Under the pieces are notes generated by a model. That model did no database searches. It was given only the letters and a program-made list of their open reading frames with translations, and was not told the origin of the DNA. A stretch of 64,000 nucleotides of DNA, from NCBI GenBank assembly GCA_964614185.1, contig CAZTKJ010000007.1, forward strand, positions 5,592-69,591, given 5' to 3'. This document shows, one piece after another, positions 1-64,000 of the stretch. The position numbers and the translations under genes are program-made. Source of the stretch: an uncultured Lachnospiraceae bacterium (GTDB lineage Bacteria; Bacillota; Clostridia; Lachnospirales; Lachnospiraceae). The number at the start of each line of letters is the position of its first letter. The stretch's first letter is position 1.

Positions 1-37
1 TTTTCACATACTGTTTCGCAACAAGCAAAGTTGTCAT
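1..37 (-). CDS. 5' end of a CDS running off the window (MTTLLVAKQYVK...)
   Basis: ATG at 37 with GAGG upstream, directly after the 53..439 stop; only 12 codons visible. Confidence 0.45.
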   Translation of the reverse strand, partial: MTTLLVAKQYVK

Positions 38-52
38 ATCGTTTTCCTCGTT

Positions 53-439
53 TTATCTGTCATACATTCCTGCCAACTTTTTCAAACTGGCATAATATAC
101 TTTCAGGCTTTTTTTCGCCTTTGCGTACTTACTGGCATAAACAACATATGATATTACCCCATATGCGCCGACTACACACAAGTATAATATAACAATGGTC
201 TTTCCAAATGCCATAAGATCCATTTTGTAAATATCCTGTAGCAAAGTTTCAAAATTATAGAATACATACACTGCAAAGACCGCAAAGAATGAAATGGTTG
301 CCGCAATAACAGATTTAAATATCTGAAATCCTATGTAATCATTTCGGAAATAGTTCAGGACATTCATATTCCTTTTTCCTCTTCCTGATTCATAGGAGGC
401 CAGTTTCGTCATTAATATGACTTTTTCCTCATTAATCAT
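53..439 (-). CDS. hypothetical membrane protein
   Basis: 128 aa, two hydrophobic segments, GGAAGGG RBS. Confidence 0.8.
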   Translation of the reverse strand: MINEEKVILMTKLASYESGRGKRNMNVLNYFRNDYIGFQIFKSVIAATISFFAVFAVYVFYNFETLLQDIYKMDLMAFGKTIVILYLCVVGAYGVISYVVYASKYAKAKKSLKVYYASLKKLAGMYDR

Positions 440-465
440 ATTACTACCCTTCCGCGTATGTTATC

Positions 466-873
466 TTACAGAAACCTCATTTTGTTTCCATCAGACTTGC
501 GTTCCTTAAATGGCTCCGGTTGCGAAGGTTTATCCATTCCCATGGCGCTTCTTAACCCTTTTGTCATATCTGCCTTGCATTTATCGCAGAAGCGGCCTGA
601 ACGGATCATGGCACCACATCCTTCACATGCAATTCTGATTGGTGAATCATCTGCAAACTGCAGACGCTCCTCACGAATCCACTGACGAATCTGCTGAATG
701 TCTACATCACATTCTTCTGCTACTTCCCTGATATCAGCGCCACTATGATCTGTGACATACTGTTTCACTTCCTGGAACTTAGCCTCTTTGGCCTCTTTGC
801 ACCGGGGACATATCGGCGGTCCGGCCACATAATTAAAAATTCTTCCACATGTTCTACAATTACGTACATCCAT
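466..873 (-). CDS. yvyF: flagellar operon protein, YvyF/TIGR03826-like
   Basis: N-terminal CxxC..CxxC, central HTH-like segment, second CxxC pair; lies after comF as in Bacillus. Confidence 0.8.
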   Translation of the reverse strand: MDVRNCRTCGRIFNYVAGPPICPRCKEAKEAKFQEVKQYVTDHSGADIREVAEECDVDIQQIRQWIREERLQFADDSPIRIACEGCGAMIRSGRFCDKCKADMTKGLRSAMGMDKPSQPEPFKERKSDGNKMRFL

Positions 874-887
874 ATTTTCACCCCATC

Positions 888-1622
888 CTACATTCCACGT
901 CCGACAGCTAATGCCATATAATATACTTTCTGTATACCTGCTGACATAAGCGTCTCTGTCATAGCATCAATAGTACTGCCGGTAGTGTATATGTCATCTA
1001 TTATAACAATCGTAATTAATTTTACATCATTTCTATAGATTTTAAAAGCCTTTTTCAAATTATTTTGCCTTTCCTGCCCACTTAGATTTTTCTGTGGAAG
1101 TGTTTTCCTTTTTCTTACAATAAGTTCCACATTTACAGGTATCCCTGATAACCTGGATATGGCTTTTGCAATCAGCTCCGCCTGATTATACCCTCTGACA
1201 CGTTTTTTAGATGGATGCAGAGGCACCGGAATAAGAGCATCCGGTTTGATCATCCTAAGCCATCTGCCGTATCTTTCATAAAAATCCAATCCGTAAAACA
1301 ATGCATATTCCTGGCGTCCGGAGTATTTAAACCGGAAGATGGAATCTGCCATACTCCCATAATCATATAACGCTACGCCCTGCACATACTTGTGCTTCTT
1401 TCTGACACAATCCGTACACAGCTCTCCCTCACCTTTCAGCTGCTTACCGCATTTCATGCAGACAGATCCGCCGGTATATACGATTTTAGATGCACATTTG
1501 CTGCACACTCCCCTTCCCGGGCTATCCGTAATTTCATCACAGACTGCGCATCTTCTTGGAAAAACCAGATCCTGTATTACAGAAAATATTTTGCTTCCCT
1601 TCTCTATTATTCTATTCATCAA
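888..1622 (-). CDS. comFC: ComF family protein (zinc ribbon + PRTase-like domain)
   Basis: four CxxC motifs, RGYNQAE, IIDDIYTTGST. Confidence 0.88.
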   Translation of the reverse strand: MMNRIIEKGSKIFSVIQDLVFPRRCAVCDEITDSPGRGVCSKCASKIVYTGGSVCMKCGKQLKGEGELCTDCVRKKHKYVQGVALYDYGSMADSIFRFKYSGRQEYALFYGLDFYERYGRWLRMIKPDALIPVPLHPSKKRVRGYNQAELIAKAISRLSGIPVNVELIVRKRKTLPQKNLSGQERQNNLKKAFKIYRNDVKLITIVIIDDIYTTGSTIDAMTETLMSAGIQKVYYMALAVGRGM

Positions 1623-3852
1623 ACTTCCCTTCTATTTCCCGGATTCTGTCACAAAGGCTGGTATAACGTCTGTTTTCCTTTTCATTGTCTATCATTTCCT
1701 GTACCACACAACTGCTTCCCAAAATGGTAACGCACTTTCTGGCTCTTGTCACTCCCGTATACAGCAGATTTCTGTTAAAAAGCATTTTAGGCCCTGACAA
1801 GAGTGGCAAGATCACTGCCGGGTATTCGCTTCCCTGAGATTTGTGGATAGTAATGGCATAAGCAAGTTCTATTTCATCCAGCTGGACAAAGGGATACTCT
1901 GCCTGTCTGTGTTCATCATATTCTATGATAAGGCTCTGAGCTGTTTCGTTAATTTCCTTTATGACACCTATGTCACCATTAAAAATTCCCATTCCCTTGT
2001 CAATGGGAATCCCGTATCTGCTGACCACTTCCCAAACAATCTGATAGTTATTTTTGATCTGCATAACCTTATCGCCTTCACGGAAAAGCCTTTCCCCTGT
2101 CTGATATTCCTTTTTATCCGGGGCCGGCGGATTCAGATATTTCTGGAGAATACCGTTTAAGGTCTCTACTCCCAGATTTCCCTTACGCATGGGCGTAAGG
2201 ACCTGAATGTCATAAGGTGCTGCTTCCACATAAGAAGGAAGCTTTTCCTTGATCAGCTGAATCATATGTTTGTATATGACATTTACGTCATTTCTTTCCA
2301 GTAAAAAGAAATCACGGCTTTTATTATCAAAAGAAATCCTTTCTCCCCGGTTAATTTTATGGGCATTTACTACAATGTCACTTTCTCCCGCCTGTCGGAA
2401 TATTTTTTTCAGGATCACTACAGGAAAGCTGCCGCTGCTGATCAAGTCTTGAAGCACCTGTCCCGGACCCACACTGGGCAGCTGATTCCTGTCTCCTACC
2501 ATTACCAGCCTTGTTCCCACACTGACGGCATTTAGCAATGATTGAAATAAGTGAATATCTACCATAGACATCTCATCTATAATGATTACATCTGCTTCTA
2601 AAGGATTCTCTTCATTTCTTTCAAACCGTGCGTTGCTGCCTTCTTCCATGGAACCATTGATTTCCAGAAGTCTGTGAATTGTTCTCGCCTCAAATCCTGT
2701 TGCTTCTGTCATCCTCTTGGCAGCTCTTCCCGTAGGTGCTGCCAGCAGGATATCCATGCCTTCCTTTTCAAAAAAACGGATAATCGTATTAATTGTGGTA
2801 GTTTTCCCTGTACCGGGTCCTCCTGACAAAATCATGACACCATGGCAAATGCTTGTCATCACTGCCTTTTTTTGAAGGTCATCCAGTTCAATTCCCTGCT
2901 CCGCCGCCATATCAGAAAGAAGCGCTTCCATTTTTTTCTTTTCGGAAGGCAAAAGCTCTTCCTCCATGGCTATATTCAAATCATGCAGCATGCGGGCACA
3001 TTTCAATTCCGCATAATAATACGTGCTTGCATAGACCCTTTTTTCCTCTTCTTTACGCTTGATGATCAGTTTTTTATCCATGGCAAGATTATCGATCTGA
3101 GGTTCTATCACTTCCGGATGAAGGCCCAGCAGCATGGCTGTCTTCTCTGCCAGTAATCCTGCAGGAAGGTAGATATGTCCTGCCATGCTTCCCTGTAAAA
3201 GCATATACATAATACCGCTTCTGATACGATAATCGGAATCAATATGAATACCTATTTTGGCAGCAATTTCATCAGCAATCCGAAATCCCACACCGGAAAT
3301 ATCCTCAGCCAGGCGGTAGGGATTCTCCTTCATAATTCCATAGAGTTCCATACCATATTGATTATAGATCTTAACTGCCAGGGTATTGGAAATCCCATAT
3401 TGCTGCAGGAATACAAAAGCTTCCCTCATATCCTTTTTTTCTATCATCTGCTGGGCAATTTCCCTTGCTTTCCTTTCACTGATGCCCTTTATTTCCGAAA
3501 GCCGCTCCGGTTCCTGCTCTATGATCCGGAAGGTGTCTTCTCCAAAAGCTTTTACGATCCTTGCCGCCAACGCTTGTCCGATTCCCTTAATGGCTCCTGA
3601 GCTTAAATATCTTTCTATACTGACTATATCGTCAGGCAAGATCACCTGAAAACTTTCAACCTTCAGCTGCAGGCCATATACAGGATGTTCTACATAATCG
3701 CCTCTGATCTCCAGCATTTCTCCTGCTTCTACATTTTTAAAAAATCCTACACAGACTATTTCTCCGCTTTCCGTTACAAAAGAGAGAACCCCATATCCGT
3801 TTTCACTATTCTGATAAATAATATGGTCTATATAACCCTTTATCTGTTCCAT
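1612..3852 (-). CDS. recD2: ATP-dependent RecD2-like DNA helicase
   Basis: HhH region (IKGIG, NPYRL), GGPGTGKTT, DEMSM, AYAITIHKSQGSE, YTGVTRA. Confidence 0.95.
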   Translation of the reverse strand: MEQIKGYIDHIIYQNSENGYGVLSFVTESGEIVCVGFFKNVEAGEMLEIRGDYVEHPVYGLQLKVESFQVILPDDIVSIERYLSSGAIKGIGQALAARIVKAFGEDTFRIIEQEPERLSEIKGISERKAREIAQQMIEKKDMREAFVFLQQYGISNTLAVKIYNQYGMELYGIMKENPYRLAEDISGVGFRIADEIAAKIGIHIDSDYRIRSGIMYMLLQGSMAGHIYLPAGLLAEKTAMLLGLHPEVIEPQIDNLAMDKKLIIKRKEEEKRVYASTYYYAELKCARMLHDLNIAMEEELLPSEKKKMEALLSDMAAEQGIELDDLQKKAVMTSICHGVMILSGGPGTGKTTTINTIIRFFEKEGMDILLAAPTGRAAKRMTEATGFEARTIHRLLEINGSMEEGSNARFERNEENPLEADVIIIDEMSMVDIHLFQSLLNAVSVGTRLVMVGDRNQLPSVGPGQVLQDLISSGSFPVVILKKIFRQAGESDIVVNAHKINRGERISFDNKSRDFFLLERNDVNVIYKHMIQLIKEKLPSYVEAAPYDIQVLTPMRKGNLGVETLNGILQKYLNPPAPDKKEYQTGERLFREGDKVMQIKNNYQIVWEVVSRYGIPIDKGMGIFNGDIGVIKEINETAQSLIIEYDEHRQAEYPFVQLDEIELAYAITIHKSQGSEYPAVILPLLSGPKMLFNRNLLYTGVTRARKCVTILGSSCVVQEMIDNEKENRRYTSLCDRIREIEGKFDE

Positions 3853-3900
3853 ATGCTGTCTCCTGCAAATACGGTCTTAAAACATTTCGTACGATATAAA

Positions 3901-3945
3901 AAGGCTGCCCGTCCAGAGGGGATACCCCCATCTTTCGGCAGCCTT
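3901..3945 (-). terminator. intrinsic terminator after the flagellar rod genes
   Basis: AAGGCTGCC/GGCAGCCTT stem with inner GGGGATACCCC hairpin; U-run on the minus strand. Confidence 0.7.
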
Positions 3946-3958
3946 ATATTTCTATATT

Positions 3959-4306
3959 TTATAAACCATAGTTGCGTTTCATCTGTTCATAAAGCATCTG
4001 TGCTATTCCAAGTCCCTGAGTTTCTGTAGAAGTAGCTGCCAGATCCTGCAGGGCAGTATCCTTAAAATAATCTACCAGACTATTACTGGAACTGCTTCCT
4101 TCATCTTTAAGGCAATCAACTGTCTTCTGCATTTCCTTAAATACCTGTTCAAGAAAATAAGATTCAAATTGTTTACAAGCCTCTAAAAGCTCATCATCAC
4201 CGGCTGTTGAATAATCTTTATTTCCAAGTGTGTCTTTCAATTTATTGGCAGAAGTACTCTGACTTGTAAGGTAGTCGGTGTATGCACCAATATTACCAAT
4301 ATCCAT
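3959..4306 (-). CDS. flgJ: FlgJ-like rod-binding protein without a muramidase domain
   Basis: ACKQFESYFLEQVFKEMQKT and GLGIAQMLYEQM motifs; follows flgG. Confidence 0.75.
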   Translation of the reverse strand: MDIGNIGAYTDYLTSQSTSANKLKDTLGNKDYSTAGDDELLEACKQFESYFLEQVFKEMQKTVDCLKDEGSSSSNSLVDYFKDTALQDLAATSTETQGLGIAQMLYEQMKRNYGL

Positions 4307-4327
4307 AATGCTATCCTCTCCTAATTA

Positions 4328-5146
4328 TTATCTCTTCAGGTTGTTAGCTGTCTGCAGCATTTCATCTGATGTAGTAATTGCCTTGGAGTTCATTTCATAT
4401 GCACGCTGCGCTACGATCAGGTTAACCATTTCATCTGCAACCTGTACGTTAGATCCTTCCAAATATCCCTGTACCATCCTGCTGGGAGTTACATCCGGAT
4501 TTGTTGATTCATTCAGAACACGTCCGCTTGCAGGTGTCATCTGCCACAAGCTGTCTCCTACCCTCTTAAGACCGCCAGGGTTATTAAACTGAAACAGACC
4601 AATGCTGATATCCAATGACTGTGGATTATTATTTTCATCGGGGTAACAAACGGTACCGTCCTGGCTGATAGTAATCTTACTGGTAATATAAGTAGAATTC
4701 AAGGTAATGACACGTCCTGTAGAACTCAGTACCGGAAGTCCGTCCTGATTAGTCAGAATCATACCTCCATTACCATTGGTAGCCCAGGTAAAGTCACCAT
4801 TTCTGGTATAGTATGTATTGCCGTCACTTCCTCTGATTGCAAAAAGTCCTTCTCCCTCAATAGCAAATGCTGTATCACTGTTGGAGGCTAAAAGGCTTCC
4901 CTGTGAGAAGCTGTTGTTAATAGAAGAAGTTCTTACACCTAATCCAACCTGTGAGGTAGTAGGCTTAGGATCGCCGTTAGCAGTAGTAGTGGCTGTCTGC
5001 AGTGTCTGATAAAGCAGTGACTTGAACTGTGCCGTCTGCGCCTTATATCCCATTGTATTTACATTGGCAAGATTATTAGCAATTGTATCAACATTTGTCT
5101 GCTGTGCATTCATACCGGTTGCCGCAGACCATAAACTCCTAACCAT
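4328..5146 (-). CDS. flgG: flagellar basal-body rod protein FlgG
   Basis: ANNLANVNT, YTRNGDF, LEGSNVQVADEMVNLIVAQRAYE. Confidence 0.9.
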   Translation of the reverse strand: MVRSLWSAATGMNAQQTNVDTIANNLANVNTMGYKAQTAQFKSLLYQTLQTATTTANGDPKPTTSQVGLGVRTSSINNSFSQGSLLASNSDTAFAIEGEGLFAIRGSDGNTYYTRNGDFTWATNGNGGMILTNQDGLPVLSSTGRVITLNSTYITSKITISQDGTVCYPDENNNPQSLDISIGLFQFNNPGGLKRVGDSLWQMTPASGRVLNESTNPDVTPSRMVQGYLEGSNVQVADEMVNLIVAQRAYEMNSKAITTSDEMLQTANNLKR

Positions 5147-5160
5147 TTATTTTTCCTCCT

Positions 5161-5937
5161 TTATACCTTACCAAGCTGATTAGCTGAAATCTCCAGTGTT
5201 CCATCAATAGTGGTAATGACCTTTTGATTAGAATCATACGCTCTCTGGACGCTGATCATATTTACCATTTCCGTTACTACCGATACATTGGACATTTCCA
5301 GATAACCGGCATAAACTCCGGCTTCAGTCTCTATTTCCTGTGCACCATCAACAGGCTCATAATAATTTTCACCATAATGTTCCAGATAATTGTAGTCTTC
5401 AAAATCGGTAATCTGTATCGTATCTACTACACTGCCGCCCTGTATGATCTGACCTCTTACATTAATCTGTGCCTCAAGCAGAGGATCAATTTGAACAGGA
5501 CTGCCGTCTATATTTAGAACCGCATCTCCATCCTGTGTAACCAAATGACCATCCTGCGTTAAAGTGAAGTTACCGTCTCTGGTATATTTTACGGAACTTT
5601 CTCCCGCTTTGTTGGTAAATCTTATCGCAAAGAAACCGTTATCTGTCAATGCAAGATCAAAAGGATTTTCCGTGTGTTTCATAGGACCGTGTGAAAAGTC
5701 AGTATATCCTTCACCAATTTTAACACCGGGATTATTATGACCAATCCTTTTGGCTATATAAGGGCCTTCCGTAATGTCCTTGATCTTAAGAGTAAGCACC
5801 GAGTCAAAAGCCTGGCTGGTAGCTCCTTCTTTCTTATATCCGTTTGTATTGACATTTGCAAGATTATTGGTCAGCACATCCATTCTATGCTGTTGATTGA
5901 TCATACCGGTATAAGCGGTATAAAGTCCCTTTACCAT
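5161..5937 (-). CDS. flgF: flagellar hook-basal body rod protein (FlgF/FlhO-like)
   Basis: TNNLANVNT, YTRDGNF, LEMSNVSVVTEMV; exact paralog name uncertain. Confidence 0.82.
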   Translation of the reverse strand: MVKGLYTAYTGMINQQHRMDVLTNNLANVNTNGYKKEGATSQAFDSVLTLKIKDITEGPYIAKRIGHNNPGVKIGEGYTDFSHGPMKHTENPFDLALTDNGFFAIRFTNKAGESSVKYTRDGNFTLTQDGHLVTQDGDAVLNIDGSPVQIDPLLEAQINVRGQIIQGGSVVDTIQITDFEDYNYLEHYGENYYEPVDGAQEIETEAGVYAGYLEMSNVSVVTEMVNMISVQRAYDSNQKVITTIDGTLEISANQLGKV

Positions 5938-5963
5938 ACAAAAACCTTTCCTGCCTGAACAGA

Positions 5964-6956
5964 TTATTCTTCTCTATAGCCTGCCAGGAATTCAACATAT
6001 TTACCTGTTCCCACTGCCACTGCTGTCATAGGATCCTCTGCCGTCATGGTATTGATTCCTGTCTTTTCACAGATCAAATCTTCCAATCCCCTTAACAGAC
6101 TTCCGCCGCCGGTAAGTACAATACCTCTGTCAGCTATATCGGCTGCAAGTTCCGGAGGCGTCTTTTCCAGTACACCATGAATGGTTTCGATAATCTGGGC
6201 TGTAGTTTCCCTCAGTGCTTCTTCTGTTTCTTCTGAAGAAACCTGAACAGTTCTGGGCAGACCCGTTACCAGATTACGTCCTCTGACATCCATATAATCC
6301 ACTTCCGGACGCCTAAAGGCTGATCCTATCTTTATCTTAATATCTTCTGCTGTTCTTTCACCGATCAGCAGATTATGCTTCTTCCTCATATAACGGACAA
6401 GAGCTTCGTCAAAATCATCTCCTGCAATTTTAATGGAGGCACTTACAACTGTTCCGCCCAGTGAAATAACTGCAATATCGGAGGTACCGCCACCAATGTC
6501 CACAATCATATTTCCACAGGGTTTTGAAATATCAATGCCCGCTCCGATAGCTGCTGCTATCGGTTCCTCTATAATAGAAACTTCCCTGGCTCCTGCCTGA
6601 AGCGTTGCATCTTCAACTGCTTTCTTTTCTACTTCAGTAACACCACTGGGAACGCATACTGCGATTCTTGGCTTTCTAAAAGCCTTTTTGCCAAGAGCTT
6701 TCTGAATAAAATATTTCATCATCTGTTCCGTCACTTTATAGTCAGAAATAACTCCCTGCCTTAAAGGGCGGACTGCCATAATGTTGCCGGGTGTCCTTCC
6801 CAGCATCAGTCTGGCATCTTCTCCAATTGCTTTAATTTTATTCGTATCTCTATCATAAGCTACAACAGAGGGCTCTTTTAATACAACGCCTCTTCCTCTG
6901 ATGTAAACTAAAATACTCGCTGTTCCTAAATCAATTCCTATATCTGTATACTGCAT
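5964..6956 (-). CDS. mreB: MreB/Mbl actin-like rod shape protein
   Basis: DLGTAS, DIGGGT, LTGGGSLL; position before the rod genes matches Bacillus mbl-flhO-flhP. Confidence 0.95.
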   Translation of the reverse strand: MQYTDIGIDLGTASILVYIRGRGVVLKEPSVVAYDRDTNKIKAIGEDARLMLGRTPGNIMAVRPLRQGVISDYKVTEQMMKYFIQKALGKKAFRKPRIAVCVPSGVTEVEKKAVEDATLQAGAREVSIIEEPIAAAIGAGIDISKPCGNMIVDIGGGTSDIAVISLGGTVVSASIKIAGDDFDEALVRYMRKKHNLLIGERTAEDIKIKIGSAFRRPEVDYMDVRGRNLVTGLPRTVQVSSEETEEALRETTAQIIETIHGVLEKTPPELAADIADRGIVLTGGGSLLRGLEDLICEKTGINTMTAEDPMTAVAVGTGKYVEFLAGYREE

Positions 6957-6994
6957 ATGCGAGACCCCTTTCTATACTTTGAACATATAGAGTT

Positions 6995-7022
6995 ATTATA
7001 ACCCATAGAAAAGTATTTTCAA
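6995..7022 (-). promoter_or_regulatory. sigma-A promoter of mreB-flg genes
   Basis: TTGAAA-16-TATAAT on the minus strand. Confidence 0.55.
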
Positions 7023-7051
7023 AGGGATTTAATAAAAATTTTATATAAAGA

Positions 7052-7101
7052 AGGACACAATGACTTAAAAACGAATCCTTCCGTTTCTCACATTGCGTCC
7101 C
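7052..7101 (-). terminator. probable terminator after uvrA
   Basis: GGACGCAATG/CATTGTGTCC stem with a long loop, then TTCTTT. Confidence 0.45.
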
Positions 7102-7111
7102 TGCGTATTTA

Positions 7112-10003
7112 TTATCGGTTCTTTTCCTGATTTACTTTATATCTTGCCAACATTTTTTTCACATATTGTCCCGTATAGGAAATGGGGTTCTCGGCAACCT
7201 CCTCAGGTGTTCCCTTAGCAATCATCTGTCCGCCCTGATCTCCTCCTTCAGGACCCATATCGATAATATGATCCGCTGTCTTAATCACATCCAGATTATG
7301 CTCAATTACTACCACTGTGTTGCCTCCGTCAGCCAGTCTGTGCAGAATTTCTACCAGCTTATGCACATCTGCAAAGTGAAGTCCCGTAGTAGGCTCATCA
7401 AGAATATAAATGGTTTTGCCTGTGCTATGCTTGCTAAGTTCCGTAGCAAGCTTGATCCTTTGCGCCTCTCCTCCCGATAATGTTGTGGAAGGCTGCCCCA
7501 GCTTCACATAAGAAAGTCCCACATCGTTCAGTGTCACTATTTTTCTTTTGATAGAGGGAAGGCTGTCAAAAAACGGAACTGCTTCTTCTACTGTCATATC
7601 AAGAACATCATAGATGCTCTTTCCCTTATATTTTACATCCAGAGTTTCTCTGTTATATCGTTTTCCGCCGCAGACTTCACAAGGCACATATACATCCGGG
7701 AGAAAGTGCATTTCGATCTTAATAATGCCGTCTCCACTGCAGGCTTCACATCTTCCGCCCTTTACATTAAAACTGAAACGGCCCTTTTTGTAGCCTTTTG
7801 CTTTAGCATCCGGAGTACTTGCAAATAAATCCCGGATCTGGTCAAATACTCCTGTATATGTTGCCGGATTGGAGCGGGGCGTCCTTCCGATGGGAGACTG
7901 ATCGATGTTTATGACTTTATCCAGCTGATCGATTCCTTTAATTTCCTTATGTTTGCCCGGTATGGTTCTGGCACGGTTCAGATCTCTTGCAAGATGCTTG
8001 TAAAGGATCTCGTTGACAAGGGAACTCTTACCGGAACCCGATACGCCGGTAACACATGTTACTACTCCAAGAGGAATATCCACTGAAATATTCTTAAGGT
8101 TATTTTCTCTTGCTCCGACTATTTTCAGCCAGCCTGTGGGTTTTCTTCTTGTTTCCGGTACCGGAATCTGCATTCTGCCGCTTAAATACTGTCCTGTCAG
8201 CGACTCCTGCACTTCCATAATCTCTTCTGCCGTTCCCTGGGCAATTACCATTCCGCCATGAGAACCTGCTCCGGGACCGATATCTACCACGTGATCTGCC
8301 GCCAGCATAGTATCTTCATCATGTTCCACCACAATCAGACTGTTTCCCAAATCCCTTAGATTCTTCAGAGTATTTAACAATTTATCATTATCTCTCTGAT
8401 GAAGTCCGATACTCGGTTCATCCAGAATATAGCATACACCTACAAGTCCGGAACCGATCTGGGTTGCCAGACGGATGCGCTGCGCCTCTCCTCCTGACAA
8501 TGTACCGGTGGCCCGGGACAAGGACAGATACTCAAGTCCTACATCTATTAAAAATCCTACTCTGGCTCTGATTTCTTTAAGGACCTGACTTCCTATCAGC
8601 ATCTGCTGTCTGGAAAGCTCCATATGCTGTAAAAACTCATGTAGGCTTCTGATAGACAGAGAGGTGATCTCATAGATATTCCTGTCACAGACTGTAACTG
8701 CCAGAGATTCTTTTTTAAGTCTCATTCCCTTACATTCCATGCAGGGAGTAACTCTCATAAAGGTTTCATACTCCTGCTTCATAATATCGGAAGAAGTTTC
8801 ACGGTATCTTCTTTCTACATTCTTAACGATTCCTTCAAAAGTAATTGGGTAAGTCCCTTCCCCCCGCTGTCCGATATAATGCACCTTAACTTCCCTAAAT
8901 CCGCCATAGATGAGCATATGTTGAATATTCTCCGGCAATTCCTCAAAAGGCGCATCCATGCTGAATTTATATTCCTTTGCAAGGGCCCGCAGAACAGCGT
9001 TGGTAAAGCTGCCTTCTTCAGAACTGGACTGCCACCCCATAACCTGAATGGCTCCTTCATTTAAGCTTAAGCTTCTGTCCGGGATCATCAGTTCCGGATC
9101 AAACTCCATTTTGTATCCAAGTCCGAAGCAGACAGGACACGCGCCAAAAGGATTATTAAAGGAAAAACTTCTCGGCTCGATCTCGCTGATACTGATACCG
9201 CAGTCAGGACATGCAAAGCTCTGGCTGAAGGTAATTGTCTCTCCATTTATCACATCCAACATTAAAAGACCCTCCGTCAGCGCTAATACATTTTCTATAG
9301 AATCGGAAAGACGTCTTTCGATTCCCGGCTTAACTACCAGCCTGTCCACTATGATCTCAATATTATGTTTAATATTTTTATCCAGCTTAAATTCTTCCGA
9401 AAGTTCATACATGCTGCCGTCTACACGCACCCTGACATAGCCGCTTCTCTTGGCACGTTCAAATACCTTTGCATGCTCTCCCTTTTTACCCCTTACTACA
9501 GGCGCCAAAAGTTGAATCCTGCTTCCTTCTTCCAGCTCCATGATCTGATCTACCATCTGGTCCACACTCTGCTTTTTAATTTCTTTACCGCAGTTAGGAC
9601 AGTGGGGAATACCGATACGGGCATATAACAGTCTAAAATAATCATAAATTTCCGTCACTGTTCCCACTGTAGATCTGGGATTCCTGTTAGTGGATTTCTG
9701 ATCAATGGAAATGGCCGGTGACAGCCCTTCTATTTTCTCTACGTTGGGTTTCTCCATCTGTCCCAGGAATTGTCTTGCATAAGAAGATAGTGATTCCATA
9801 TATCTTCTCTGCCCTTCTGCGTAAATAGTATCAAAGGCCAGAGAAGACTTGCCGGAACCTGACAGTCCTGTCAGAACCACCAGCTCATTTCTTGGAATAT
9901 CCACATTCAGATTCTTAAGATTATGTTCATTAGCTCCTCTGATCTTAATATATTCTCTGGGTCTGATTCTTGGCTTTTCCACATGCTTATCTGCTAAACT
10001 CAT
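7112..10003 (-). CDS. uvrA: excinuclease ABC subunit A
   Basis: two ABC ATPase domains ([24 protein letters not shown]), zinc fingers; start moved to the GAGG-preceded ATG at 10003. Confidence 0.98.
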
Positions 10004-10034
10004 TCTTATTCCTCGCTTTATTCGTCGTAAGTAT

Positions 10035-12026
10035 TTATTCCTCATCCAGATCATGCAGTCTGGTTTTTAATTCTATCATCTTATCGCGAAGCTCTGCAGC
10101 AGCTTCAAAGTTCAAATCTGCAGCAGCCTTTTTCATCTGCTTCTGCACCTTCTCAATCAGCTTCTTAAGTTCTTCTCTATCCATGGATTCAGGGTCTTTT
10201 TCAAACTTTATCTCTTCCTTGGCAATCACTTTGGAAATGCTGATCAGATCTCTGACGGCTTTCTTAATGGTCATTGGCGTAATGCCTTTTTCTTCATTAT
10301 ACTTTTGCTGGATCTTCCGTCTTCTCTCTGTTTCATCAATAGCTGCCCGCATGGAATCTGTCATATTATCCGCATACATGATCACATGCCCGTCTACATT
10401 TCTGGCAGCACGTCCTATGGTCTGAATCAGGGAAGTTTCCGAACGCAAAAATCCTTCTTTGTCAGCATCTAAAATAGCAACCATGGAAATCTCCGGTATA
10501 TCCAGTCCTTCTCTAAGAAGATTGATTCCTACCAGTACATCAAATACATCAAGCCGCATATCCCTGATAATTTCCGCTCTTTCCAGAGTATCAATATCTG
10601 AATGGAGATACTTCACCCGAATTCCCGCATCTTTCATATAATCCGTCAAATCTTCTGCCATTCTTTTGGTCAGTGTAGTAACCAGCACCTTATTATGTTT
10701 TGCTGTTTCTTTGTTTACTTCACTGATCAGATCATCAATCTGTCCTTCAACAGGACGCACCGATATTTCCGGATCTAAAAGTCCCGTAGGCCGTATGATC
10801 TGCTCGGTACGCAGCAACTCATGCTCGCTTTCATAGACCGCAGGTGTTGCCGATACAAACATCATCTGGTCAATGTGCTGTTCAAATTCTTCAAAACATA
10901 AAGGCCGGTTATCCAATGCTGAAGGCAGGCGGAATCCATAGTCCACCAAAGTAGTCTTACGGGAACGGTCTCCCGTATACATAGCGCCAATCTGAGGAAC
11001 GGTCATATGGGATTCATCAATTATGATCAGGAAATCGTCTCCGAAGTAATCCATAAGAGTATGGGGCGTTGCTCCCTCCGCCATGCCGTTCAGATGCCTT
11101 GAATAGTTTTCGATGCCGGAACAAAATCCTGCTTCTCGCAGCATCTCAATATCAAAATTAGTTCTTTCGGAAATCCTCTGAGCTTCCAAAAGTTTATCTT
11201 CACTTTTAAAATACCGGATCCTTTCCTCCAGCTCGGCTTCGATTGCTTTACATGCTATATTGATTTTTTCCTGAGGCACTACATAATGTGACGCCGGAAA
11301 AATTGCGACATGCTCCAGCGTGGCATGCATCTGCCCTGTAAGAGGATCCGTTTCCGCAATCCGGTCAATTTCATCTCCGAAAAATTCTATCCGTATCAGA
11401 TAATCGCCGCCCTGGGCAGGATAGATTTCCACCACATCACCGCGAACTCTAAAGCATCCCCTTTCCAGGTCGAGATCATTCCTGTCATATTGAATATCTA
11501 TCAGCTCTCTGATTACCTTATCACGGTCCTTGGTCATGCCCGGTCTTAAAGAGACGATCATTTCTTTGTAATCATCGGGACTTCCCAGTCCATATATGCA
11601 GGACACACTGGCCACCACCACCACATCCCGCCTTTCCGAAAGAGACGCCGTGGCGGAAAGCCGCAATTTATCAATTTCATCATTAATAGAAGAATCTTTG
11701 GCAATATAAGTGTCAGAGGAAGGTACATATGCCTCCGGCTGATAATAATCATAATAGGACACAAAATATTCTACGGCATTCTCCGGAAAGAATTCCTTAA
11801 ACTCACCGTACAGCTGTCCTGCCAGGGTCTTGTTATGAGCAATAACAAGCGTAGGCTTATTCAAAGCTGCAATCACATTGGCCATGGTAAAGGTCTTACC
11901 GGATCCTGTAACTCCCAGCAATGTCTGAAACTGATTTCCTGCCTTAAAACCATTTACCAGCGCTTCTATTGCCTGAGGCTGATCGCCGGTAGGCTGATAT
12001 TCTGATACCAGTTTAAAATGATCCAT
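10035..12026 (-). CDS. uvrB: excinuclease ABC subunit B
   Basis: [23 protein letters not shown]-terminal UVR coiled coil. Confidence 0.98.
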
Positions 12027-12086
12027 GATATATCCTTTCCTTATAACTCAAGAATAATATTCCTAAATATCCCATCTATCCTTTTC

Positions 12087-12110
12087 AAACATACGTTCTT
12101 ATTTAGTATA
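12087..12110 (-). promoter_or_regulatory. LexA (SOS) box next to the extended -10 of uvrBA
   Basis: GAACGTATGTTT (12087-12098) is one mismatch from GAAC-N4-GTTC; TGG-TATACT -10 at 12105-12110. Confidence 0.75.
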
Positions 12111-12121
12111 CCACAAAAATA

Positions 12122-12160
12122 AAAAAAGTATAGGGGTAATTTATATCCCTATACTTTTTT
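12122..12160. terminator. intrinsic terminator after the S41 peptidase gene
   Basis: AAAAAAGTATAGGG/CCCTATACTTTTTT inverted repeat. Confidence 0.8.
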
Positions 12161-12186
12161 AATCTTTTATTTATCACTTACTGCCT

Positions 12187-13446
12187 TTATCCTATTTTCC
12201 CTTCTAAGACCTCAATGGCTTTTTCTACCTGATTGTCTGTTCCATCCTGTTCATAAGCATCATAATCATACTCAAGTTCTATATCAGGTTCTATGCCGAT
12301 TCCATGGATATTTTTCCCTGAAGGAGTAAAATATGCACTGACAGTCAGTTTAATAGCCGTACCGTCATCTAAACGATTGATCCTCTGAACAATACCCTTA
12401 CCGTAAGTAGTAGTGCCGATCAACGTCCCTTTATTGTAATCCTTTATGGCGCCTGATAAGATTTCGGAAGCGCTTGCAGAATATTCATTTATTAATACTA
12501 CCATGGGAATATCGATTTCATGCTCACCATCGCAGGTATACTCTGTACGCTTACCGGCTTTGTCTTCCGTATATACAATAAGACCCTCCGGCAGAAGCCG
12601 TCTGGAAATATCTACCACTGCCGCCAAATCACCACCGGGATTGCTTCTAAGATCAAGAATCAGCCCTTTCATTCCGGAAGCTCTCAGCTCTGCCATAGCT
12701 TCATTAAACTGATCTACCGTTACACCATCAAACTCCCTGATTCTCAGATACCCGATGCTATTGGTATTTTCCAGCATACTGCTCTGGACAGTTTCTGTCT
12801 CTATCAGTTTCCCCCGGACAATATCCATTTCCAAAAAATCCGGCTCCCCTTCTCGATAAATAGTCAGGTGGACTGTTGTATTTTCCTTGCCTTTAACACG
12901 GGCAACCACTTCCGTAACGCTCAAGCCCCTTGTTTCTTCTCCATCTACTTTATAAATAATATCTCCTGCTCTCAATCCTGCCTTAGCAGCGGGAGTATCT
13001 TCCAACACTCCACTGATCATGGCAGTGTCCATTTCTTTATTCAGACTGACCTGGGCACCGATACCATAGGAAATACCCTTATTACTGTTTAAAGTTTCTT
13101 CCAGTTCTTCTTTTGTATAATATTCAGAGTAAGGATCATTTAAAGCAGCCACCATTCCCTTATAAATACCGACCTGCAGTTCTTCCGGTGTAACCTCTTC
13201 CCCATAATAACATTCTGCTATGACCTCTTCTACCGTCTTCATCTTTTGAAGCGTATCAGTACTGATTATGCTGGCACTGCCGGCAGTCCTGGTTGTAATT
13301 CCCCCTGCCCTTATAATCATATAAATATTTCTGGCGGCAAAAATGCTGCCTGTCAATACTACTGTTAAAAGCACTCCCACCAACATGCCGCATAAAAAGC
13401 TGCGGGAATTTCTTTTTTTATTTTCCGGAAAATCATTTTCCATCAA
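12187..13446 (-). CDS. ctpA: S41 C-terminal processing protease with PDZ domain
   Basis: N-terminal TM, GIGAQV, DLRSNPGG, SASASEI, TYGKG. Confidence 0.9.
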   Translation of the reverse strand: MMENDFPENKKRNSRSFLCGMLVGVLLTVVLTGSIFAARNIYMIIRAGGITTRTAGSASIISTDTLQKMKTVEEVIAECYYGEEVTPEELQVGIYKGMVAALNDPYSEYYTKEELEETLNSNKGISYGIGAQVSLNKEMDTAMISGVLEDTPAAKAGLRAGDIIYKVDGEETRGLSVTEVVARVKGKENTTVHLTIYREGEPDFLEMDIVRGKLIETETVQSSMLENTNSIGYLRIREFDGVTVDQFNEAMAELRASGMKGLILDLRSNPGGDLAAVVDISRRLLPEGLIVYTEDKAGKRTEYTCDGEHEIDIPMVVLINEYSASASEILSGAIKDYNKGTLIGTTTYGKGIVQRINRLDDGTAIKLTVSAYFTPSGKNIHGIGIEPDIELEYDYDAYEQDGTDNQVEKAIEVLEGKIG

Positions 13447-13479
13447 ACATCTCTCCTATTCCGACTATTTCCGGGTCAG

Positions 13480-14694
13480 CTACCCGAAATATCCCCATGG
13501 ATTAACATAATTTCCATCTTTTCTGACGCTGAAATGCAGATGATTGCCCGTGGATCGTCCCGTGGTTCCAACTGCCGCTATCTTTTGTCCCTTAGAGACT
13601 TCCTGTCCTGTAGATACATAAAGTGCAGATGCATGCATATAGATTGTATACAGATTGTCTCCGTGATCGATCATAACATAATTTCCCATGCTGCTGTTAT
13701 ACGCAGCAGCAACTACTTTACCGTTGTAAGCTGCCAGAATGGCACTGCCGCCTGGAGCCGCCATATCAATTCCATTATGGAACTTCTGAATTCCAAGGGT
13801 AGGATGTATTCGGTTGCCGTAGTCATCCGATATTCTGGTGTAGGAAGGCGCCGGCCAGCTAAAGACACCGCCATCATATCTTCTTGCCTGAGCTGCCGCA
13901 AGTTTTCTTCTTTCCTCTGCAACAGCTTTTTCCAGTGCAGCTATGGTGTCATTCTGAGCTGCGATTTCAGCTTCATATTCTGCAATTGCTGCTTCTTTAT
14001 TTCTTATATCGGTAGAAACAGCCATAATCTCCTGTTCCTTAGCTGCAATCAATTCATTTAAGGATGCTTCCTCTGCTTCTACCGTTTTCTTTGCTTCCTC
14101 TAAAACACCCTTTTCTTCTTCCAGTCCCTCTTTACAAAGCGCTACATACTCTGCCTGTGCTACATATTCATCCAACATCTTCCTGTCATAAGAAGAAAGC
14201 ATCTCAATATAATCTGCTTTATTCAGCATATCACCGAAACTTTCAGATGAAAAAAACAACTCCATGTAGAGGGTATCACCCTTTTCATACATGAATTTAA
14301 TCCTCAGCTTCATGGCCTCATACTGAGCTTCCTGTACCTCAATTGCCTCTTCCAGTTCTACTGTCTTATCCTCAATTTCCTGTTCTTTTTGAGAAATCAT
14401 TTCCTTCAGTTCGGCAATTTTAGCCTGAATGTCAGCCAGATTGGCATCCAGCTCCGTAATGTAATTAGCCAGATTGGTTTTAGATGCTTCCAACTGCTTT
14501 TTCAATTCTTTTACATTAGTCAATCCACTCTGGAGATTTTTCTTTTCTTCCTGAGCCTTTTTGATCTCTGCTTCTTTTTGTTTGATACTGTCATTAGTCA
14601 GTTCTGCGTGAGCAACTATCCCGCTATTGCCGCTTACAGACAAAAAAAGCAGAGTACAGAGGAAGCAGCAGAGTACTTTTTTCCATCTTTTCAT
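13480..14694 (-). CDS. coiled-coil M23 peptidoglycan hydrolase/activator, probable FtsEX partner
   Basis: signal peptide, long coiled coil, HNGID and HLH motifs. Confidence 0.9.
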   Translation of the reverse strand: MKRWKKVLCCFLCTLLFLSVSGNSGIVAHAELTNDSIKQKEAEIKKAQEEKKNLQSGLTNVKELKKQLEASKTNLANYITELDANLADIQAKIAELKEMISQKEQEIEDKTVELEEAIEVQEAQYEAMKLRIKFMYEKGDTLYMELFFSSESFGDMLNKADYIEMLSSYDRKMLDEYVAQAEYVALCKEGLEEEKGVLEEAKKTVEAEEASLNELIAAKEQEIMAVSTDIRNKEAAIAEYEAEIAAQNDTIAALEKAVAEERRKLAAAQARRYDGGVFSWPAPSYTRISDDYGNRIHPTLGIQKFHNGIDMAAPGGSAILAAYNGKVVAAAYNSSMGNYVMIDHGDNLYTIYMHASALYVSTGQEVSKGQKIAAVGTTGRSTGNHLHFSVRKDGNYVNPWGYFG

Positions 14695-14696
14695 AC

Positions 14697-15593
14697 TTAA
14701 ACTCTCAAATGTTTTCTAACTGTTACAATACTTCCAAGGAAACCGATTCCTATACCAATGATCAGCGATATAGGTAAAAGCTGTGCAAAAATAACATTCA
14801 CAGGTACAAATGCAAGAATCTTCTGCAAAATTGAAAACCTGGTCATAATATATTCAATAACCTGATTATAAATCACATAAATAATGCCAAGAGGAATCAT
14901 TGCTCCAATAGCTCCTATCAGCATACCTTCAATAACAAAGGGAGAGCGCACAAAAAAGTCAGTAGCTCCTATGTACTTCATAATCGTAATTTCTTCTTTA
15001 CGAACGGAAATGCCGATGGTAACTGTATTACTGATAAGGAAAATGGAGACTGCAAACAAGATAGCTATGATTCCAATAGAAGCATAGGCAATCAATGCGT
15101 TGACACCGCTTAAGGACGCGGCTGTTATCTCCGAACGGTTTACATCCCTGATCCCATCTATTCCCTCTAAATAAGATACCAGCGCCGGCTGCATGGAAAC
15201 ATCATTCATATAAATCTGATAATTAGCAGAATTCTCAAGGGGATTCTCTGTAAAACCGTCTGAGTACTCGCCCAGATATTCTTCTTTGAAGCTCTCCCAT
15301 GCTTCATCCGCAGAAACAAAGTTCATCTTGGACACTTCAGGCCTTTTTTCTATCTCTCTGGCAATCTGATGCATCCTCTCTTCACTGGTCCCTTCATCAA
15401 AAAGTATTGTAACCGACACTCCTTCCTGTGCCGTTTTTACAATACTCTGTACATTAGTCAATATAGAATAGAAAAGGCCAAACAGAAAAAGGCAGGCTCC
15501 TATAGTGGCTATGGATGCCAGTGAAAACCATTTGTTCCTGAAAATATTAATAAGTCCTTGTTTGATGGTATAAAAAAATGTACTAATCCTCAT
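14697..15593 (-). CDS. ftsX: cell division permease FtsX
   Basis: 4-TM pattern with large extracellular loop, ISNTV..R..EI.IMK.IGAT. Confidence 0.95.
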   Translation of the reverse strand: MRISTFFYTIKQGLINIFRNKWFSLASIATIGACLFLFGLFYSILTNVQSIVKTAQEGVSVTILFDEGTSEERMHQIAREIEKRPEVSKMNFVSADEAWESFKEEYLGEYSDGFTENPLENSANYQIYMNDVSMQPALVSYLEGIDGIRDVNRSEITAASLSGVNALIAYASIGIIAILFAVSIFLISNTVTIGISVRKEEITIMKYIGATDFFVRSPFVIEGMLIGAIGAMIPLGIIYVIYNQVIEYIMTRFSILQKILAFVPVNVIFAQLLPISLIIGIGIGFLGSIVTVRKHLRV

Positions 15594-16353
15594 CGTCTAT
15601 ATAACCACCCTTTTCCTCATCACTTACGATAACGCCTTTTTTCATCGTAACGACTCTTTTCTGCATGGCATTTACAATTTCGCGATTGTGAGTAACCACT
15701 AAAACCGTGGTGCCGTTTTCATTGATCTGTTCAAGAAGCTTCATGATTTCCCATGAATTTTTAGGATCCAGATTACCTGTAGGCTCATCTGCAAGCAGAA
15801 TACTGGGTCTGTTAACAAGGGCTCTGGCAATGGCCACTCTCTGCTGCTCCCCACCTGATAATTGCCTGGGTTTTGCCTTATATTTGCCTGCCAGTCCTAC
15901 TGTTGCCAGAATACTCGGCACATTTCTTTTAATTTCCTTATTGGGGGTCTGGATGATACGTTGGGCAAATGCAACATTTTCATAAACATTTCTGTCTTTC
16001 AGAAGACGGAAATCCTGAAATACGATACCCAGATTCCTTCTGAATTTCGGTATTTTCCTATGCCTGATCCGAATCAGGTCATAACCCATCACATTGATTT
16101 CTCCTGATGTAGGAACCAATTCCCGAAGCAGAAGTTTGATCATGGTGGATTTCCCCGAACCGCTGTCTCCTACTATAAATACAAATTCTCCCTTTTTAAT
16201 ATGCAGATCCACACCGTTTAGGGCAGGGGCTCCCGTTGCATACGCTTTACTCACCTTATTCAGTGTAATGATTTCATTATTCCCCGCCGATGCATTTTTT
16301 CTTCTTCTGCCCTTAATTTCCTTAGCCACTTTTTCACCACCTGTATTTATCAA
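15583..16353 (-). CDS. ftsE: cell division ATP-binding protein FtsE
   Basis: GDSGSGKST, LSGGEQQR, ADEPTGNLD; start may be the downstream GTG. Confidence 0.95.
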   Translation of the reverse strand: MINTGGEKVAKEIKGRRRKNASAGNNEIITLNKVSKAYATGAPALNGVDLHIKKGEFVFIVGDSGSGKSTMIKLLLRELVPTSGEINVMGYDLIRIRHRKIPKFRRNLGIVFQDFRLLKDRNVYENVAFAQRIIQTPNKEIKRNVPSILATVGLAGKYKAKPRQLSGGEQQRVAIARALVNRPSILLADEPTGNLDPKNSWEIMKLLEQINENGTTVLVVTHNREIVNAMQKRVVTMKKGVIVSDEEKGGYIDDED

Positions 16354-16358
16354 TCTGT

Positions 16359-17456
16359 TTAATACTCAAAGCCTTCCATATAGTTCATATATTTCACTAC
16401 CATCAATGCAATTCTGAATGTAATCGCATCCTCAAAGATGCGGAGATCCAGTCCTGTACTCTTCTGCAGCTTATCCAGGCGGTACACAAGAGTATTTCTG
16501 TGGATAAACAGTTGTCTGGAAGTTTCTGAAACATTCAGGCTGTTTTCAAAGAATTTATTGATCGTTGTAAGAGTTTCTTCATCAAAATCATCTGGGCCCT
16601 TACCCCCGAAAATTTCTTTGATAAACATTTTGCATAAGGGAATGGGCAGCTGATAAATCAGCCGTCCGATGCCAAGCTCGCTGTAAGCAATCACATTTCT
16701 TTCATCAAAAAATATCTTTCCTACATCTAATGCCATTTTAGCTTCCTTGTAAGAACGGCTCACTTCTTTGATTTCTTTTACTACCGTTCCATATGCAATA
16801 TGGATACCCTTCATGCCTTCTTTTGAAAGAAATGCTTCTATACTGCCTGCAGCTTTTTCAATCTCTTTGGAATTGTCTCCTTCCGAAAGATCCTTAACCA
16901 CGATCACATTATTTTCATCTACTGCCGTAACGAAATCTTTACTGTTACTTCCCAAAAAAGTACGCATTGCTTCCAACGCATTATTATCTTTACCGTTGTC
17001 TGTTTCAATAATCATGGCAACACGGTCAACATCTGTCTGAATATGAAGTTTCTTGGCACGGCTGTAGATATCGATCAGCAACAGATTATCAAGAAGAAGA
17101 TTCTTAATAAAATTATCTTTATCGAAGCGCTCCTTATAAGCAACCAGCAGGTTCTGAATCTGAAAAGCTGCCATCTTGCCTATCATATATACATCTTCAC
17201 CGGTTCCTGATGTGATCAGGACATACTCAAGCTGCTGCTCATCAAAGATCTTAAAATACTGGCATCCCTGGATTTCCTGTGAATCTGCAGGTGATTTGGC
17301 AAATTCCACTACTTCGCTGCTGCCCACTTTTATGTTTCCTGTAGTAGCCGCCATTTCTTTGCCGTCAGTGTCCATGACGCACAGCTCGACTCTTGCAATT
17401 GCCTTTAACCCCTCAATCGTATTTTGCAATATCTGATTTGATATCATATCCCCCAC
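16359..17456 (-). CDS. CdaR/PucR-family transcriptional regulator
   Basis: C-terminal LNVSETSRQLFIHRNTLVYRL HTH and GGDEF-like middle region. Confidence 0.9.
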   Translation of the reverse strand: MGDMISNQILQNTIEGLKAIARVELCVMDTDGKEMAATTGNIKVGSSEVVEFAKSPADSQEIQGCQYFKIFDEQQLEYVLITSGTGEDVYMIGKMAAFQIQNLLVAYKERFDKDNFIKNLLLDNLLLIDIYSRAKKLHIQTDVDRVAMIIETDNGKDNNALEAMRTFLGSNSKDFVTAVDENNVIVVKDLSEGDNSKEIEKAAGSIEAFLSKEGMKGIHIAYGTVVKEIKEVSRSYKEAKMALDVGKIFFDERNVIAYSELGIGRLIYQLPIPLCKMFIKEIFGGKGPDDFDEETLTTINKFFENSLNVSETSRQLFIHRNTLVYRLDKLQKSTGLDLRIFEDAITFRIALMVVKYMNYMEGFEY

Positions 17457-17788
17457 TCCTTTAATTAAATACCTTCCCCATGCAGCTATGCAATATATAC
17501 AATATTTTTATACATATATCTAATTTGCAAAAGAACTTCTTTTTCATTTTAAAGCAAATGCACAAATAAATCTACCCATTTTTATATATTTTTTGTGGAA
17601 TTTTATGTTTTTTCACCATTTTTTTCCTACTGTCATTACTATGCAACATAAACAACGGACGCCACGCTTTGCGAGCCGTCCTTATGTTAACAAAAAAAAT
17701 TTGTTTAAAAATCTTCAAAAGTATTTCTTTTTTTTCATTTCTGTGCTATGATTAAAACACTACTTTAACGTAAGGGGGAAGAAGCGAT

Positions 17789-17977
17789 ATGAATATTCCT
17801 GAATTATCAACTGCGTTATCCAACACAAAGCTTATGGATCAGGTTAGTGTTGCTGTTTTAAGCAAAGCTTTAGACAGTTCTGAAGCAGCCGGTGAAAGTC
17901 TTATTAATATGATGGATCGTTCTATGGAATTATCTGTAAATCCTGCCGTTGGCAGCAATTTTGATATGTTTATTTAA
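17789..17977 (+). CDS. YjfB-family putative motility protein
   Basis: 62 aa, VSVAVLSKALD..E..G..LI.MM..VNP..G.NFD pattern; AAGGGGG RBS. Confidence 0.75.
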   Translation: MNIPELSTALSNTKLMDQVSVAVLSKALDSSEAAGESLINMMDRSMELSVNPAVGSNFDMFI

Positions 17978-18957
17978 AACCTTACCCTATGATACAGACT
18001 GATTATATAGGGCAATATCATTATGACTAAGCAGAGGATAAATGCAATGACTAATGGAATCGTCAGCATTTTATCCTCTTTTTCTTTTCTTTCTTTCCAG
18101 ATCAGAGGAAGGGTACCTCTTCTCCCTTCATGCCCGCACATCCATACAAGCATTCCCCAGGCTAAAGGCAGAGTTACCGCCACAATGACCAGATACCCCG
18201 CCAACGCAAAAATCATGCTCTCTGTATTTATGACAGCGGATGCCTCACTGTAAGCCGAGGGATTAGCCCGCAGCATACGGTACATGGCAAATATCTGACT
18301 GCTGTTGATCAACATATGATAAAGGACAGATGAAAGAAGACTGCCTGTTGCTTCCACCAAAAGCACCGCCATCACACCCATGACAAAAGCATACATGGCC
18401 TGATTAATATTCATATGCAGCAATGCAAATAAAAGAGAAGACAGCATCATGGCCTTAAAAGCGCTTCCCGATTTCCTGTATCCTCTATAATAAATTCCTC
18501 TGCAGATCAGTTCCTCACAGAAAGGGCCAAATATTCCCACTGACAGAAGCAGTCTCCAAAAAGGCATGCTGCCTATCTGATAGCTTTCCATCACTGCAAC
18601 GCTTTGATTTTCCGTAAAGAGCTGGGAAAGCAGATTTACCAGTGATATGACCGGCATACTAAATAAAGTAAAGGGAACAATTACAAGCATGGTGCCTATT
18701 TTCATCTTTTGAAGATGCAGGAATCCTGCCAGATTCTTTTCAAGAAAAATAACAAACAAAAGTCCCGGAAGGACAATTACCAGTTCACAGATCAGATTAT
18801 TGAGAACAATACTGTTCATCAACGCCGGGAACAAATAGGCCGCTCCAAGCATCGCCAGAAAATATAGTATAGTGGATATCAGAAATGCAAGATTAACTTT
18901 TTTACCGTTCACTCTTATTCTCGTCCTTTCAAATTCTGCGGATGCTTTCCTTTTCAA
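17974..18957 (-). CDS. CPBP (CAAX/Abi) intramembrane metalloprotease
   Basis: multi-TM, EELICRG, FALLH, HMLIN motifs. Confidence 0.88.
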   Translation of the reverse strand: MKRKASAEFERTRIRVNGKKVNLAFLISTILYFLAMLGAAYLFPALMNSIVLNNLICELVIVLPGLLFVIFLEKNLAGFLHLQKMKIGTMLVIVPFTLFSMPVISLVNLLSQLFTENQSVAVMESYQIGSMPFWRLLLSVGIFGPFCEELICRGIYYRGYRKSGSAFKAMMLSSLLFALLHMNINQAMYAFVMGVMAVLLVEATGSLLSSVLYHMLINSSQIFAMYRMLRANPSAYSEASAVINTESMIFALAGYLVIVAVTLPLAWGMLVWMCGHEGRRGTLPLIWKERKEKEDKMLTIPLVIAFILCLVIMILPYIISLYHRVRF

Positions 18958-19780
18958 TATTAATTAATCTCTGTTTAAACAGACTGCCTGCTGCCCGTTT
19001 AAATTCGTTTTTACTCATTCCTGTTTTATTTCGGATAAGTTCCGGATCTGATTTATCTCCTATGGGAAGCTCTCCCCCTTCCTCATCCAGTAGCTCAAGA
19101 AGTTTTCTGGCGTCCTGACCGATCTGGATATAGGCTTTTTCCCTGATGCTCAAAGACAGTTTGCCATCCTCTTTTACTTCCGTTATTCTGGCACATACTC
19201 TGTCTCCCACTGCAAGATTGCCGGCAGGTTCGCTTTTAGGTATCAGCGCCGAATAGCAATTGTCCACTGCAACAAAAATTCCGAAATTATTACTGATTTC
19301 ATATACCATACCTTCTACCTTATCATCCTTATGATAAGGACTGTCTGTACGCAGATAATGATATACCTTCATGGTTCCGCAGAGTCTGTTACTTTTGTCA
19401 ATATAAAGAGCCACAAGACATTTATCTCCGGCTTTTACAGGAGCAGTCTGCTCTCCATAAGGCAAAAGCAGATCTTTCTCCAGCCCCCAGTCAAGAAATG
19501 CTCCTATTTTGCTTACCTGTTTTACTGTAAGAAGCGCGAAATCTCCCACCTCCAGCATGGGCTCTCTGGTAGTTGCAATCAACCGGTCCTTAGAATCTCT
19601 ATACACAAAAACCCGCAGCCTGTCATTGATCTCCGCTTCTTCCGGCACCTGTTTGATGGGCAGAAGAACCTTTTGCTCTTCTTCATCCCCGGACCCCGAA
19701 GACGTTGTATCAGCAAGATAAACGCCAAAATCCACTCTCTTTACTACTGTTAATATTTGTTTTTTCCCTAATTCAATCAT
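18929..19780 (-). CDS. cvfB: CvfB-like S1 RNA-binding protein
   Basis: repeated S1 domains, GAFLDWGLEKDLLLP, C-terminal MSKNEFKRAAG winged helix. Confidence 0.88.
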   Translation of the reverse strand: MIELGKKQILTVVKRVDFGVYLADTTSSGSGDEEEQKVLLPIKQVPEEAEINDRLRVFVYRDSKDRLIATTREPMLEVGDFALLTVKQVSKIGAFLDWGLEKDLLLPYGEQTAPVKAGDKCLVALYIDKSNRLCGTMKVYHYLRTDSPYHKDDKVEGMVYEISNNFGIFVAVDNCYSALIPKSEPAGNLAVGDRVCARITEVKEDGKLSLSIREKAYIQIGQDARKLLELLDEEGGELPIGDKSDPELIRNKTGMSKNEFKRAAGSLFKQRLINIEKESIRRI

Positions 19781-19791
19781 GATGACTTCCT

Positions 19792-20499
19792 TTATTTTTG
19801 CAATTCTACTACGCAGCAGACATCGTCCTTTTTATCCTTTAGGACCACAACATAAATCCCCGTTTGTGCCTCAGCCACATAAGGGGTCAATACATCATTT
19901 AAAAAGACCTGTTTCCTGTATTCAACCCTTAGCTGCCTGACAGGTCCTTTCTTTTCCAGTGCATCCATGGCAATCCGCACATATTGTCCGTTATTTACAT
20001 GATGGTTCGTGTCCAGATGATGGGGTCTGATGATTACTTCATTTCCTGCCACAGCTCCCTCCGGCAGAGTAATCTTCCGGGGTGCATATTCCATATCCAG
20101 CTTTGGTTCCACCACATATTTTTCCAGCATCTCTTCCGTAGCCTTTCTGGGCCTTGCACTTTCAGTATCAATCAGGCTCCATATGGCGTTAGCACAGGCA
20201 ATCCTCTTTCCCTTATCATCTTCCATCAGGAAATTACGATATCCTATAAATCCCCTGAAACTGTAAGGCGCTGTTCCTACTGTCACCACTTCTCCAAGAG
20301 CAGGATATCTCTCTATTATGATCTGCCATGAAGATAAGACCCATACCAGATGCTGCTCTCTCAGATATTCCACTCCAAGTCCGATATCTTCCGAATGGAA
20401 TGTAGAACAGTCTTGAAAGTAATCCAATAACGATTCTGTTTTTAAATACCCTGTTTCATCAAGCTCACTGTATCTGATTCTTGTCTGGTAGCTATACAT
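19792..20499 (-). CDS. acyl-ACP thioesterase
   Basis: double hotdog pattern, DTNHHVNNGQY. Confidence 0.88.
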   Translation of the reverse strand: MYSYQTRIRYSELDETGYLKTESLLDYFQDCSTFHSEDIGLGVEYLREQHLVWVLSSWQIIIERYPALGEVVTVGTAPYSFRGFIGYRNFLMEDDKGKRIACANAIWSLIDTESARPRKATEEMLEKYVVEPKLDMEYAPRKITLPEGAVAGNEVIIRPHHLDTNHHVNNGQYVRIAMDALEKKGPVRQLRVEYRKQVFLNDVLTPYVAEAQTGIYVVVLKDKKDDVCCVVELQK

Positions 20500-20520
20500 G
20501 ATCCATCAATCCTTCCTTGA

Positions 20521-20550
20521 AAAAACCCGAAGGACAGATTCCTCCGGGTT
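20521..20550 (-). terminator. terminator after tRNA-Gln
   Basis: AACCCGGAGGA/TCCTTCGGGTT stem plus U-run on the minus strand. Confidence 0.75.
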
Positions 20551-20555
20551 GTCAG

Positions 20556-20627
20556 CTGGGCTACAAGGATTCGAACCTTGAAATGACGGAGTCAGAGTCC
20601 GTTGCCTTACCGTTTGGCGATAGCCCA
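20556..20627 (-). tRNA. tRNA-Gln (anticodon CTG)
   Basis: TGGGCTA/TAGCCCA acceptor stem, ACGGA-CTCTGAC-TCCGT anticodon arm, GGTTCGAATCC T-loop; CCA not encoded. Confidence 0.97.
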
Positions 20628-20656
20628 ATATTATATTCTGCGTTTTGCACTTGGAT

Positions 20657-20685
20657 ATAATAACTCATTTTATCATAAAAAGCAA
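20657..20685 (-). promoter_or_regulatory. sigma-A promoter of tRNA-Gln
   Basis: TTGCTT-17-TATTAT. Confidence 0.6.
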
Positions 20686-20861
20686 GTACTTTTTCTAAAT
20701 TTAAAAAAATTTTTCCGGTTTGGATCGTTACTTTTTTATCAGGATGTATTTTTTTTAATAATTTCCATTTTTCTTTTTAAAACTATTTTCAATAATTTGA
20801 AAATCTGATATTCTTTTATTATCATGAAAGCGTTTACATGCTTATATTAGGAGGTTACAAA

Positions 20862-21533
20862 ATGAGATATTTTTTCAACGGTAAAATCGACAAACAAGAC
20901 GATGTCTATAGCATCCGCATTCCTTTTAACATCTGGGAAGTATGCAAACAGCGGGATGTTATTCAGGCAGATCTTGTATTAGACAACAAGATTATTGATT
21001 GCGAGCTGCTTCCCGAGGAAAAGGGAAATTATAAGATCCATCTTACATCAGATGATGTTTCCCATATTAACATTGATGAAAAACATAAACTTCTCCTGCA
21101 TGTTACAGGCAGTCTGATCCAAATGAACCAGAACAGCCCTTATAGCTTTGAAAACCCTATCCGTAAAATAGACGGCATTGACATCATTATCCAGCCGGAA
21201 GACGGCCTGTGCGGACAAACCTGTGTTGCTATGCTGGCCGGTGTTACTATTGCGGAAGTAATCAGCGTTATGGACTGCAGAGAATGGCAGGGTACCATGG
21301 GCCGCGTAATTTCCGCATTAAATTACTATGGTATCGATCATACCGATATTATTGTTTATACGGAAGGTGAAAATGCCACTCTTCCTAAATGCTGTATTAT
21401 GATGGAAAAAATGGGACGGTATTGCCATTATCTCCTTCACTATGACGGCAAATTCTATGATTCCAATTTAGGTGTTTTAAAAGAATATGACATGAGCAAA
21501 CTGCTTGGATTCCTTGAAATCAAAGTAAATTGA
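20862..21533 (+). CDS. DUF1905-like N-terminus fused to a C39-like cysteine peptidase domain
   Basis: QPEDGLCGQTCVAML plus downstream H and D (CHYLLHYDGKFYD); GGAGG RBS before MRYFF. Confidence 0.7.
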   Translation: MRYFFNGKIDKQDDVYSIRIPFNIWEVCKQRDVIQADLVLDNKIIDCELLPEEKGNYKIHLTSDDVSHINIDEKHKLLLHVTGSLIQMNQNSPYSFENPIRKIDGIDIIIQPEDGLCGQTCVAMLAGVTIAEVISVMDCREWQGTMGRVISALNYYGIDHTDIIVYTEGENATLPKCCIMMEKMGRYCHYLLHYDGKFYDSNLGVLKEYDMSKLLGFLEIKVN

Positions 21534-21540
21534 GATAACA

Positions 21541-21568
21541 GATAAACCCCTCTTTTGAGGGGTTTATC
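21541..21568. terminator. hairpin between convergent genes
   Basis: perfect 12-bp stem GATAAACCCCTC/GAGGGGTTTATC. Confidence 0.8.
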
Positions 21569-21591
21569 CATGATAATTCCTGAAGGATTTT

Positions 21592-23703
21592 CTATACTTC
21601 AAAAATCAGATCGCCGTAAGTAGGCATAGGCCAGATTTTTTTATCTACTATCATTTCAAGTTCATCAGCAGGAGTTCTTAAATTTTCCATCGCTTTCTTA
21701 ACTACATCTTTATAATAAAATGCTTTTTCTTTTGCCTCCATAATTGAATGCGCCCTCTTCTCAGCTTCTTCCAATTCTCCCAGTGCCTTTTTCATAGCCG
21801 TCAGTTTAGTGGAAAGTTCTGAGAGTATCCCTGCCTGAACAGATGGGTCTGCCCCGGCATCCTTTACGGCAATTACGGTATCTGCCAGGGTTTTGCTGTA
21901 AGTAACAACCGCAGGGATGATCTGCTTGGAAGCCATATCGATCATGGTAAGAGCTTCAATATTGATGGTCTTTGCATATGTTTCATACAGAATCTCTTCT
22001 CGTGATTCCAGTTCCGCTTTTGTAAAAATCCCAAATTTCTCGAACAGCTTAACAGCTTTGTCGGTTGTCAGGGTATCTACCGCTTCAATCATAGACTTGA
22101 TATGGGGAAGTCCTCTTCTTTCGGCTTCCGCTACCCATTCTTCGGAATAACCGTCTCCATTGAATATGATCCGCTGGTGCTCTGTAAAATATTTCTTGAT
22201 CAGATCATGTACTGCCAGTTCAAAGTTGTCGGCTTTTTCAAGGATGTCTGCTGCTTCACAGAAAGCCTCTGCTGCCATGGCATTTAATATTGTATTGGGA
22301 CTTCCGATAGAGTCGGAAGAGCCCACCATACGAAATTCAAATTTATTTCCCGTAAATGCAAAAGGAGAAGTCCTGTTTCTGTCAGTAGCATCTTTTTCAA
22401 AATCAGGCAGCGTGGAAACACCGGTATCAAGTTTTCCTCCCTGCAGCACATGGGCCGCTTCTCCTGTTTCTACCAACTGTCTGACAACATCCTCCAACTG
22501 CTCACCGAGAAAAACAGAAATAATGGCGGGCGGCGCTTCATTAGCCCCAAGTCTATGGTCATTCCCTACATCAGAGGCGCTTTGACGAAGCAGGTCGGCA
22601 TGAACATCAACTGCTTTAATAATGCAGGCAAGCACTAACAAAAACTGAATATTTTCATTAGGCGTATCTCCCGGGTCCAAAAGATTAATGCCGTTGTCTG
22701 TTCCAAGAGACCAGTTATTGTGTTTACCGGAACCGTTTACTCCTGCAAATGGTTTCTCATGGAGCAGGCAGGTCATTCCGTGCCGCCCTGCAACTTTTTT
22801 CATGGTTTCCATTACCAGCTGGTTATGATCCACTGCAATATTGGCTGTTTCATAAATGGTTGCCAGCTCATGCTGGGCAGGAGCCACTTCATTATGCTGT
22901 GTTTTAGCCGTAACCCCCAGTTTCCACAGTTCTATATTCAGGTCTTTCATATAAGCCCCAATACGCTCACGAACTGTTCCAAAGTAATGATCCTCAAGCT
23001 CCTGACCCTTAGGCGCCGGCGCTCCAAAGAGCGTTCGTCCCGAGAAAACAAGATCCGGTCTTTTCAAATATTTTTCCCTGTCCACCAGGAAATACTCCTG
23101 TTCAGGTCCAACACTGGGATATACTTTTGTTGCAGTTGTATTGCCAAACAGCCGGACAATGCGGAGAGCCTGCTGGCTGACCGCCTCCATGGAACGCAAA
23201 AGCGGTGTTTTCTTATCAAGGGCTTCTCCTTTATAAGAACAGAATGCCGTAGGAATACAAAGGATTACACCTGTTGCATCTTCTTTCAAAAATGCAGGTG
23301 AAGTAATATCCCAGGCTGTATATCCTCTTGCCTCAAAAGTGGCCCGCAGTCCTCCTGAAGGAAACGAAGACGCATCCGGTTCTCCCTTGATCAATTCCTT
23401 ACCGGAAAATTCCAACATCATCTTGCCGCTTTCATCGGGATGAGATACAAAAGAATCATGTTTTTCAGCCGTAATTCCCGTTAACGGCTGAAACCAGTGA
23501 GTGTAATGGGTTGCCCCGTTCTCAACTGCCCAGTCCTTCATTACTTTTGCAACAACATCTGCTGTCTCTAAAGTAAGTTCACCACCCTGATCCATGATTC
23601 GGGTAACTTCTTTATATGTATTTTTGGGCAGACGTTCCTTCATAGTGGTTCTGGTAAATACTTTACTGCCAAAAAGTTTTTCAATATTTATTGCTTCATT
23701 CAT
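21592..23703 (-). CDS. glnA: glutamine synthetase type III
   Basis: 703 aa, THYTHWFQPLTG, EPDASSFPSGG, HRLGANEAPP, NRTSPFAFTGNKFEFR. Confidence 0.96.
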   Translation of the reverse strand: MNEAINIEKLFGSKVFTRTTMKERLPKNTYKEVTRIMDQGGELTLETADVVAKVMKDWAVENGATHYTHWFQPLTGITAEKHDSFVSHPDESGKMMLEFSGKELIKGEPDASSFPSGGLRATFEARGYTAWDITSPAFLKEDATGVILCIPTAFCSYKGEALDKKTPLLRSMEAVSQQALRIVRLFGNTTATKVYPSVGPEQEYFLVDREKYLKRPDLVFSGRTLFGAPAPKGQELEDHYFGTVRERIGAYMKDLNIELWKLGVTAKTQHNEVAPAQHELATIYETANIAVDHNQLVMETMKKVAGRHGMTCLLHEKPFAGVNGSGKHNNWSLGTDNGINLLDPGDTPNENIQFLLVLACIIKAVDVHADLLRQSASDVGNDHRLGANEAPPAIISVFLGEQLEDVVRQLVETGEAAHVLQGGKLDTGVSTLPDFEKDATDRNRTSPFAFTGNKFEFRMVGSSDSIGSPNTILNAMAAEAFCEAADILEKADNFELAVHDLIKKYFTEHQRIIFNGDGYSEEWVAEAERRGLPHIKSMIEAVDTLTTDKAVKLFEKFGIFTKAELESREEILYETYAKTINIEALTMIDMASKQIIPAVVTYSKTLADTVIAVKDAGADPSVQAGILSELSTKLTAMKKALGELEEAEKRAHSIMEAKEKAFYYKDVVKKAMENLRTPADELEMIVDKKIWPMPTYGDLIFEV

Positions 23704-24949
23704 TATCTTCTCCTCCTGCTTTCCGTACCCTTAAAAGGTCATATTGTTCTGCTTTTTTATCTAATTCCACATACAGTACCTGTCTGGGATGGGGCGCACT
23801 CTCCACTTTCTCTCCTTCCTGTGTGGTAAGCGACAGTACCCTCGTCTCCACATTTCTCCCATCCGGCTTCATAATTTCTATCTGATCCCCTACGCAGAAT
23901 TTATTTTTCTGTTCAATCTTAACTGTCGATTCCTTTACCTCTTCCACGATTCCCAAATATATATATTCATTAATATATGTATTAGAATCATAAATCTGGG
24001 TGTTCTCATCAGGTTTCCCAAAGTAAAATCCCACAGTGAACTGACGGTAAGTGCATTTGGCAATTTCTTCTCTGTACCAATCCAGATGTTCACGGTATTT
24101 ATGTTCCGATTCAAAATAGTCGTCAATTGCTTTACGGTAGGTTCTGGCAACAGCTGCCACATAAAGAGCCGTTTTCATCCTTCCTTCTATTTTGAAGCTG
24201 TCAATCCCTGCTGCTATCATTTCAGGAAGGTACTCTATCATACACAGATCCTTGGAATTAAAAATGTAAGTTCCTCTTTCATTTTCATAAACAGGCAGAT
24301 ATTCTCCCGGACGGCTTTCCTCCATCACCGCATATTTCCATCTGCAGGGATGCGTGCATGCTCCCTGGTTGGCATCTCTTCCTGTGAAGTAATTACTGAG
24401 AAGGCATCTTCCCGAATAGGAAATACACATTGCTCCATGGATAAAACTTTCTATTTCCATATCAGCCGGAATCTTTGCTCTGATTTCCTTAATTTCCGTA
24501 AGAGATAACTCTCTTGCAGAAACCACTCTTTTGGCTCCCTGATCGTACCAGAACTGATAAGTCATATAATTGGTATTATTGGCCTGAGTAGAAATATGAA
24601 TATCAATTTCCGGACATATCTCCCTGGCCAGCAAAAACATACCGGGATCCGATATGATCAATGCATCAGGTTTCATTTCCTTCAGCTCTTTGAAATAAGA
24701 TGCGGCTTCTTCCAGATCCTTATTGTGCGCAAGGATGTTGGCGGTAACATGTACCTTTACTCCGTGCTTATGGGCAAATTCAATTCCTGCCATCATATCC
24801 TTTTTGGAAAAATTCTTGGCTTTGGCCCGCAGGCTGAATGCTTCTCCTCCTATATACACAGCATCTGCCCCAAACAAAACGGCTGTTTTTAAGGCTTCAA
24901 GACTGCTTGCCGGTATTAATAGCTCTGGTTTTTTCATATTTCCCCTCAT
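23696..24949 (-). CDS. U32 peptidase-family protein (tRNA hydroxylation, TrhP-like)
   Basis: HGAMCISYSGRC, C.HPCR, FKIEGRMK. Confidence 0.9.
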   Translation of the reverse strand: MRGNMKKPELLIPASSLEALKTAVLFGADAVYIGGEAFSLRAKAKNFSKKDMMAGIEFAHKHGVKVHVTANILAHNKDLEEAASYFKELKEMKPDALIISDPGMFLLAREICPEIDIHISTQANNTNYMTYQFWYDQGAKRVVSARELSLTEIKEIRAKIPADMEIESFIHGAMCISYSGRCLLSNYFTGRDANQGACTHPCRWKYAVMEESRPGEYLPVYENERGTYIFNSKDLCMIEYLPEMIAAGIDSFKIEGRMKTALYVAAVARTYRKAIDDYFESEHKYREHLDWYREEIAKCTYRQFTVGFYFGKPDENTQIYDSNTYINEYIYLGIVEEVKESTVKIEQKNKFCVGDQIEIMKPDGRNVETRVLSLTTQEGEKVESAPHPRQVLYVELDKKAEQYDLLRVRKAGGEDNE

Positions 24950-24966
24950 TCTGCCGACAAACGGCT

Positions 24967-25608
24967 CTATTTTCGGACACTGACTGTCACTCCATCCCCT
25001 ACCGGGAGGATATCAGTCTGTAGATTTTCATTGTGTTTCAGCTCATACAGATAATCCCGCATTCTGCTGTGGATCGTTCTGTTCCTTCTCGTTACCGCAT
25101 ATCTGGATTCCAAAATATCTCCATCCTGCAAGACATTATCCGATATCAACAGACCTCCTTTTGAAAGGAGTTTCAAAACATCCGGAAGGAAATGAATATA
25201 CTGCCCCTTTGCAGCATCCATAAAGATCAGATCAAAGGGTCCTTCTAACTGCCTTAGAATTTCTGCAGCATCGCCTTCCAGCAATGTAATCTGATTCTCT
25301 CTGCCTGCCTTTTTGAAATTCTCTCTGGCAATGGGAATTCTTTTTTCATATTTTTCAATCGTTGTGATTTTACAATCTACAGGTCCATATTCACTCATCA
25401 GTAACGCAGAAAAACCAATGGCCGTTCCCACCTCCAGAATACGTTGCGGCTGCTTTATCGTCAAAAGCAGCTTTAATAGACTCTGCATCTGTGAACGTAT
25501 AATCGGGACATTGGTTTCCATTGCATATTGTTCCAATTCATTCAGGAAAGGAGTATTACCGGAATCAAAGGAATTAATAAATGTACTGATTCTTTCTTCC
25601 GTAATCAT
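24967..25608 (-). CDS. SAM-dependent O-methyltransferase (TrmR/YrrM-like)
   Basis: LEVGTAIGFS, FDLIFMDAAKGQY, SDNVL; adjacent to U32 as in Bacillus yrrM-yrrN. Confidence 0.9.
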   Translation of the reverse strand: MITEERISTFINSFDSGNTPFLNELEQYAMETNVPIIRSQMQSLLKLLLTIKQPQRILEVGTAIGFSALLMSEYGPVDCKITTIEKYEKRIPIARENFKKAGRENQITLLEGDAAEILRQLEGPFDLIFMDAAKGQYIHFLPDVLKLLSKGGLLISDNVLQDGDILESRYAVTRRNRTIHSRMRDYLYELKHNENLQTDILPVGDGVTVSVRK

Positions 25609-25623
25609 ATAAATATACCTCTT

Positions 25624-26100
25624 TTATTCTGCTGCCATTCCTTCTGTATTTTCCATTTCGGCATCTTCATACGGCTCTTCTTCGCCTTCTGACTCCTCAT
25701 CATCTTCCATGCTTTGATCATTTTCCTCTGCTGCCTCCTGAGAGGTGGACATCACTGCCAGCATTTCCTCTGCTGTCATACTGGTATTCAGATCATAAAT
25801 GCCGGGTTTGATCTTCTTATGATAAGCCGACAAAAACTCCTGCATAATAAACAGCCTTGCATCTTCTATAAGGCCCTTTTCTTCCAGCATCTCTGCAATA
25901 TCTTTTACATCAGCATTCTCTGCAATGCCCACCGTAATCGTTCGTCCGCCTGACGCAGATACAGGTTCATCCGCAAATACCTTATATCCAAAATTATAAG
26001 CCTCTGTAGACGTTCGCAGTACAAACATAACGATTGCTGCTACCACAACCACTTTAATAATTGCTTCAATAACAGCTCCTATCAGATATTTTACATTCAT
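25624..26100 (-). CDS. short MltG/YceG N-terminal-like membrane protein with acidic tail
   Basis: TM segment, IAEMLEEKGLI and PGIYDLNTSMT motifs; no catalytic domain; start moved to MNVKY. Confidence 0.75.
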   Translation of the reverse strand: MNVKYLIGAVIEAIIKVVVVAAIVMFVLRTSTEAYNFGYKVFADEPVSASGGRTITVGIAENADVKDIAEMLEEKGLIEDARLFIMQEFLSAYHKKIKPGIYDLNTSMTAEEMLAVMSTSQEAAEENDQSMEDDEESEGEEEPYEDAEMENTEGMAAE

Positions 26101-26131
26101 ATCATAACCATACCTTTCCTTTTGCCGGATT

Positions 26132-26461
26132 TTATTCAAATTCTACCGCTTCCGTAATGCAAAGCGTAACCTCCTGCATCATCCGGCAGAATGCCAACTC
26201 TGCCCTTAAAAAATCATCTACCATGGGATCTTCTCTGAATTCTTCATATTCCCGTTCAAACTCATCCATCTTATCAAATAGCTCATCCTTCTGAGTGGTA
26301 TTCTGAATTTCAAAATTCTTCTCTCTGAATTCATTTACCTTTTGATATTTTTCCGGATATTCTTTCAGCTTTTCCAGTTGTTCATAATATCTTCTGTAAG
26401 TCTCTGTTTCCTTAATTATCCTGACGTATTTCAGAGTTGCGCTTTTTAAGCTGTTTTCCAT
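26132..26461 (-). CDS. YlbF/YmcA-family regulator
   Basis: helical 109 aa, PMVDDFLRAELAFCRMM motif. Confidence 0.75.
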   Translation of the reverse strand: MENSLKSATLKYVRIIKETETYRRYYEQLEKLKEYPEKYQKVNEFREKNFEIQNTTQKDELFDKMDEFEREYEEFREDPMVDDFLRAELAFCRMMQEVTLCITEAVEFE

Positions 26462-26512
26462 ATTAAATACTCCATTCTTACTCAGCCCGCGATATTTATC
26501 ATTGGGAATTTA

Positions 26513-28201
26513 TTATACTTCCATGATAATAGGAAGTATCATTGGCCGGCGTTTTGTCTTTTTCCATACATACTCGCTAAGAGAATCTTTAATGGAAGCC
26601 TTAAGTTTGCCCCAGTCTGCAATGCCCTTATCAAGACACCCTTCCACTGCCTCGTTAACTACGATTCTGGCTTCGTCCATCAGCTCGTCCGATTCTCTGA
26701 CATAAACAAATCCTCTGGAAACAATATCCGGTCCGCATACCAGCTGGTCTGTAGCGCTGTCCAGTCCCAGCACCACGATCAAAATACCATCCTCCGCCAG
26801 ATGCTGTCTGTCACGAAGGACGATGTTGCCCACATCACCAACACCCAGCCCATCTACAAGGATATCTCCCACCGGAACTCTGCCGGTTATTGATGCCGAA
26901 TCCTCAGACAACTCCAGTACATCCCCTGATTGAAGGATAAATATATTTTCCTTGGGCATACCCAGTTCTTTTGCAATCTTGGCCTGAGCCATCAGATGTT
27001 TATATTCTCCATGTACGGGAATGGTATACTGTGGATGCACCAAAGTATAAATCAGTTTAATTTCTTCCTGGCAGGCATGTCCCGATACATGAACATCCTG
27101 GAAAATAACATCTGCTCCCTTCATCAGGAGTTCATTGATCACATTGGTAACTGCCTTTTCATTGCCCGGTATAGGATTAGAAGAAAAAATAACCGTATCT
27201 CCGGGACCTATGGAAATTTTCTTATGATTGTTTTCTGCCATACGGCTAAGGGCTGCCATGCTTTCGCCCTGGCTTCCGGTAGTTATGATAACCGTCTTTT
27301 CATCCGGATAGTTTTTCAGCTGCTCTATATCAATTAATGTCTGGTCCGGTATGCTAAGACATCCTAAGTTAGTTGCAACTTCTATGATATTTACCATACT
27401 TCTGCCTTCTACTACTACCTTGCGGCCAAACTTATAAGCAGAATTAATGATTTGCTGCACTCTGTCTACATTAGAAGCAAATGTGGCAATGATAATACGT
27501 GTATTTTTATGCTCTTCAAACAATGCATCAAAAGTTTTACCCACTGTTTTTTCAGAGGCCGTAAAGCCGGGTCGTTCCGCATTGGTAGAGTCACACATCA
27601 GGGCAAGCACGCCCTTTTTTCCAAGTTCTGCAAAACGCTGCAGATCAATGGCATCACCGAATACCGGTGTATAGTCTACTTTAAAATCACCTGTATGCAC
27701 AACAATTCCGGCAGGAGAGTAAATTGCAAGGGCCGCTGCGTCTACAATGCTGTGATTGGTCTTAATGAACTCAATCCTGAATTGGCCCAGATTAATGGAC
27801 TGACCAAACTTTACCACCTTGCGCTTAACAGTGTTCAGGATGCTATGCTCTCTCAGCTTGTTCTCAATCAATCCCATAGTCAGCCTGGTAGCATAAACCG
27901 GCACATTGACCTCTTTGAGCACATAGGGAAGTGCACCGATGTGGTCTTCGTGACCATGAGTGATCATAAATCCCTTTACTTTGTCAATATTGTTTCTTAA
28001 ATAAGTAATATCCGGAATTACAAGGTCAATACCCAGCATGTCATCTTCCGGAAAAGAAAGGCCGCAGTCTACTACAATAATACTGTCTTCATATTCAAAA
28101 GCAGTAATATTCATGCCAATCTGTTCCAACCCGCCAAGTGGAATCACTTTCAGGCTGGAACCTTTTTTCATTTCATCTTTCTTCAAACAATTTACCTCCA
28201 T
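26513..28201 (-). CDS. rnj: ribonuclease J
   Basis: LGGLEQIGMN, THGHEDHIG, HVSGHA, VHGEYKH; true start may be the TTG after GGAGG. Confidence 0.96.
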   Translation of the reverse strand: MEVNCLKKDEMKKGSSLKVIPLGGLEQIGMNITAFEYEDSIIVVDCGLSFPEDDMLGIDLVIPDITYLRNNIDKVKGFMITHGHEDHIGALPYVLKEVNVPVYATRLTMGLIENKLREHSILNTVKRKVVKFGQSINLGQFRIEFIKTNHSIVDAAALAIYSPAGIVVHTGDFKVDYTPVFGDAIDLQRFAELGKKGVLALMCDSTNAERPGFTASEKTVGKTFDALFEEHKNTRIIIATFASNVDRVQQIINSAYKFGRKVVVEGRSMVNIIEVATNLGCLSIPDQTLIDIEQLKNYPDEKTVIITTGSQGESMAALSRMAENNHKKISIGPGDTVIFSSNPIPGNEKAVTNVINELLMKGADVIFQDVHVSGHACQEEIKLIYTLVHPQYTIPVHGEYKHLMAQAKIAKELGMPKENIFILQSGDVLELSEDSASITGRVPVGDILVDGLGVGDVGNIVLRDRQHLAEDGILIVVLGLDSATDQLVCGPDIVSRGFVYVRESDELMDEARIVVNEAVEGCLDKGIADWGKLKASIKDSLSEYVWKKTKRRPMILPIIMEV

Positions 28202-28351
28202 GTTTTCCCATCACTGTAGAGTTTTCCTCCATGGCAGATAACCTTACAAAATAATGATGATTTATGCACTTCTCATCTTCCGTTTGCTCCGCACACAATC
28301 CATCATTAGCAGTCTGTCTGTCATACAGATTCAACCCGACAGTATTCTGTA

Positions 28352-28609
28352 TTAATTTTCAATTTCTACATCTTCCAGTAGATTTTCAAATACGGCTGCT
28401 ACCGCTGACAGTTCCGTATCATCTTCCACTATTTCATAAATACTTTCTGTGCTTTTATCATCAGAGATGTCCTTCAAAATAAATGCCTGGGAATCTCCTT
28501 CTTCCTCTTCTGTCACTAAAATGTAATGTCTGCCGCCTATTGTTGTCTGCTCCAGCACATAAAACCATGCCGTTTCAGATCCGTCCAACGCAAATGCTAT
28601 TTTTTCCAA
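28352..28609 (-). CDS. DUF1292 family protein
   Basis: small acidic protein, YILVT..Y.IVEDD.EL..V..VF; follows ruvX. Confidence 0.8.
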   Translation of the reverse strand: MEKIAFALDGSETAWFYVLEQTTIGGRHYILVTEEEEGDSQAFILKDISDDKSTESIYEIVEDDTELSAVAAVFENLLEDVEIEN

Positions 28610-28611
28610 TA

Positions 28612-29055
28612 TTATACCTCTTCCTGTTTTTCCGCATTCCGCAGTTCAAGATATCCACGCAGAATAAATACTGCCGCAATCTTATCTACATATTCTTTCC
28701 TGTTTTCTCTGCGGATTCCGGCTTCCATCATGGCCTTGTCAGCCGCAACCGTAGTCAGTCTTTCATCCCACATATAAACAGGCAGGCCCGTACGCCTCTC
28801 CAGCTTTTCTTTAAATTCAAGGGTAAGCTCTGCCCTGCTGCCCAGAGAATCATTCATATTTTTGGGAAGTCCAAGTACGATTTCCTCTACCTGATATTCC
28901 AAAATCAATTCTTCGATTCTGGCCAAAGTCTGACGTAATTTATTTTCATCTTTTCTTCTGATAATTTCTATTCCTTGAGCAGTAATAAGCATGGGGTCAC
29001 TGACCGCCACGCCTACTGTCTTTGCTCCGAAATCCAAACCCATTATTCTCATCAT
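28612..29055 (-). CDS. ruvX: RuvX/YqgF RNase H-fold nuclease
   Basis: [32 protein letters not shown]. Confidence 0.95.
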
Positions 29056-29058
29056 ATA

Positions 29059-29319
29059 TTATTTCCAATGATTATTTTTGATGTATTCTGTCAGCAATTC
29101 CTCTACAAGCTCGTCCCGTTCCACTTTCATGATCAGGCTTCTTGCATTGCGATAACTGGTAATATAAGTAGGATCTCCTGACATAATATATCCTACAATT
29201 TGATTGACAGGATTATATCCCTTTTCTGTTAATGCCTGATAAACTTCATCCAGCGTTTTCTTAACAGTATTATTATCGGTTCCAACTTTAAAAAATTGTG
29301 TGTTTCCTAAGTCCTGCAT
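29059..29319 (-). CDS. ireB: IreB/ReoM-family regulatory phosphoprotein
   Basis: [23 protein letters not shown]. Confidence 0.92.
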
Positions 29320-29358
29320 AAGCCGCACCCCTTGTTTTGTCTAACCCTATTCTTTTTT

Positions 29359-29387
29359 ATCTTACCCCATTTTATTCTAAAATTCAA
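29359..29387 (-). promoter_or_regulatory. sigma-A promoter of the ireB cluster
   Basis: TTGAAT-17-TAAGAT. Confidence 0.55.
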
Positions 29388-29399
29388 TGGTATTTAACC

Positions 29400-30761
29400 C
29401 TATTCTCTTTCAAAGAGCAGAATATCCGGCTGCAAAAACCCACTACAGCTTCCTTTTAAAATCCTTCCGGAAAGATTCTCTCCGGAAGGGATGGCCGCCT
29501 TAATATACTCCATGCTGTGTCCGATCTGGTACTGCCTTCCCCCTATTTCTTTTTGTTCCTCGAATAAAACCGCCATCTCCGTATGTAAATGCTTTTTTCG
29601 GAACTCATGGGACATCTCCTGCTCTAAGCGGATCAGGATATCGCTTCTTTCTGCTTTAGTATCTTCCCGGATCTGATTTTTCATAGCAGCTGCTATAGTA
29701 CCTTTCCGTTTGGAATATTTAAAGATATGCATCTCGTAAAAGCATACTTTTTTTAAGAAATTCCTGGTTACTTCAAATTCTTCTTCAGTTTCCCCCGGAA
29801 ACCCTACGATTACATCTGTAGTAATTGCCGGATCTTTAAAAAACTTACGAAGAATGCATACCTTCTCATAGTATTCCTCCGCAGTGTATCTTCTATTCAT
29901 CCGTTTCAAAACAGTATTACAGCCGCTTTGTAAAGATATATGGAAATGAGGGCAGAATTTAGACAGACCGGAAAGTTCTTTGGCAAAGTTTTCCGTCACG
30001 ATCCTTGGTTCTAAAGAACCCAGACGGATACGTTCCACTCCATCTATCTCATGAATCTTTTTGATCAATGCAAGCAATCTTTCATGAGGGAATCCTTCTC
30101 CACCTGATATATTGTTAATTCCATCAAAGTCAAGGCCGTAAGAGCTGATGTGGATTCCGGTAAGCACCACTTCCCGATATCCATGCTGTGCAAGGTTCAT
30201 CACTTCTGTAAGGATTTCTTCCTCTTTACGGCTTCTTACCCTGCCTCTTGCGTATGGAATGATACAATAAGTACAGAACTGATTACAGCCATCCTGGATC
30301 TTGATAAAAGCCCGGGTATGTTCTGCCGTACGCCGGAGCATCATGGATTCATATTCTTTCGTATGGCCAATGTCTATGACAGTCTTTCCCTCTAAGGTCT
30401 TGCTTCTTTCTTCCTGCTTTGAAAGGAACTCCTCCAAAATAGGGATCAAATCTTTTTTCCGGTTGTTTCCGATAACCAGATCAATGCTCTCATCCTTCAA
30501 CACTTCCTCTTGGCCTGTCTGCACATAACAGCCTACTGCCACTACTACAGCTTCCGGATTCTTCTTTCTGGCACGGTGAAGCATTTGTCTGCTTTTTTTA
30601 TCTGCTACATTTGTTACGGTACATGTGTTGATGATATATATATCGGCATGTTCATCAAAAGGTACAATTTTGTAACCCTTTTCTTGTAACATTTGTTGCA
30701 TAACATCCATTTCATATCCGTTTACTTTACATCCCAGGTTATGTAATGCAACACTTTTCAT
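29400..30761 (-). CDS. mtaB: tRNA t6A37 methylthiotransferase MtaB
   Basis: LGCKVN, NTCTVT, CNQFCTYC radical SAM motif, TRAM-like end. Confidence 0.93.
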   Translation of the reverse strand: MKSVALHNLGCKVNGYEMDVMQQMLQEKGYKIVPFDEHADIYIINTCTVTNVADKKSRQMLHRARKKNPEAVVVAVGCYVQTGQEEVLKDESIDLVIGNNRKKDLIPILEEFLSKQEERSKTLEGKTVIDIGHTKEYESMMLRRTAEHTRAFIKIQDGCNQFCTYCIIPYARGRVRSRKEEEILTEVMNLAQHGYREVVLTGIHISSYGLDFDGINNISGGEGFPHERLLALIKKIHEIDGVERIRLGSLEPRIVTENFAKELSGLSKFCPHFHISLQSGCNTVLKRMNRRYTAEEYYEKVCILRKFFKDPAITTDVIVGFPGETEEEFEVTRNFLKKVCFYEMHIFKYSKRKGTIAAAMKNQIREDTKAERSDILIRLEQEMSHEFRKKHLHTEMAVLFEEQKEIGGRQYQIGHSMEYIKAAIPSGENLSGRILKGSCSGFLQPDILLFERE

Positions 30762-30861
30762 ATTATTCTCCGTTTTTTTGTATTGTTTTATCATTGACTT
30801 TTTAATATGAATCCTTTACTATACTAGCAGGCAGGTATGAAAATATAAGGAGGTAATTACA

Positions 30862-31092
30862 ATGAAAACTGTACAGATTTCATTAAATTCTATCGATAAG
30901 GTAAAAGCTTTTGTAAATGATATTACAAAGTTTGATTATGACTTTGACTTAGTTTCAGGAAGATATGTCATTGATGCTAAATCCATTATGGGTATCTTTT
31001 CTCTGGACTTATCTAAACCTATCGATTTAAATATTCATGTAGAAGAAAACGTTGATGACGTTTTAGAATCGTTAAAGTCCTATATCATTTAA
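30862..31092 (+). CDS. HPr-family protein lacking His15
   Basis: DAKSIMG (Ser46 motif) present, GLHARP absent; AAGGAGG RBS. Confidence 0.85.
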   Translation: MKTVQISLNSIDKVKAFVNDITKFDYDFDLVSGRYVIDAKSIMGIFSLDLSKPIDLNIHVEENVDDVLESLKSYII

Positions 31093-31137
31093 TATTTAGC
31101 AGGCTTTAAATATATATTCTTCCACATTGTTAAAACC

Positions 31138-31168
31138 AAACGGCATATTCCAGTAATATGCCGTTTTT
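31138..31168. terminator. bidirectional terminator between the HPr-like gene and thiI
   Basis: AAACGGCATATT/AATATGCCGTTT stem plus T-run. Confidence 0.8.
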
Positions 31169-31194
31169 AATATAAGAACGACTTGCAACGCATG

Positions 31195-32382
31195 TTATTC
31201 ATTACAGCTCACAATAATCACTTCATCCGTATCAAGCGCTGTCTGCATCAATTCATCAATCTTTTCATTCAAATTCTGCTCATGCCGTTTAATGATATTT
31301 AAATTCGGCTTTGTTACAGGATGCTTGGCCACAAAAATCGTACAGCAGTCTTCATATGGCAAAATAGAAGTTTCATAAGTCCCTATTCTTTCAGAAACAT
31401 CTACAATCTCCATCTTGTCAAACCCGATCAGCGGACGAAATACAGGAAGGGTACATACTTCATTGGTCACTGCCAGGGACTGAATTGTCTGGGAGGCAAC
31501 CTGTCCAATACTCTCTCCCGTAATCAGGCCGAGACAATTTGTGGTTCTTGCTATTTTTTCTGCAATCTTCATCATATACCGCCTCATAATGATGGTCAGT
31601 TCGTCGTGAGGACATTTCTCGTATATGTAAAGTTGGATATCCGTAAAATTAATCACATGGAGATAAATGGGTCCTGCATATCTGGCCACCTGCTTAGCTA
31701 AATCTACCACCTTCTGTTTCGCACGGTCACTGGTATATGGCGGTGCATGAAAATATACGGCATCTATCTTAACGCCTCTTTTGGCAATCATATATCCTGC
31801 TACAGGGGAATCAATTCCGCCTGACAAAAGAAGCATTGCCTTGCCGTTGCTTCCTACCGGCATACCGCCGGGACCGGGAATTGTTTCGGAATAAATATAT
31901 ATTTTTTCCCGGATTTCCACATTAAAAAATACATCCGGCTTATGGACATCTACCGAAAGTTCCGGAAAAGCATCTAAGATCACGCTGCCCAGCTGCGCAC
32001 TCAGTTCCATAGAATTAACAGGATAGTTCTTTCTGGCTCTTCTGGTCTGTACCTTAAAGGTAAAATTTCTGTCAGGATATACATTGCCTATATACTTCAC
32101 AATCTCCTGACCCAGTTTTTCAATTCCTTCATCCTCAATATGAACTACCGGACAGATACCGGAAACTCCAAATACTGTTTTCAGGTTGTCCACCGTTTCA
32201 TCAAAATCAAATTCCGACAACGCCTCAATATAAATCCTTCCCGGCGTACGCGTTACTTCAAACTCTCCTTCACACCGTTTCAAAGCATACTTGATCTGTC
32301 TGACAAGAGCTTCCTCAAACAGATGTCTGTTTTTTCCTTTTACTCCGATTTCCGCATATTTGATCAAAAATGCCGTAAACAT
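31195..32382 (-). CDS. thiI: tRNA 4-thiouridine synthase ThiI
   Basis: THUMP domain, LLSGGIDSPVA, GESIGQVASQT, EDCC; start moved to MFTAF. Confidence 0.95.
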   Translation of the reverse strand: MFTAFLIKYAEIGVKGKNRHLFEEALVRQIKYALKRCEGEFEVTRTPGRIYIEALSEFDFDETVDNLKTVFGVSGICPVVHIEDEGIEKLGQEIVKYIGNVYPDRNFTFKVQTRRARKNYPVNSMELSAQLGSVILDAFPELSVDVHKPDVFFNVEIREKIYIYSETIPGPGGMPVGSNGKAMLLLSGGIDSPVAGYMIAKRGVKIDAVYFHAPPYTSDRAKQKVVDLAKQVARYAGPIYLHVINFTDIQLYIYEKCPHDELTIIMRRYMMKIAEKIARTTNCLGLITGESIGQVASQTIQSLAVTNEVCTLPVFRPLIGFDKMEIVDVSERIGTYETSILPYEDCCTIFVAKHPVTKPNLNIIKRHEQNLNEKIDELMQTALDTDEVIIVSCNE

Positions 32383-32441
32383 ATCTGCTCCTTTTCTAAA
32401 TATCCATAAACATCCTCTGCCTATGGCTTCCTTTTTACACA

Positions 32442-32483
32442 CAGCCGCTAATTGCCATGATTCAAATGCATATTTAGCGGCTG
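32442..32483. other. intergenic hairpin between iscS and thiI (no U-run; possible processing or stability site)
   Basis: CAGCCGCTAA/TTAGCGGCTG stem. Confidence 0.5.
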
Positions 32484-32510
32484 CTGCATAAATTACTGTT
32501 TTTGTATTGA

Positions 32511-33665
32511 TTATTTTCTCTGGAATTTTCTAAGCATAGGAATTATATCATATAAAGCCTGTAAAGTATAGTTGATTTCCTCCATGGTAGTGAAAACGGA
32601 AAAACTGAAACGAATGGTAGAGCCAAGCAGATCTCTGTCAATCCCCATAGCCTGCAATGTTGCGGAAGGCTGTGGTTTATGGGCGGAACAGGCACTGCCT
32701 GCAGAAACGTAAATGCCTTTGTCCTCCAATGCATGGAGCAGGACTTCACTCCGAACGCCTCTAAAAGATACACTGACGATATGGGGCGCACCGTCTCTTC
32801 CTTTCGGCCCGTTTACAACAATATCCGGAATCCTGTATACTCCTTCTGTAAAAGTTTCTTTTAACCGGTAAAGATTCTCTATCTCCCGGTTCAAATCTTC
32901 ATAAATCATTTCAACAGCTTTCCCAAGTCCTGCAACAGCAGGCACATTTTCTGTACCGGAGCGCAGCCCGCTCTGCTGGCCGCCGCCAAAAATAATAGGC
33001 TTTATCTTCACCTTTTCATCCACGTATAAAAAACCTACTCCTTTGGGACCATGGATCTTATGACCGCTTACCGCCAACAGATCAATATGCATTTTTTTAG
33101 GGAGTATTCTGTATTTACCGTAACCCTGCACAGCATCTACATGAAACAGGATTTTAGGATTCATCCGCTTGATCATAGCTCCTGCCTCCTCAATAGGCTG
33201 CAAGGCACCCACTTCATTATTGGTATGCATGATAGATACTAAGATCGTTTCTCCTGTAATGGCACGCTGCAAATCTTCCAGGCGAATGCATCCCTTTTCA
33301 TCTACGGGAAGATAGGTTATACGAAATCCTTCTTCTTCCAGATACTTCATAGTTTGCAAAACTGCCGGATGTTCTACCTGTGTAGTGATCAGGTGCCTTC
33401 CGGCCCGGCAGTTAGCATAGGCACAGCCTCTGAGAGCCAGATTATCTGCCTCTGTTCCGCCAGAAGTAAAAAAGATTTCTTTTTCATTTACTTTCAGGTT
33501 TTTAGCAATTATTTCTTTTGCATAATGAAGATACCTCTCCGCCTGCACGCCTTTTCTATGCAGACTGGATGGATTCCCATAATCTTCACACATGATTTTT
33601 GTCATCAGATCCGCTACTTCATCAAAACATCTGGTAGTTGCGGAATTATCTAAATAAATCTCCAT
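32511..33665 (-). CDS. iscS: cysteine desulfurase (IscS/NifS family)
   Basis: YLDNSATT, SGHKIHGPKG, SAGSACS. Confidence 0.93.
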   Translation of the reverse strand: MEIYLDNSATTRCFDEVADLMTKIMCEDYGNPSSLHRKGVQAERYLHYAKEIIAKNLKVNEKEIFFTSGGTEADNLALRGCAYANCRAGRHLITTQVEHPAVLQTMKYLEEEGFRITYLPVDEKGCIRLEDLQRAITGETILVSIMHTNNEVGALQPIEEAGAMIKRMNPKILFHVDAVQGYGKYRILPKKMHIDLLAVSGHKIHGPKGVGFLYVDEKVKIKPIIFGGGQQSGLRSGTENVPAVAGLGKAVEMIYEDLNREIENLYRLKETFTEGVYRIPDIVVNGPKGRDGAPHIVSVSFRGVRSEVLLHALEDKGIYVSAGSACSAHKPQPSATLQAMGIDRDLLGSTIRFSFSVFTTMEEINYTLQALYDIIPMLRKFQRK

Positions 33666-33795
33666 AGTGTCACCAGTCCTTTTATCTCAAATATACTGCA
33701 ACCGTTTCAGCACCACAGTTAATCGCTTTATCTATGATTATAATATGCTGTTTTCTTTATTTGTTGCTTTATTCTCTCTTTTTCCGCCATATTTT

Positions 33796-34536
33796 TCAGC
33801 TTTCCAACTGGTACATAATTAAGGAGAGAACTGTCATTCCCGCTGTTTCCGTGCGAAGAATCCGCTTTCCCAAAGTAATGGGAGTAAATCCCTCCTTCAC
33901 GGCTTCCTCTACCTCCGCTTCTTCAAATCCGCCCTCCGGTCCGATAAAAACAGCTATATCCTCTCCCGGTTTTAAACTGCCTATGATTTTCTTAGTTTCC
34001 CCCATCCCTTCTGCCAGTTCATAGGGAATGATCTTGATCTTGCAGTTTTTGCTGTAAGCAACAGCTTCTTTCATGGTCATCACATTCTTTACTTCCGGTA
34101 TGATACCCCGCTTGCTTTGTTTTGCTGCCGCTTCTGCAATTGCCTGCCATCTGCTTATTTTATTTTTTTCTTTCTTCTCGTCCAGTTTTACTACCGCACG
34201 CTTACAGGAAACAGGAATAACCTCATATGCGCCAAGTTCTACCGCTTTTTGTATAATGAATTCCATTTTATCAGCCTTGGGCAGTCCCTGAAACAGATAA
34301 ACCTTAGAAGGAAGTTCCAAACCCTCTTCTCTTATAAACTGCAGCTTGCAGACAATCTCTTTTTCTGCAAATTCCGTAATGCTGCAGCGATATTCCTTTC
34401 CGTCCATCCCATTACTGACAGAGATCTCATCTCCTTTTTTCATACGGAGGACATTCTTAATATGATTCACGTCATTCCCTGTGATTACAATTCTAAGGCC
34501 CTGTATTTGGGAAGGCTCTACAAAAAACTGATACAT
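33796..34536 (-). CDS. rsmE: 16S rRNA m3U1498 methyltransferase
   Basis: HIKNVLR, KAVELG, FIGPEGG, LGKRILRTETA; start moved to MYQFF. Confidence 0.95.
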   Translation of the reverse strand: MYQFFVEPSQIQGLRIVITGNDVNHIKNVLRMKKGDEISVSNGMDGKEYRCSITEFAEKEIVCKLQFIREEGLELPSKVYLFQGLPKADKMEFIIQKAVELGAYEVIPVSCKRAVVKLDEKKEKNKISRWQAIAEAAAKQSKRGIIPEVKNVMTMKEAVAYSKNCKIKIIPYELAEGMGETKKIIGSLKPGEDIAVFIGPEGGFEEAEVEEAVKEGFTPITLGKRILRTETAGMTVLSLIMYQLES

Positions 34537-34564
34537 AAATACCCCCTGCCGATTCCTGTTGCTG

Positions 34565-35551
34565 TTACGGTTTTCTTGCAGTAATGGAAACCCATTCACC
34601 CTGATAGGATATTTCAAGAATTTCAAGTCCTGCCGCCCTTACCGCATCTGCCACCACTTGTTCCTTATCATCAATGATTCCTGATGTAATGTAGATGCCG
34701 CCTTTTTTCAGCTGATGGAAAATAACCGGCGTCAAGGGAACAAGAACATCCGCAAGAATATTGGCTGTTACAATATCGTAGCGCTCATAGCCTGCCTGAT
34801 CCTGAATTTCCTTTTCTGTAATAATGTTGCCGATTATCAGCCGGAAAGCATCTTCCGGGATATGATTTGCCTCTTTATTTTCTTTTACGGCTTCAATGGC
34901 ACAAGGATCCAAATCCGTACCCAATGCATATTTGGCTCCAAACATAAGAGCCAAAATAGCCAGGATACCGCTGCCGCATCCCACATCCAGCAAAACCGTT
35001 TCCGGAGTAATATATTTACGGAGGGCCCTGATGCAAAGCTGGGTCGTATCATGCATTCCCGTCCCAAATGCCATACCGGGATCGATATGAAGGATCATTT
35101 TGTCCTTATCCTGAGGTTGTATCTCCTCCCATGAAGGAATCACAAGTACATCGTCTATAGTAAACTGATGAAAATATTGCTTCCAGTTATTGATCCAGTC
35201 AATATCCTTTGTTTCGTCAACAGTAATGCTGCCTTTTCCTATATCCATAAAGGAACGCAGTTCTTCTAATTCCTTTTTTATTTCATCCACTATCTGATCG
35301 GGCAGTTTCCTTTCTCCTGCAATTTCCAAAAAACCGTCTTCTTTTTCTTCTACGAAAAAACTGAGATAAGCAATTCCATCATCTTCAGGTCCTTCCGGCA
35401 GAATATCTACAAACATCTGCTCCTTTTCCATTGCTGTCAATGGGACTTTATCCTCTATCTGCGCTCCTTCAAGTCCAATATCATACAATGTACTGATAAT
35501 GATATCTTCTGCCTCGGTAATTGTTTCTATTTTGAATTTCATCCATTTCAT
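34565..35551 (-). CDS. prmA: ribosomal protein L11 methyltransferase
   Basis: DPGMAFGTGMHDTT, LDVGCGSGIL, ANILA; start moved to MKWMK. Confidence 0.95.
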   Translation of the reverse strand: MKWMKFKIETITEAEDIIISTLYDIGLEGAQIEDKVPLTAMEKEQMFVDILPEGPEDDGIAYLSFFVEEKEDGFLEIAGERKLPDQIVDEIKKELEELRSFMDIGKGSITVDETKDIDWINNWKQYFHQFTIDDVLVIPSWEEIQPQDKDKMILHIDPGMAFGTGMHDTTQLCIRALRKYITPETVLLDVGCGSGILAILALMFGAKYALGTDLDPCAIEAVKENKEANHIPEDAFRLIIGNIITEKEIQDQAGYERYDIVTANILADVLVPLTPVIFHQLKKGGIYITSGIIDDKEQVVADAVRAAGLEILEISYQGEWVSITARKP

Positions 35552-35596
35552 GTGTCTTCTCCCTTTCATACCTGCCATTTTGCACAGATTCATCAA

Positions 35597-35625
35597 TTGT
35601 ATTCCACCGGGTTTAATGTTATCAT
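35597..35625 (+). promoter_or_regulatory. sigma-A promoter of the nudC operon
   Basis: TTGTAT-17-TATCAT with extended TG. Confidence 0.55.
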
Positions 35626-35700
35626 ACTTATAAATAGATTTCCATAAAGATAGGACAATTTACTTCAATATTTAAAAACAGGCTTAAAGAGGAATTGGAA

Positions 35701-36534
35701 ATGATACAGGATATTTATCCCAAAATTTATCACAATGAGTACTACGACATAAAGCCGGATGTTAATGATTTTATTCTGGTATTTTTTAAGAACACTGCTC
35801 TTATCCGATTCCATGAGGGCAAACTTCGCTATCCCGTTTTTAAAGAGTTGCAAACATTTTCCTGTGATTATTACTATTTATTTTCCATAGACCGGTATCG
35901 GTATTTTCTTGCCTGCCCCAAAGTCTCTCAGGAAATGATTCAGATTGATGGATACCACTATGAAGATATCAGTATTTTCCGAACGGCCCTCTCCCGGCAT
36001 ACATCCTTTGCAGGGATTACCGCTCATCATCTTTTTAACTTTTATCAGTCAGGCCGATTCTGCGGCAGCTGCGGTCATAAGATGCTTCCCGATCACAAGG
36101 AAAGAATGCTTATTTGTCCCCAGTGCCATCATCTTGTCTATCCTCGTATTTCCCCGGCGGTCATTGTCGGCGTTATTAACAAAGACCGGCTTTTAATGAG
36201 CAAGTATGCCGGACGTTCCTATAAGAATTACGCACTGATTGCAGGCTTTACGGAAATCGGAGAAAGTGCAGAACAGACTGTGGCCCGGGAAGTCATGGAA
36301 GAAGTAGGCCTTCGGGTAAAAAATATTCGTTACTATAAAAGTCAGCCCTGGGCCTTTTCCGGAAGTCTTCTTATGGGTTTCTTCTGCGATCTTGACGGCT
36401 CCGACCAGATCAATCTGGATACAAATGAGCTCTCAGAAGCCGGATGGTATTCCCGAAATGAAATTTCTTTGGAAGATGATCATATCAGCCTTACCAGAGA
36501 AATGATTATGAAATTCAAAAATGGGGATTGTTAA
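35701..36534 (+). CDS. nudC: NAD(+) diphosphatase (NudC)
   Basis: CGSCG..CPQC zinc ribbon, Nudix box, SQPW. Confidence 0.92.
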   Translation: MIQDIYPKIYHNEYYDIKPDVNDFILVFFKNTALIRFHEGKLRYPVFKELQTFSCDYYYLFSIDRYRYFLACPKVSQEMIQIDGYHYEDISIFRTALSRHTSFAGITAHHLFNFYQSGRFCGSCGHKMLPDHKERMLICPQCHHLVYPRISPAVIVGVINKDRLLMSKYAGRSYKNYALIAGFTEIGESAEQTVAREVMEEVGLRVKNIRYYKSQPWAFSGSLLMGFFCDLDGSDQINLDTNELSEAGWYSRNEISLEDDHISLTREMIMKFKNGDC

Positions 36535-36550
36535 ATACGGAGGACATTTC

Positions 36551-37297
36551 ATGAAAAAATTTTTATCTCTATTTCTTTTCTCTTTATGCTTTCTTTTTTC
36601 AGCATGTCGGACAGCTCCTGTTTCAGAATCCTATCCTTTTGAAGATTTAGCTTTTGAGGATTTGGCATTGTTAGAAAAAGATGCTGTTACCAATGAGGAA
36701 AAAATCAATAATGCCGTAACTACTTTGCGGGACCTTGGTTTTACGGAGCTTTCAGATGACATGGCCGCTCAAACACAGGAATTCTTTCTCAATTCCCCTT
36801 ATACGGATTTCACCACGGAAGATGTAATGATTTCTCTGTTATCAATACTGGGTAGCGGCTCCTATGATTTTGATACCTGGACTTTTACCCCTTCCTCCAG
36901 TCAGGTATATGCTTTTGATATGGAAGTATTTGACATTGGCAATATGTATACTCAGTTTTTTCAGGGAATTATGGCTATCAATAACGATGAATTTACTATT
37001 ACCGACATTGAAGATTCCGGAGCTGTGGCAGATGAAGATTTAGATTTAGGTCTTGGCCTGCGGAAGATTACCTTCTGCTATAACCGGAAGTCTTATGAGT
37101 TTAATGCAAAAGTAATGTACGATTGGTTTGACAGCGATATTATCGGCTATATGAATAAAGTATTTAAGAAAGAAAAGAACCCTAAACGGCTATACTATAT
37201 GACAGACGGTTATCAGGAGTGTATCATTTTTTACTGTTCGGAAGAATGGGCCGCCTATTTTTCTGCTGTCACCGGCTTTACGCTCAATCAAAAATAA
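36551..37297 (+). CDS. hypothetical acidic lipoprotein
   Basis: MKK + hydrophobic core + FSAC lipobox; GGAGG RBS. Confidence 0.75.
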   Translation: MKKFLSLFLFSLCFLFSACRTAPVSESYPFEDLAFEDLALLEKDAVTNEEKINNAVTTLRDLGFTELSDDMAAQTQEFFLNSPYTDFTTEDVMISLLSILGSGSYDFDTWTFTPSSSQVYAFDMEVFDIGNMYTQFFQGIMAINNDEFTITDIEDSGAVADEDLDLGLGLRKITFCYNRKSYEFNAKVMYDWFDSDIIGYMNKVFKKEKNPKRLYYMTDGYQECIIFYCSEEWAAYFSAVTGFTLNQK

Positions 37298-37311
37298 TCT
37301 TATGACGGAGA

Positions 37312-37908
37312 TTGATCATGGTTAAAAATATTATATTGGATATGGGAAATGTTTTGTTATCCTTTGATCCTGAAATTCCTCTCAACCGGTTTTGTGAAAC
37401 GGAAGCAGCAAAGGATATCATTCGAAAAGAACTTTTTCAGGGGCCTGAATGGATTCAGGGAGATTACGGATTTATTTCTAACGGGGATCGTTACGAACCT
37501 GTCAGCAAGCGGGTTCCAAAAGAATTTCATAAATCCCTTAAGAATTGTGTGGATCACTGGGATATTTGCATGAGACCTATTCCCGGCGCCATGGACTTCT
37601 GCGAATATGTAAAAAGCAGACACTATGGGATTTATGTCCTTTCAAATGCCGATAATATGTTTCATGATTATTTTCCACGCTTTGCCAGTGAAGACTACTT
37701 CGATGGCGTTATGGTTTCCTCTGATGTCCACATGATCAAACCGGAAATCAGGATTTATGAATATTTTCTAAAAACTTATGAACTGATACCGGAAGAGTGT
37801 CTCTTTATTGACGACCGGGAAGAAAATATTGCCGGCGCCAAAAAAGTCGGTATTAACGGATACCTGTTTAAAGGAGATTTTGAGGAAATAAAAAGACTCG
37901 TAAATTAA
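37312..37908 (+). CDS. HAD-family phosphatase
   Basis: DMGNVL, LSNA, KP, FIDDREEN. Confidence 0.9.
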   Translation: MIMVKNIILDMGNVLLSFDPEIPLNRFCETEAAKDIIRKELFQGPEWIQGDYGFISNGDRYEPVSKRVPKEFHKSLKNCVDHWDICMRPIPGAMDFCEYVKSRHYGIYVLSNADNMFHDYFPRFASEDYFDGVMVSSDVHMIKPEIRIYEYFLKTYELIPEECLFIDDREENIAGAKKVGINGYLFKGDFEEIKRLVN

Positions 37909-37936
37909 GAAGCGCAAGCTCTGCAGCTTGCGCTTC
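37909..37936. terminator. hairpin between convergent HAD and GH3 genes
   Basis: perfect 12-bp stem GAAGCGCAAGCT/AGCTTGCGCTTC. Confidence 0.8.
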
Positions 37937-37963
37937 AAAAATCTCTTCATAATTCTCGCTTTA

Positions 37964-40945
37964 TCATGCTTTAAAATAGCATAACTTAATATCGCCGGAT
38001 AACCGTATTTCCAGTTCTGCCGGTTTTTCCTGATCTGCTTTTGCATCATAGATCAATGGTATTTTTACATCTGCATACACAGGTTTCCATGTGTTGATAC
38101 GCTCCTTCGCCTCTTTGATCATCATAGGTCCCATGATAGGTCGCGGATTTGCCTCATAAGTTCTGGTATCACCCTGCCAGCTTCCTGCAGTCTTCCCATT
38201 GATTGCTACCTCCACGCTTCCGCCAGCTTTGCTCATCAGATGAAGCGTTATTTCTTTTAGCTCATTTTCTATTTCGCAGTCTCGATAGTATAAGATCCCC
38301 TCTCGTTTGGAGTCCCAAAGGGTTGCCGCACAAAATCCAAACTGTCCTTCCGTCAGGATAATGTTCTCATAATCATCATAGTGGTCTGCTCTTGTCTTCT
38401 TTTTCAAATTTCGTAGTCCCGGCTTTCTGCCCGGAATTTCAATCTGCTTTGCAAGAGTATCCGCCGCACTGGAAGGGCCTGCATAAATAGTATAGCATCC
38501 TTCCTCTACCATCAGAGAACGGCTGATAACATCATAAAACCGGAATTCTTCTACCGGAACTTCCATTTCCACTAATCTGCTCTCTCCCGGCTGCAGGGAC
38601 ATTAATCTCCGGAATCCTAAAAGTTGTTTTAAGGGCTTCTTCACGCGAGAGGCCGGAGCAATGCCGTATACCTGTGCCACTTCATCACTTACCCTTTTCC
38701 CTGTATTTTTTACAGAAAAAGAAATATTGAGTTTTCTTTTATCTGCCAGTTCTACTGTCAAATCAGAATAAGCAAAGTCAGAATAAGTAAGACCATATCC
38801 GAAAGGATAGAGTACTTCCCCTCCAAAATAACGGTATGTGCGGTTTCCTTTAATAATATCATAATCATCAATATCCGGAAGCTGGTCATCACTTTGATAC
38901 CATGTCATATTCAGACGGCCTGCAGGTGCATTCTGTCCGAAAATAGTTTCCGCCATGGCTTCTCCCATATCCTGACTTCCCGTGGCACTCCAAAGGATAG
39001 CCGGTACTTTTTTCTGTGCTTCATTGATTGCATAAGGATAGTTTGAAAAAAGTACCAACACTATATTAGGATTTACCTGGTAGACTGCTTCCATTAATTT
39101 TTCCTGATCCGGAGGAAGGATTATGGTACTGCGGTCTATCTCTTCTTTGGCATTTACCATGGGGTTGCATCCCAATGCCAGAATCACTGTTCCTTTTTCC
39201 CTGGCCATATTAACTGCTTCTTCTATACCTGACTTGGCCACTTCCAGCATAAATCTTACTTCTGATAATGCTATTTCTTTTTGAGTAGATACAGCAGTTT
39301 CTATGGCAAGTCCTACTGTGGGACCCACCCTTTCTCCATCTTTCATAGACCAGAGGCTTCCGTCTTCTCCTTTCATAACAGGAGATCCAAAGCGGTTCGT
39401 CAGCAAAAAGCTTCCGTCCCTTTCCTCTTCCAAATGGAAGATTTCCATTACAAACCAGTCAAAAGGCCTATCGGCTTCTGCAGCGATCCTGCCCATCTCT
39501 TCCGGTTGTACTTTCCCCGGATAAAATCTTGTATTCATATATTTGCCTGTGCGGACACAACGGAAAGTAAAACTCCCCTCTCCCCAATCTTCTTTTATGA
39601 AAATATCCGGTTCCGAAGATAAATACAATGCGCCATCCTCACGAACAGCAATTCCCTGTTCCCCACATTTAAAAACAATTTTGTCCAATCCATCTGCAAA
39701 GGGAACTATGGTCTTTTGGTTTTTTTCTATTCCCTGCCGTAATGTGGTCTGATAAGGTGCTTCTCCGCCATACCAGTCCTGATACCATGCATCGCCTAAA
39801 GGACCGATCAGCGCTATGGTATTTTCATCTGATACATCATTAAGAGGAAGAATACCATCCTCATTTTTTAAAAGCACTACAGATTCCCGTGATACCTGCA
39901 TGCAGATTCTTTGATTCTCCTTGGAGTTAATATCTGCTTCCGTTACAGCATCATAAGGATTACAATGCTCTCTGTCATATATTCCCAGCCGGAGTTTGGT
40001 ACGGAACATATTCCTAAGCGCACCATCAATCTCTTCCTCTGTAATAAGATGAAGTTCATAAGCTTCTCTTGCTGCCTGTTCCACCACTTTAGGATTATCT
40101 GACATTCCATCCACTCCTGCTTTTATGGCAGCTGCCAGCGTTTCTGCATGAAGTCCATAATAATGATGGAAGTTTGCCACCAATTCCATGGCGCCGCCAT
40201 CACAAACTGCATGTTTTAGTCCATACTGTTCTTTTAAAATATTATTAACTTCCGGATTCAGCATTCCGGGGATTCCGTTAATTTTATTATAAGCTGTCAT
40301 CACAGCCTCGGCGCCGCCATCTTCTATCGCTTTGCGAAAAGGTTCCAGATATAATTCATACCGGTTTCTGGGATCAATAGAGGAGTTCTTCCATCCTCTG
40401 CCTGCTTCTGTATTATTTCCATAAAAATGTTTCAACGTAGCAGCCACTCTCAGATAATGCGGATCATCTCCCTGCATACCCTGAATATAGGCAGAAGACA
40501 TTTCACCAGTCAGCAGTGGATCCTCTCCATAGCCTTCTTCTGTTCTTCCCCATCTGGGATCCCGCTCTAAATCAATCGTAGGTGCCCATCGGCTTAAGCC
40601 TCTGTCCGGATGGCGATGATAAATCACACGTGCTTCTGTACCTGTCACTTCTCCTGCCTGCTTAATAAGTTCTGTATCCCATGTAGCGCTCATACCTATA
40701 GGCTGAGGAAAAGATGTGGTTATTTCCGGTTCACCAAGCTCATTTTGATCATTTCTTGCCTCTACACCATGAGCCGCTTCTCCTCCTACAGACATAGCAG
40801 GTATTCCCAAGCGTTCCAAATCAGGAACTCTTGTTGCCAGACAGCTTAGTTTTTCATCCATGGTCATCTCTGACAGCAGCCAGTCCAGTCTCTCTTCTAT
40901 TGATAATGATACATCCCAAAATGGAGTATTTTTCTTTACTTCCAT
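37964..40945 (-). CDS. GH3 glycoside hydrolase (beta-xylosidase-like) with extra domains
   Basis: DPRWGRTEEGYGEDP, KHFYGNN, VCDGG, PFGYGLTY, Fn3-like domain, C-terminal CBM6-like region. Confidence 0.92.
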   Translation of the reverse strand: MEVKKNTPFWDVSLSIEERLDWLLSEMTMDEKLSCLATRVPDLERLGIPAMSVGGEAAHGVEARNDQNELGEPEITTSFPQPIGMSATWDTELIKQAGEVTGTEARVIYHRHPDRGLSRWAPTIDLERDPRWGRTEEGYGEDPLLTGEMSSAYIQGMQGDDPHYLRVAATLKHFYGNNTEAGRGWKNSSIDPRNRYELYLEPFRKAIEDGGAEAVMTAYNKINGIPGMLNPEVNNILKEQYGLKHAVCDGGAMELVANFHHYYGLHAETLAAAIKAGVDGMSDNPKVVEQAAREAYELHLITEEEIDGALRNMFRTKLRLGIYDREHCNPYDAVTEADINSKENQRICMQVSRESVVLLKNEDGILPLNDVSDENTIALIGPLGDAWYQDWYGGEAPYQTTLRQGIEKNQKTIVPFADGLDKIVFKCGEQGIAVREDGALYLSSEPDIFIKEDWGEGSFTFRCVRTGKYMNTRFYPGKVQPEEMGRIAAEADRPFDWFVMEIFHLEEERDGSFLLTNRFGSPVMKGEDGSLWSMKDGERVGPTVGLAIETAVSTQKEIALSEVRFMLEVAKSGIEEAVNMAREKGTVILALGCNPMVNAKEEIDRSTIILPPDQEKLMEAVYQVNPNIVLVLFSNYPYAINEAQKKVPAILWSATGSQDMGEAMAETIFGQNAPAGRLNMTWYQSDDQLPDIDDYDIIKGNRTYRYFGGEVLYPFGYGLTYSDFAYSDLTVELADKRKLNISFSVKNTGKRVSDEVAQVYGIAPASRVKKPLKQLLGFRRLMSLQPGESRLVEMEVPVEEFRFYDVISRSLMVEEGCYTIYAGPSSAADTLAKQIEIPGRKPGLRNLKKKTRADHYDDYENIILTEGQFGFCAATLWDSKREGILYYRDCEIENELKEITLHLMSKAGGSVEVAINGKTAGSWQGDTRTYEANPRPIMGPMMIKEAKERINTWKPVYADVKIPLIYDAKADQEKPAELEIRLSGDIKLCYFKA

Positions 40946-40997
40946 CTAGTAATCCTCCGCTTCATTCTGATTGATCAACATGCTTATGAATTGCATA

Positions 40998-41030
40998 AAG
41001 GGTCTAACACCTTTACGATATCAGACCCTT
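40998..41030 (-). other. hairpin after the solute-binding gene (mRNA stabiliser or partial terminator)
   Basis: AAGGGTCT/AGACCCTT stem without a U-run. Confidence 0.5.
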
Positions 41031-41070
41031 CATATTTGTTACTGGTAATTCTGTTAAATATTATGATTCC

Positions 41071-42801
41071 TTACTGAATCTTCTCTGCCAGGAATGCTGT
41101 CATCTGTGCATTTGCTTCTGCCATACCGTTTGCTTCCAGTTCTGCAACCATAGCATCCCAGTTTGCATCAAAGTTTGCCTGTCCGCCTGTTACACACTTA
41201 ACCAGACCGGGCCATGCGATTTCATTTAAGATATCTACCATATTGGAGAGATCCTGAGGAATCTGATAAGCCCATAATGCTGAGTAAGGAAGCAGTTCAA
41301 ATTCATCCGGCTGAGGGAAGATATCGATCAGCATATCAGTGCCCCATGCTTCACAAGCTGCTTTCTGCTCTTCATTATACTCTGCAATTACAGATTGTCT
41401 TGTAACTGTTGTGTAAGGATTGCCGTTTTCATCTTCAGCACCGTCACCGTAAATCGGGAATCCTGTGTAGTTGCCGATACCTGTCTTCTTACTATAATCG
41501 GGATCGGAACTGGATGCATCAATTTCTTCCTGTGTACGATATCTCATGCCATTTTCATCAAGGAAGTAATGCTCACCTTCAATTCCCCATTTATGAAGAA
41601 CTGAACCTTCGTCAGAGCAAAGGTAATCAAGGAATTTAATAGCACGTACGGGATCTTCGCAGCTCTTAGTAATACCAATACCCCAGCCTACCTGGAGACC
41701 CTGATATAACAGAGCAGGAGCTTTCTGATCAGCTCTCAGTGTAACAGGAAGACCGCAATATGTCTTATCTGTTTTGCCATCACCGATCAAAACCTGCTGT
41801 GCCTGGTTGTAATCCCACTCAGCGTCTGTAATTGCTACTACACGTCCGCTGGAAAGTTTTGCGATATAATCATCATGTGTCTGTGTTGCAAAGTCGGGAT
41901 CCAGAATGCCTTCCTCATACATACGGCACAGCCACTTGAAATATTCTTTTTCTTCAGGAGTTACATGCTTATAGTAGCAGTTGTAATTATCATCAATAAC
42001 CCACTGTCCATTGTCAGGAGCAGCATCAGCAATGAATCCTGCAGGGTTGCCCAGTGTGATCATCCAGTGCCAGTCAGTTGTACTCATGGAAATACCAATG
42101 GTTTCCAATCCGTCTTCTGTGGTAGGATGAGCTGCCATGTACTGTTTGATCAATGCTTCGTATTCTTCAAGTGTAGTAGGATACTTATAATCATTCTCTT
42201 TCAGCGCTGCGAACTGAATCTGGCATCCGCCGCCGGTCTTCAGTGTCTGTGCACCTACACCTGCATAAGAAAGCTGGTAGATACCTTCATCTCCGCTTCC
42301 CCATTTTAACTTTTCAAGCTCATCGCCATACATCTTCTTAATGTTAGGACCATACTGCTCAATTAAATCTGTCATGTCAATTAACGCACCTGCTTCATAT
42401 AAAGAAGTAGCAGCGCCCTTAGCATAAATCATATCCGGATATTCGTCATTAGCTATCATCAGAGCTACATCTTCTGCCGCATCACCGGTAGAAGTTACAG
42501 GATAGGTAATCTCCAATGTTACGCCCGTTGCTGCCGTAATTGCATTTCCAACCGGATTGTCCCAGCTGCTGTTGTTAGCATCTGCCAGGAATACTTCAAA
42601 GGTAATAGGCTCCAGATCCTCACTGCCTGAAGCTGTTTCTGTTGCTGCAGTTCCTGCTTCCGTACCACTGCTGGTTGTTTCGGAACCGGAAGCTGCATTG
42701 CCGCTGTCCGGTGTATTGCTGCCGGATCCGCCGCATCCTGCCAACATACCAACGCAAAGCGCTGTTGCTGTCAACAGGGATAAAATCTTACGCATTTTCA
42801 T
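41071..42801 (-). CDS. oligosaccharide ABC transporter solute-binding lipoprotein
   Basis: LAGC lipobox, Ser/Thr/Gly linker, ANDEYPDM, FLDYL..WGIEG; start moved to MKMRK. Confidence 0.92.
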   Translation of the reverse strand: MKMRKILSLLTATALCVGMLAGCGGSGSNTPDSGNAASGSETTSSGTEAGTAATETASGSEDLEPITFEVFLADANNSSWDNPVGNAITAATGVTLEITYPVTSTGDAAEDVALMIANDEYPDMIYAKGAATSLYEAGALIDMTDLIEQYGPNIKKMYGDELEKLKWGSGDEGIYQLSYAGVGAQTLKTGGGCQIQFAALKENDYKYPTTLEEYEALIKQYMAAHPTTEDGLETIGISMSTTDWHWMITLGNPAGFIADAAPDNGQWVIDDNYNCYYKHVTPEEKEYFKWLCRMYEEGILDPDFATQTHDDYIAKLSSGRVVAITDAEWDYNQAQQVLIGDGKTDKTYCGLPVTLRADQKAPALLYQGLQVGWGIGITKSCEDPVRAIKFLDYLCSDEGSVLHKWGIEGEHYFLDENGMRYRTQEEIDASSSDPDYSKKTGIGNYTGFPIYGDGAEDENGNPYTTVTRQSVIAEYNEEQKAACEAWGTDMLIDIFPQPDEFELLPYSALWAYQIPQDLSNMVDILNEIAWPGLVKCVTGGQANFDANWDAMVAELEANGMAEANAQMTAFLAEKIQ

Positions 42802-42860
42802 AAAAAAATCCTCCTTTTTATTATATATATAATCCTGAAGTATCAGGTCATATATCAAAA

Positions 42861-43724
42861 TCAGTCTTTAACAGAACCTACTGTCATGCCTCCTACAAAA
42901 TACTTTTGCAAAAACGGATATACAACAATAATGGGAACCGTTGCTACAATGGTAACAGCCATACGGATTGCCATAGGGGTAACGGCCTGTTTCGTATTGC
43001 TGGTAGCATGAATATCCATCTTCATGGTTGCCTGTGCCATGATTTCATACAGTTTGTATTGCAGTGTGGGCAATTTCTTTGCATACAAATATGTATCCAT
43101 GAAAGAGTTCCACTGGCCTACTGCATAATACAGGGCAATTGTAGCAATAACCGGAGTACACAATGGCATTACCACCTTATACCATATCTGGAAGTCATTA
43201 GCTCCATCCAGCATTGCCGCTTCCTCCAAAGCAGTAGGAAGGCCATCTATAAAGGAGCGCACCAGAATCATATTATACACCCAGATCAGACCGGGCAGAA
43301 TATATACCATAAAATTATTGCTCAAACGAAGCGTACGGACAATCAACAGATATTCGGGAATCAGACCGCCGCTTACATACATGGTCACAACAAATAAAAT
43401 CGTAAAGGGTTTATGGAAAATAAAATCCCTGCGGCTCAGCGTATATGCCAACATAGCCGTACAAATAACCCCAAGCAGCGTTCCGACTATTGTCTTTGTC
43501 ACAGATATAAAAAACGGTTTGATAATATCTGCATCATTAAACACATATTTATAGTTATTTAAGGTAAATACACGGGGAACAATAAAATTAATATTACGTA
43601 TCGTATCTGTAGCATCATTCAATGAAATAGCAAGCACATTCAGGAACGGATACAATGTTATTATAACTATCAGTACAAAAAATAATATAAGCGCATAGTC
43701 AAACCATGTTTTCTTCTTTGCCAT
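42861..43724 (-). CDS. carbohydrate ABC permease (MalG/LplC type)
   Basis: LEEAAMLDGA EAA motif, AVGQWNSF. Confidence 0.93.
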   Translation of the reverse strand: MAKKKTWFDYALILFFVLIVIITLYPFLNVLAISLNDATDTIRNINFIVPRVFTLNNYKYVFNDADIIKPFFISVTKTIVGTLLGVICTAMLAYTLSRRDFIFHKPFTILFVVTMYVSGGLIPEYLLIVRTLRLSNNFMVYILPGLIWVYNMILVRSFIDGLPTALEEAAMLDGANDFQIWYKVVMPLCTPVIATIALYYAVGQWNSFMDTYLYAKKLPTLQYKLYEIMAQATMKMDIHATSNTKQAVTPMAIRMAVTIVATVPIIVVYPFLQKYFVGGMTVGSVKD

Positions 43725-43735
43725 ATCTCCACCTC

Positions 43736-44677
43736 CTAAATCAGCCTGTCTTCGCCAACCATGCTGGCAATCTTATTAGCAATCAGAAGCAGAGACAATC
43801 CTACAACTGACTGGAATACACCAATAGCTGTACCAAGACCGTAATTGCTGCTTCCAATACCTCTTTCATAGGAGAACCAGGAAAGAACCATGGTATGATC
43901 CTGCACAAGAGCGTTGCTCAATAACATCTGGCGTTCCATACCTACATTCAGCGCTCCACCAATATTCATGATCAGGAGCACGATGATCGTAGCACGGATA
44001 CCGGGAAGAGTAATATGCCAGATCCTCTGAAATCTGTTAGCGCCATCCATCTTGGCTGCCTCATAAAGACCGGGATCGATTCCTGCCATAGAAGAAAGGT
44101 AAATAATCGCATTCCATCCCATTTCCTTCCAGCAGTTGATAATAACAATAACCACCCAGATCAACATAGAGTTGGTACTCATAAGGTGCAGATTCGTATG
44201 TGTCAGTGTATCAATAACGCCGCCATCATTAAAAATATTCTTTGCAATACTTGCAATGATAACCCATGATACAAAGTGGGGAAGATAAGAAATGGTCTGT
44301 GTCAGCTTCTTAAAACGCATAAACTGCATTTCATTTAGCAATACGGCAAAGGTAATAGCCACCAGCGTACCCAAACCAATATCCAAAATACTGATACCTA
44401 TGGTATTGATCATTGTCTGTTTAAATAATCTATCTTGAAATGCTTTAAAAAAATTATCAAATCCCACAAAGGCTCTTTCCCAAATAGGTATTGCAAATGT
44501 TGCAGGCTTTACCTCCTGAAAGGCCATTGTCCATCCCCATAAGGGTATGTATTTAAATACAATGATCCAAATAACAAAAGGAAGGGACATTAATAGCAGA
44601 TACCGTTGCTTCCATAACAAATGCAGACTCAACTTCTGCTTATTACCCTTCCTTGCTTTTCCACTTGTTTTTGCCAT
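43736..44677 (-). CDS. carbohydrate ABC permease (MalF/LplB type)
   Basis: ISYLPHFVSWV, LYEAAKMDGA; start moved to MAKT (44677, or 44686). Confidence 0.93.
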   Translation of the reverse strand: MAKTSGKARKGNKQKLSLHLLWKQRYLLLMSLPFVIWIIVFKYIPLWGWTMAFQEVKPATFAIPIWERAFVGFDNFFKAFQDRLFKQTMINTIGISILDIGLGTLVAITFAVLLNEMQFMRFKKLTQTISYLPHFVSWVIIASIAKNIFNDGGVIDTLTHTNLHLMSTNSMLIWVVIVIINCWKEMGWNAIIYLSSMAGIDPGLYEAAKMDGANRFQRIWHITLPGIRATIIVLLIMNIGGALNVGMERQMLLSNALVQDHTMVLSWFSYERGIGSSNYGLGTAIGVFQSVVGLSLLLIANKIASMVGEDRLI

Positions 44678-44823
44678 AGACTCCATCCCTTCTGTCAAAT
44701 CGCCCAATTTTTTCCTCGTTTTTAAGCAATTCATTAGCATTTTGTTTAATTTTAACAGAATACTTCCTTCTTTAATATTGTAAATTTTAATGAGATATAC
44801 TATCATTTTTTAACATCACTAGA

Positions 44824-44852
44824 TTGTACTTTCCCATTTGCTATGGTATACT
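44824..44852 (+). promoter_or_regulatory. probable araC promoter
   Basis: TTGTAC-17-TATACT with extended TG. Confidence 0.6.
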
Positions 44853-44864
44853 TTTGTTTATAAG

Positions 44865-45100
44865 GGTTTGAGTGTCAAATGTCCTTTTAAAAATCCTGTT
44901 TGTCAGATTACACAAAAAAAATTCGTGCGCACTCCATTGCACGAATCATTCCGCCGAACCTCCTAAAACGAAAATCGTGTTCAGCAAAGGCTTCCACGAT
45001 TTTTGAGTTTCGTCTCCATCGTGCAAAAGTCGCTTGCACAAATTTCTTTTGTCCAATCTGCTATGCAACAGTTCCAATCAGGACTTTTGACACCCAAACC
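44865..45100. mobile_element. MITE-like non-autonomous element (~236 bp)
   Basis: 20-bp terminal inverted repeats, 18/20 identical (GGTTTGAGTGTCAAATGTCC vs GGTTTGGGTGTCAAAAGTCC); TTATAA on both flanks; three internal hairpins; no transposase. Confidence 0.75.
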
Positions 45101-45133
45101 TTATAAAGAAATTATTACAGGAAACTATGGAAA

Positions 45134-46111
45134 ATGGAAATGGACTATCAGACTATAACAGATCATATGGATGACACGGCGATACCGGATGATACCCGGC
45201 ACATTCCCATGCACACATGGGATGATGTCCTGCTGTCTGCCTACAGCCAGCATCATCTTTCTTCAGATTTACGGCAGAATATCATTGCCTTAGAAGGGCT
45301 AACGTATCCCATTACTGAGCATACCAGTACTTTTTTTGAAATGATCTATGTGCTGTCAGGAACCTGCTGCCATCAGATCAATCAGAATACGGAACGAATG
45401 GATACTGTTGGCGATTTATGTATCCTGCCGCCTGCTGCACGGCATTCCATCTATACATCTGATAACAGCCGCCTTGTCCATATTCTGATTCGGCCTGCCG
45501 CTTTTATGGATATTCTCCCCGGCACTCTCAGCGGGCAGGATTCTTTGGGCAGCTTCTTAAAAAGAAGCATCTATCAAAACAAAGGGGAAAGTTATCTTTT
45601 GTTCCATACGCAGCAGGAAGAAGAGGTTCACCACACCATTCTGGATATACTTAAGGAAATGTCCAACATTGACGAATATACTGACAGCATTGTCTCCGGC
45701 ATGCTTTTGGCACTCTTTAGCAGGTTGCTGCGGACGCACAAAGACTTTGTAAAGTCTTCTCCCTGGGATCCCCGCATCAATGAAATTCTTTCCATGATTT
45801 ATGACCAATACAACACCATCACTTTATCCTCTCTGGCAGAGCATCTGCATTATACGGTTCCTTATTGTTCCAAGTATCTTAAGCAGCATCTTGGAAGCAC
45901 TTTTTCCCAGCTGATCAGACAGATCCGTTTTCAGAAAGCTGAACGCATGCTTATGAATTCCGGCATGACTATCACCCGGATCAGCAAAGAACTGGGCTAT
46001 GAAGATCTGGAGAATTTCGTCCGTGCTTTCAAGCATCAGTATCAGATGACTCCCTCCCAATACCGCTTATCCAACCGCCCTAAACTTCCCCCGGTTGAAG
46101 TAAGATCATAA
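45134..46111 (+). CDS. AraC-family transcriptional regulator
   Basis: cupin-like FFEMIYVLSG region and C-terminal double HTH (LGYEDLENFVRAFK..TPSQYR). Confidence 0.92.
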   Translation: MEMDYQTITDHMDDTAIPDDTRHIPMHTWDDVLLSAYSQHHLSSDLRQNIIALEGLTYPITEHTSTFFEMIYVLSGTCCHQINQNTERMDTVGDLCILPPAARHSIYTSDNSRLVHILIRPAAFMDILPGTLSGQDSLGSFLKRSIYQNKGESYLLFHTQQEEEVHHTILDILKEMSNIDEYTDSIVSGMLLALFSRLLRTHKDFVKSSPWDPRINEILSMIYDQYNTITLSSLAEHLHYTVPYCSKYLKQHLGSTFSQLIRQIRFQKAERMLMNSGMTITRISKELGYEDLENFVRAFKHQYQMTPSQYRLSNRPKLPPVEVRS

Positions 46112-46906
46112 TAATATGCTTTCCAAATCATCGGGAACAAATAAGTTCCCATGAAAATAGCGGCTGCCTTCTTCAAGATACATTTTTTTCCTGTTTTTTA
46201 TGTTCCGATCTTCCGTATGGTAGAGAATCAAGTTTTGAACTCCAAGCTCCCCCGCTAACTCACAGGCCTCTTTCACTGTTGAATGATGTTTTTCATAAGG
46301 AGTAAATATATCCGCCTGGGAATACAGACAATAAGCTTCATGCAACAGCCATTTGCTGTTTTCTACGTACTTTTTCTCGCAGGGATGATACAGCTCATCT
46401 CCACAGCAGGTAAGCTTCTCGCCATGGGGAAGCTCCATGCAGAAACCAAACTGTTTTTCCTTGGTGGATTGTATATCAAAAAAAGTTACTTTCCTGTTGT
46501 TGATCTTCCGCTCTTCTCCGTCTAAGACTGTAATCAGATGAATGCGGCTGTCAATGAAACGACTCTGTTTTTCCCAAAGCAGCTTATATGACATATCCCG
46601 AAGCAGTTCTGTCAGTTCCTGATGTGCATAGACATTTACATCTCCCTGATACTGCCCTTTTGCCATACTCTGAGAAATTGTGCGTATCATCCAGATAATA
46701 CCCATCAGATGATCAATATGCTTGTGAGTGACAAAGATTTCCTTTATATCCATGTAGCTATATCCGGCATTTGATAATTGACGCAGTATGGTATTTCCGC
46801 CTCCTCCGTCAACCATGAAATGTTTCTCATCATCGCTTATGACAAAACACGTATTGTAACATTCCGTTACCATTGCATGTCCGGTTCCCAGCATTGTTAT
46901 CTTCAT
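46106..46906 (-). CDS. MBL-fold metallo-hydrolase, RNase Z-like
   Basis: LGTG, THKHIDH, LHEAY, HHST, LYHTED. Confidence 0.85.
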   Translation of the reverse strand: MKITMLGTGHAMVTECYNTCFVISDDEKHFMVDGGGGNTILRQLSNAGYSYMDIKEIFVTHKHIDHLMGIIWMIRTISQSMAKGQYQGDVNVYAHQELTELLRDMSYKLLWEKQSRFIDSRIHLITVLDGEERKINNRKVTFFDIQSTKEKQFGFCMELPHGEKLTCCGDELYHPCEKKYVENSKWLLHEAYCLYSQADIFTPYEKHHSTVKEACELAGELGVQNLILYHTEDRNIKNRKKMYLEEGSRYFHGNLFVPDDLESILL

Positions 46907-47463
46907 TCAGGCAGCCTCCTTTCCTCCCATTCTCTTTTCAGCAGGCGGTATTCTACTCTGGTTTTCATCATTCCATCATGCCATTCAAAATCCACATGCT
47001 CTGCTTCTTTGATCATGCCGCATTTGATCATAACTCTTTCCGAACCGACATTTTCAGTGAGGCATCCTGTTGTTACCCTGTAAACATGATCCTTTAAAAA
47101 AGCAAATTCCAGCACTTTCCGGAAAGCCTCTGTCGTATATCCTTTATTCCAAAATTGAGGATAGATAAAATATCCGGCATGAACCATTTTACCCATAGGA
47201 GTCCTGTCAGTTACTGTATAACCCACACTGCCCACCTGCTCATGGGCGTCTTTCAATTCTAAATGAAAAAAGTAAAAAGTTCTTTCTTCCTTTTCCATAT
47301 CCTCTAAAACTCTGTTAAAGTCTTCCTCTGATTCCTGATGGGTGAAAACCTGGATATCCTGAAGATAATACATTGTTTTCGGATGACTCTTCAGTTGAAA
47401 ATATGCTTCTTGATCCTTCCTCTCATAATCCCGCATCAAAAGACGTTCTGTTTCTAAGTACAT
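46903..47463 (-). CDS. GNAT acetyltransferase (RimJ/RimL type)
   Basis: LETERL, GYFIYPQFWNKGYTTEA, NVGSERVMIKCGM; start moved to MYLET. Confidence 0.88.
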   Translation of the reverse strand: MYLETERLLMRDYERKDQEAYFQLKSHPKTMYYLQDIQVFTHQESEEDFNRVLEDMEKEERTFYFFHLELKDAHEQVGSVGYTVTDRTPMGKMVHAGYFIYPQFWNKGYTTEAFRKVLEFAFLKDHVYRVTTGCLTENVGSERVMIKCGMIKEAEHVDFEWHDGMMKTRVEYRLLKREWEERRLPE

Positions 47464-48227
47464 TGATTCATCTCCTCTACAAAAGCATAGGGTTTTGCCG
47501 TCATCTCCACCCATGCAGGATAAAACCCGCTGGCAATCGCATTTCTGACAGACTTAATATTTGACCATGCTGCGCAGTAAAAGGGAACTTTACCCCGTTC
47601 TATGATTTCCAACGCCAGTCTGCTGGTAATGGCACTGGCGATTCCCTGTCTGCGGTACTTAGGCAGTACGTCCACGCCAATCTGCCACATAGTTTCACAG
47701 TCTGCCGAACAGCCTGCCAGAGCCACCAGAGTATCCCCATCATAAGCTCCTACTCCCAGTACATCCAGGTTCTTCCTTTTTTCACACAGAGCATTACTCC
47801 ATGTATCAAGGTACAAATCAGCAAAATCTTTCTGTTGCAGCAGTCTCATTTCATAGCTGCATTCTTTTTCTTTTAAAGAATGGATATCCGGCAGAAAATA
47901 TTCTGCCATAAAGCAGATTCTCAACCCCTGCATCTCCAGAGCATCATTTAAAACATGCATATTAGGGGTTTCAAAACAGTGCTCCACAGGATATTTATGA
48001 ATATATGAAGAAACTGCTTCCCGGCATTCCTCCAAAACAGAAGCAACAATATTATTACCGTAAGACACCAGATTACATGCAAAAGGCAGTTCCAGATACT
48101 TTCTGGCATCCGCACTTACCTTGGAAAGTACAATTTTATTTTTCTGCAATAAAAAATCTTCCATATCACAGTTCAGGTCAATAGCCGACTGCCTCATGGC
48201 TGTTTGCAGAATTGCTTTATTATTCAT
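47454..48227 (-). CDS. GNAT acetyltransferase
   Basis: IGVDVLPKYRRQGIAS, NIKSVRNAIASGF; GGAGG RBS before MNNK. Confidence 0.88.
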   Translation of the reverse strand: MNNKAILQTAMRQSAIDLNCDMEDFLLQKNKIVLSKVSADARKYLELPFACNLVSYGNNIVASVLEECREAVSSYIHKYPVEHCFETPNMHVLNDALEMQGLRICFMAEYFLPDIHSLKEKECSYEMRLLQQKDFADLYLDTWSNALCEKRKNLDVLGVGAYDGDTLVALAGCSADCETMWQIGVDVLPKYRRQGIASAITSRLALEIIERGKVPFYCAAWSNIKSVRNAIASGFYPAWVEMTAKPYAFVEEMNQCT

Positions 48228-48356
48228 TACAAAATCCTCCATCTATATCATTAACTTAAAAAGAGAGTAGTGCCGGAAATCAGCATAGATATGTCGTTAT
48301 AACGGAAATTTATTTTTGTTATGCAGTATTTTATTTTTATCAACACTTCAGTATAT

Positions 48357-48385
48357 AGTTTATCATTTTACAAAATAAAAGTCTA
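48357..48385 (-). promoter_or_regulatory. promoter of the GNAT-GNAT-MBL operon
   Basis: TAGACT-17-TAAACT with extended TG. Confidence 0.55.
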
Positions 48386-48451
48386 GTAATATTTTATTAT
48401 TTCACTACAATAAAAGAAAACAAATTGATCAACAACTAAGGAGGACATCTC

Positions 48452-50575
48452 ATGAGCGCACATCCCACACAGGACCCAAAAGGCATATCAAGAGAAGCAG
48501 AAGAAAATAATCTGCAGGAAACTCTTGCCATAATCAGAGACAACCTGACAAATTATGGACAGGAAGTTGCACGAATGCAGGAGAACATTGATGAAATGCT
48601 GGCCCATTATCATGATAATGATATAGAAGTGCTTACCATCTTAAATAATACGGTAACCTTGCATGAACATATGAAGCGTGCGCTTACGCGAAATGAAAAA
48701 GCCTTTAACAAACCATATTTTGGGAGAATTATTTTTCACGATGAAGCTCTTGACAGGGAAGAATCCATCTATATCGGCAAAGGTGGTATTTCTAAAGATG
48801 CCACTTGTCAGATTGTGGCAGACTGGCGGGCTCCGGTAGCAAATGCATACTACGAAAATGGTTTGGGCAGATGCAGCTATAAAGCCCCGGGAAACGTCCC
48901 CATTGAAATTGATTTAAAACTGAAGCGTACCTACGAGATCGAATCCGGAAAGCTTCTTGAGTATTTTGACAGTGAAGTGATTGCCAATGACGATCTTTTG
49001 ACTAAGTATCTTGCTAAAAATAAACAGGCTGTACTTAGTGAAATTGTCGCAACCATTCAAAAGGAACAAAATGAGATCATTCGGAAATCACCATATCACA
49101 ATATTATCGTGCAGGGTGTGGCCGGCTCCGGCAAGACCACTGTGGCCATGCACCGTATTTCTTACATCCTCTATAACTATGAAGAACGGTTTAAACCGGA
49201 TGATTTTTATATTGTGGGAAGCAACCGGATCCTGCTTAATTATATTACGGGAGTTCTTCCCGATCTGGACGTATATGGCATACGCCAGATGACTATGGAA
49301 CAGCTTTTTACCAGACTTTTGTATGAAGATTGGGATGATGGGAAATACCGGATCAAAAGTATGGATAAACACTGCATATCTGAAAGTGTCAAAGGCAGTT
49401 CCCTGTGGTTTAAATATTTGGAAGAATACTGCCATAAATTAGAACATGATACTATTTCCTTAAAATCTGTTTACCTGAATCCCCTGATCTGCCTGCTTAG
49501 CGGCGATGCCATAGAACGCTATGTTCTTCAAAACCCTGCCGTATCTATACAGAATAAAATCAATATGCTTAATGCCCGCCTTTTGGAAAAAATCAAAGAA
49601 GAATTTCTTAAAAACGGACTAAGGTACTCAGAAGCTGAAAGAAAGGCTATTTTAAAAGCCTACCGTGGATATTACGGTAAACGGACATGGAAACAGTCCA
49701 TTTTCCATCTATACCGTAATTTTCTGATGCAGCAACAACAGAATGGATATTGTTTGGAGATACCTGATAAGGAATTTGATATTTACGATCTGGCTGCTCT
49801 TGCTTATCTCTACAAACGGGTAAAAGAAACAGAGACGATCAGTGAAGCACACCATATTGTTATCGATGAAGCACAGGATTTTGGAATGATGGCGTATCAC
49901 GTTTTGAAATTCTGCATTTCCCAATGCACCTATACCATTATGGGAGATGTTTCCCAAAATATTCATTTTAGCTATGGTTTAAATGACTGGGAAGAATTAA
50001 AAAGTGTCTTTCTTGCCAATACCAGAGATAGTTTTAACGTTTTGAAAAAAAGTTACCGCAACACAGTGGAAATATCTGACTTTGCCACCGGTATATTGCG
50101 TCATGGAAACTTTTTTGTCTATCCTGCAGAACCTATCTTAAGACATGGCAGTCCGGTGCAGATCATACAGACCACGGACAGAAACACCTTGATCTGCGAA
50201 GCTTCCAAAATCTGCAAAAACTGGTTAAGCGGCTGCGGTGATCCTGCAAAAGAATTAGATACCATTGCCGTCATCTGCCGTAATCAGGCAAGCGCTAGGG
50301 ATGCTTCTAAAGAACTGGCAAAATATATTGACATTATAGAAAGTGATCTGGAAAAAGCAGTATTTGGAAGCGGCATCATGGTACTGCCAGTAGAATATAC
50401 GAAAGGACTGGAATTTGATGCTGTACTGATTTTAGATCCTACCTGTAAGGACTATCCTGTAGATGATGGACATGCCAAGCTGCTCTATGTTGCCGCTACC
50501 CGTGCACTCCATGAGCTATATATCCTCCATACGGGAACTCTTACGGGACTAATTGCAGACCCGGTACCTTCATAA
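48452..50575 (+). CDS. helD: HelD-like SF1 ATPase (RNA polymerase recycling factor)
   Basis: KPYFGRI, DWRAPVA, QGVAGSGKT, DEAQD, KGLEFDAV, YVAATRA. Confidence 0.85.
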   Translation: MSAHPTQDPKGISREAEENNLQETLAIIRDNLTNYGQEVARMQENIDEMLAHYHDNDIEVLTILNNTVTLHEHMKRALTRNEKAFNKPYFGRIIFHDEALDREESIYIGKGGISKDATCQIVADWRAPVANAYYENGLGRCSYKAPGNVPIEIDLKLKRTYEIESGKLLEYFDSEVIANDDLLTKYLAKNKQAVLSEIVATIQKEQNEIIRKSPYHNIIVQGVAGSGKTTVAMHRISYILYNYEERFKPDDFYIVGSNRILLNYITGVLPDLDVYGIRQMTMEQLFTRLLYEDWDDGKYRIKSMDKHCISESVKGSSLWFKYLEEYCHKLEHDTISLKSVYLNPLICLLSGDAIERYVLQNPAVSIQNKINMLNARLLEKIKEEFLKNGLRYSEAERKAILKAYRGYYGKRTWKQSIFHLYRNFLMQQQQNGYCLEIPDKEFDIYDLAALAYLYKRVKETETISEAHHIVIDEAQDFGMMAYHVLKFCISQCTYTIMGDVSQNIHFSYGLNDWEELKSVFLANTRDSFNVLKKSYRNTVEISDFATGILRHGNFFVYPAEPILRHGSPVQIIQTTDRNTLICEASKICKNWLSGCGDPAKELDTIAVICRNQASARDASKELAKYIDIIESDLEKAVFGSGIMVLPVEYTKGLEFDAVLILDPTCKDYPVDDGHAKLLYVAATRALHELYILHTGTLTGLIADPVPS

Positions 50576-50604
50576 ATATTCATATTGCAGGCAACAAGCC
50601 AAGT

Positions 50605-50641
50605 AGCAGCAGGAAGCCTGGTGCTCCCTGCTGCTTTTTTT
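50605..50641. terminator. terminator between convergent helD and the MFP gene
   Basis: AGCAGCAGG/CCTGCTGCT stem plus T-run. Confidence 0.8.
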
Positions 50642-51986
50642 ACTCTTCTGTCAGTCTCACTACTTCTCCGTTTTTTATTTCTTTTGTGGAAGACGTTATG
50701 ATCCTGCTGTTAGCGTCAAGGGCGCCTTCTACCGCTACCCAGCTTTCGTTTTCATCCTGTATCCTCACAGTGACTTGTTCTACATAATATTCCGTACCGA
50801 GAATGCCCTCTCTTTCTTTTAGCACGTAAACAAAACTTCTGGTATTTTCCGTATGTACTGCCTCCGGCGTTACACAGCAGGAATGCTTTTCCCCGCTCTC
50901 TGAGTGACTCATGGTTCCTGACAAGCCCGGCACTCCCGTCCCTTCGGGAAGATTAATATACGCTTCATAGCTTCCGGGCATGGAAGTGCTTTCTAAAAGA
51001 TAATCTATGGTAGCATCCTTATCCCTGCTGCTTCCATCCAGCTTAAGAGCCACCTTATCATTCAATCCTACATATTTTTTCTGTTCCTTGGTGATCACTG
51101 TCTTAAACTGGCAGGGTACTGAATCATCTGCCATAAGCATAATGGCCGAGTCGGAAGTTCTGCCTCCTGTCCGGATATATACGTCCGTGATCAATCCGCC
51201 CTGCAATGCTCTGATCTGTCCTTCTGCATTCTTGATCTCCTGGAATTTCTGCAAATCAGCCTGAAGATTTGCAAGTTCTAACTGATTTATCTTTAAGATA
51301 GAATCTTCATTTTCCGGCGAAGTAATGTCTTCTACCTTTCTCCCTGCTTCCTTTATGGCATTATCCCTTCTCCATTTTGCATCTGCTTCTGCATATGCTG
51401 CCTGCTGGAGCGCATCGAACAATGTTTCATCCACCTCTCCTTCTCCCATTCCTCCTTCAATCTGATCGGCTATCTCATTCTCTATCTTGCTATATTCTTC
51501 TGCTGCTCTGCCTACCAGTGTATCTTCATATCTTGCCTGTGCATCATAGTCTTCCCTGGCCCGCTGTTCTTCCAGCTCTTTTTTTTGTCTTTCCAGCTCT
51601 TCATTTTCCAGAATAGTATTGATCTGTGTCTGCAGTTTGGAAATTTCTACCTGTTTTGCATTCATAATATTGGCAAGGTCTTCCAGATCTACCGTAAAGA
51701 GCACATCTCCCTCTTCCACCCGGTCTCCTTCCTGCACCATCAGCTTATCCACCCGAAGACCATTCAAAGTGGTAATGGGGTTTTTATCTCCGGCCACTAC
51801 AATACCCTCTGCATTTACAATATGCTCCACGTATTTCTGTTCCACGGTCTCTGTTGACACAATAGGCAGCCGTGACGCATAAATACTTTTGGAAATCACT
51901 GTACAAAGCCACATGAATACTAAAAATATTAAAAAACCTGTGACTATTTTTTTCTTTCTGCTATCCTCCAAGGTGTCATCCTCCAT
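50640..51986 (-). CDS. membrane fusion protein / efflux periplasmic adaptor-like
   Basis: N-terminal TM, split lipoyl half-motifs (VQEGDRVEEGDVLF; GGLITDV), long coiled coil, membrane-proximal C-terminus. Confidence 0.85.
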   Translation of the reverse strand: MEDDTLEDSRKKKIVTGFLIFLVFMWLCTVISKSIYASRLPIVSTETVEQKYVEHIVNAEGIVVAGDKNPITTLNGLRVDKLMVQEGDRVEEGDVLFTVDLEDLANIMNAKQVEISKLQTQINTILENEELERQKKELEEQRAREDYDAQARYEDTLVGRAAEEYSKIENEIADQIEGGMGEGEVDETLFDALQQAAYAEADAKWRRDNAIKEAGRKVEDITSPENEDSILKINQLELANLQADLQKFQEIKNAEGQIRALQGGLITDVYIRTGGRTSDSAIMLMADDSVPCQFKTVITKEQKKYVGLNDKVALKLDGSSRDKDATIDYLLESTSMPGSYEAYINLPEGTGVPGLSGTMSHSESGEKHSCCVTPEAVHTENTRSFVYVLKEREGILGTEYYVEQVTVRIQDENESWVAVEGALDANSRIITSSTKEIKNGEVVRLTEE

Positions 51987-52022
51987 TTCATACTTCCTTT
52001 TTATCCCTTCAAATGTTACACT

Positions 52023-52898
52023 CTACTCCTTTAATCCTGAAAAAATAATTCCCTGTTCCAAATAATCCTGACCCCAAATGAAAACAAAGACTGCCGGAAT
52101 CAATGTAATAATTGATGTTGTAAAGGCGTATCCGGCCTGGGCCCATGTGATTTCAGGAAGGTACAGTGATAATGGCCACAAAGACTTATCCTCCAGAAAA
52201 GCCATAGGCTGTTCCATCATATTCCAATATTCCAGGAATCCAAGAACCATCGCTGATAATAATCCGCTTTTTCCTAATGGAAGTCCTATTTTAAAGAGAA
52301 TCTTTAACTCTCCTGCCCCGTCAATCCGTGCTGCCTCCAGCAGCTGTATGGGAATACCTCTGAATCCGCCATAGGTGAGGAAAACGGGAAACGTAGAAAA
52401 GACTGCCGGCAAAATTACTGCCGACTGTGTATTGAGCATTCCCAGTTTACTGAGAACCAGATAACTGGACAGCATAGTAACCTGAAAAGGCAGAAGCATC
52501 AATACTACATAAAGTACGAATAATACCCTGCTTCCTTTTACTTTATATACTGCAAATGCCCAGGCGGCAGGAATTCCTATAAGAAGCTGTCCTGCCAAAA
52601 TGCATCCTACCATCTTAACAGAATTCCAGAATAGTACAAAAAATTGCGGCGTCATGAAAAGTAATCTGCCATAATTTCCAAAGGTAGGATAATTAGGTAT
52701 TAATTTCCAGCTTATGTATTCCATTGCATCTGAAAAAACCGGCGACAGATGCTGTTGCAGTTCTCCATTACTCATAACGGAACCTGTCACCAATAATACA
52801 ATGGGCAGACAGACAAGGAGCGTAGGAATCATGATCAGGAAAACAGTTATTCCCTTTTTTATATTTTTTAGCTGTATTTTTAAATCTCGCAAATTCAT
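52023..52898 (-). CDS. carbohydrate-type ABC permease (MalG-like)
   Basis: QLLEAARIDGAGE EAA loop, LEYWN..PLSLYL. Confidence 0.9.
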   Translation of the reverse strand: MNLRDLKIQLKNIKKGITVFLIMIPTLLVCLPIVLLVTGSVMSNGELQQHLSPVFSDAMEYISWKLIPNYPTFGNYGRLLFMTPQFFVLFWNSVKMVGCILAGQLLIGIPAAWAFAVYKVKGSRVLFVLYVVLMLLPFQVTMLSSYLVLSKLGMLNTQSAVILPAVFSTFPVFLTYGGFRGIPIQLLEAARIDGAGELKILFKIGLPLGKSGLLSAMVLGFLEYWNMMEQPMAFLEDKSLWPLSLYLPEITWAQAGYAFTTSIITLIPAVFVFIWGQDYLEQGIIFSGLKE

Positions 52899-52913
52899 CC
52901 GATCTCCTCCGCT

Positions 52914-53801
52914 TTAGGCATCCTGCTTATCCCATAAGTGCTGCAGCAGCATGATCACAATAAATAGGAATCCGCCTACACAGACTGCCGCCGCCGCCAT
53001 CTTATCAAAATCCAGATTGACAAACCAGTTATTGAATAAGTGCTGTAGCAGATACATATCCTGCTGGGGATAAGCTCCTGCCACCAAATAAGCCTCCCTG
53101 TATATTTTAAAAGAATTTAAAAAGGAGAGAATCACTATGGTATAGAGGCTTCCTTTTAAATTGGGCAATATTATTTTAAAAAAGCACTGTCTCTCAGAAG
53201 CTCCATCTACCCTTGCCGCCTCCAGCAGTTCATTAGGAATACTCAGAATTCCTGCCAGCCAAAGAACAATTGTATATCCTGTATTCTTCCATATATAACT
53301 GAATACCAGTACCCAGAAAGCAGCGCTGCTTCCTAAATAATCCCGATATGTTTCCCCCCACAGACCGGTTCCCTCTCCCAGTTTCGTTAACAGCAGATTC
53401 AAAAACCCCTGCTTATAAAAAACCATTTTCCACACAATCACTATAGTTGCTGTAGGCATGGCAAGGGGAAACAAATACAGCGACTTAACGGTTCCCATAC
53501 TTTTCAGTTTGCTGATAGGCAGGGCCAGCATAAGGCCGATCACTACCAATAGCGGAATACACACCAAAGTAAAGCGGAATGTATTTTTAACTGCCAAAAG
53601 AAAAGCCTGATTGGCACAAATTGTCTGGTAGTTCTGAAATCCTACAAACTGACTTGTTACAACTGTCTTAAATGACCGTCCAAACACATCCAGAAAGGGC
53701 AGCATTACAAAGATCAATACTCCTAACAGACTGGGAACCATAAACAAGGCAAATGCCTGAGTATCCTTATGCTTCCTGATACCGGACTTGTGTATTTTCA
53801 T
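52914..53801 (-). CDS. carbohydrate-type ABC permease (MalF-like)
   Basis: WKNTGY..LAGILSIP.ELLEAARVDGA. Confidence 0.9.
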   Translation of the reverse strand: MKIHKSGIRKHKDTQAFALFMVPSLLGVLIFVMLPFLDVFGRSFKTVVTSQFVGFQNYQTICANQAFLLAVKNTFRFTLVCIPLLVVIGLMLALPISKLKSMGTVKSLYLFPLAMPTATIVIVWKMVFYKQGFLNLLLTKLGEGTGLWGETYRDYLGSSAAFWVLVFSYIWKNTGYTIVLWLAGILSIPNELLEAARVDGASERQCFFKIILPNLKGSLYTIVILSFLNSFKIYREAYLVAGAYPQQDMYLLQHLFNNWFVNLDFDKMAAAAVCVGGFLFIVIMLLQHLWDKQDA

Positions 53802-53813
53802 CAGCTTCCCTCC

Positions 53814-56261
53814 CTACTCCGCAAGATAAATTGCCATTTTCTTTTCAATGGAATCTAACGCCTCTGAAAGGCTCTTTCGCCCTTGCATGTAAGCGATACC
53901 TTCTTCGTATACCGCGTTCTCCAGAACCGTATCCTCGATATACGGAATCTTCACAGATTCCATATAAGCCTGCAATTCCGCAACTTGTGACTGACTTGGA
54001 CAGTAGACAGACAGAGAAATCATGTGTCCCTCATAATTATTTGTGGCAAGGCCGCCCCACCGTTCATCTGTGCCGTCTCCTGCCTCAGAGGCAAATCCCT
54101 CCAGAAAAGCCGCCTTGTTCACCGGCAGACCTCCATACAAGTTACTCTGATTTTCTTTTCCAAACAATGCTTTCACAAAATCTTCCGCCGCCTCAGTCTG
54201 CTCCGATGCCGCACTGATTCCAAGCAATGTCTTTGCGAAAAAAACATTTTCACACTGTCCGTTCATTGGCACCCATCCACAGTTTTCATATCCCTGAACC
54301 CTTGAAACGGAAACCATCTCCGCGTAAGTCCAAAATCTGTCGATATATCCCCACACTCCATCAACCATACCTCCTGTAAACCTAAGACAATCCATGGATA
54401 TTCTCATGGTATCCGTTTCGTCCCAGGGCGCACCAAATTCTTCTTCTGAAAAAGCGTTCCAATCGGTCTCGTACGCCTCCAATATATAGTCCGCTATACC
54501 ATCCATCTGCGCATCGTAGATTCTCTTCGTCTGTTTCAGGAATTCCGAAATCATCTCCCGATCCACTGCTCCATCTTCCGTCATCCACACAGGTTCGGAT
54601 ACCGGGGAAAACATCCGCATGATCCCTTTTTCCGTATACAGTTTAAGCAAATCTCCTTCCGGATGGTTCTTTCTAAGCTTTTCTACCGCATCCGCAATAT
54701 CTGACAGGTTCTTGATTCCTGTTATTTCTGATTTCCTGTTAACTATGGCCGGAAGCCGAACCTCACAGGGCATCATATAAATCCCCTCACCAGTTTTGAA
54801 GGCGTCCACAATATTGCCAAAAAGCTCATCTTCACCGCTCATATTGTTAAAGATCGGGCTTAAGTCGCGCAACACACCTTTCTCTATATAAGAATCCACA
54901 GGCATATCATCCAAAATAAGTATATCCGGCCCCTCTCCCGCCATGATCTTGGTATTGAGCCTCTTTAAGGCGTCTTCTCTCGTGACGGAATTACCACCTT
55001 CTATACCAACCTCATACTTCACATAAATCTCCGGATTATCAGTCTGATACTGATTAATTGCCTGCCTCATGGTTGCATTGTCTTTTAAGCTGTAGACATC
55101 AAGCTGTTTCACAGGGACAGTGGGAATATCCGCATCATAAACAAAATGTACGATCTTTCCGCCCGAAAACAATGCCATAAATTCATTGTTCTCCAATGCG
55201 ACCATACCTTCTATCACATAGGACGGATTACTGAAGATGCTTAAGTTTCCGTCTATGATCTGCTCCATGGCGCTGCCACCCACTACATGGCGGTAAAGTC
55301 CTTTATCTCCTGCAATATACAAAACACCGTCCTGATCCAGAAAGAAGAACATATCATACCAGTTACCACTGAGACCATTTCTGCCGTCATAGTTTTCTTT
55401 CACAAAATCCTCTAAGACCTCATCCTCTATATACTGCTTCTGTTCCATGTCATAGATCAGCGGCGATGCATAATCCCATCCGTCCATGAACATCATCCCA
55501 CCATAAAATTGTATCAAGTCCGGTGAACTATCCTCCGCCCTGAGAAACAGTTTGCTTGTTCCGTCTTCCAGAATTTCATAGATATTCGCGCTCTGAGTAG
55601 TGACAAAGATCCTGCCATCGTCCGATATATATGCATCTTTCAAACGGACATCCTCTTCCGTCAATTCCACTTCCACCGGTATCTCTGTTTTATCCGGCTT
55701 AATGATGAGAAGCTGCGGATTCAAAAGCACCCCTGTGTCATCCTGTGAATCTGTCTCTGTATCGTTATCTGCGTTGTTATCCTGCACAATCTCCGAGCCT
55801 TCTGCCTCGGTGCTTGCAGCATCCGAATCCGCCGCCTGATAGATCACCGCCACAGTATTATCGCCACCCACTGCCGCACTCATGATATAGTCGCCGCTTT
55901 CCACCATTCTGGTATTCCAGGTGCGCTTATCGTAAAACCATCTCTGTCCGCCATCCTTGGTGATCATAAAAGGACACCATGCGTCAGTAATGACCATCTG
56001 ACCATTGTTCAGCTTAAACAGACGATTGCTATTGCCTGAAAGACTGGCGCCGTCCCCAAAATACCCTGTTTTCTCCACGTAACGTCCCATAGGTGTACCT
56101 TCAGCATATTGCTGCGTACTCTGTCCGCCTGTACTGCTGCCTTGCACGCTATCCTGCCCATCTCCGGCTGCTCCGCCATTCCCACATCCTCCAAGCAAAG
56201 CAGATAAAACCACAAATGAGAGTATGATTGATATTATCCTCTTTTTTCCTGTTCTTCTCAT
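53814..56261 (-). CDS. large lipoprotein: Asp-box propeller-like region + solute-binding domain (copy 2)
   Basis: LGGC lipobox, GTPMGRYVE, TKDGGQRW, NTKIMAGEGPDILIL. Confidence 0.85.
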   Translation of the reverse strand: MRRTGKKRIISIILSFVVLSALLGGCGNGGAAGDGQDSVQGSSTGGQSTQQYAEGTPMGRYVEKTGYFGDGASLSGNSNRLFKLNNGQMVITDAWCPFMITKDGGQRWFYDKRTWNTRMVESGDYIMSAAVGGDNTVAVIYQAADSDAASTEAEGSEIVQDNNADNDTETDSQDDTGVLLNPQLLIIKPDKTEIPVEVELTEEDVRLKDAYISDDGRIFVTTQSANIYEILEDGTSKLFLRAEDSSPDLIQFYGGMMFMDGWDYASPLIYDMEQKQYIEDEVLEDFVKENYDGRNGLSGNWYDMFFFLDQDGVLYIAGDKGLYRHVVGGSAMEQIIDGNLSIFSNPSYVIEGMVALENNEFMALFSGGKIVHFVYDADIPTVPVKQLDVYSLKDNATMRQAINQYQTDNPEIYVKYEVGIEGGNSVTREDALKRLNTKIMAGEGPDILILDDMPVDSYIEKGVLRDLSPIFNNMSGEDELFGNIVDAFKTGEGIYMMPCEVRLPAIVNRKSEITGIKNLSDIADAVEKLRKNHPEGDLLKLYTEKGIMRMFSPVSEPVWMTEDGAVDREMISEFLKQTKRIYDAQMDGIADYILEAYETDWNAFSEEEFGAPWDETDTMRISMDCLRFTGGMVDGVWGYIDRFWTYAEMVSVSRVQGYENCGWVPMNGQCENVFFAKTLLGISAASEQTEAAEDFVKALFGKENQSNLYGGLPVNKAAFLEGFASEAGDGTDERWGGLATNNYEGHMISLSVYCPSQSQVAELQAYMESVKIPYIEDTVLENAVYEEGIAYMQGRKSLSEALDSIEKKMAIYLAE

Positions 56262-56287
56262 TATTGCCCCAACTTTCCTTTCAAACT

Positions 56288-58675
56288 TTATTCTGCGAGA
56301 TAAATTGCCAGTCTCTTTTCAATCTGATCTACAGCATCCTCTAAGCTTTGGGAACCCTGCATATAAGCAATCCCTTCTTCGTATACCGCATTTTCAAATG
56401 CATCATCTTCTACATAAGCCGTGGTTGCCGATTCCATCCATGTGACTAAATCATTAACTTCCTCTTCCTCCGGAACTCTGATTACAATATGCACATAAAG
56501 ACCGTCATCATTACTCAAAGTAAAAGAACCATATATATTATCTTTACTTTTATTCTTCCTGTTCTCAAAATCACCTAAAAGGGCTGCTTTATTAACTGCC
56601 ATACCGCCAAGCAGATTCATCTGATTTTCTTTGCCAAATACTGTCTTTACAAAATCCTCTGCCTGGGCGGGTTCTTTAGATGCTCCATTGATTCCTATCA
56701 ATGTTCTGGCCCAAAATACATTGCTGCACTGTCCGTTCATAGGAATTATTTCACAATCTTCAAATCCCTCCATAGTGGGTATGGATATCTGTCTTGCATA
56801 CTCTTCGGCATTCAACAAAGAACCCATGGCCAGTTTACGCAGATCTCCTGCAAACTGCACATCCCCTTCATACATCCTGATATCATCAGAATCCTCCATA
56901 GATTCACCGAGAGTTCTTACATAGTATGCACTTGTTTCATTCCACTCCCATATGGCCTGCTCCGGAAGGCCATCCATCTGTGCATCATAAATCCTCTTGG
57001 TCTGGGTCAAAAATTCTGCAATAGCTGCCTTGTCAATTTCTCCCTTTTCCGTTCTCCATGCCGGTGCCGATACCATGGAAAACATTCTCATAATTCCCTT
57101 TTCCGAGGCAATTTCCACCAGATTGGCTCCCGGATTATTTTTTCGAAGGGTTTCCATTCCATCTGCAATACCCTCTAAATCCTTCATCATCGTAACATCT
57201 TCTCCCCTGCCTAAAATAAAAGGCATCTGTACTTCACAGGGCATTGCATAGATCTTTCCCTCTTTTCTGAAAGCATCCACCATATTTCCCAAAAGCTCAT
57301 CTTCACCACTCATGCCATCCAGTATTGAGCTGATATCCATAAGCAGTCCCTTTTCAATATACGAATCCACAGGCATATTATCCAATATCAATACATCCGG
57401 TCCGTCTCCCGCCATAACCTTGGTATTCAGGCTTTTCAGAGCATCCTCCCTGGTAATGGAATTATTCTCGCCCATACCGATTTCGTATTCTACATAAACT
57501 GCCGGATTAGCCGTCTGATACAAGCTGATGGCCTGACGAATAGTGGCATTTTCCTGCAGACTGTATACTTTTACTTTGCCTGTAGGCACTGTGGGAATAT
57601 CAGGATTATAGGTGAAGCGCACCAGTTTTCCCTCTGTAAATAAAACCAGAAATTCATTATTCTCCAGCAGAACCATCCCTGCTATACTGTATGCAGGGTT
57701 TCCAAAAGTACTGAGATCTCCATCAATGATCTGCTCCATAACGCTGCCGCCAAGCACATGGCGGTATAAGCCTTTATCTCCTGCAATGTATATGACATTA
57801 TCCTTATCCGGCAGGAAAAACATGTCATAATATTCTCCGGAATAACTGTTTCTTCCTTTATAATTTTTCTCTATAAATTCTTCTAAAACCTCATCCTCTA
57901 TGTATTCATCAGTGTCCATGTCGTAAATCAAAAGAGAGTCATATCCCCATCCATCCATGAACATAAGATTATCATAAAACTGTATCAGTTCCGGGCGTCC
58001 ATCCTCTGCTGTGATGAATTTCTCACTGCTTCCATCTTCCTTTATTTCATATATATTAGAACCGAGGGTGCCTGCAAAGATTCTTCCCGTATCTGCAACG
58101 TATGCCGATGCTATCCAAAGATCTTCTTCCGTCAGCTCTACATCGGCTGTTATCTCAGTACCGTCAGGTTTAAATACAAGCAGTTGTGTATCCAGATCCT
58201 CTTCCCTTGAATCTTTTTCCATTGATTCTGCCCGGACAGCAGCTACTGTATTATCCGAACTTACTGATACACTCATAATATAACCATCATTAGCCATAAG
58301 CTTTGCAAACCACGGTTTTTTTGCCTCTCTCCAATTCTTCCCATTATCTCTTGATTCCAGCATAGAACCGCCACTGTCAACAATGATCAGAGTTCCGTCT
58401 TCCAGCTTATAAAGGCGGCTGCCTGATCCGGAAAGCTTAATTCCATTAGGAAATTCTACTGTTTCTTCCACATAACGGCCCATAGGTGTCCCCTCCGCCC
58501 ACTGACTGCCATCCTGGGAGTTTCCTGTATTACTTTCCATACCACTGTTTCCTATGGTATGCTCTGCCCCTTGTCCGGTTCCCATGCCGCATCCGCTTAT
58601 GATGCCAAAGAACATTGCTGTAATCAAAAATACCGCTGTGATTTTTGCTTTAACTGACATATACTGCCTCACCAT
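56288..58675 (-). CDS. large lipoprotein: Asp-box propeller-like region + solute-binding domain (copy 1)
   Basis: ISGC lipobox, GTPMGRYVE, SRDNGKNW, NTKVMAGDGPDVLIL. Confidence 0.85.
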   Translation of the reverse strand: MVRQYMSVKAKITAVFLITAMFFGIISGCGMGTGQGAEHTIGNSGMESNTGNSQDGSQWAEGTPMGRYVEETVEFPNGIKLSGSGSRLYKLEDGTLIIVDSGGSMLESRDNGKNWREAKKPWFAKLMANDGYIMSVSVSSDNTVAAVRAESMEKDSREEDLDTQLLVFKPDGTEITADVELTEEDLWIASAYVADTGRIFAGTLGSNIYEIKEDGSSEKFITAEDGRPELIQFYDNLMFMDGWGYDSLLIYDMDTDEYIEDEVLEEFIEKNYKGRNSYSGEYYDMFFLPDKDNVIYIAGDKGLYRHVLGGSVMEQIIDGDLSTFGNPAYSIAGMVLLENNEFLVLFTEGKLVRFTYNPDIPTVPTGKVKVYSLQENATIRQAISLYQTANPAVYVEYEIGMGENNSITREDALKSLNTKVMAGDGPDVLILDNMPVDSYIEKGLLMDISSILDGMSGEDELLGNMVDAFRKEGKIYAMPCEVQMPFILGRGEDVTMMKDLEGIADGMETLRKNNPGANLVEIASEKGIMRMFSMVSAPAWRTEKGEIDKAAIAEFLTQTKRIYDAQMDGLPEQAIWEWNETSAYYVRTLGESMEDSDDIRMYEGDVQFAGDLRKLAMGSLLNAEEYARQISIPTMEGFEDCEIIPMNGQCSNVFWARTLIGINGASKEPAQAEDFVKTVFGKENQMNLLGGMAVNKAALLGDFENRKNKSKDNIYGSFTLSNDDGLYVHIVIRVPEEEEVNDLVTWMESATTAYVEDDAFENAVYEEGIAYMQGSQSLEDAVDQIEKRLAIYLAE

Positions 58676-58731
58676 ACCCTTTTATTTTCTATTCATATAA
58701 ACCATGATCTGTTTCTGTTCTTACAGTTAAT

Positions 58732-58765
58732 ATCATATCAATCTTTTCTCTAAAGAATCTCTAAA
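58732..58765 (-). promoter_or_regulatory. extended -10 with a tandem direct repeat over the -35 region
   Basis: TGA-TATGAT; TTTAGAG twice at 11-bp period (58748-58754, 58759-58765); -35 non-consensus. Confidence 0.5.
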
Positions 58766-58824
58766 AAACAGGACCAAATAAATTTCAATGGTTTTTAAGC
58801 CAACTCATTTATTTAGTCCTGTTT
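58766..58824 (-). terminator. terminator after the aldo/keto reductase gene
   Basis: AAACAGGAC.AAATAAAT / ATTTATTT.GTCCTGTTT stem plus U-run. Confidence 0.7.
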
Positions 58825-58866
58825 ATAATTTCAATATTATTTTTTGCTGTCCTTGATCTGTAAAGA

Positions 58867-59862
58867 TCATTCCATCAGTATCTCATCAATTCTGTCGCAT
58901 TCCTCCTGCGAAAAATGAGTATTCTGAAGACATTTTATATTTTCTTTGATCTGCTCCGGTCTGCTGGCTCCAATCAGTACAGATGTTACCTTTTCATCTC
59001 TTAAGATCCATGCCAGCGCCATCTGTGTCAAAGTCTGACCTCTTTCCACTGCTATTTCCTGCAGCGCCCCTACTGTTTCCAGTTTCTCTTTGGAAATATC
59101 CTCACGATGAAGATAGGGACTCTTTCCGCTTCCTGCCCTGGAATCAGTAGGAATTCCTTTTATATATTTGCCTGTAAGGATTCCCTGAGCCAAAGGGCTG
59201 AATGCGATACATCCGATTCCGTTATTGTACAAAAAATCTTTGACGCCATCTGTTTCAATCCATCTGTTTAACATAGAATAGGAAAGCTGATTGATAATAA
59301 AGGGCGTTTTCTGCTCTTGCAAAATACGGTATGCTTCTTTAGTCTGTTCCTGATTATAATTGGAAATCCCTACGTAAAGCGCTTTGCCGCTTCTTACAAT
59401 CTGATCCAGAGCCTGCATGGTTTCTTCCATAGGCGTATCATTATCCGGACGATGATGGTAAAAAATATCCACATAGTCCAGTCCCAGTCTTTTAAGGCTT
59501 TCGTCCAGACTGCTGATCAAATACTTCCGTGAGCCTCCGTCACCATAAGGACCCTTCCACATATCGTATCCGGCTTTAGTGGAAATGACCATTTCTTTTC
59601 TGTAGGGCATCATATCCAACTTTAAGATTTTACCCATATTCATTTCTGCGCTTCCGTACACCGGACCATAATTGTTTGCAAGGTCAAAATGTGTAATTCC
59701 ATTGTCAAACGCCGTAAACAAAATCTGTTTCATGTTCTCTATACTATTGACTGAACCGAAACTGTGCCACATCCCAAGGGAAAGCGCCGGAAGCTTTAGT
59801 CCGCTCCTGCCACACCGGTTGTAGATCATATTCTCATATCTTGCTTCATTTGCCCTATACAT
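58867..59862 (-). CDS. aldo/keto reductase (YghZ/L-glyceraldehyde-3-phosphate reductase-like)
   Basis: FDLANNYGP, ISTKAGY, DIFYHHRPD, FSPLAQG; start moved to MYRAN. Confidence 0.92.
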   Translation of the reverse strand: MYRANEARYENMIYNRCGRSGLKLPALSLGMWHSFGSVNSIENMKQILFTAFDNGITHFDLANNYGPVYGSAEMNMGKILKLDMMPYRKEMVISTKAGYDMWKGPYGDGGSRKYLISSLDESLKRLGLDYVDIFYHHRPDNDTPMEETMQALDQIVRSGKALYVGISNYNQEQTKEAYRILQEQKTPFIINQLSYSMLNRWIETDGVKDFLYNNGIGCIAFSPLAQGILTGKYIKGIPTDSRAGSGKSPYLHREDISKEKLETVGALQEIAVERGQTLTQMALAWILRDEKVTSVLIGASRPEQIKENIKCLQNTHFSQEECDRIDEILME

Positions 59863-59897
59863 CTCTGCCTCCGTAAAAATCAAACCTGTAATAACCC

Positions 59898-62156
59898 CTA
59901 TTTACTATACCTGCGGGTTCTCGCATCCGTTATCACTCCGTCAAAATTCATTCCGTATCCAAAATCATACACATGGCCTTCTTCATCCTGATAGCACTTC
60001 ATATCAAATGCTACATCTTCTTTTTGGTCTTCCACTGTCTCCATGTTTGCGGGAATCTGGATCGGCAGAAGTCCCTGGGGAGTAAATCTTCCTGTCAGAA
60101 CATCAAGTACTGCCTCAGGTGTTACACCATATTCTACAAGAATTGCATCTGTATAAGGCTCCAGTTCCGCCATCACCATTGGATTCTTTAAAAAGACTGC
60201 TGCAATGACCGGCTTATTGCCCATTTTCTTTTTCGTATCTATGATAATATCTAAATCTGCTTCATTTGCTGCAGTATTCCATTTACCGCAATAACTGCGG
60301 TCTTTGGATTGTTCTAAAGGATCTCCTCCGGCAATACTTGGTTTTCTTGCAGACAGTGCCTGATAGGGACGGTACTGTAGTGTAACGGGTACATATCCGT
60401 TGCCGCCTGCTTTGCGGTCATCGGGATCATATCCTACAGAAATAGGAGATTCGATAAAGCACAGTGCTGCATCTGCTTCCTCCGGTGTATCCACCACTGT
60501 AAAATACCGGGATGCCACCTGCTTTGCCTCTGGTGTTATCTTCTGTTCTTTCGTAGGATGGCTCATAAAGTCCAGATATGATTTTACATATCTGTCCGGA
60601 ATATAAACCTTGATCCCCTCTTTTAAAGGAAGTACTTTTTTCTTATTTTTCAGCATTGTCACAGATTTAAGCTGGGAAAGATATCCCTTTTCCTTAAAAG
60701 CAGGACATCCCACCGTATTTTGTGATTCTTCCAGATCCAGATAAGGATTTTCAAACAACCCTGTTCGGAAAATATTCAGAAGAAGCCTGTAAGCAGACCG
60801 TCTGAACCGGGCATCTGTTTCTTCTCTGCCATACTTTTCACAACTCATCTTGTATGCTTCCATAACCGGCTCTACCTTGTTATTCCCTCCAAACTGGTCA
60901 ACACCGGCTTCTATTGCTTTAAGATGACGTTCTGCTTCTGAAAGATGCTCCACACCCCAGCACTTTCCTGCAAAAGTTTCTTCCGCTTCTCCAATGTCAT
61001 GGGTAATTCCCCAATCTGTGCATACCACACCTTCATATCCAAGTTCTTCTCTGAGCAGATCCTGTATCAGATATTTATTGTAAGAATTTCCCACATTTTC
61101 TCCATACTTCTGGTCTATTCCATAAGAAATCGTATAGTACGGCATGACTGCACTTGCTTTTTTCGTCTTACCTTCCAGAGAAAATGCACCTTCTGTAAAT
61201 GGTTTCAAATGTTCCTTAAAATTCTCTCCCGGATAAACAGCATATTTTCCATAGGCATAATGGGCATCTCTTCCTCCTTCACACATTCCTCCACCCGGAA
61301 AATGCTTTACCATAGTATTTACGCTGTCACTGCCCCAGCCGTCACTGCTGTCCTTGGTGGTTTGAAATCCGTCACAATACGCTTTGCCCATGTCTATGGT
61401 CATTCCGGTATGTTCTCCAAAAGTATCTGCAAACCGCATCCACCTTGGTTCTGTTGCCAGATCAATCTGTGGGGACAGTGCCGTTGTAATTCCCAGTGCA
61501 CGATACTCCTTAGAAGCAATTTCCCCAAATTCCTTCACTAATTCCGGATCAAAAGAGGCTGATAATCCTATTCCGTTGGCCCATTTGGAAATAGGTTCTC
61601 CGGTCACTCCCATATATTCTGCTGTGGAACCGGCCCCATGTCTTGGATCGGAACTGTTATTTGCAGGAATTCCAAAGCCTGCTCCTTCTGCCAGTGCCTG
61701 CAGTTTATTATTCCAGCGTACTGCCGCTTTTGTGCTTTCCAAAGACATGATCAGAACATGACGTACCTTGTCCTTTACAATAAATTCCTTCTGCTGGTCT
61801 GTCAGCTCCCATGGGTCTGCGCCACTTTCTTCATAACTCTTTCCATCATAGGTTCCTCCAAAAGCTCCCGCCATAGCCCCTTTTGCCGGAATCAACTGAT
61901 GGGCGCTATACAGCATAAGTCCCGCAATGTCCTCAATAGAAATTCTTTCTGACAAGTCCTTTGCCCTCTCTTCATAAGAAAGCCGCCAGTCCTCATAAGG
62001 AACCAGTTTCCCTGTTCCAAGAAAATCCTTAAAAGCATATCCATCCTCTGTCAGAATATCTACTTTACTGTCCGTGGCAATTCCAAGAGTTTTTCCTTCG
62101 TCATTTACCACCAGGTAATACCCGTCTTTTTCAATCTTTTTCCACTTCTTCTCCAT
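59898..62156 (-). CDS. GH3 beta-glucosidase-like glycoside hydrolase
   Basis: EPRWMRFADTFGE, KHFPGGG, CTDWG nucleophile; no signal peptide. Confidence 0.92.
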   Translation of the reverse strand: MEKKWKKIEKDGYYLVVNDEGKTLGIATDSKVDILTEDGYAFKDFLGTGKLVPYEDWRLSYEERAKDLSERISIEDIAGLMLYSAHQLIPAKGAMAGAFGGTYDGKSYEESGADPWELTDQQKEFIVKDKVRHVLIMSLESTKAAVRWNNKLQALAEGAGFGIPANNSSDPRHGAGSTAEYMGVTGEPISKWANGIGLSASFDPELVKEFGEIASKEYRALGITTALSPQIDLATEPRWMRFADTFGEHTGMTIDMGKAYCDGFQTTKDSSDGWGSDSVNTMVKHFPGGGMCEGGRDAHYAYGKYAVYPGENFKEHLKPFTEGAFSLEGKTKKASAVMPYYTISYGIDQKYGENVGNSYNKYLIQDLLREELGYEGVVCTDWGITHDIGEAEETFAGKCWGVEHLSEAERHLKAIEAGVDQFGGNNKVEPVMEAYKMSCEKYGREETDARFRRSAYRLLLNIFRTGLFENPYLDLEESQNTVGCPAFKEKGYLSQLKSVTMLKNKKKVLPLKEGIKVYIPDRYVKSYLDFMSHPTKEQKITPEAKQVASRYFTVVDTPEEADAALCFIESPISVGYDPDDRKAGGNGYVPVTLQYRPYQALSARKPSIAGGDPLEQSKDRSYCGKWNTAANEADLDIIIDTKKKMGNKPVIAAVFLKNPMVMAELEPYTDAILVEYGVTPEAVLDVLTGRFTPQGLLPIQIPANMETVEDQKEDVAFDMKCYQDEEGHVYDFGYGMNFDGVITDARTRRYSK

Positions 62157-62190
62157 AAGATACCACGTCCCCTGTTCCTGCCAATATCAA

Positions 62191-63756
62191 TTAGTGCTGT
62201 ATATCCTGAGTTTCCATGATTTTGACCATATTAAAAGGCGGAAGAATACTGTCGATCAGCTCATACAAAGCATCATCAAAATTCATTCTTACCTCACATA
62301 CTCTGTCAAAGATCATGGTAGGCTCCTGCGCAGTTGTTACCGCCGGCCATGCCGGCAGATTATCATGGCCCGGATTGCCTGTCTTTGCAAATGCAATAAA
62401 GGCATCAAACATCTGTGATTCCAGCTTATCGCTTACTCCCGGCATACCGCAGATTTCCACCTTGTCTGTATTGTGGAAGAAAAACGGTATGTCAGAACAA
62501 TGCCATGCTATCTTATTGTACATAAAAGGAAATTCCAAAGTGAAATCATACAGGTAGGTATTCTTTTTCCCACCTTTGGCATGCATTCCGGCAAGCAGTT
62601 TTGAAGACTGACGCATAGCACGGTCAACTACCAGCAAATCCGTTGCATTCTTATCCGGATAAGCCTTTTTAAAGGCTTCTATCATTTCCTCTGTGTGCTC
62701 CTTATAAACTTTTCTGACTTCTTCTCTAATCTGTTCTTCTGTTAATTCCATCTTATTAAATGTGGCCGGTGCAAATGAAAATTCTCCAAATACGGTTCCG
62801 ATCAATACAGGAACATCATAAGCATGTTCACGCAGACCATAATCTAAAGGATGACCTGCATAGTAATCGTTGACCAGAGGATTCCCTCCAATATAGCCAC
62901 CTTTCCTTGCAATAGCCGGACTTACCTTGGCATATGCTTCTGCCAGCTGCGGATAAGGTATTGTTTCCAGTTTGTCAACTTCCTCTTCTGTCCATCCAAA
63001 TTCATTTAGCAAAGCCATGACGATTTCCCGTCCGTTTCCTTTTTCAGCATACAGCATTCCCTTATCCCGGTTGCTGACGCCACTCATGATCATTCCTTTA
63101 TGAAACAGACCGTCTGCTTCTTTGATCTGCATTAGATCCGCTACCTTACATCCTCCTCCGGACTGTCCGAAAACAGTGACATTATCAGGATCTCCTCCAA
63201 AGGCAGAAATATTGTCATGAATCCATTTCAGTGCTGCAACCATATCTGCATGACCTGCGTTCCCTGAATTCTGATATTTTTCTCCAAAAGGCGATAAATC
63301 CAGATAACCGAGAATATTCAGTCTGTGGTTAATAGACACTACTACCACATCCCCCTGCATACACATATTGAATCCGTCATATGCCTCCTGTTCTATGGAA
63401 GAGCCTGCAAAATATCCACCTCCATGAAGCCATACTACTACAGGATTTTTAGCTTCTTTATCCAGTGCTTTCGTCCAGATATTTAAGTTCTGGCAATGTT
63501 CATTCTGCGGCCAGTAACGATGGGGCACCATCAGTTCTCCATTTGGTGTTTCCTGAGCCATAAGAGGGCATACGAAGCCATAAGACGTTACATCTTTAAC
63601 CCCCTCCCATTTTGATTCCACCGGCATTTGAAACCGGTCTGCATAGGCATAGGGAATTCCCTTAAAAATATATTCGCCGTCATAAAAATACCCCTTTAAT
63701 TTTCCGGAAGTTGTTTCCAGTACCGGAACATCATCATACCTGAATGTTTTAACCAT
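62191..63756 (-). CDS. type-B carboxylesterase (pNB-esterase-like)
   Basis: FKGIPYA, WLHGGG, GQSGGG catalytic Ser, AWHCSD; start moved to MVKTF. Confidence 0.93.
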   Translation of the reverse strand: MVKTFRYDDVPVLETTSGKLKGYFYDGEYIFKGIPYAYADRFQMPVESKWEGVKDVTSYGFVCPLMAQETPNGELMVPHRYWPQNEHCQNLNIWTKALDKEAKNPVVVWLHGGGYFAGSSIEQEAYDGFNMCMQGDVVVVSINHRLNILGYLDLSPFGEKYQNSGNAGHADMVAALKWIHDNISAFGGDPDNVTVFGQSGGGCKVADLMQIKEADGLFHKGMIMSGVSNRDKGMLYAEKGNGREIVMALLNEFGWTEEEVDKLETIPYPQLAEAYAKVSPAIARKGGYIGGNPLVNDYYAGHPLDYGLREHAYDVPVLIGTVFGEFSFAPATFNKMELTEEQIREEVRKVYKEHTEEMIEAFKKAYPDKNATDLLVVDRAMRQSSKLLAGMHAKGGKKNTYLYDFTLEFPFMYNKIAWHCSDIPFFFHNTDKVEICGMPGVSDKLESQMFDAFIAFAKTGNPGHDNLPAWPAVTTAQEPTMIFDRVCEVRMNFDDALYELIDSILPPFNMVKIMETQDIQH

Positions 63757-63801
63757 TGTATACCCTCCCATTTTTAATTTTGACATAATTACATTATCTT
63801 T

Positions 63802-63830
63802 ATTGTATCAAGCCACCGCCATGATGACTA
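63802..63830 (-). promoter_or_regulatory. probable promoter of the esterase-GH3-AKR genes
   Basis: TAGTCA-17-TACAAT with extended TG. Confidence 0.45.
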
Positions 63831-63883
63831 GTCCTTGATCCTTTATTTTCCTATAAAAATTTCTATGTCACCTTTTATTTTTT

Positions 63884-64000
63884 CTAAAATTTAAGATAAA
63901 TACATTCTGACAGACTCTGCGAAGAATTACCTCCTGCAAATATTTCAAATTCTCCGGGCTCTATAATAAACTGCATATCGTTATCATAATATCCTAATTT
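63884..64000 (-). CDS. 3' end of another GH3 glycosidase (Fn3-like C-terminus), partial
   Basis: manual translation KLGYYDNDMQFIIEPGEFEIFAGGNSSQSLSECIYLKF*; EPGEFEIFAGGNS is typical of GH3 C-termini. Confidence 0.75.
   Translation of the reverse strand, partial: KLGYYDNDMQFIIEPGEFEIFAGGNSSQSLSECIYLKF

Follow-up and report, generated by a model that had tools for sequence, protein, structure and literature searches.

The segment at 44865-45100 of the window, the whole 64,000-nt stretch of DNA analysed here, is a real non-autonomous transposon (a MITE) and belongs to a family spread through the Lachnospiraceae. The conserved part of this element is its apex, a folded module that is shared across the family Lachnospiraceae and that was missed by an earlier note made from the sequence of this DNA. 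With good confidence, the observations are best explained by a MITE family that duplicates 7 bp of its target, is mobilised in trans and carries a functional apical module. It is an unusual MITE in that its transposase-binding ends are much less conserved than its interior, a pattern that points to a cargo function. The analysis also ties a widespread structured motif, and with it the TwoAYGGAY motif, to a signature of mobility consisting of inverted ends, 7-bp duplications and polymorphism between strains.

Structure of the element in the araC leader

The window is part of contig C7 in a 3.28-Mb assembly of 117 contigs (G000), and its features are collected in Table 1. A repeat search of the window found inverted arms of 21 nt, 90% complementary (19/21), at the two ends of the element, and a second, inner inverted pair of 25 nt (84%). 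The hexamer TTATAA is present on both flanks (44859-44864 and 45101-45106). The two copies of the target duplication, TTATAAG and TTATAAA, match at 6/7 positions. Each end carries an outward TTGACA, found on the + strand at 45087-45092 in the right end and on the - strand, as the reverse complement of 44873-44878, in the left end.

The earlier note had described a MITE-like, non-autonomous element in the araC leader, and this description holds: the element is multi-copy (44 loci), it has terminal inverted repeats (TIRs) and a 7-bp duplication, and a family member in another species shows a filled/empty polymorphism. The inverted ends, the similarity that continues inward from them and the outward TTGACA at both ends were also found as described. 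The flanking TTATAA stands as sequence on both sides, with the correction that the duplicated target is 7 bp and not 6.

The whole element folds into one long hairpin on either strand, with a predicted stability of -79.7 kcal/mol for the + strand and -102.8 kcal/mol for the - strand. The corresponding z-scores are -9.1 and -10.0, and none of 200 shuffled sequences was equally stable. The open reading frames inside the 236 bp are all short and are broken by indels between copies. One small ORF on the - strand that follows AGGAGG (MVRAMECARILL...) was rejected because inspection showed that it is not conserved in other shells. An Rfam search of window positions 44300-45700 on both strands, with E up to 10, returned noise only and no family.

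Table 1. Features of the araC locus and of the inserted element (window coordinates)
Feature	Position	Strand	Basis
Divergent ABC sugar-transporter permease, first gene of a permease-permease-binding protein operon	43736-44707	-	Pfam BPD_transp_1; 323-aa gene call taken from other samples
Putative promoter-like site TTGTAC-17-TATACT facing araC, with TG-extended -10 (TGGTATACT, 44844-44852)	44824-44852	+	Read from sequence
Left target-site duplication copy, TTATAAG	44858-44864		6/7 match; 7-bp register of 40 elements
Non-autonomous hairpin transposon (MITE), 236 bp	44865-45100		Repeats, fold, copy number, duplication
Left terminal inverted repeat GGTTTGAGTGTCAAATGTCCT, with outward TTGACA on the - strand	44865-44885		Repeat search
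Left subterminal arm, pairs with 45036-45060	44904-44928		Repeat search, 25 nt, 84%
Terminator-like mirror image of the right-arm hairpin and T-run	44927-44942	-	Consensus match only
Conserved apical module, about 90 nt	44937-45026		Covariance model R1, covariation, identity among copies
Apical 21-mer GTGTTCAGCAAAGGCTTCCAC	44977-44997	+	Exact-pattern scan
Small terminator-like hairpin with T-run in the right arm	45021-45049	+	Consensus match only
Right subterminal arm, pairs with 44904-44928	45036-45060		Repeat search
Right terminal inverted repeat AGGACTTTTGACACCCAAACC, with outward TTGACA	45080-45100		Repeat search
Hybrid promoter-like site: TTGACA in the TIR, 17 nt, AATTAT in the flank	45087-45115	+	Consensus scan, 10/12
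Right target-site duplication copy, TTATAAA	45101-45107		7-bp register of 40 elements
AraC-family regulator gene downstream of the element, 325 aa	45134-46111	+	Pfam HTH_18, HTH_AraC, AraC_binding

Copies, target duplication and mobility of the family

The element is a multi-copy repeat, the copy number being one of the checks named in the earlier note. A DNA search of the assembly gave 60 matching segments, and merging of the blastn matches resulted in 44 loci, 30 of which are at least 170 bp long with 76-93% identity. Similarity between the copies stops sharply at the inverted ends, and the flanks have a mean pairwise identity of about 31%. Several copies are situated at contig ends, as is expected of repeats that break assemblies. 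There are also deletion derivatives, each of them different (C18:22967-23066, C25:7746-7892, C10:70420-70545 and one on C89).

The ends of the family are written as the pair GATTCGGGTGTCAAAAG ... CTTTTGACACCCGAATC. The first of these, a 17-nt end consensus, is common to many Lachnospiraceae species and occurs in metagenome-assembled genomes (MAGs) labelled Roseburia, Lachnospiraceae, 'Clostridium' and Hungatella. Among elements chosen beforehand to have at most 4 mismatches per end, positions 9-17 are nearly invariant and the positions beyond 17 covary between left and right.

The target duplication was assessed in 40 elements with both ends, from G000 and from other species, with the ends set at GATTC...GAATC. 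The flanking 7-mers match at 6/7 positions or more in 16 of the 40 elements (40%), compared with 2.7% in a control where the left flank of one copy was paired with the right flank of another. Exact direct repeats occur at a length of 7 only, with seven cases, and there are none at 4, 5, 6, 8 or 9 bp. The targets are AT-rich and approximate YTATAAG.

Presence and absence of a family member can be compared directly in a mouse-gut MAG species (L064), reached via a protein that flanks the member. Four assemblies read ...GGTCACGAATC-TATTTAG-ATAATTG with no element, and in three assemblies a 234-bp member is situated between two copies of TATTTAG. This member has been gained or lost at its exact boundaries. 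The filled alleles with the element removed differ from the empty alleles by one extra C; the empty alleles may be ancestral, or products of excision or slippage. The target includes the stop region of an upstream DUF6070 gene. A second hairpin at the same locus has other ends (TAGGTAATTGCGAAAC); some strains have it, some retain a remnant and some lack it. Its core is the same one in reverse orientation, with a score of 72 bits in the covariance model R1.

The comparison with empty sites suggested in the earlier note gave a divided result. A member of the family is polymorphic in the mouse-gut species, with the 1-nt discrepancy. For the araC copy, where the contigs of other samples end inside the element, the search for an empty site was unsuccessful. 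Another member (L084) is filled in all strains examined. Distant blastn searches of plasmid and phage collections with the family consensus gave no match, and searches of the literature on MITEs in Lachnospiraceae or Roseburia, and on the apical 21-mer, found nothing relevant.

The conserved apical module

The module is built up by three covarying helices, a CATTCC/TCCAT internal loop, a conserved C.T mismatch, a 5' A-rich bulge and an apical stem-loop. Its 5' half reads CATTCC-gATGAG-C-CTC, followed by an A-rich bulge of 6-9 nt, a stem of 6-7 bp and the loop region GTG-TTC-AGC-AAAG-GCT-TC-CAC. The 3' half consists of the returning stem and GAG-T-CTCATc-TCCAT, and there is a further closing stem, TTGCRC / GYGCAA. 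The covariance model matches the window at 44915-45059 with 145 bits. In the window copy the usual GATGAG / CTCATC is replaced by GCCGAAC / GTTTCGTC, so the change on one side is compensated on the other.

Over 73 instances the structure of 29 pairs is 97% paired, with compensatory changes at 21 of the 29. None of 500 shuffles was as good, and controls in which the structure was slid along the sequence are 35-47% paired. Identity among the copies in G000, which were not picked by the 21-mer in this comparison, is 91.7% in the core, 77-80% in the arms and 63-67% in the TIRs, with the flanks at about 31%. The apex is under much stronger constraint than the ends. When relatives were searched with blastn, only the middle of the query was matched.

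The exact 21-mer GTGTTCAGYARAGGCTTCCAC was found in more than 115 stretches among the matches listed, in species-representative genomes that are nearly all Lachnospiraceae MAGs. The invariance of the loop across species in alignment A2 is partly given by construction, because these loci were picked by the exact 21-mer. Of 250 Lachnospiraceae genera, each represented by a single genome, 21 gave matches to R1, several of them with 12 copies or more. The shells around the core differ completely between many species, yet each shell is self-complementary; the outer arms change fast and stay complementary.

Deletion derivatives that have lost the core are all singletons and each is unique. This fits a core that is needed for amplification, though it is no proof. 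We read the module as a functional folded nucleic acid and the element as its vehicle. As to what the function is, the chances are nearly even that the module acts in cis and is required for the element to spread. It appears somewhat unlikely that the module is transcribed and, as RNA, acts on transcripts or proteins of the host.

Relation to the TwoAYGGAY motif

One locus in G000 (C73:4910-5213) has the same ends as the window element and homologous arms, with the flanks TTGACAA/TTGATAA, and its apex is a full-length TwoAYGGAY RNA (Rfam RF01731) that scores 106.8 bits against a gathering score of 43. TwoAYGGAY was found in 30 of 61 genomes of the genus to which the window belongs, in up to at least 38 copies. 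There the motif invariably lies within a long hairpin of 214-392 bp; the hairpins have GATTC...GTCAAAAG ends in some cases and near-perfect arms of about 100 bp in others. The window apex itself did not match RF01731 with E up to 10, and R1 does not match the TwoAYGGAY loci, so the window apex is a distinct motif in the same slot.

TwoAYGGAY has been listed as probably an RNA and not cis-regulatory (Weinberg et al. 2010, PMC2864571). A recent study reports that its copy number varies widely, that in Bacillota it has an 'elongated basal stem' and that its expansion is 'mobile-element-like', the mechanism being left open there (bioRxiv 10.64898/2026.09.22.753630). The two motifs are alike in that both are multi-copy and both, in Bacillota, occupy the end of a long basal stem. 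They differ in that TwoAYGGAY has two AYGGAY hairpins whereas the window apex has one apical hairpin with internal loops.

It can tentatively be proposed that the apex at 44937-45026 represents a structured motif not described before, with TwoAYGGAY as its functional counterpart. In Lachnospiraceae the two motifs would then serve as exchangeable 'heads' of hairpin MITEs with 7-bp duplications. The elements would need them in cis to multiply, for example because the machinery that mobilises the elements, or a host factor, recognises the folded module. If this is true, the 16-year-old puzzle of multi-copy, number-variable motifs of the TwoAYGGAY type would be explained, the motifs being parts of transposons and not free-standing small RNA genes.

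RNA, DNA or by-product of ancestry

With a different emphasis, the apex would above all be a TwoAYGGAY-like small RNA, for instance one that sponges CsrA or another RNA-binding protein; the shell would then be only a vehicle, and the araC copy an RNA gene or a decoy. The sibling elements carry TwoAYGGAY in the same position, which speaks for such a role. So does the - strand, on which the unpaired AUGGA, GGAAUG and GGAAG form purine-rich GGA loops similar to the AYGGAY loops proposed as Csr/Rsm sites, an idea cited in the recent TwoAYGGAY study (bioRxiv 10.64898/2026.09.22.753630). The conserved unpaired bases of this strand are in fact all purine-rich, comprising AUGGA / GGAAUG, an A.G mismatch and GA/GAA; judged from the sequence, they would accommodate tandem G.A pairs, whether the molecule is RNA or single-stranded DNA. 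A mild orientation bias points in the same direction: between co-oriented genes the + orientation is favoured 15 to 4 in G000, the corresponding figures in other species are 21 to 13 (not significant), and the pooled bias of 36 versus 17 is modest.

The distribution of CsrA (PF02599), which 137 of the 251 genomes sampled have, speaks against such a sponge. Of the 21 core carriers 15 have CsrA and six lack it, including one with at least 12 copies in a genome that is 100% complete (G326) and one with seven copies on one contig (G318). CsrA sponging as a general role is not supported. No internal promoter was seen in the element, R1 misses the TwoAYGGAY loci and Rfam finds nothing in the window copy. 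Mismatches in the core helices are rare and, outside one column, consist of 4 G.T, 18 A.C and 35 others. The near absence of G.U pairs argues against a simple RNA-only constraint and fits homogenisation between the arms as well as selection. On balance, a primary role as a small RNA is unlikely.

Homogenisation leads to the question of whether the conservation and covariation of the core could be a by-product of recent ancestry and gene conversion from arm to arm, with no function involved. The compensatory changes lack wobble intermediates, the arms and even subterminal TIR positions covary too, and deletions of the kind that hairpins are prone to are frequent, all of which such a process could explain. 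Gene conversion would nevertheless erase the C.T mismatch, the asymmetric bulge and the internal loop, and all three persist across genera. In one and the same set of copies the core is 92% identical and the TIRs about 65%, and the core is kept in shells that share no other sequence. A functionless by-product is for these reasons distinctly improbable, and a functional module remains the preferred reading.

Mobilisation of the family

A transposase supplied in trans, one that cuts with a 7-bp stagger and is very probably not of the ISL3 type, would move the element. No enzyme of this kind with the same ends, which the earlier note had envisaged, was found in G000, in the loci fetched from other species or in the polymorphic mouse-gut genome (G327). 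A search for family ends 0.45-5 kb apart that enclose a transposase, covering G000, G327 and some 0.7 Mb of loci fetched from other species, gave none, and G327 has mini-derivatives only. When 250 genera were scanned with the TIR pattern, the multi-copy matches were MITEs or half-copies only.

Several candidates were rejected. A TIR pair 2.3 kb apart on C14, from the whole-genome TIR scan, is a chance match inside lepA. Forward-only TIR matches in G293 belong to another MITE-like repeat, and the genes between them are ordinary. Two insertion sequences of G000, one IS1182-like (C117, ends CAGACTGTAGACAAAG) and one IS256-like (C47/C80, ends GATAGTGTCAAGATTTT), have ends that are unrelated or only vaguely similar and are not the partner. 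Copies of insertion sequences are often lost from MAGs; a missing autonomous partner is therefore weak evidence, and the partner may be unassembled.

The earlier note had tentatively placed the element in the ISL3 family, according to which the MITE would have the ends of an ISL3 insertion sequence and be moved by its transposase. The ends of the window family often begin with GG(A)TT and contain GTGTCAA, and its targets are AT-rich. A genuine ISL3 copy from a related Lachnospiraceae genome, whose end is GGCTCTGTGTCAAGTG, also lies in AT-rich DNA; the family has in common with ISL3 ends beginning with GG, a GTGTCAA-like core and AT-rich targets. The ends otherwise differ, and the family duplicates exactly 7 bp whereas the ISL3 copies examined duplicate 8 bp (TTTTTTTA, AAAATAAA). 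The intact copies in G234 end in GGCTCTGTGTCAAGTGTTGGGG, in which the 7-nt GTGTCAA is the sole overlap and is off register by 2 nt. Furthermore, no match to PF01610 (DDE_Tnp_ISL3) was found in four element-rich genomes (G000, G020, G016 and G003), so these carriers are without the ISL3 transposase. The ISL3 assignment is not supported and is very unlikely to be right.

An origin as a REPIN-like hairpin, spread by a single-strand transposase of the Y1 type (RAYT or IS200-type) with the apex as recognition hairpin, is less credible still. REP sequences and REPINs resemble the window family in being dispersed hairpin repeats with conserved imperfections, some of them in high copy number. The whole element here is a hairpin with conserved mismatches and its lack of wobble tolerance is DNA-like, and in Pseudomonas TwoAYGGAY adjoins REP arrays (bioRxiv 10.64898/2026.09.22.753630). 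REPINs, on the other hand, are not known to have a combined signature of TIRs and duplication and rely on a flanked RAYT gene. The window family has clear 7-bp duplications and symmetric TIRs, which Y1 enzymes are not known to make. Genes for Y1_Tnp do not track the elements: 8 of 13 element-rich genomes lack them and 5 of 9 element-poor ones have them. No gene family is enriched beside the cores.

Comparison with other MITEs

Close parallels to the preferred reading, a 7-bp-duplicating MITE family with a functional apex, include the ERIC (IRU) and Correia (CREE/NEMIS) elements. These MITEs, which occur in enterobacteria and Neisseria, are short non-coding palindromic repeats bounded by TIRs. 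They insert into intergenic and often transcribed DNA, where their long RNA hairpins alter the processing, stability and termination of mRNA. They can supply outward promoters, and ERIC is unusually conserved between species. Unlike the window family with its 7-bp duplication, these elements of Proteobacteria duplicate TA or have no clear duplication. Nor are they known to have a modular apex that is swapped between shells; in the window family the apex is more conserved than the ends.

Possible consequences at the araC locus

The araC copy is present in all available samples of the species. An identical araC or the neighbouring permease was found in three other samples, in which the contigs break inside the element. 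No close ortholog of this araC was found in the genus, the best having 37% identity. The idea of a fixed operator or small RNA architecture specific to the araC/ABC locus has next to no probability: the element does lie in a divergent regulatory region and in every available sample, but the family has some 40 copies at unrelated loci together with duplications and presence/absence polymorphism.

The earlier note had read a TTGTAC-17-TATACT promoter 12 bp before the element and a short leader once the element is removed, and both readings agree with the sequence. The -10 ends 12 bp before the element, and when the element and one copy of the duplication are taken away about 38 nt are left between the -10 and the ATG of araC. 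This promoter-like site is absent from the consensus promoter scan because its -35 matches at only 3/6 positions.

This copy landed about 6 bp past the -10 of what is probably the araC promoter. With the element just 3' of the -10, an araC transcript from that promoter would carry a hairpin leader of 236 nt. By analogy with ERIC and Correia elements, the long hairpin, together with the terminator-like hairpin and T-run in its distal arm, would be expected to damp or process the araC transcript. A regulator of a sugar-uptake operon would then be read through a mobile 236-nt hairpin or be cut off from its promoter by it. The locus would be a simple example, open to experimental test, of how a transposon alters gene regulation in a gut commensal.

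The outward TTGACA of the right end is unlikely to be a useful new promoter for araC. The start predicted for the hybrid site that it forms with AATTAT is at about 45122, in or past the AGGAA ribosome-binding site of araC, and a transcript that begins in or after the Shine-Dalgarno sequence would hardly serve araC well.

Cores and shells in different combinations

An element in the source assembly (G000, contig C73) has the same ends as the 236-bp element of the window and homologous arms, with the core replaced by a full-length TwoAYGGAY RNA (RF01731, 106.8 bits) at the apex. The TwoAYGGAY motif is present in 30 of the 61 genomes of the window's genus, with a maximum of at least 38 copies per genome, and it is invariably located at the tip of a hairpin of 214-392 bp (loci L182-L205). 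Near-perfect arms of about 100 bp surround the motif in L190, L191, L194 and L199, and the arms vary between genomes.

The core of the window's element is also found, in reversed orientation (72 bits), inside a second hairpin element in strains of one mouse-gut species. An alignment of these strains (A4) shows that some of them carry the second element, some keep just a 13-nt remnant of it and some lack it, and that its target, TAGGAAATTGTGAAAC, is similar to its own end.

Locations of the elements, neighbouring repeats and the regulator gene
Feature	Location	Ends or flanking sequence
Element with TwoAYGGAY apex	G000 C73:4910-5213 (= L178:211-514)	Flanked by TTGACAA/TTGATAA
Second hairpin element	L226:1286-1430	Ends TAGGTAATTGCGAAAC
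AraC-family regulator	Window 45134-46111	
Core split by an insert, Lachnospira MAG	L093:3690-3790	10-bp direct repeat CTTCCACGAT flanking the insert
Copies adjoining a second repeated sequence	G000 C42; C3:67527-67853; C8	Adjoining GCAAAACTCYRATTTTCGTAAGCCAAATTGG
Copies adjoining a third repeated sequence	G000 C3:26225; C3:43231; C32:24780	Adjoining GGRAATTGCTGTAATCGTAGTGG
Separate MITE-like repeat, G293	L164:3495-3765	End GGTGTCAAAAGTCCTC in common
IS1182-like element	G000 C117	Ends CAGACTGTAGACAAAG

Covariation of the ends

When the terminal 26 nt of 40 elements are aligned (A5), several positions covary between the left and the right end. Examples are the left-right pairs C-G, A-T and T-A at position 5, and C-G, G-C and T-A at position 18. 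Such covariation would not be expected if the ends were merely independent binding sites for one transposase.

The regulator gene and surrounding repeats

The locus of the AraC-family regulator looks either recently acquired or fast-evolving, because the best match among 60 genomes of the genus has 37% identity and there is no close ortholog.

Other repeats are found within and beside the copies. The 88-bp insert that splits the core in the Lachnospira MAG looks like another small element nested within the hairpin. Six G000 copies adjoin one of two further repeated sequences, and distinct repeat families seem to insert side by side. The separate MITE-like repeat in G293 has a different interior, for which a search in Rfam gave no match. 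When L214 is compared with L212 (alignment A3), the right flank immediately past the element differs in one assembly, which reflects either recombination between copies or misassembly at the repeat. The IS1182-like element, which encodes a transposase of 487 amino acids, breaks at least six G000 contigs (C117; ends of C1, C7, C33, C66, C80 and C93).

Follow-up and report, generated by a model that had tools for sequence, protein, structure and literature searches.

An operon joining importer-type ABC permeases to an efflux-type adaptor in an uncultured Lachnospiraceae bacterium

Layout and boundaries of the operon

The window analyzed here is a stretch of 64,000 nucleotides from an uncultured Lachnospiraceae bacterium (GenBank assembly GCA_964614185.1, contig CAZTKJ010000007.1, positions 5,592 to 69,591). 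It holds five co-oriented ORFs on the minus strand in the order SBP1-SBP2-PermF-PermG-MFP, encoding two large lipoproteins, two ABC membrane subunits and a membrane-fusion (adaptor) protein. The genes are separated by gaps of 26, 12, 15 and 36 bp, and an ATPase gene is not found among the five. Both points agree with the original prediction, which had described closely spaced genes and no ATPase. This arrangement fits a real operon that is likely read as one transcription unit. In one metatranscriptome, contigs of a relative with 90-95% identity cover all four gene junctions. They also extend, with no change in depth, over the intergenic region upstream, and DNA carry-over or read-through may therefore contribute to them.

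Upstream of the operon lies the intrinsic terminator hairpin of an aldo-keto reductase gene (58770-58820, minus strand; -18.2 kcal/mol, z -5.2, with 0 of 200 shuffles folding as well), followed by a U-tract at 58763-58769. This terminator isolates the operon from the upstream GH3/esterase genes. At the other end, a GC-rich hairpin (50605-50635; -28.2 kcal/mol) separates the MFP gene from the convergent gene of a UvrD-like helicase. As its U-tract is on the plus strand, it would primarily terminate the helicase gene and is only possibly bidirectional. The unit has a hairpin at either end, but the downstream one can be assigned to the operon only with reserve.

The five proteins

SBP1 (56288-58675, minus strand) is a lipoprotein of 795 aa, or 790 aa if translation starts at 58660, the more likely start since its ATG lies 6 nt after GGTGAGG. 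It is composed of a beta-propeller (residues ~67-360) and a MalE-type solute-binding domain (~365-795). SBP2 (53814-56261, minus strand; 815 aa) is its tandem paralogue, ~50% identical and of the same build. The lipoboxes IISGC and LLGGC (the latter in SBP2) were read directly from the sequence, and Pfam and NCBIfam return SBP_bac_1/SBP_bac_8 matches in the C-terminal halves of both proteins. The operon hence encodes the MalE-type extracytoplasmic receptors of a type I importer. Single-protein sequence searches against the PDB gave weak results, and profiles and a fold search were used instead. The profile of the propeller-SBP family matches PQQ-type propellers and CbpC from Clostridium (Acetivibrio) thermocellum. 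With the AF2 model of SBP1 (pLDDT 81.6), the best Foldseek match in the PDB is again CbpC (7x0o, E 1e-16, TM 0.72), and MalE-type binding-protein folds, either natural or MBP fusions/designs, make up all of the best 50 PDB matches.

PermF (52914-53801, minus strand; 295 aa) is a MalF/UgpA-type and PermG (52023-52898, minus strand; 291 aa) a MalG/UgpE-type membrane subunit of a type I ABC system. Both contain BPD_transp_1 (PF00528; E 1.4e-15 and 6.9e-13), and their best named matches in Pfam and NCBIfam are GlcT/UgpA/UgpE/MalG. The EAA loops of type I importers that had been predicted for both permeases can be read in the sequence as LLEAARVDGASE in PermF and LLEAARIDGAGE in PermG. The loops are kept across 47 relatives, where they were read by eye from printed regions, and the two BPD_transp_1 subunits of a type I importer are accordingly present.

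The last gene (MFP, 50640-51986, minus strand; 448 aa) encodes a YknX/MacA-type membrane-fusion protein. Its domain matches are HlyD_2, Biotin_lipoyl_2 and TIGR01730 RND_mfp (E 4e-17), and precomputed PF25989 (YknX_C) annotations support a YknX-type adaptor. The AF2 model (pLDDT 82.9) displays an N-terminal TM helix (4-38), a long helical hairpin (101-177/187-253, with helices of ~70 residues) and lipoyl, beta-barrel and membrane-proximal domains, that is, the four-domain architecture of the adaptors in MacAB/YknXYZ-type pumps. By Foldseek, the full length aligns to AcrA, MexA, MacA, ZneB, EmrA and Spr0693 (E down to 1e-15; 1e-15 to 1e-9 for AcrA, MexA, MacA and Spr0693). Within the adaptor family, total lengths range from 386 to 747 aa; conservation is highest in the TM helix and the membrane-proximal domain, and lowest in the hairpin. 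The HMM scan of the five proteins returned the SBP, BPD_transp_1 and MFP domains as first assigned, and the TM anchor, lipoyl domain and long coiled coil noted for the last gene are seen in its model. The hybrid proposal had depended on a genuine adaptor fold, and the full MacA/AcrA-type fold was found.

Promoter and regulation

In front of SBP1, a genome scan and the related loci point to a tandem direct-repeat box with an 11-bp period (TTAGAGATTCTTTAGAGA; 58747-58764, minus strand), a putative OmpR-type response-regulator site. In exact form, the motif TTAGAG-N5-TTAGAGA occurs once in the 3.28 Mb genome, against 0.17 copies expected, and this copy is in the operon promoter. An extended -10-like element read from the sequence (TGATATGAT; 58732-58740, minus strand) begins 6 nt downstream of the box, which itself occupies the place expected for a -35 element. 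The sigma-70 consensus scanner did not call this element because a -35 is missing. Its sole match, TTTACA-17-AATAAT, is upstream of the terminator hairpin and a poor candidate for the operon promoter.

The same box precedes two lipoprotein genes that adjoin two-component systems on contigs C29 and C70. At both sites a solitary gene for a paralogous propeller lipoprotein diverges from the genes of a kinase and a regulator. For the histidine kinase of this two-component family, TM helices are placed at 9-27 and 181-199, which leaves an extracellular loop of ~150 aa. The spacing of box and -10-like element is similar in the C29 promoter and in related loci. Among the latter, the box is located upstream of the first binding-protein gene in L001, L008, L011, L012, L014, L015, L055 and L059, all of which have a two-component system beside the module, and in L006, where none was found within the fetched part. 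Judging from the putative box in its promoter, the operon appears to be a member of a two-component-system regulon. The box is also a direct handle on the inducing signal.

Conservation of the module

A single-adaptor search of genomes gave five loci and was followed by permease-first whole-genome searches and an adaptor-first check via representative proteins. The adaptor adjoins all 47 related permease pairs examined, and sampling from the adaptor side revealed the same pairing in 10 of 10 informative loci, at 27-70% identity. One sub-threshold PermG homologue that was sampled (L050, 134 bits) has no adjacent adaptor. In a permease tree, on which MFP adjacency was assigned with an HMM, the adaptor-linked permeases, including PermG, form one clade (support 100/99, stem 1.0) apart from seven ordinary permeases of the same genome. 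Given these counts from both sides and the dedicated clade, the pairing is not due to chance. The neighborhood survey that the original prediction had called for thus finds the MFP conserved with these permeases, and its non-canonical hybrid is preferred over a chance juxtaposition because the adaptor is invariant beside the permeases of the clade.

The operon is conserved in gut Clostridia. As an upper bound (permease search at E <= 1e-30), about a quarter of the sampled genomes of the bacterium's gut-dominant order have the module, often in multiple copies per genome. Its defining parts are also those of the operon described here: PermF-PermG followed by a YknX-like adaptor, at least one binding-protein gene and two-component control, which in relatives is usually an OmpR- or LytTR-type system encoded alongside. 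In 30 of the 47 relatives the adaptor is directly followed by a gene for a membrane protein with a MacB periplasmic domain (MacB_PCD) and no ATPase. These MacB_PCD-only proteins have two or four TM helices and no FtsX Pfam match. This subunit is absent from the window's operon, which is a reduced version of the larger module. A MacB-type permease, with periplasmic core domain and FtsX four-helix bundle, is likewise absent from the window, and a MacB-type NBD was found in none of the 47 + 4 clusters examined.

The flanks of the module do not point to carbohydrate catabolism. Among 112 flanking proteins of ~40 loci there is one glycoside hydrolase and, in the window, the terminator separates the operon from the GH3 glycosidase genes located upstream. 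A phage-defense or secretion-system reading was rejected, as no supporting domains were found; PADLOC gave no matches.

The ATPase

The genome contains a single OB_MalK-bearing (MsmX-type) ATPase, encoded outside the operon on another contig (C6:67707-68816), and in six related loci (L018, L042, L051-L054) an ATPase of the MalK/MsmX type is encoded in the cluster itself. Together, the one common gene and the in-cluster examples explain the missing ATPase, and support the suggestion that the permeases borrow an MsmX-type ATPase, which would pair with PermF/PermG. The genome's only MacB-type pump, a canonical NBD-MFP-FtsX (MacAB-like) system on contig C54, has its own adaptor. A copy of the regulator box with two mismatches is found upstream of the MsmX gene, possibly as a chance match.

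Comparison with known systems

ABC transporters are classically split into binding-protein-dependent type I importers and adaptor-dependent exporters or mechanotransducers, and to our knowledge MacA/AcrA-type adaptors are otherwise known only from efflux pumps. The module fuses both worlds, and does so invariantly. With the CUT1 importers (MalEFGK2, UgpBAEC and the MsmX-dependent systems of B. subtilis) the operon shares two EAA-loop BPD_transp_1 subunits, MalE-type lipoprotein receptors and a common ATPase of the MsmX/MsmK/MalK type that is encoded elsewhere. Unlike these, it has an obligate membrane-fusion protein (and, in relatives, the MacB-PCD protein), propeller-fused receptors and OmpR-/LytTR-type two-component control; it has no linked catabolic genes, and its permeases form a separate clade.

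The Gram-positive MacAB-like pumps (B. subtilis YknWXYZ, S. pneumoniae Spr0693-0694-0695 and E. faecalis AS-48EFGH) display the same four-domain adaptor fold with an N-terminal TM anchor in a monoderm. The likeness extends to the YknX_C matches and to the MacB periplasmic core domain protein that adjoins the adaptor in relatives. However, the module contains neither an FtsX-domain permease nor a MacB-type NBD, and has a MalFG-type pair and a MalK-type ATPase instead. The Bce type (BceRS-BceAB) resembles the module in pairing its ABC machine with a dedicated OmpR-type two-component system and in having a tandem direct-repeat promoter, but the permeases here are BPD_transp_1 proteins rather than of the 10-TM BceB type, binding proteins and an adaptor are present, and the kinase has an extracellular domain of ~150 aa instead of being intramembrane-sensing. 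The operon thus falls outside the Bce type.

The closest known relative is transporter C of C. thermocellum (cbpC cluster, Cthe_2125-2128 / Clo1313_2783-2786). CbpC is the best PDB match to the SBP1 binding domain and the best natural binding-protein match of the family profile, and ranks near the top for a short binding protein from a complete module. Unlike SBP1 and SBP2, it is a 438-aa binding protein without a propeller. A published figure legend for the cluster lists an acrA gene without comment and lists no ATPase; the published work presents the cluster as transporting sugars and leaves the adaptor undiscussed. From its binding protein and this legend, transporter C is probably a member of the family. 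CbpC bound no tested sugar and was reported to have a blocked pocket, and a knockout of the transporter grew normally on glucose, cellobiose and cellulose (Avicel) (PMC9601137). An earlier study, Nataf 2009 (cited in both PMC9601137 and PMC11212667), reported sugar binding by CbpC, so that a sugar may still be the ligand. With a knockout and a crystal structure in existence, transporter C is a genetically tractable candidate member.

Literature searches yielded no report that pairs an ABC system of the importer type with an adaptor, nor any account of the combination as a class. The earlier statement that no characterized example is known hence stands for the class, but work on transporter C has probably touched a member. 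We rate the operon as an undescribed variant of ABC transporters, in which a nutrient-importer-type transporter is joined to an efflux-type adaptor.

Proposed mechanism and alternatives

The reading we favor, and in which belief and doubt are evenly balanced, is a binding-protein-dependent type I ABC machine with a MacA/YknX-type MFP as obligate extra subunit, which is driven by MsmX, imports its ligand and is induced by a two-component system. Induction would proceed through one or both of the unlinked OmpR-type systems on C29 and C70. Each of these adjoins one more paralogue of the propeller lipoproteins, so that a single channel may be fed by four receptors. Outside the membrane, the lipoproteins would catch the ligand and then dock on PermF/PermG. 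The single MsmX/MalK-type ATPase of the genome, docked on the EAA loops, would serve as motor, its ATP hydrolysis driving the ligand inward. All known type I systems that depend on binding proteins move their ligand inward. The adaptor would be anchored to the permeases via its TM helix and membrane-proximal domain, both of them conserved. It might oligomerize, with the hexamers of MacA/YknX as a model, and enclose the docking site in a sleeve, its ~10 nm hairpin reaching the wall zone and organizing the access of receptor or ligand. A point against this sleeve is that an 800-aa receptor and a six-membered ring on the docking face could be in steric competition. A common plant sugar destined for catabolism is probably not what is transported, given the flanks almost free of glycoside hydrolases and the sugar-binding and knockout results for CbpC. 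Since every characterized membrane-fusion protein serves, as far as we know, export or expulsion, an inward direction with an adaptor would be unprecedented.

In a rival reading the direction is reversed, and the importer-fold motor would be a MacB-like mechanotransducer. A membrane-active peptide, bacteriocin or other toxin at the outer leaflet or in the wall zone would enter the receptors or the adaptor chamber and be driven out via the adaptor tube by ATP-powered movements, while the two-component system senses the threat. Gram-positive adaptors and MacB periplasmic domains are known only from toxin/peptide protection systems (YknXYZ, Spr0693-0695 and AS-48EFGH; PMC5985334). Directly after the adaptor, most relatives have the MacB_PCD protein, yet the window's operon is without this protein, through which the mechanism would act. 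OmpR- or LytTR-type control is common to many peptide-response loci, the flanks are devoid of catabolic genes, the C. thermocellum relative showed neither a sugar phenotype nor sugar binding in PMC9601137, and the module is patchily distributed and multi-copy, with fast-evolving extracellular parts. The ATPase, however, is of the sugar-importer MsmX/MalK type with regulatory domain and never a MacB-type NBD, and the genome already has its canonical MacAB-like pump. Moreover, export is not known to us for any ABC system of type I (MalFG fold, EAA loop, dependence on a binding protein), and we regard such envelope detoxification as unlikely, though worth keeping in view.

In another reading, which seems quite improbable to us, the operon is primarily a sensing device and transport is secondary. 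The propeller lipoproteins would act as co-sensors and signal ligand binding or PermFG flux to the histidine kinases, in the manner of three-component (binding-protein/kinase/regulator) systems or of Bce-type flux sensing. This reading would account for the two solitary paralogous lipoproteins divergent from kinase-regulator pairs, for a kinase extracellular domain that could receive a partner, for the box that joins these loci and the operon in one regulon and for the reported blocked pocket of CbpC. Yet a gene beside its own regulator is equally predicted by simple regulation, and the adaptor, the two EAA-loop permeases that are always kept and the in-cluster ATPases are left unexplained; sensing could, moreover, go together with each of the two transport models and does not compete with them. 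We give hardly any credence to a chance neighborhood of an ordinary CUT1 sugar importer and an unrelated adaptor gene serving another pump, in spite of the sugar systems among the best named matches of permeases and binding domains, the GH3 genes in the window and a common ATPase that is normal in this genome. The conservation data contradict it: even between deeply diverged loci the adaptor always stays beside the permeases, and these are a dedicated clade. In addition, the GH3 cluster is cut off from the operon by the terminator, the flanks elsewhere are not carbohydrate loci, and the only MacB-type pump of the genome already has an adaptor of its own.

Beyond the import machine favored here, a bolder and rather doubtful generalization can be considered. 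A MalFGK2-type motor might be the engine of a wall-spanning adaptor assembly in monoderms, switched by its own two-component sensor: either a binding-protein-gated conduit for bulky or wall-associated ligands, or the first importer-fold ABC system to expel outward, by mechanotransmission through MacA/MacB-derived parts. If true, such an assembly would be a new functional class of ABC machine, and the module may reveal a new route through the Gram-positive wall. Its substrate and direction would show which role membrane-fusion proteins have where there is no outer membrane, a long-standing question.

Operon organization and protein folds

Five open reading frames lie on the minus strand at 50640-58675, with gaps of 26, 12, 15 and 36 bp, which bears out the original prediction of five co-oriented, narrowly spaced genes. 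The first two encode the binding proteins SBP1 (56288-58675, 795 aa) and SBP2 (53814-56261, 815 aa), which are ~50% identical to each other and start with lipoprotein signal peptides (IISGC and LLGGC, respectively). The SBP1 start more probably lies at 58660, judging from the ATG there, preceded by GGTGAGG. In both proteins the SBP_bac_1/SBP_bac_8 matches are confined to the C-terminal half. Residues 67-360 of SBP1 form an all-beta N-terminal domain of ~28 strands in the AF2 model (pLDDT 81.6), and a profile built from the SBP1 family matches this domain to PQQ-type beta-propellers. C-terminal to the propeller, the model contains a MalE-type binding domain. Its top match in a Foldseek search of the whole PDB is CbpC, the binding protein of Clostridium thermocellum transporter C (7x0o, E 1e-16, TM 0.72).

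The third and fourth genes, PermF (52914-53801) and PermG (52023-52898), encode BPD_transp_1 permeases, each with a canonical EAA loop, that match GlcT/UgpA and UgpE/MalG best among named proteins. The last gene (50640-51986) encodes the adaptor, with matches to HlyD_2, Biotin_lipoyl_2 and RND_mfp. Its AF2 model (pLDDT 82.9) combines an N-terminal TM helix and a hairpin of two ~70-residue helices with split lipoyl, beta-barrel and membrane-proximal domains. Foldseek aligns the entire model with AcrA, MexA, MacA, ZneB, EmrA and pneumococcal Spr0693. Among relatives the adaptor ranges from 386 to 747 aa, the TM helix and the membrane-proximal domain being the best conserved regions and the hairpin the most variable part. 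The predicted identities of the products all hold: two SBP-like lipoproteins (lipoboxes, profile matches and the SBP1 model), MalF- and MalG-like permeases with EAA loops, and a membrane-fusion protein with TM anchor, split lipoyl motifs and long coiled coil (profiles, AF2 and Foldseek).

Upstream, a terminator hairpin with U-tract (58763-58820, minus strand, 14-bp stem) ends an aldo-keto reductase gene and cuts the operon off from the same-strand cluster to which that gene belongs (aldo-keto reductase, GH3 beta-glucosidase and carboxylesterase; 58867-63786, minus strand). Downstream, a GC-rich hairpin (50605-50635) with its U-tract on the helicase strand separates the adaptor gene from a convergent UvrD-like helicase gene (48452-50575, plus strand). 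The helicase has 707 aa here, whereas its counterparts at this position in four closely related loci (L001-L004) have 1082-1133 aa; its N terminus may be truncated in this genome. Further down lies an AraC-type regulator (45134-46111, plus strand). In other genomes, neither this regulator nor the upstream cluster is a conserved neighbour of the module.

Pairing of permeases and adaptor across genomes

The pairing of these permeases with an adaptor exceeds chance, as three independent routes agree. In the adaptor-first route, all five genome loci (adaptor 32-43% identical) show the order binding protein(s), PermF, PermG, adaptor, and so do close metagenomic relatives. At E <= 1e-30, the adaptor subfamily has 339 members in a set of 1.84 billion cluster representatives. 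Six distant ones (27-30% identity) were sampled, and in 5/5 of those with usable context a PermG orthologue (52-55% identical) lies directly upstream of the adaptor. In the permease-first route, 48 of the 201 Lachnospirales genomes searched had a PermG match at E <= 1e-30. In the 40 regions retrieved, every permease pair of at least 170 bits adjoins an adaptor; the sole weaker PermG match (L050, 134 bits) has none alongside. Together with the earlier loci, the count is 47 of 47 permease pairs. The neighbourhood survey proposed with the original prediction has therefore found adaptor homologues conserved beside these permeases, and coincidental adjacency is essentially excluded. The third route is phylogeny: a maximum-likelihood tree groups all PermG proteins that have a linked adaptor in a single clade (support 100/99; stem length 1.0), with L050 and seven ordinary permeases from the window's genome falling outside it. 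Beyond the order the module is rare. Among 401 genomes sampled from the phylum, seven matched in all at E <= 1e-40. Three of these are the window's genome and two others from its family; the remaining four all carry the complete module.

A reduced module and its larger relatives

Most related loci have a larger module, of which the window's operon is a reduced version. In 30 of the 47 loci the adaptor is followed by a PCD protein, a membrane protein with a MacB periplasmic core domain. These proteins form a single family of 300-430 aa with two TM helices in some members and four in others; of five scanned with Pfam, four reached the MacB_PCD gathering score and none matched FtsX. The window's clade lacks the PCD protein, and the genome has only two PCD-like genes, both within other systems. 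Outside the window, at C2:101080-111992, the genome has another, distantly related copy of the hybrid module. It encodes binding proteins of 757 and 756 aa, a 460-aa ORF, PermF' (35% identical, with a degenerate EAA loop, EVAILES), PermG' (41% identical), a 666-aa adaptor and a 362-aa two-TM MacB_PCD protein.

In most related loci the ATPase is likewise unlinked. Six clusters (L018, L042 and L051-L054) include one, always of the MsmX/MalK type and scoring 328-466 bits to the MsmX-type gene of the window's genome. This genome has 63 ABC ATPase-like ORFs, only one of which (C6:67707-68816) carries a MalK OB domain, and about eight other sugar-type permease pairs without an ATPase. The missing ATPase is thus ordinary sharing and not an anomaly.

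Two-component systems and a putative regulator box

Most modules are adjoined by a two-component system. In at least 21 loci this is an OmpR-type regulator with a kinase that has a ~150-aa extracellular domain; one sub-clade has a LytTR-type regulator and a GHKL kinase instead. The latter loci (L024, L032, L034, L036 and L039) have short binding proteins (410-490 aa) and kinases of 510-560 aa. No two-component system flanks the operon in the window. The genome does encode two more propeller lipoproteins, 50% and 34% identical to SBP1, as orphans at C29:21732-26507 and C70:7269-11927, each divergent from an OmpR-type regulator-kinase pair.

The upstream region of the operon shares a 13-mer with the C29 promoter and contains a tandem repeat, TTAGAGATTCTTTAGAGA (58747-58764), as putative regulator box. 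The exact TTAGAG-N5-TTAGAGA occurs once in the 3.28-Mb genome, in this region (0.17 expected). If one mismatch is allowed, the only further intergenic sites in the right position precede the C29 lipoprotein and a 181-aa lipoprotein; the C70 promoter holds a two-mismatch copy. The 181-aa lipoprotein gene (C7:75350-75895, locus 75350-75986), ~6 kb past the window's end, is preceded by four tandem copies with an 11-bp period (TTAGAAC/TTAGAGA/TTAAAGA/TTAAAGA) and is probably a further regulon member. The same box precedes the first binding-protein gene in nine related loci, and its spacing to a TGnTAT -10-like element equals that in the window. A two-component system adjoins the module in eight of them (L001, L008, L011, L012, L014, L015, L055 and L059), and none was found within the retrieved region of the ninth, L006. 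On account of these box copies, the operon is read as a member of the regulon of this regulator family, with a predicted site and predicted switching from an unlinked locus. The window adds a reduced form of the module in which the PCD protein is missing, the propeller receptor is duplicated and a clear regulator box marks a predicted regulon that is split over separate loci. The predicted members are the operon, both orphan lipoproteins and the 181-aa lipoprotein. The single MsmX-type ATPase gene is also preceded, at ~50 nt, by a two-mismatch box, TTGGAGTAAAGTTAGATA (C6:68867-68884), which may be a chance match or may tie the ATPase to the regulon.

Possible function

The finding is real, and no description of importer-type permeases with an adaptor was found in the literature searched. 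Reviews of MacB systems place Gram-positive adaptors in operons with macB homologues and leave open what an adaptor does without an outer membrane (PMC5985334); in a 2026 review on glycoside transporters of bacteria, HlyD, adaptors and MacB all go unmentioned. The nearest known system is approached through the binding protein, CbpC being the top match of the SBP1-family binding domain by profile as well as by structure. The transporter C cluster has four genes, and a figure legend names an 'acra' gene as part of the transporter clusters (PMC9601137). Knocking out transporter C did not impair growth on glucose, cellobiose or Avicel, and neither ITC nor NMR showed binding of any tested sugar to CbpC, in which an extra loop closes off the pocket (PMC9601137). 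An older study, as cited by PMC9601137 and PMC11212667, reported sugar binding by CbpC.

MsmX-driven import through PermF and PermG, with propeller receptors and an adaptor sleeve, has in our estimate about an even chance of being correct. An MsmX dimer would dock on the EAA loops of both permeases, and up to four propeller lipoproteins would deliver the ligand to their channel. The adaptor would attach by its TM helix and membrane-proximal domain and form an oligomeric sleeve whose ~10 nm hairpin reaches into the wall zone. Transport would be directed inward, because all binding-protein-dependent type I systems known to us import. A common dietary sugar is an unlikely ligand, we infer. The main rival would have the importer-fold motor act as a mechanotransducer that expels a membrane-active compound. 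Points in favour of such expulsion are that the accessory parts descend from MacA/MacB and that the module is under sensor control; against it stand the lack of any precedent and the absence of the PCD protein from the window's operon. We regard it as unlikely. A mainly sensory role, compatible with either import or expulsion, is considered rather improbable.

A polysaccharide-utilization context was rejected: among 112 proteins flanking ~40 modules (commonest Pfam families Response_reg, LytTR and ABC_tran) there is one glycoside hydrolase only, and the GH3 genes in the window lie behind a terminator. PADLOC gave no matches. The adaptor as stray partner of a different pump was also rejected, since the genome has a canonical Gram-positive MacAB/YknXYZ-like pump with its own adaptor outside the window (C54:6224-9669) and the C2 locus repeats the hybrid module. 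The C54 pump, an internal contrast to the hybrid modules, consists of a 231-aa NBD, a 494-aa adaptor and a 405-aa FtsX-type permease.

Follow-up and report, generated by a model that had tools for sequence, protein, structure and literature searches.

Two adjacent genes in the 64,000-nucleotide stretch of Lachnospiraceae DNA analysed here (the window) encode paralogous lipoproteins in which a predicted six-bladed β-propeller is fused to a MalE-like solute-binding domain. We read the two proteins, with a probability of about 0.55, as alternative substrate receptors of an inducible ABC uptake system with MalFG-type permeases, an ATPase acting in trans and a box-driven two-component switch. The cassette to which they belong is conserved and undescribed; it combines an ABC transporter of the uptake type with an efflux-type adaptor and a two-component switch of its own. 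Binding-protein-dependent importers and adaptor-dependent exporters are usually regarded as separate worlds. Full-text literature searches found neither a published description of a propeller–binding-protein fusion nor one of an adaptor acting with importer permeases; for the receptor architecture itself we found neither a Pfam model nor a solved structure nor a paper. The features discussed below are located in Table 1.

Table 1 Features of the receptor operon and its upstream boundary in the window
Feature	Position	Strand	Basis or remark
Terminator hairpin and U-run	58766..58824	(-)	ends upstream aldo-keto reductase/GH3/esterase transcript
Direct-repeat box TTAGAGATTCTTTAGAG, TTAGAGA-N4-TTAGAG, 11-bp phasing	58748..58764	(-)	putative regulator site
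Copy 1 (P0001), propeller-fused binding lipoprotein	56288..58675	(-)	795 aa
Copy 1 signal peptide and lipobox IISGC29	58589..58675	(-)	G28, C29 invariant
Copy 1 Gly/Ser/Asn low-complexity linker, to about residue 57	58505-58588	(-)	after lipobox
Copy 1 predicted six-bladed β-propeller, residues 58-365	57581..58504	(-)	AlphaFold2, Foldseek
Copy 1 Asp-box SRDNGKNW, residues 108-115	58331..58354	(-)	blade 1
Most conserved propeller segment, Y296-G319 (YIAGDKGLYRHVLGGSVMEQIIDG)	57719..57790	(-)	blade 5; family alignment
Copy 1 CUT1/MalE-type solute-binding domain, residues 366-795	56291..57580	(-)	Pfam, Foldseek
Copy 2 (P0002), propeller-fused binding lipoprotein	53814..56261	(-)	815 aa
Copy 2 Asp-box TKDGGQRW, residues 101-108	55938..55961	(-)	sequence, BLASTP alignment
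Copy 2 acidic insert, residues ~144-177, variable propeller loop	55731..55832	(-)	alignment
MalF/UgpA-type permease (P0003), canonical EAA loop	52914..53801	(-)	starts 12 nt after copy 2
MalG/UgpE-type permease (P0004), canonical EAA loop	52023..52898	(-)	Pfam, NCBIfam
HlyD/membrane-fusion-type adaptor (P0005), last operon gene	50640..51986	(-)	Pfam, NCBIfam

The first-pass annotation had described the pair as tandem paralogous lipoproteins of about 800 amino acids, and both open reading frames were confirmed. The copies share 51% identity over 778 aa (BLASTP, E = 0), and the alignment recovers the common blocks that had been claimed: GTPMGRYVE, YIAGDKGLYRHV.GGS.MEQIIDG and NTK.MAG.GPD. Each copy has a lipobox, IISGC29 in copy 1 and LGGC26 in copy 2, that satisfies the pattern [LVI][ASTVI][GAS]C, and G28 and C29 (copy 1 numbering) are invariant among 42 family members; these lipoprotein signals mark both copies as predicted membrane-anchored surface lipoproteins. 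Translation of copy 1 probably begins at the second ATG (58660), giving 790 aa, because the better ribosome-binding site (GGTGAGG) precedes this codon, at which a 95%-identical relative also starts. The full-length AlphaFold2 model of copy 1 has a pLDDT of 85.7 and a pTM of 0.83, with residues 21-57 below a pLDDT of 50. Copy 2 has the same layout, with its propeller at about residues 52-384 and its binding domain at about 385-815.

The N-terminal half has no family match in Pfam or NCBIfam in either copy, and a PDB sequence search with the propeller returned Ycf48 and designed propellers at non-significant scores (best phmmer E 0.1). AlphaFold2 models this half of copy 1 (about 310 aa) with a pLDDT of 91.5 and a pTM of 0.89 as 24 strands arranged in six four-stranded blades, the ring being closed by the N-terminal strand (GRYVE), which completes blade 6. 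All of its top Foldseek matches are propellers, among them Pizza6, NHL, WD40 and Ycf48 (E about 4.5e-9 to 1e-7); identity to the best of these, generic NHL, WD40 and Ycf48 folds, is 9-15%, with TM-scores of 0.5-0.6. The predicted fold shows an N-terminal six-bladed propeller, in agreement with the propeller-like domain proposed from the sequence.

The Asp-box-like motifs that had suggested a propeller, SRDNGKNW and TKDGGQRW, are real and conserved family-wide: S108 and D110 occur in at least 90% of members, and G112 and W115 are invariant. In the model of copy 1 the motif sits between strands 3 and 4 of its blade. There is one Asp-box per protein, the remaining blades having only x-D-G-[ST] turns. 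Vps10 propellers have ten blades, and in the BNR class the Asp-box, S-x-D-x-G-x-x-W, is repeated in successive blades. The proposed link to sialidases or to Vps10/sortilin is not supported, given the single Asp-box, the six blades and the lack of any profile or fold match: the proteins match none of BNR, BNR_2 and Sortilin-Vps10 in Pfam at E ≤ 0.1, and neither sialidase nor sortilin is among the top 50 Foldseek matches of the propeller, the best of which are generic propeller folds. The acidic insert reported for copy 2 is present and lies in a variable loop; the matching loop in copy 1 (152-159) has low model confidence.

Invariant charged residues are spread through the propeller (R67, E70, D171, E210, D214, D241, D252, D261, R305, H306, E314 and D318), the last four lying within the segment Y296-G319. 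Such residues would suit an enzyme (a glycosidase, lyase, esterase or phytase-like protein) that cuts back a polymer and hands what it releases to the binding domain fused to it, and a weak Foldseek match of the copy 1 propeller to an SMP-30/lactonase-like propeller points the same way. We nevertheless find an enzymatic propeller very improbable, as no enzyme family is matched in Pfam or NCBIfam, sialidase, GH and phytase structures are absent from the top 50 fold matches, and the conserved segment lies on the strands of one blade, apparently with no central active site.

A linker of four residues joins the propeller to the C-terminal half, which had been annotated as a solute-binding domain and is predicted to have the two-lobed MalE/CUT1-type fold of sugar-binding proteins. 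Its only Pfam matches, over residues ~370-795, are SBP_bac_8 in P0001 (34.8 bits against a cut-off of 27) and SBP_bac_1 in P0002 (40.5 bits against a cut-off of 26). The best fold match is CbpC (7x0o; Foldseek E 2.5e-18, TM 0.70 on target; profile E 1e-11), and SmoF, YesO and MalE also match (E 1e-13 to 1e-15). Judged by the modelled fold, the ligand would be an oligosaccharide-like or glyco-conjugate compound. Pfam scores for this domain are low, at 26-40 bits, and its pocket may thus have moved well away from binding sugars; macromolecules as ligands, as had been suggested, would be pure speculation. Divergence had been ascribed to the putative ligand lobes. The family alignment bears this out for two stretches of the binding domain, 581-640 and 701-760, but residues 101-160 of the propeller vary too. 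We infer that the copies differ in ligand, which these three stretches would determine.

Both copies are under purifying selection in both domains. The dN/dS ratios against orthologues are 0.10-0.15 for each copy and 0.06-0.17 per domain (0.10-0.15 for the copy 1 propeller), and by this measure neither copy is decaying and both domains are constrained. The order of the pair is retained in two close relatives, the tandem copies group by position across genomes (positional orthology), and their clade-specific substitutions fall in both domains. By these alignments the copies are old, non-redundant, positionally orthologous paralogues, which fits the different specificities implied by the earlier proposal of duplicated receptors with different ligands. 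Searched by itself, the propeller finds 653 representative proteins; nearly all are 750-850 aa long and have it at residues 50-370, and across these matches the propeller–binding-domain architecture is fixed in the family.

A heterodimer was another of the earlier proposals, and if the two products formed an obligate one, their adjacent, co-transcribed genes would be expected to stay together, as they do in two close relatives. The distribution of the copies speaks strongly against it, since each type is found in relatives without the other: the SBP1-type at L029 and at 23 solitary loci, the SBP2-type at L026, L076 and L083. In 18 operons there is a single receptor copy. An obligate heterodimer is therefore hardly credible. 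The family as a whole is patchy: some 11% of Lachnospiraceae genera have it, other Clostridia hardly ever, and the cassette is missing from the same-genus representative. Distant members, including those in another Clostridia family, retain the same cassette parts. At least one cultured carrier of the cassette exists, Kineothrix alysoides KNHs209, whose locus is canonical.

The operon runs from copy 1 through copy 2 and permeases A and B to the HlyD adaptor. Both permeases are 6-TM BPD_transp_1 proteins (Pfam), and such a MalFG-type pair is part of the conserved cassette. The adaptor P0005 combines a single transmembrane helix at its N terminus with a coiled-coil hairpin and a β-barrel (HlyD_2, E 6e-9; TIGR01730, 4e-17; DevB family, 7e-10), and an HlyD gene ends all 42 of the 42 operons, distant versions included. 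Receptor copies in tandem number 1-4 or more per operon, up to 4-6. A divergent OmpR-type response regulator and kinase are present in 36 of 38 loci, the kinase with an extracytoplasmic domain of ~150 aa between two transmembrane helices. No ATPase and no exporter-type membrane domain (FtsX/MacB, ABC_membrane) was found in the operon or conserved in the cassette, and neither cassette nor regulon has a conserved catabolic gene, glycoside hydrolases included. The genome encodes one MalK-type (OB_MalK) ATPase for about ten CUT1 permease pairs, so an operon without an ATPase gene is ordinary, and we dismissed the missing ATPase as an anomaly. An ABC exporter lies in convergent orientation to the cassette at 10 of about 42 loci, and a related cassette on C2 includes a MacB periplasmic-core-domain protein.

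A strong terminator (dG -24.5 kcal/mol, z -7.1; 0 of 200 shuffles equally stable) and the direct-repeat box separate the operon from the genes upstream, and show the binding-protein operon to be a separate transcription unit isolated from the GH3 genes. With the terminator and an own operator in between, we rejected a link to the GH3, esterase and aldo-keto reductase genes; this neighbourhood is common to close relatives only. The box occupies the position expected of a -35 element and is the only match in the window. At 54 of 69 loci it lies 5' of the first propeller–binding-protein gene; these loci include 24 of the 25 solitary genes. The cassette of this genome is split into several separate units with a common TTAGAGA box, and the genome has only three box sites: at the window operon, at the C29 paralogue and at a small cassette lipoprotein. 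The OmpR-type response regulator of the cassette putatively binds there. The PhoB-like layout of the box and the UgpA/UgpE-like permease matches had prompted the idea of a β-propeller phytase in a Pho regulon. That idea is unsupported: no Phytase match and no phytase fold match was obtained, and the PhoB/PhoR top matches span generic catalytic cores only.

The structural and genomic observations can now be combined. Both lipoproteins, as alternative receptors, would hand substrate to the co-transcribed MalFG-type permease pair, which would draw its energy in trans from the one MalK/MsmK-type ATPase of the genome. The window operon would supply the translocator half of a cassette conserved in Lachnospiraceae, activated by the OmpR-type two-component system through the TTAGAGA-N4-TTAGAG box. 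The sensor genes and further receptors of this genome are on contigs C29, C70 and C7 (downstream of the window) and carry this box too. Transport would be inward; the import-type traits are the canonical EAA loops in both permeases and the shared MalK-type ATPase. Compared with locus L017, C29 lacks exactly the permease pair and HlyD, so its receptor would need a translocator encoded elsewhere, and the window operon is the nearest of that type. The conserved propeller face (296-319) would contact a common partner, for which the HlyD adaptor is the prime candidate, and docking of the propeller on this adaptor is plausible because the two co-occur so strictly. Several observations count against uptake. 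Sugar-uptake loci of this family do not usually lack catabolic genes, as this one does, and to our knowledge an HlyD adaptor has no role with type-I importers. OmpR-type two-component systems and adaptors are commoner in envelope-stress and efflux modules. Moreover, a 90-kDa receptor would have to vie for the permease with a hexameric adaptor tube seated on it. It is conceivable, if doubtful, that the importer permeases, the HlyD adaptor and the receptor pool form an unrecognised class of hybrid wall-zone ABC machine in single-membrane gut Clostridia, in which the propeller docks on the adaptor and the receptors inform the kinase. Such a machine, if true, would give membrane-fusion proteins an undescribed role in uptake or surface capture.

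An OmpR-type two-component system beside an HlyD adaptor, with no catabolic genes, could also serve envelope defence or expulsion: the lipoproteins would capture a noxious compound or peptide at the membrane surface, and the adaptor complex would remove or sequester it. Such an arrangement may be likened to LanI/LanFEG immunity, Gram-positive MacAB-like pumps and CusF–CusB hand-over. The patchy, accessory distribution, with absence from the same-genus representative, agrees with this possibility, as do the MacB-type protein of the C2 cassette and the convergent exporter. We judge it quite unlikely, however, as the permeases are canonical type-I importer proteins with EAA loops, neither an exporter-type membrane domain nor an exporter-type ATPase accompanies them, and the convergent exporter is confined to those 10 loci.

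A further alternative concerns the kinase. The receptors may be co-sensors that report ligand occupancy to its extracytoplasmic domain, as a "three-component system", with transport secondary or absent for some copies. The domain between the two transmembrane helices would be suited to this, the regulator and kinase genes adjoin the receptors divergently in the 36 of 38 loci, and the C29 and C70 paralogues of the same genome pair a receptor with a two-component system and no permeases. Precedents with an extracytoplasmic accessory protein are LpqB–MtrAB (LpqB acting with the kinase MtrB), ChvE–VirA and XylFII–LytS (PMC13068155). On the other hand, the shared box makes the receptor genes targets of the regulator, which alone accounts for their adjacency to it; up to 4-6 tandem and 23 solitary copies better suit the receptor pool of a transporter; and the window copies are co-transcribed with permeases rather than with sensor genes. 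We regard co-sensing as unlikely; it is compatible with a receptor-for-uptake role. Neither window receptor gene is beside kinase or regulator genes.

The interest of the system lies in the strict co-inheritance (42 of 42 operons) of importer and exporter-adaptor parts in an abundant gut bacterial group. The dedicated two-component system and sharply defined operator provide a genetic handle, which, together with the cultured carrier K. alysoides, makes the role of the adaptor and the transported substrate directly testable. If the ligand is host- or diet-derived, the multi-copy receptor arrays would be a niche-specific scavenging trait of Lachnospiraceae.

CUT1 importers that share an MsmK-type ATPase, such as that of C. 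thermocellum CbpC, have the same two-lobed cluster-B fold in a lipoprotein receptor, and the MalE-MalFGK2/CUT1 importers of Firmicutes have the same 6-TM permeases with EAA loops and an ATPase encoded elsewhere. In contrast to these importers, a 310-aa β-propeller is here inserted between lipid anchor and binding domain, every operon has an HlyD adaptor, glycoside hydrolases are not linked, and control is by an OmpR-type two-component system instead of LacI- or AraC-type regulators. The alginate importer AlgQ1/AlgQ2–AlgM1M2SS of Sphingomonas A1 is a precedent for polymer import, in a Gram-negative periplasm. It too has two tandem, oversized CUT1-type paralogues serving one MalFG-type translocator; it has no propeller and no adaptor, the comparison here being one of CUT1 fold and gene layout. 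YknX of B. subtilis and Spr0693 of S. pneumoniae are membrane-fusion proteins of Gram-positive MacAB-like pumps, and P0005 resembles them in its single-pass anchor, coiled-coil hairpin and barrel domain in a one-membrane bacterium. Its partners differ, being BPD_transp_1 permeases and not FtsX/MacB or ABC_membrane proteins, with no adjacent ATPase.

The propeller of copy 1 shares six four-stranded blades and closure by the N-terminal strand with NHL/PknD-sensor-type and Ycf48 propellers, whereas the low identity to them noted above comes with no detectable relationship at the sequence level. It has one canonical Asp-box hairpin in common with Asp-box propellers such as Ycf48, where there is one per blade and not a single one. 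In three-component systems an extracytoplasmic lipoprotein gene stands beside a two-component system, as at most loci of the present cassette, encoding a propeller in the case of LpqB and binding proteins in those of ChvE and XylFII; homology of the propeller-fused receptors to LpqB was not detected. What sets the present receptors apart from those systems is that both modules are united in one protein, which occurs in several copies and is co-transcribed with permeases and an adaptor.

The tandem pair of lipoproteins with a shared architecture reported in the first-pass annotation is real: copy 1 (P0001, 795 aa) and copy 2 (P0002, 815 aa) are 51% identical over 778 residues, and both carry a lipobox and a low-complexity linker. 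Their only Pfam match, SBP_bac_1/8, covers the C-terminal ~430 residues. A full-length AlphaFold2 model was built from an alignment of 42 sequences (pLDDT 85.7, pTM 0.83). Foldseek matches its C-terminal half, in which a solute-binding domain had been expected, to CUT1 sugar-binding proteins, with CbpC of C. thermocellum at the top (E 2.5e-18) and SmoF, YesO and MalE behind it. The N-terminal domain has no model in Pfam or NCBIfam. Modelled on their own, 311 N-terminal residues (pLDDT 91.5, pTM 0.89) present 24 strands arranged as six four-stranded blades, the ring being closed by the N-terminal GRYVE strand, and Foldseek returns propellers only (9-15% identity; Pizza6, NHL domains, WD40 proteins, Ycf48 and an SMP-30-like lactonase), in agreement with the propeller predicted earlier. 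The Asp-box is likewise genuine, with one per protein, conserved throughout the family at the canonical site between strands 3 and 4; the analogy with sialidases and sortilin failed its defining tests. The acidic insert noted in copy 2 sits within a variable, poorly ordered loop. No solved structure shows this propeller and CUT1-type domain in one protein, and a full-text literature search found no paper on this system.

The same tandem pair is present in two relatives, L087 (protein identity ~95% for copy 1, ~91% for copy 2) and L088 (~90% and ~91%). Measured with these orthologues, copy 1 has dN/dS values of 0.10 and 0.15 and copy 2 of 0.13 and 0.14, and neither copy is decaying, a point that the first-pass annotation had wanted checked. 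By domain, the values are 0.10-0.17 for the propellers and 0.06-0.11 for the binding domains. Universally conserved positions are proportionally as many in the propeller (44/308) as in the binding domain (49/430), and the most conserved single stretch in the whole protein is in blade 5 (residues 296-319 of copy 1, YIAGDKGLYRHVLGGSVMEQIIDG). Variable stretches are found at 101-160 in the propeller and at 581-640 and 701-760 in the binding domain. All family members share the C-terminal tail ..IYLAE-COOH, in which Y792 and the last residue, E795, are invariant; it may be a docking motif. A propeller-only search retrieved 653 representative proteins among 1.8 billion, nearly all of 750-850 aa with the propeller at ~50-370; full-length searches gave more than 830 matches, annotated just as "extracellular solute-binding protein". 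In an even whole-genome sample, the propeller occurs in 32 of 301 Lachnospiraceae genera and in only 3 of 399 Clostridia genomes, and the same-genus representative genome is without it.

Features of the window operon and of related loci in the same genome (window coordinates unless a contig, C, or locus, L, is named)
Feature	Position	Strand	Remark
Copy 1 gene	56288-58675	minus	five-gene tight cluster
Copy 2 gene	53814-56261	minus	five-gene tight cluster
First permease gene	52914-53801	minus	five-gene tight cluster
Second permease gene	52023-52898	minus	five-gene tight cluster
HlyD-type protein gene	50640-51986	minus	five-gene tight cluster
C-terminal tail, copy 1	56291-56305
C-terminal tail, copy 2	53817-53831
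Terminator hairpin	58766-58824		strong; dG -24.5 kcal/mol, z -7.1
Direct-repeat box	58748-58764		after the hairpin
P0280	C7:75350-75895 = L090:5759-6304	minus	OB/DUF5666-like C-terminal domain
Box upstream of P0280	C7:~75940-75990		four 11-bp-phased TTAGA/TTAAAGA repeats
C29 paralogue locus	L011:6947-13508		adjoined by divergent OmpR-type regulator and histidine kinase; without permeases
C70 paralogue locus	L012:7269-11927		adjoined by divergent OmpR-type regulator and histidine kinase; without permeases
Second, distant cassette (C2)	L013:8081-18993	minus

The gaps from copy 1 through copy 2 and the permeases to HlyD are 26, 12, 15 and 36 nt. A convergent UvrD-like helicase gene lies downstream; the aldo-keto reductase, GH3 hydrolase and carboxylesterase genes on the same strand 5' of the operon are separated from it by the hairpin. 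The copy 1 reading frame offers two ATGs, one at 58675 and, five codons on, one at 58660; the second is most likely the true start, because its Shine-Dalgarno (GGTGAGG) is the better one and the 95%-identical relative begins there.

The direct repeat TTAGAGA-N4-TTAGAG, a putative site of the OmpR-type response regulator, shows 11-bp phasing and occupies the position of the usual -35 element. Of 69 loci, 54 have it no more than 300 nt ahead of their first propeller-binding-protein gene, 24 of the 25 solitary genes among them; in most others it is found one gene higher, before a small lipoprotein gene that precedes the receptors. In the divergent intergenic regions of L078 (9266/9297), L079 (9232/9263) and L081 (5368/5399), boxes on both strands ~30 nt apart suggest that the regulator controls its own operon too. 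The 3.28-Mb genome itself has three strict sites only: at the window operon, at the paralogue on contig C29 beside its two-component system, and at P0280, a 181-aa lipoprotein encoded outside the window on the same contig (C7). The box of the C70 paralogue is degenerate. The small lipoprotein just before the first propeller-binding protein in ~15 canonical loci has a homologue in P0280 (E 4e-23), which is probably an additional regulon member.

A scripted neighbourhood analysis of 73 loci from species-representative genomes, mostly metagenome-assembled, defines a conserved cassette. Its core includes permeases A and B; HlyD is found in 42/42 operons with enough downstream DNA, and a divergent OmpR-type regulator and histidine kinase in 36 of the 38 loci with enough upstream DNA. 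No conserved ATPase, hydrolase or other extra cassette gene was found across the loci analysed. All cassette parts are kept in 12 more distant loci (propeller identity 25-39%), which include another Clostridia family. The receptor genes number one, two, three or four in 18, 13, 9 and 4 operons. At least six stand in tandem at L053:7751-20612, with extra TTAGAGA boxes between copies at 10166, 17577 and 20127, and in the closest multi-copy relatives (L014:388-12884, L047:5-7900) a receptor gene sits between permeases A and B. Tandem copies cluster in the tree by position across genomes, and the paralogues are therefore old. The copy 1 clade has 28 members, 23 of them solitary genes, and the copy 2 clade nine, every one within an operon; co-occurrence data contradict the heterodimer once proposed. 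Conserved substitutions that distinguish the two clades affect both domains (16 and 22 sites), one cluster of them being at 721-760.

Four window-type receptors are encoded in this genome (two in the window, one each on C29 and C70), and window-type permeases and HlyD in the window operon only. The C29 receptor and, in the complete locus L017, HlyD are flanked by ABC exporters that share 89% identity; what is missing from C29 is thus precisely the permease pair with HlyD. The undivided order is seen in L016: kinase and regulator, C29-type, copy-1-type and copy-2-type receptors, permease pair, HlyD. Next to the C70 paralogue (L012:1123-5313) are an NgoFVII-type restriction enzyme, a C-5 cytosine methylase and a Z1-domain protein. 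The closest paralogues of the window permeases are those of C2 (34-40% identity; other CUT1 systems reach 21-29%), whose cassette comprises a 460-aa ordinary binding protein, propeller-binding proteins of 757 and 756 aa, two permeases, a 666-aa HlyD and a 362-aa protein with only a MacB periplasmic core domain. Both window permeases have canonical EAA loops. A shared MsmK ATPase is the usual Firmicutes arrangement, and this genome agrees with it; the absence of an ATPase gene from the operon is ordinary, as one MalK-type ATPase is present for ~ten CUT1 permease pairs.

The window operon is best explained as a regulated multi-receptor binding-protein-dependent ABC system, in which copies 1 and 2 would serve as alternative receptors, each with its own specificity. 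Transport would be inward, since the permeases are of importer type and the receptors have a binding-protein fold. This reading calls for caution: the regulon is without a catabolic gene, control is of OmpR type and the adaptor is always present. For these same reasons two alternatives stay alive, that the propeller-binding proteins are co-sensors for the kinase, and that the cassette is a device for envelope defence or expulsion. As for the propeller of the ABC receptors, it always co-occurs with the adaptor, the distant C2-type cassette included; because the two travel together, and one propeller face is extremely conserved while the presumed specificity regions vary, we infer that the propeller would contact some shared partner, for which the adaptor is the prime candidate. 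The odds are fair, though less than even, that the cassette as a whole acts by a mechanism still undescribed.
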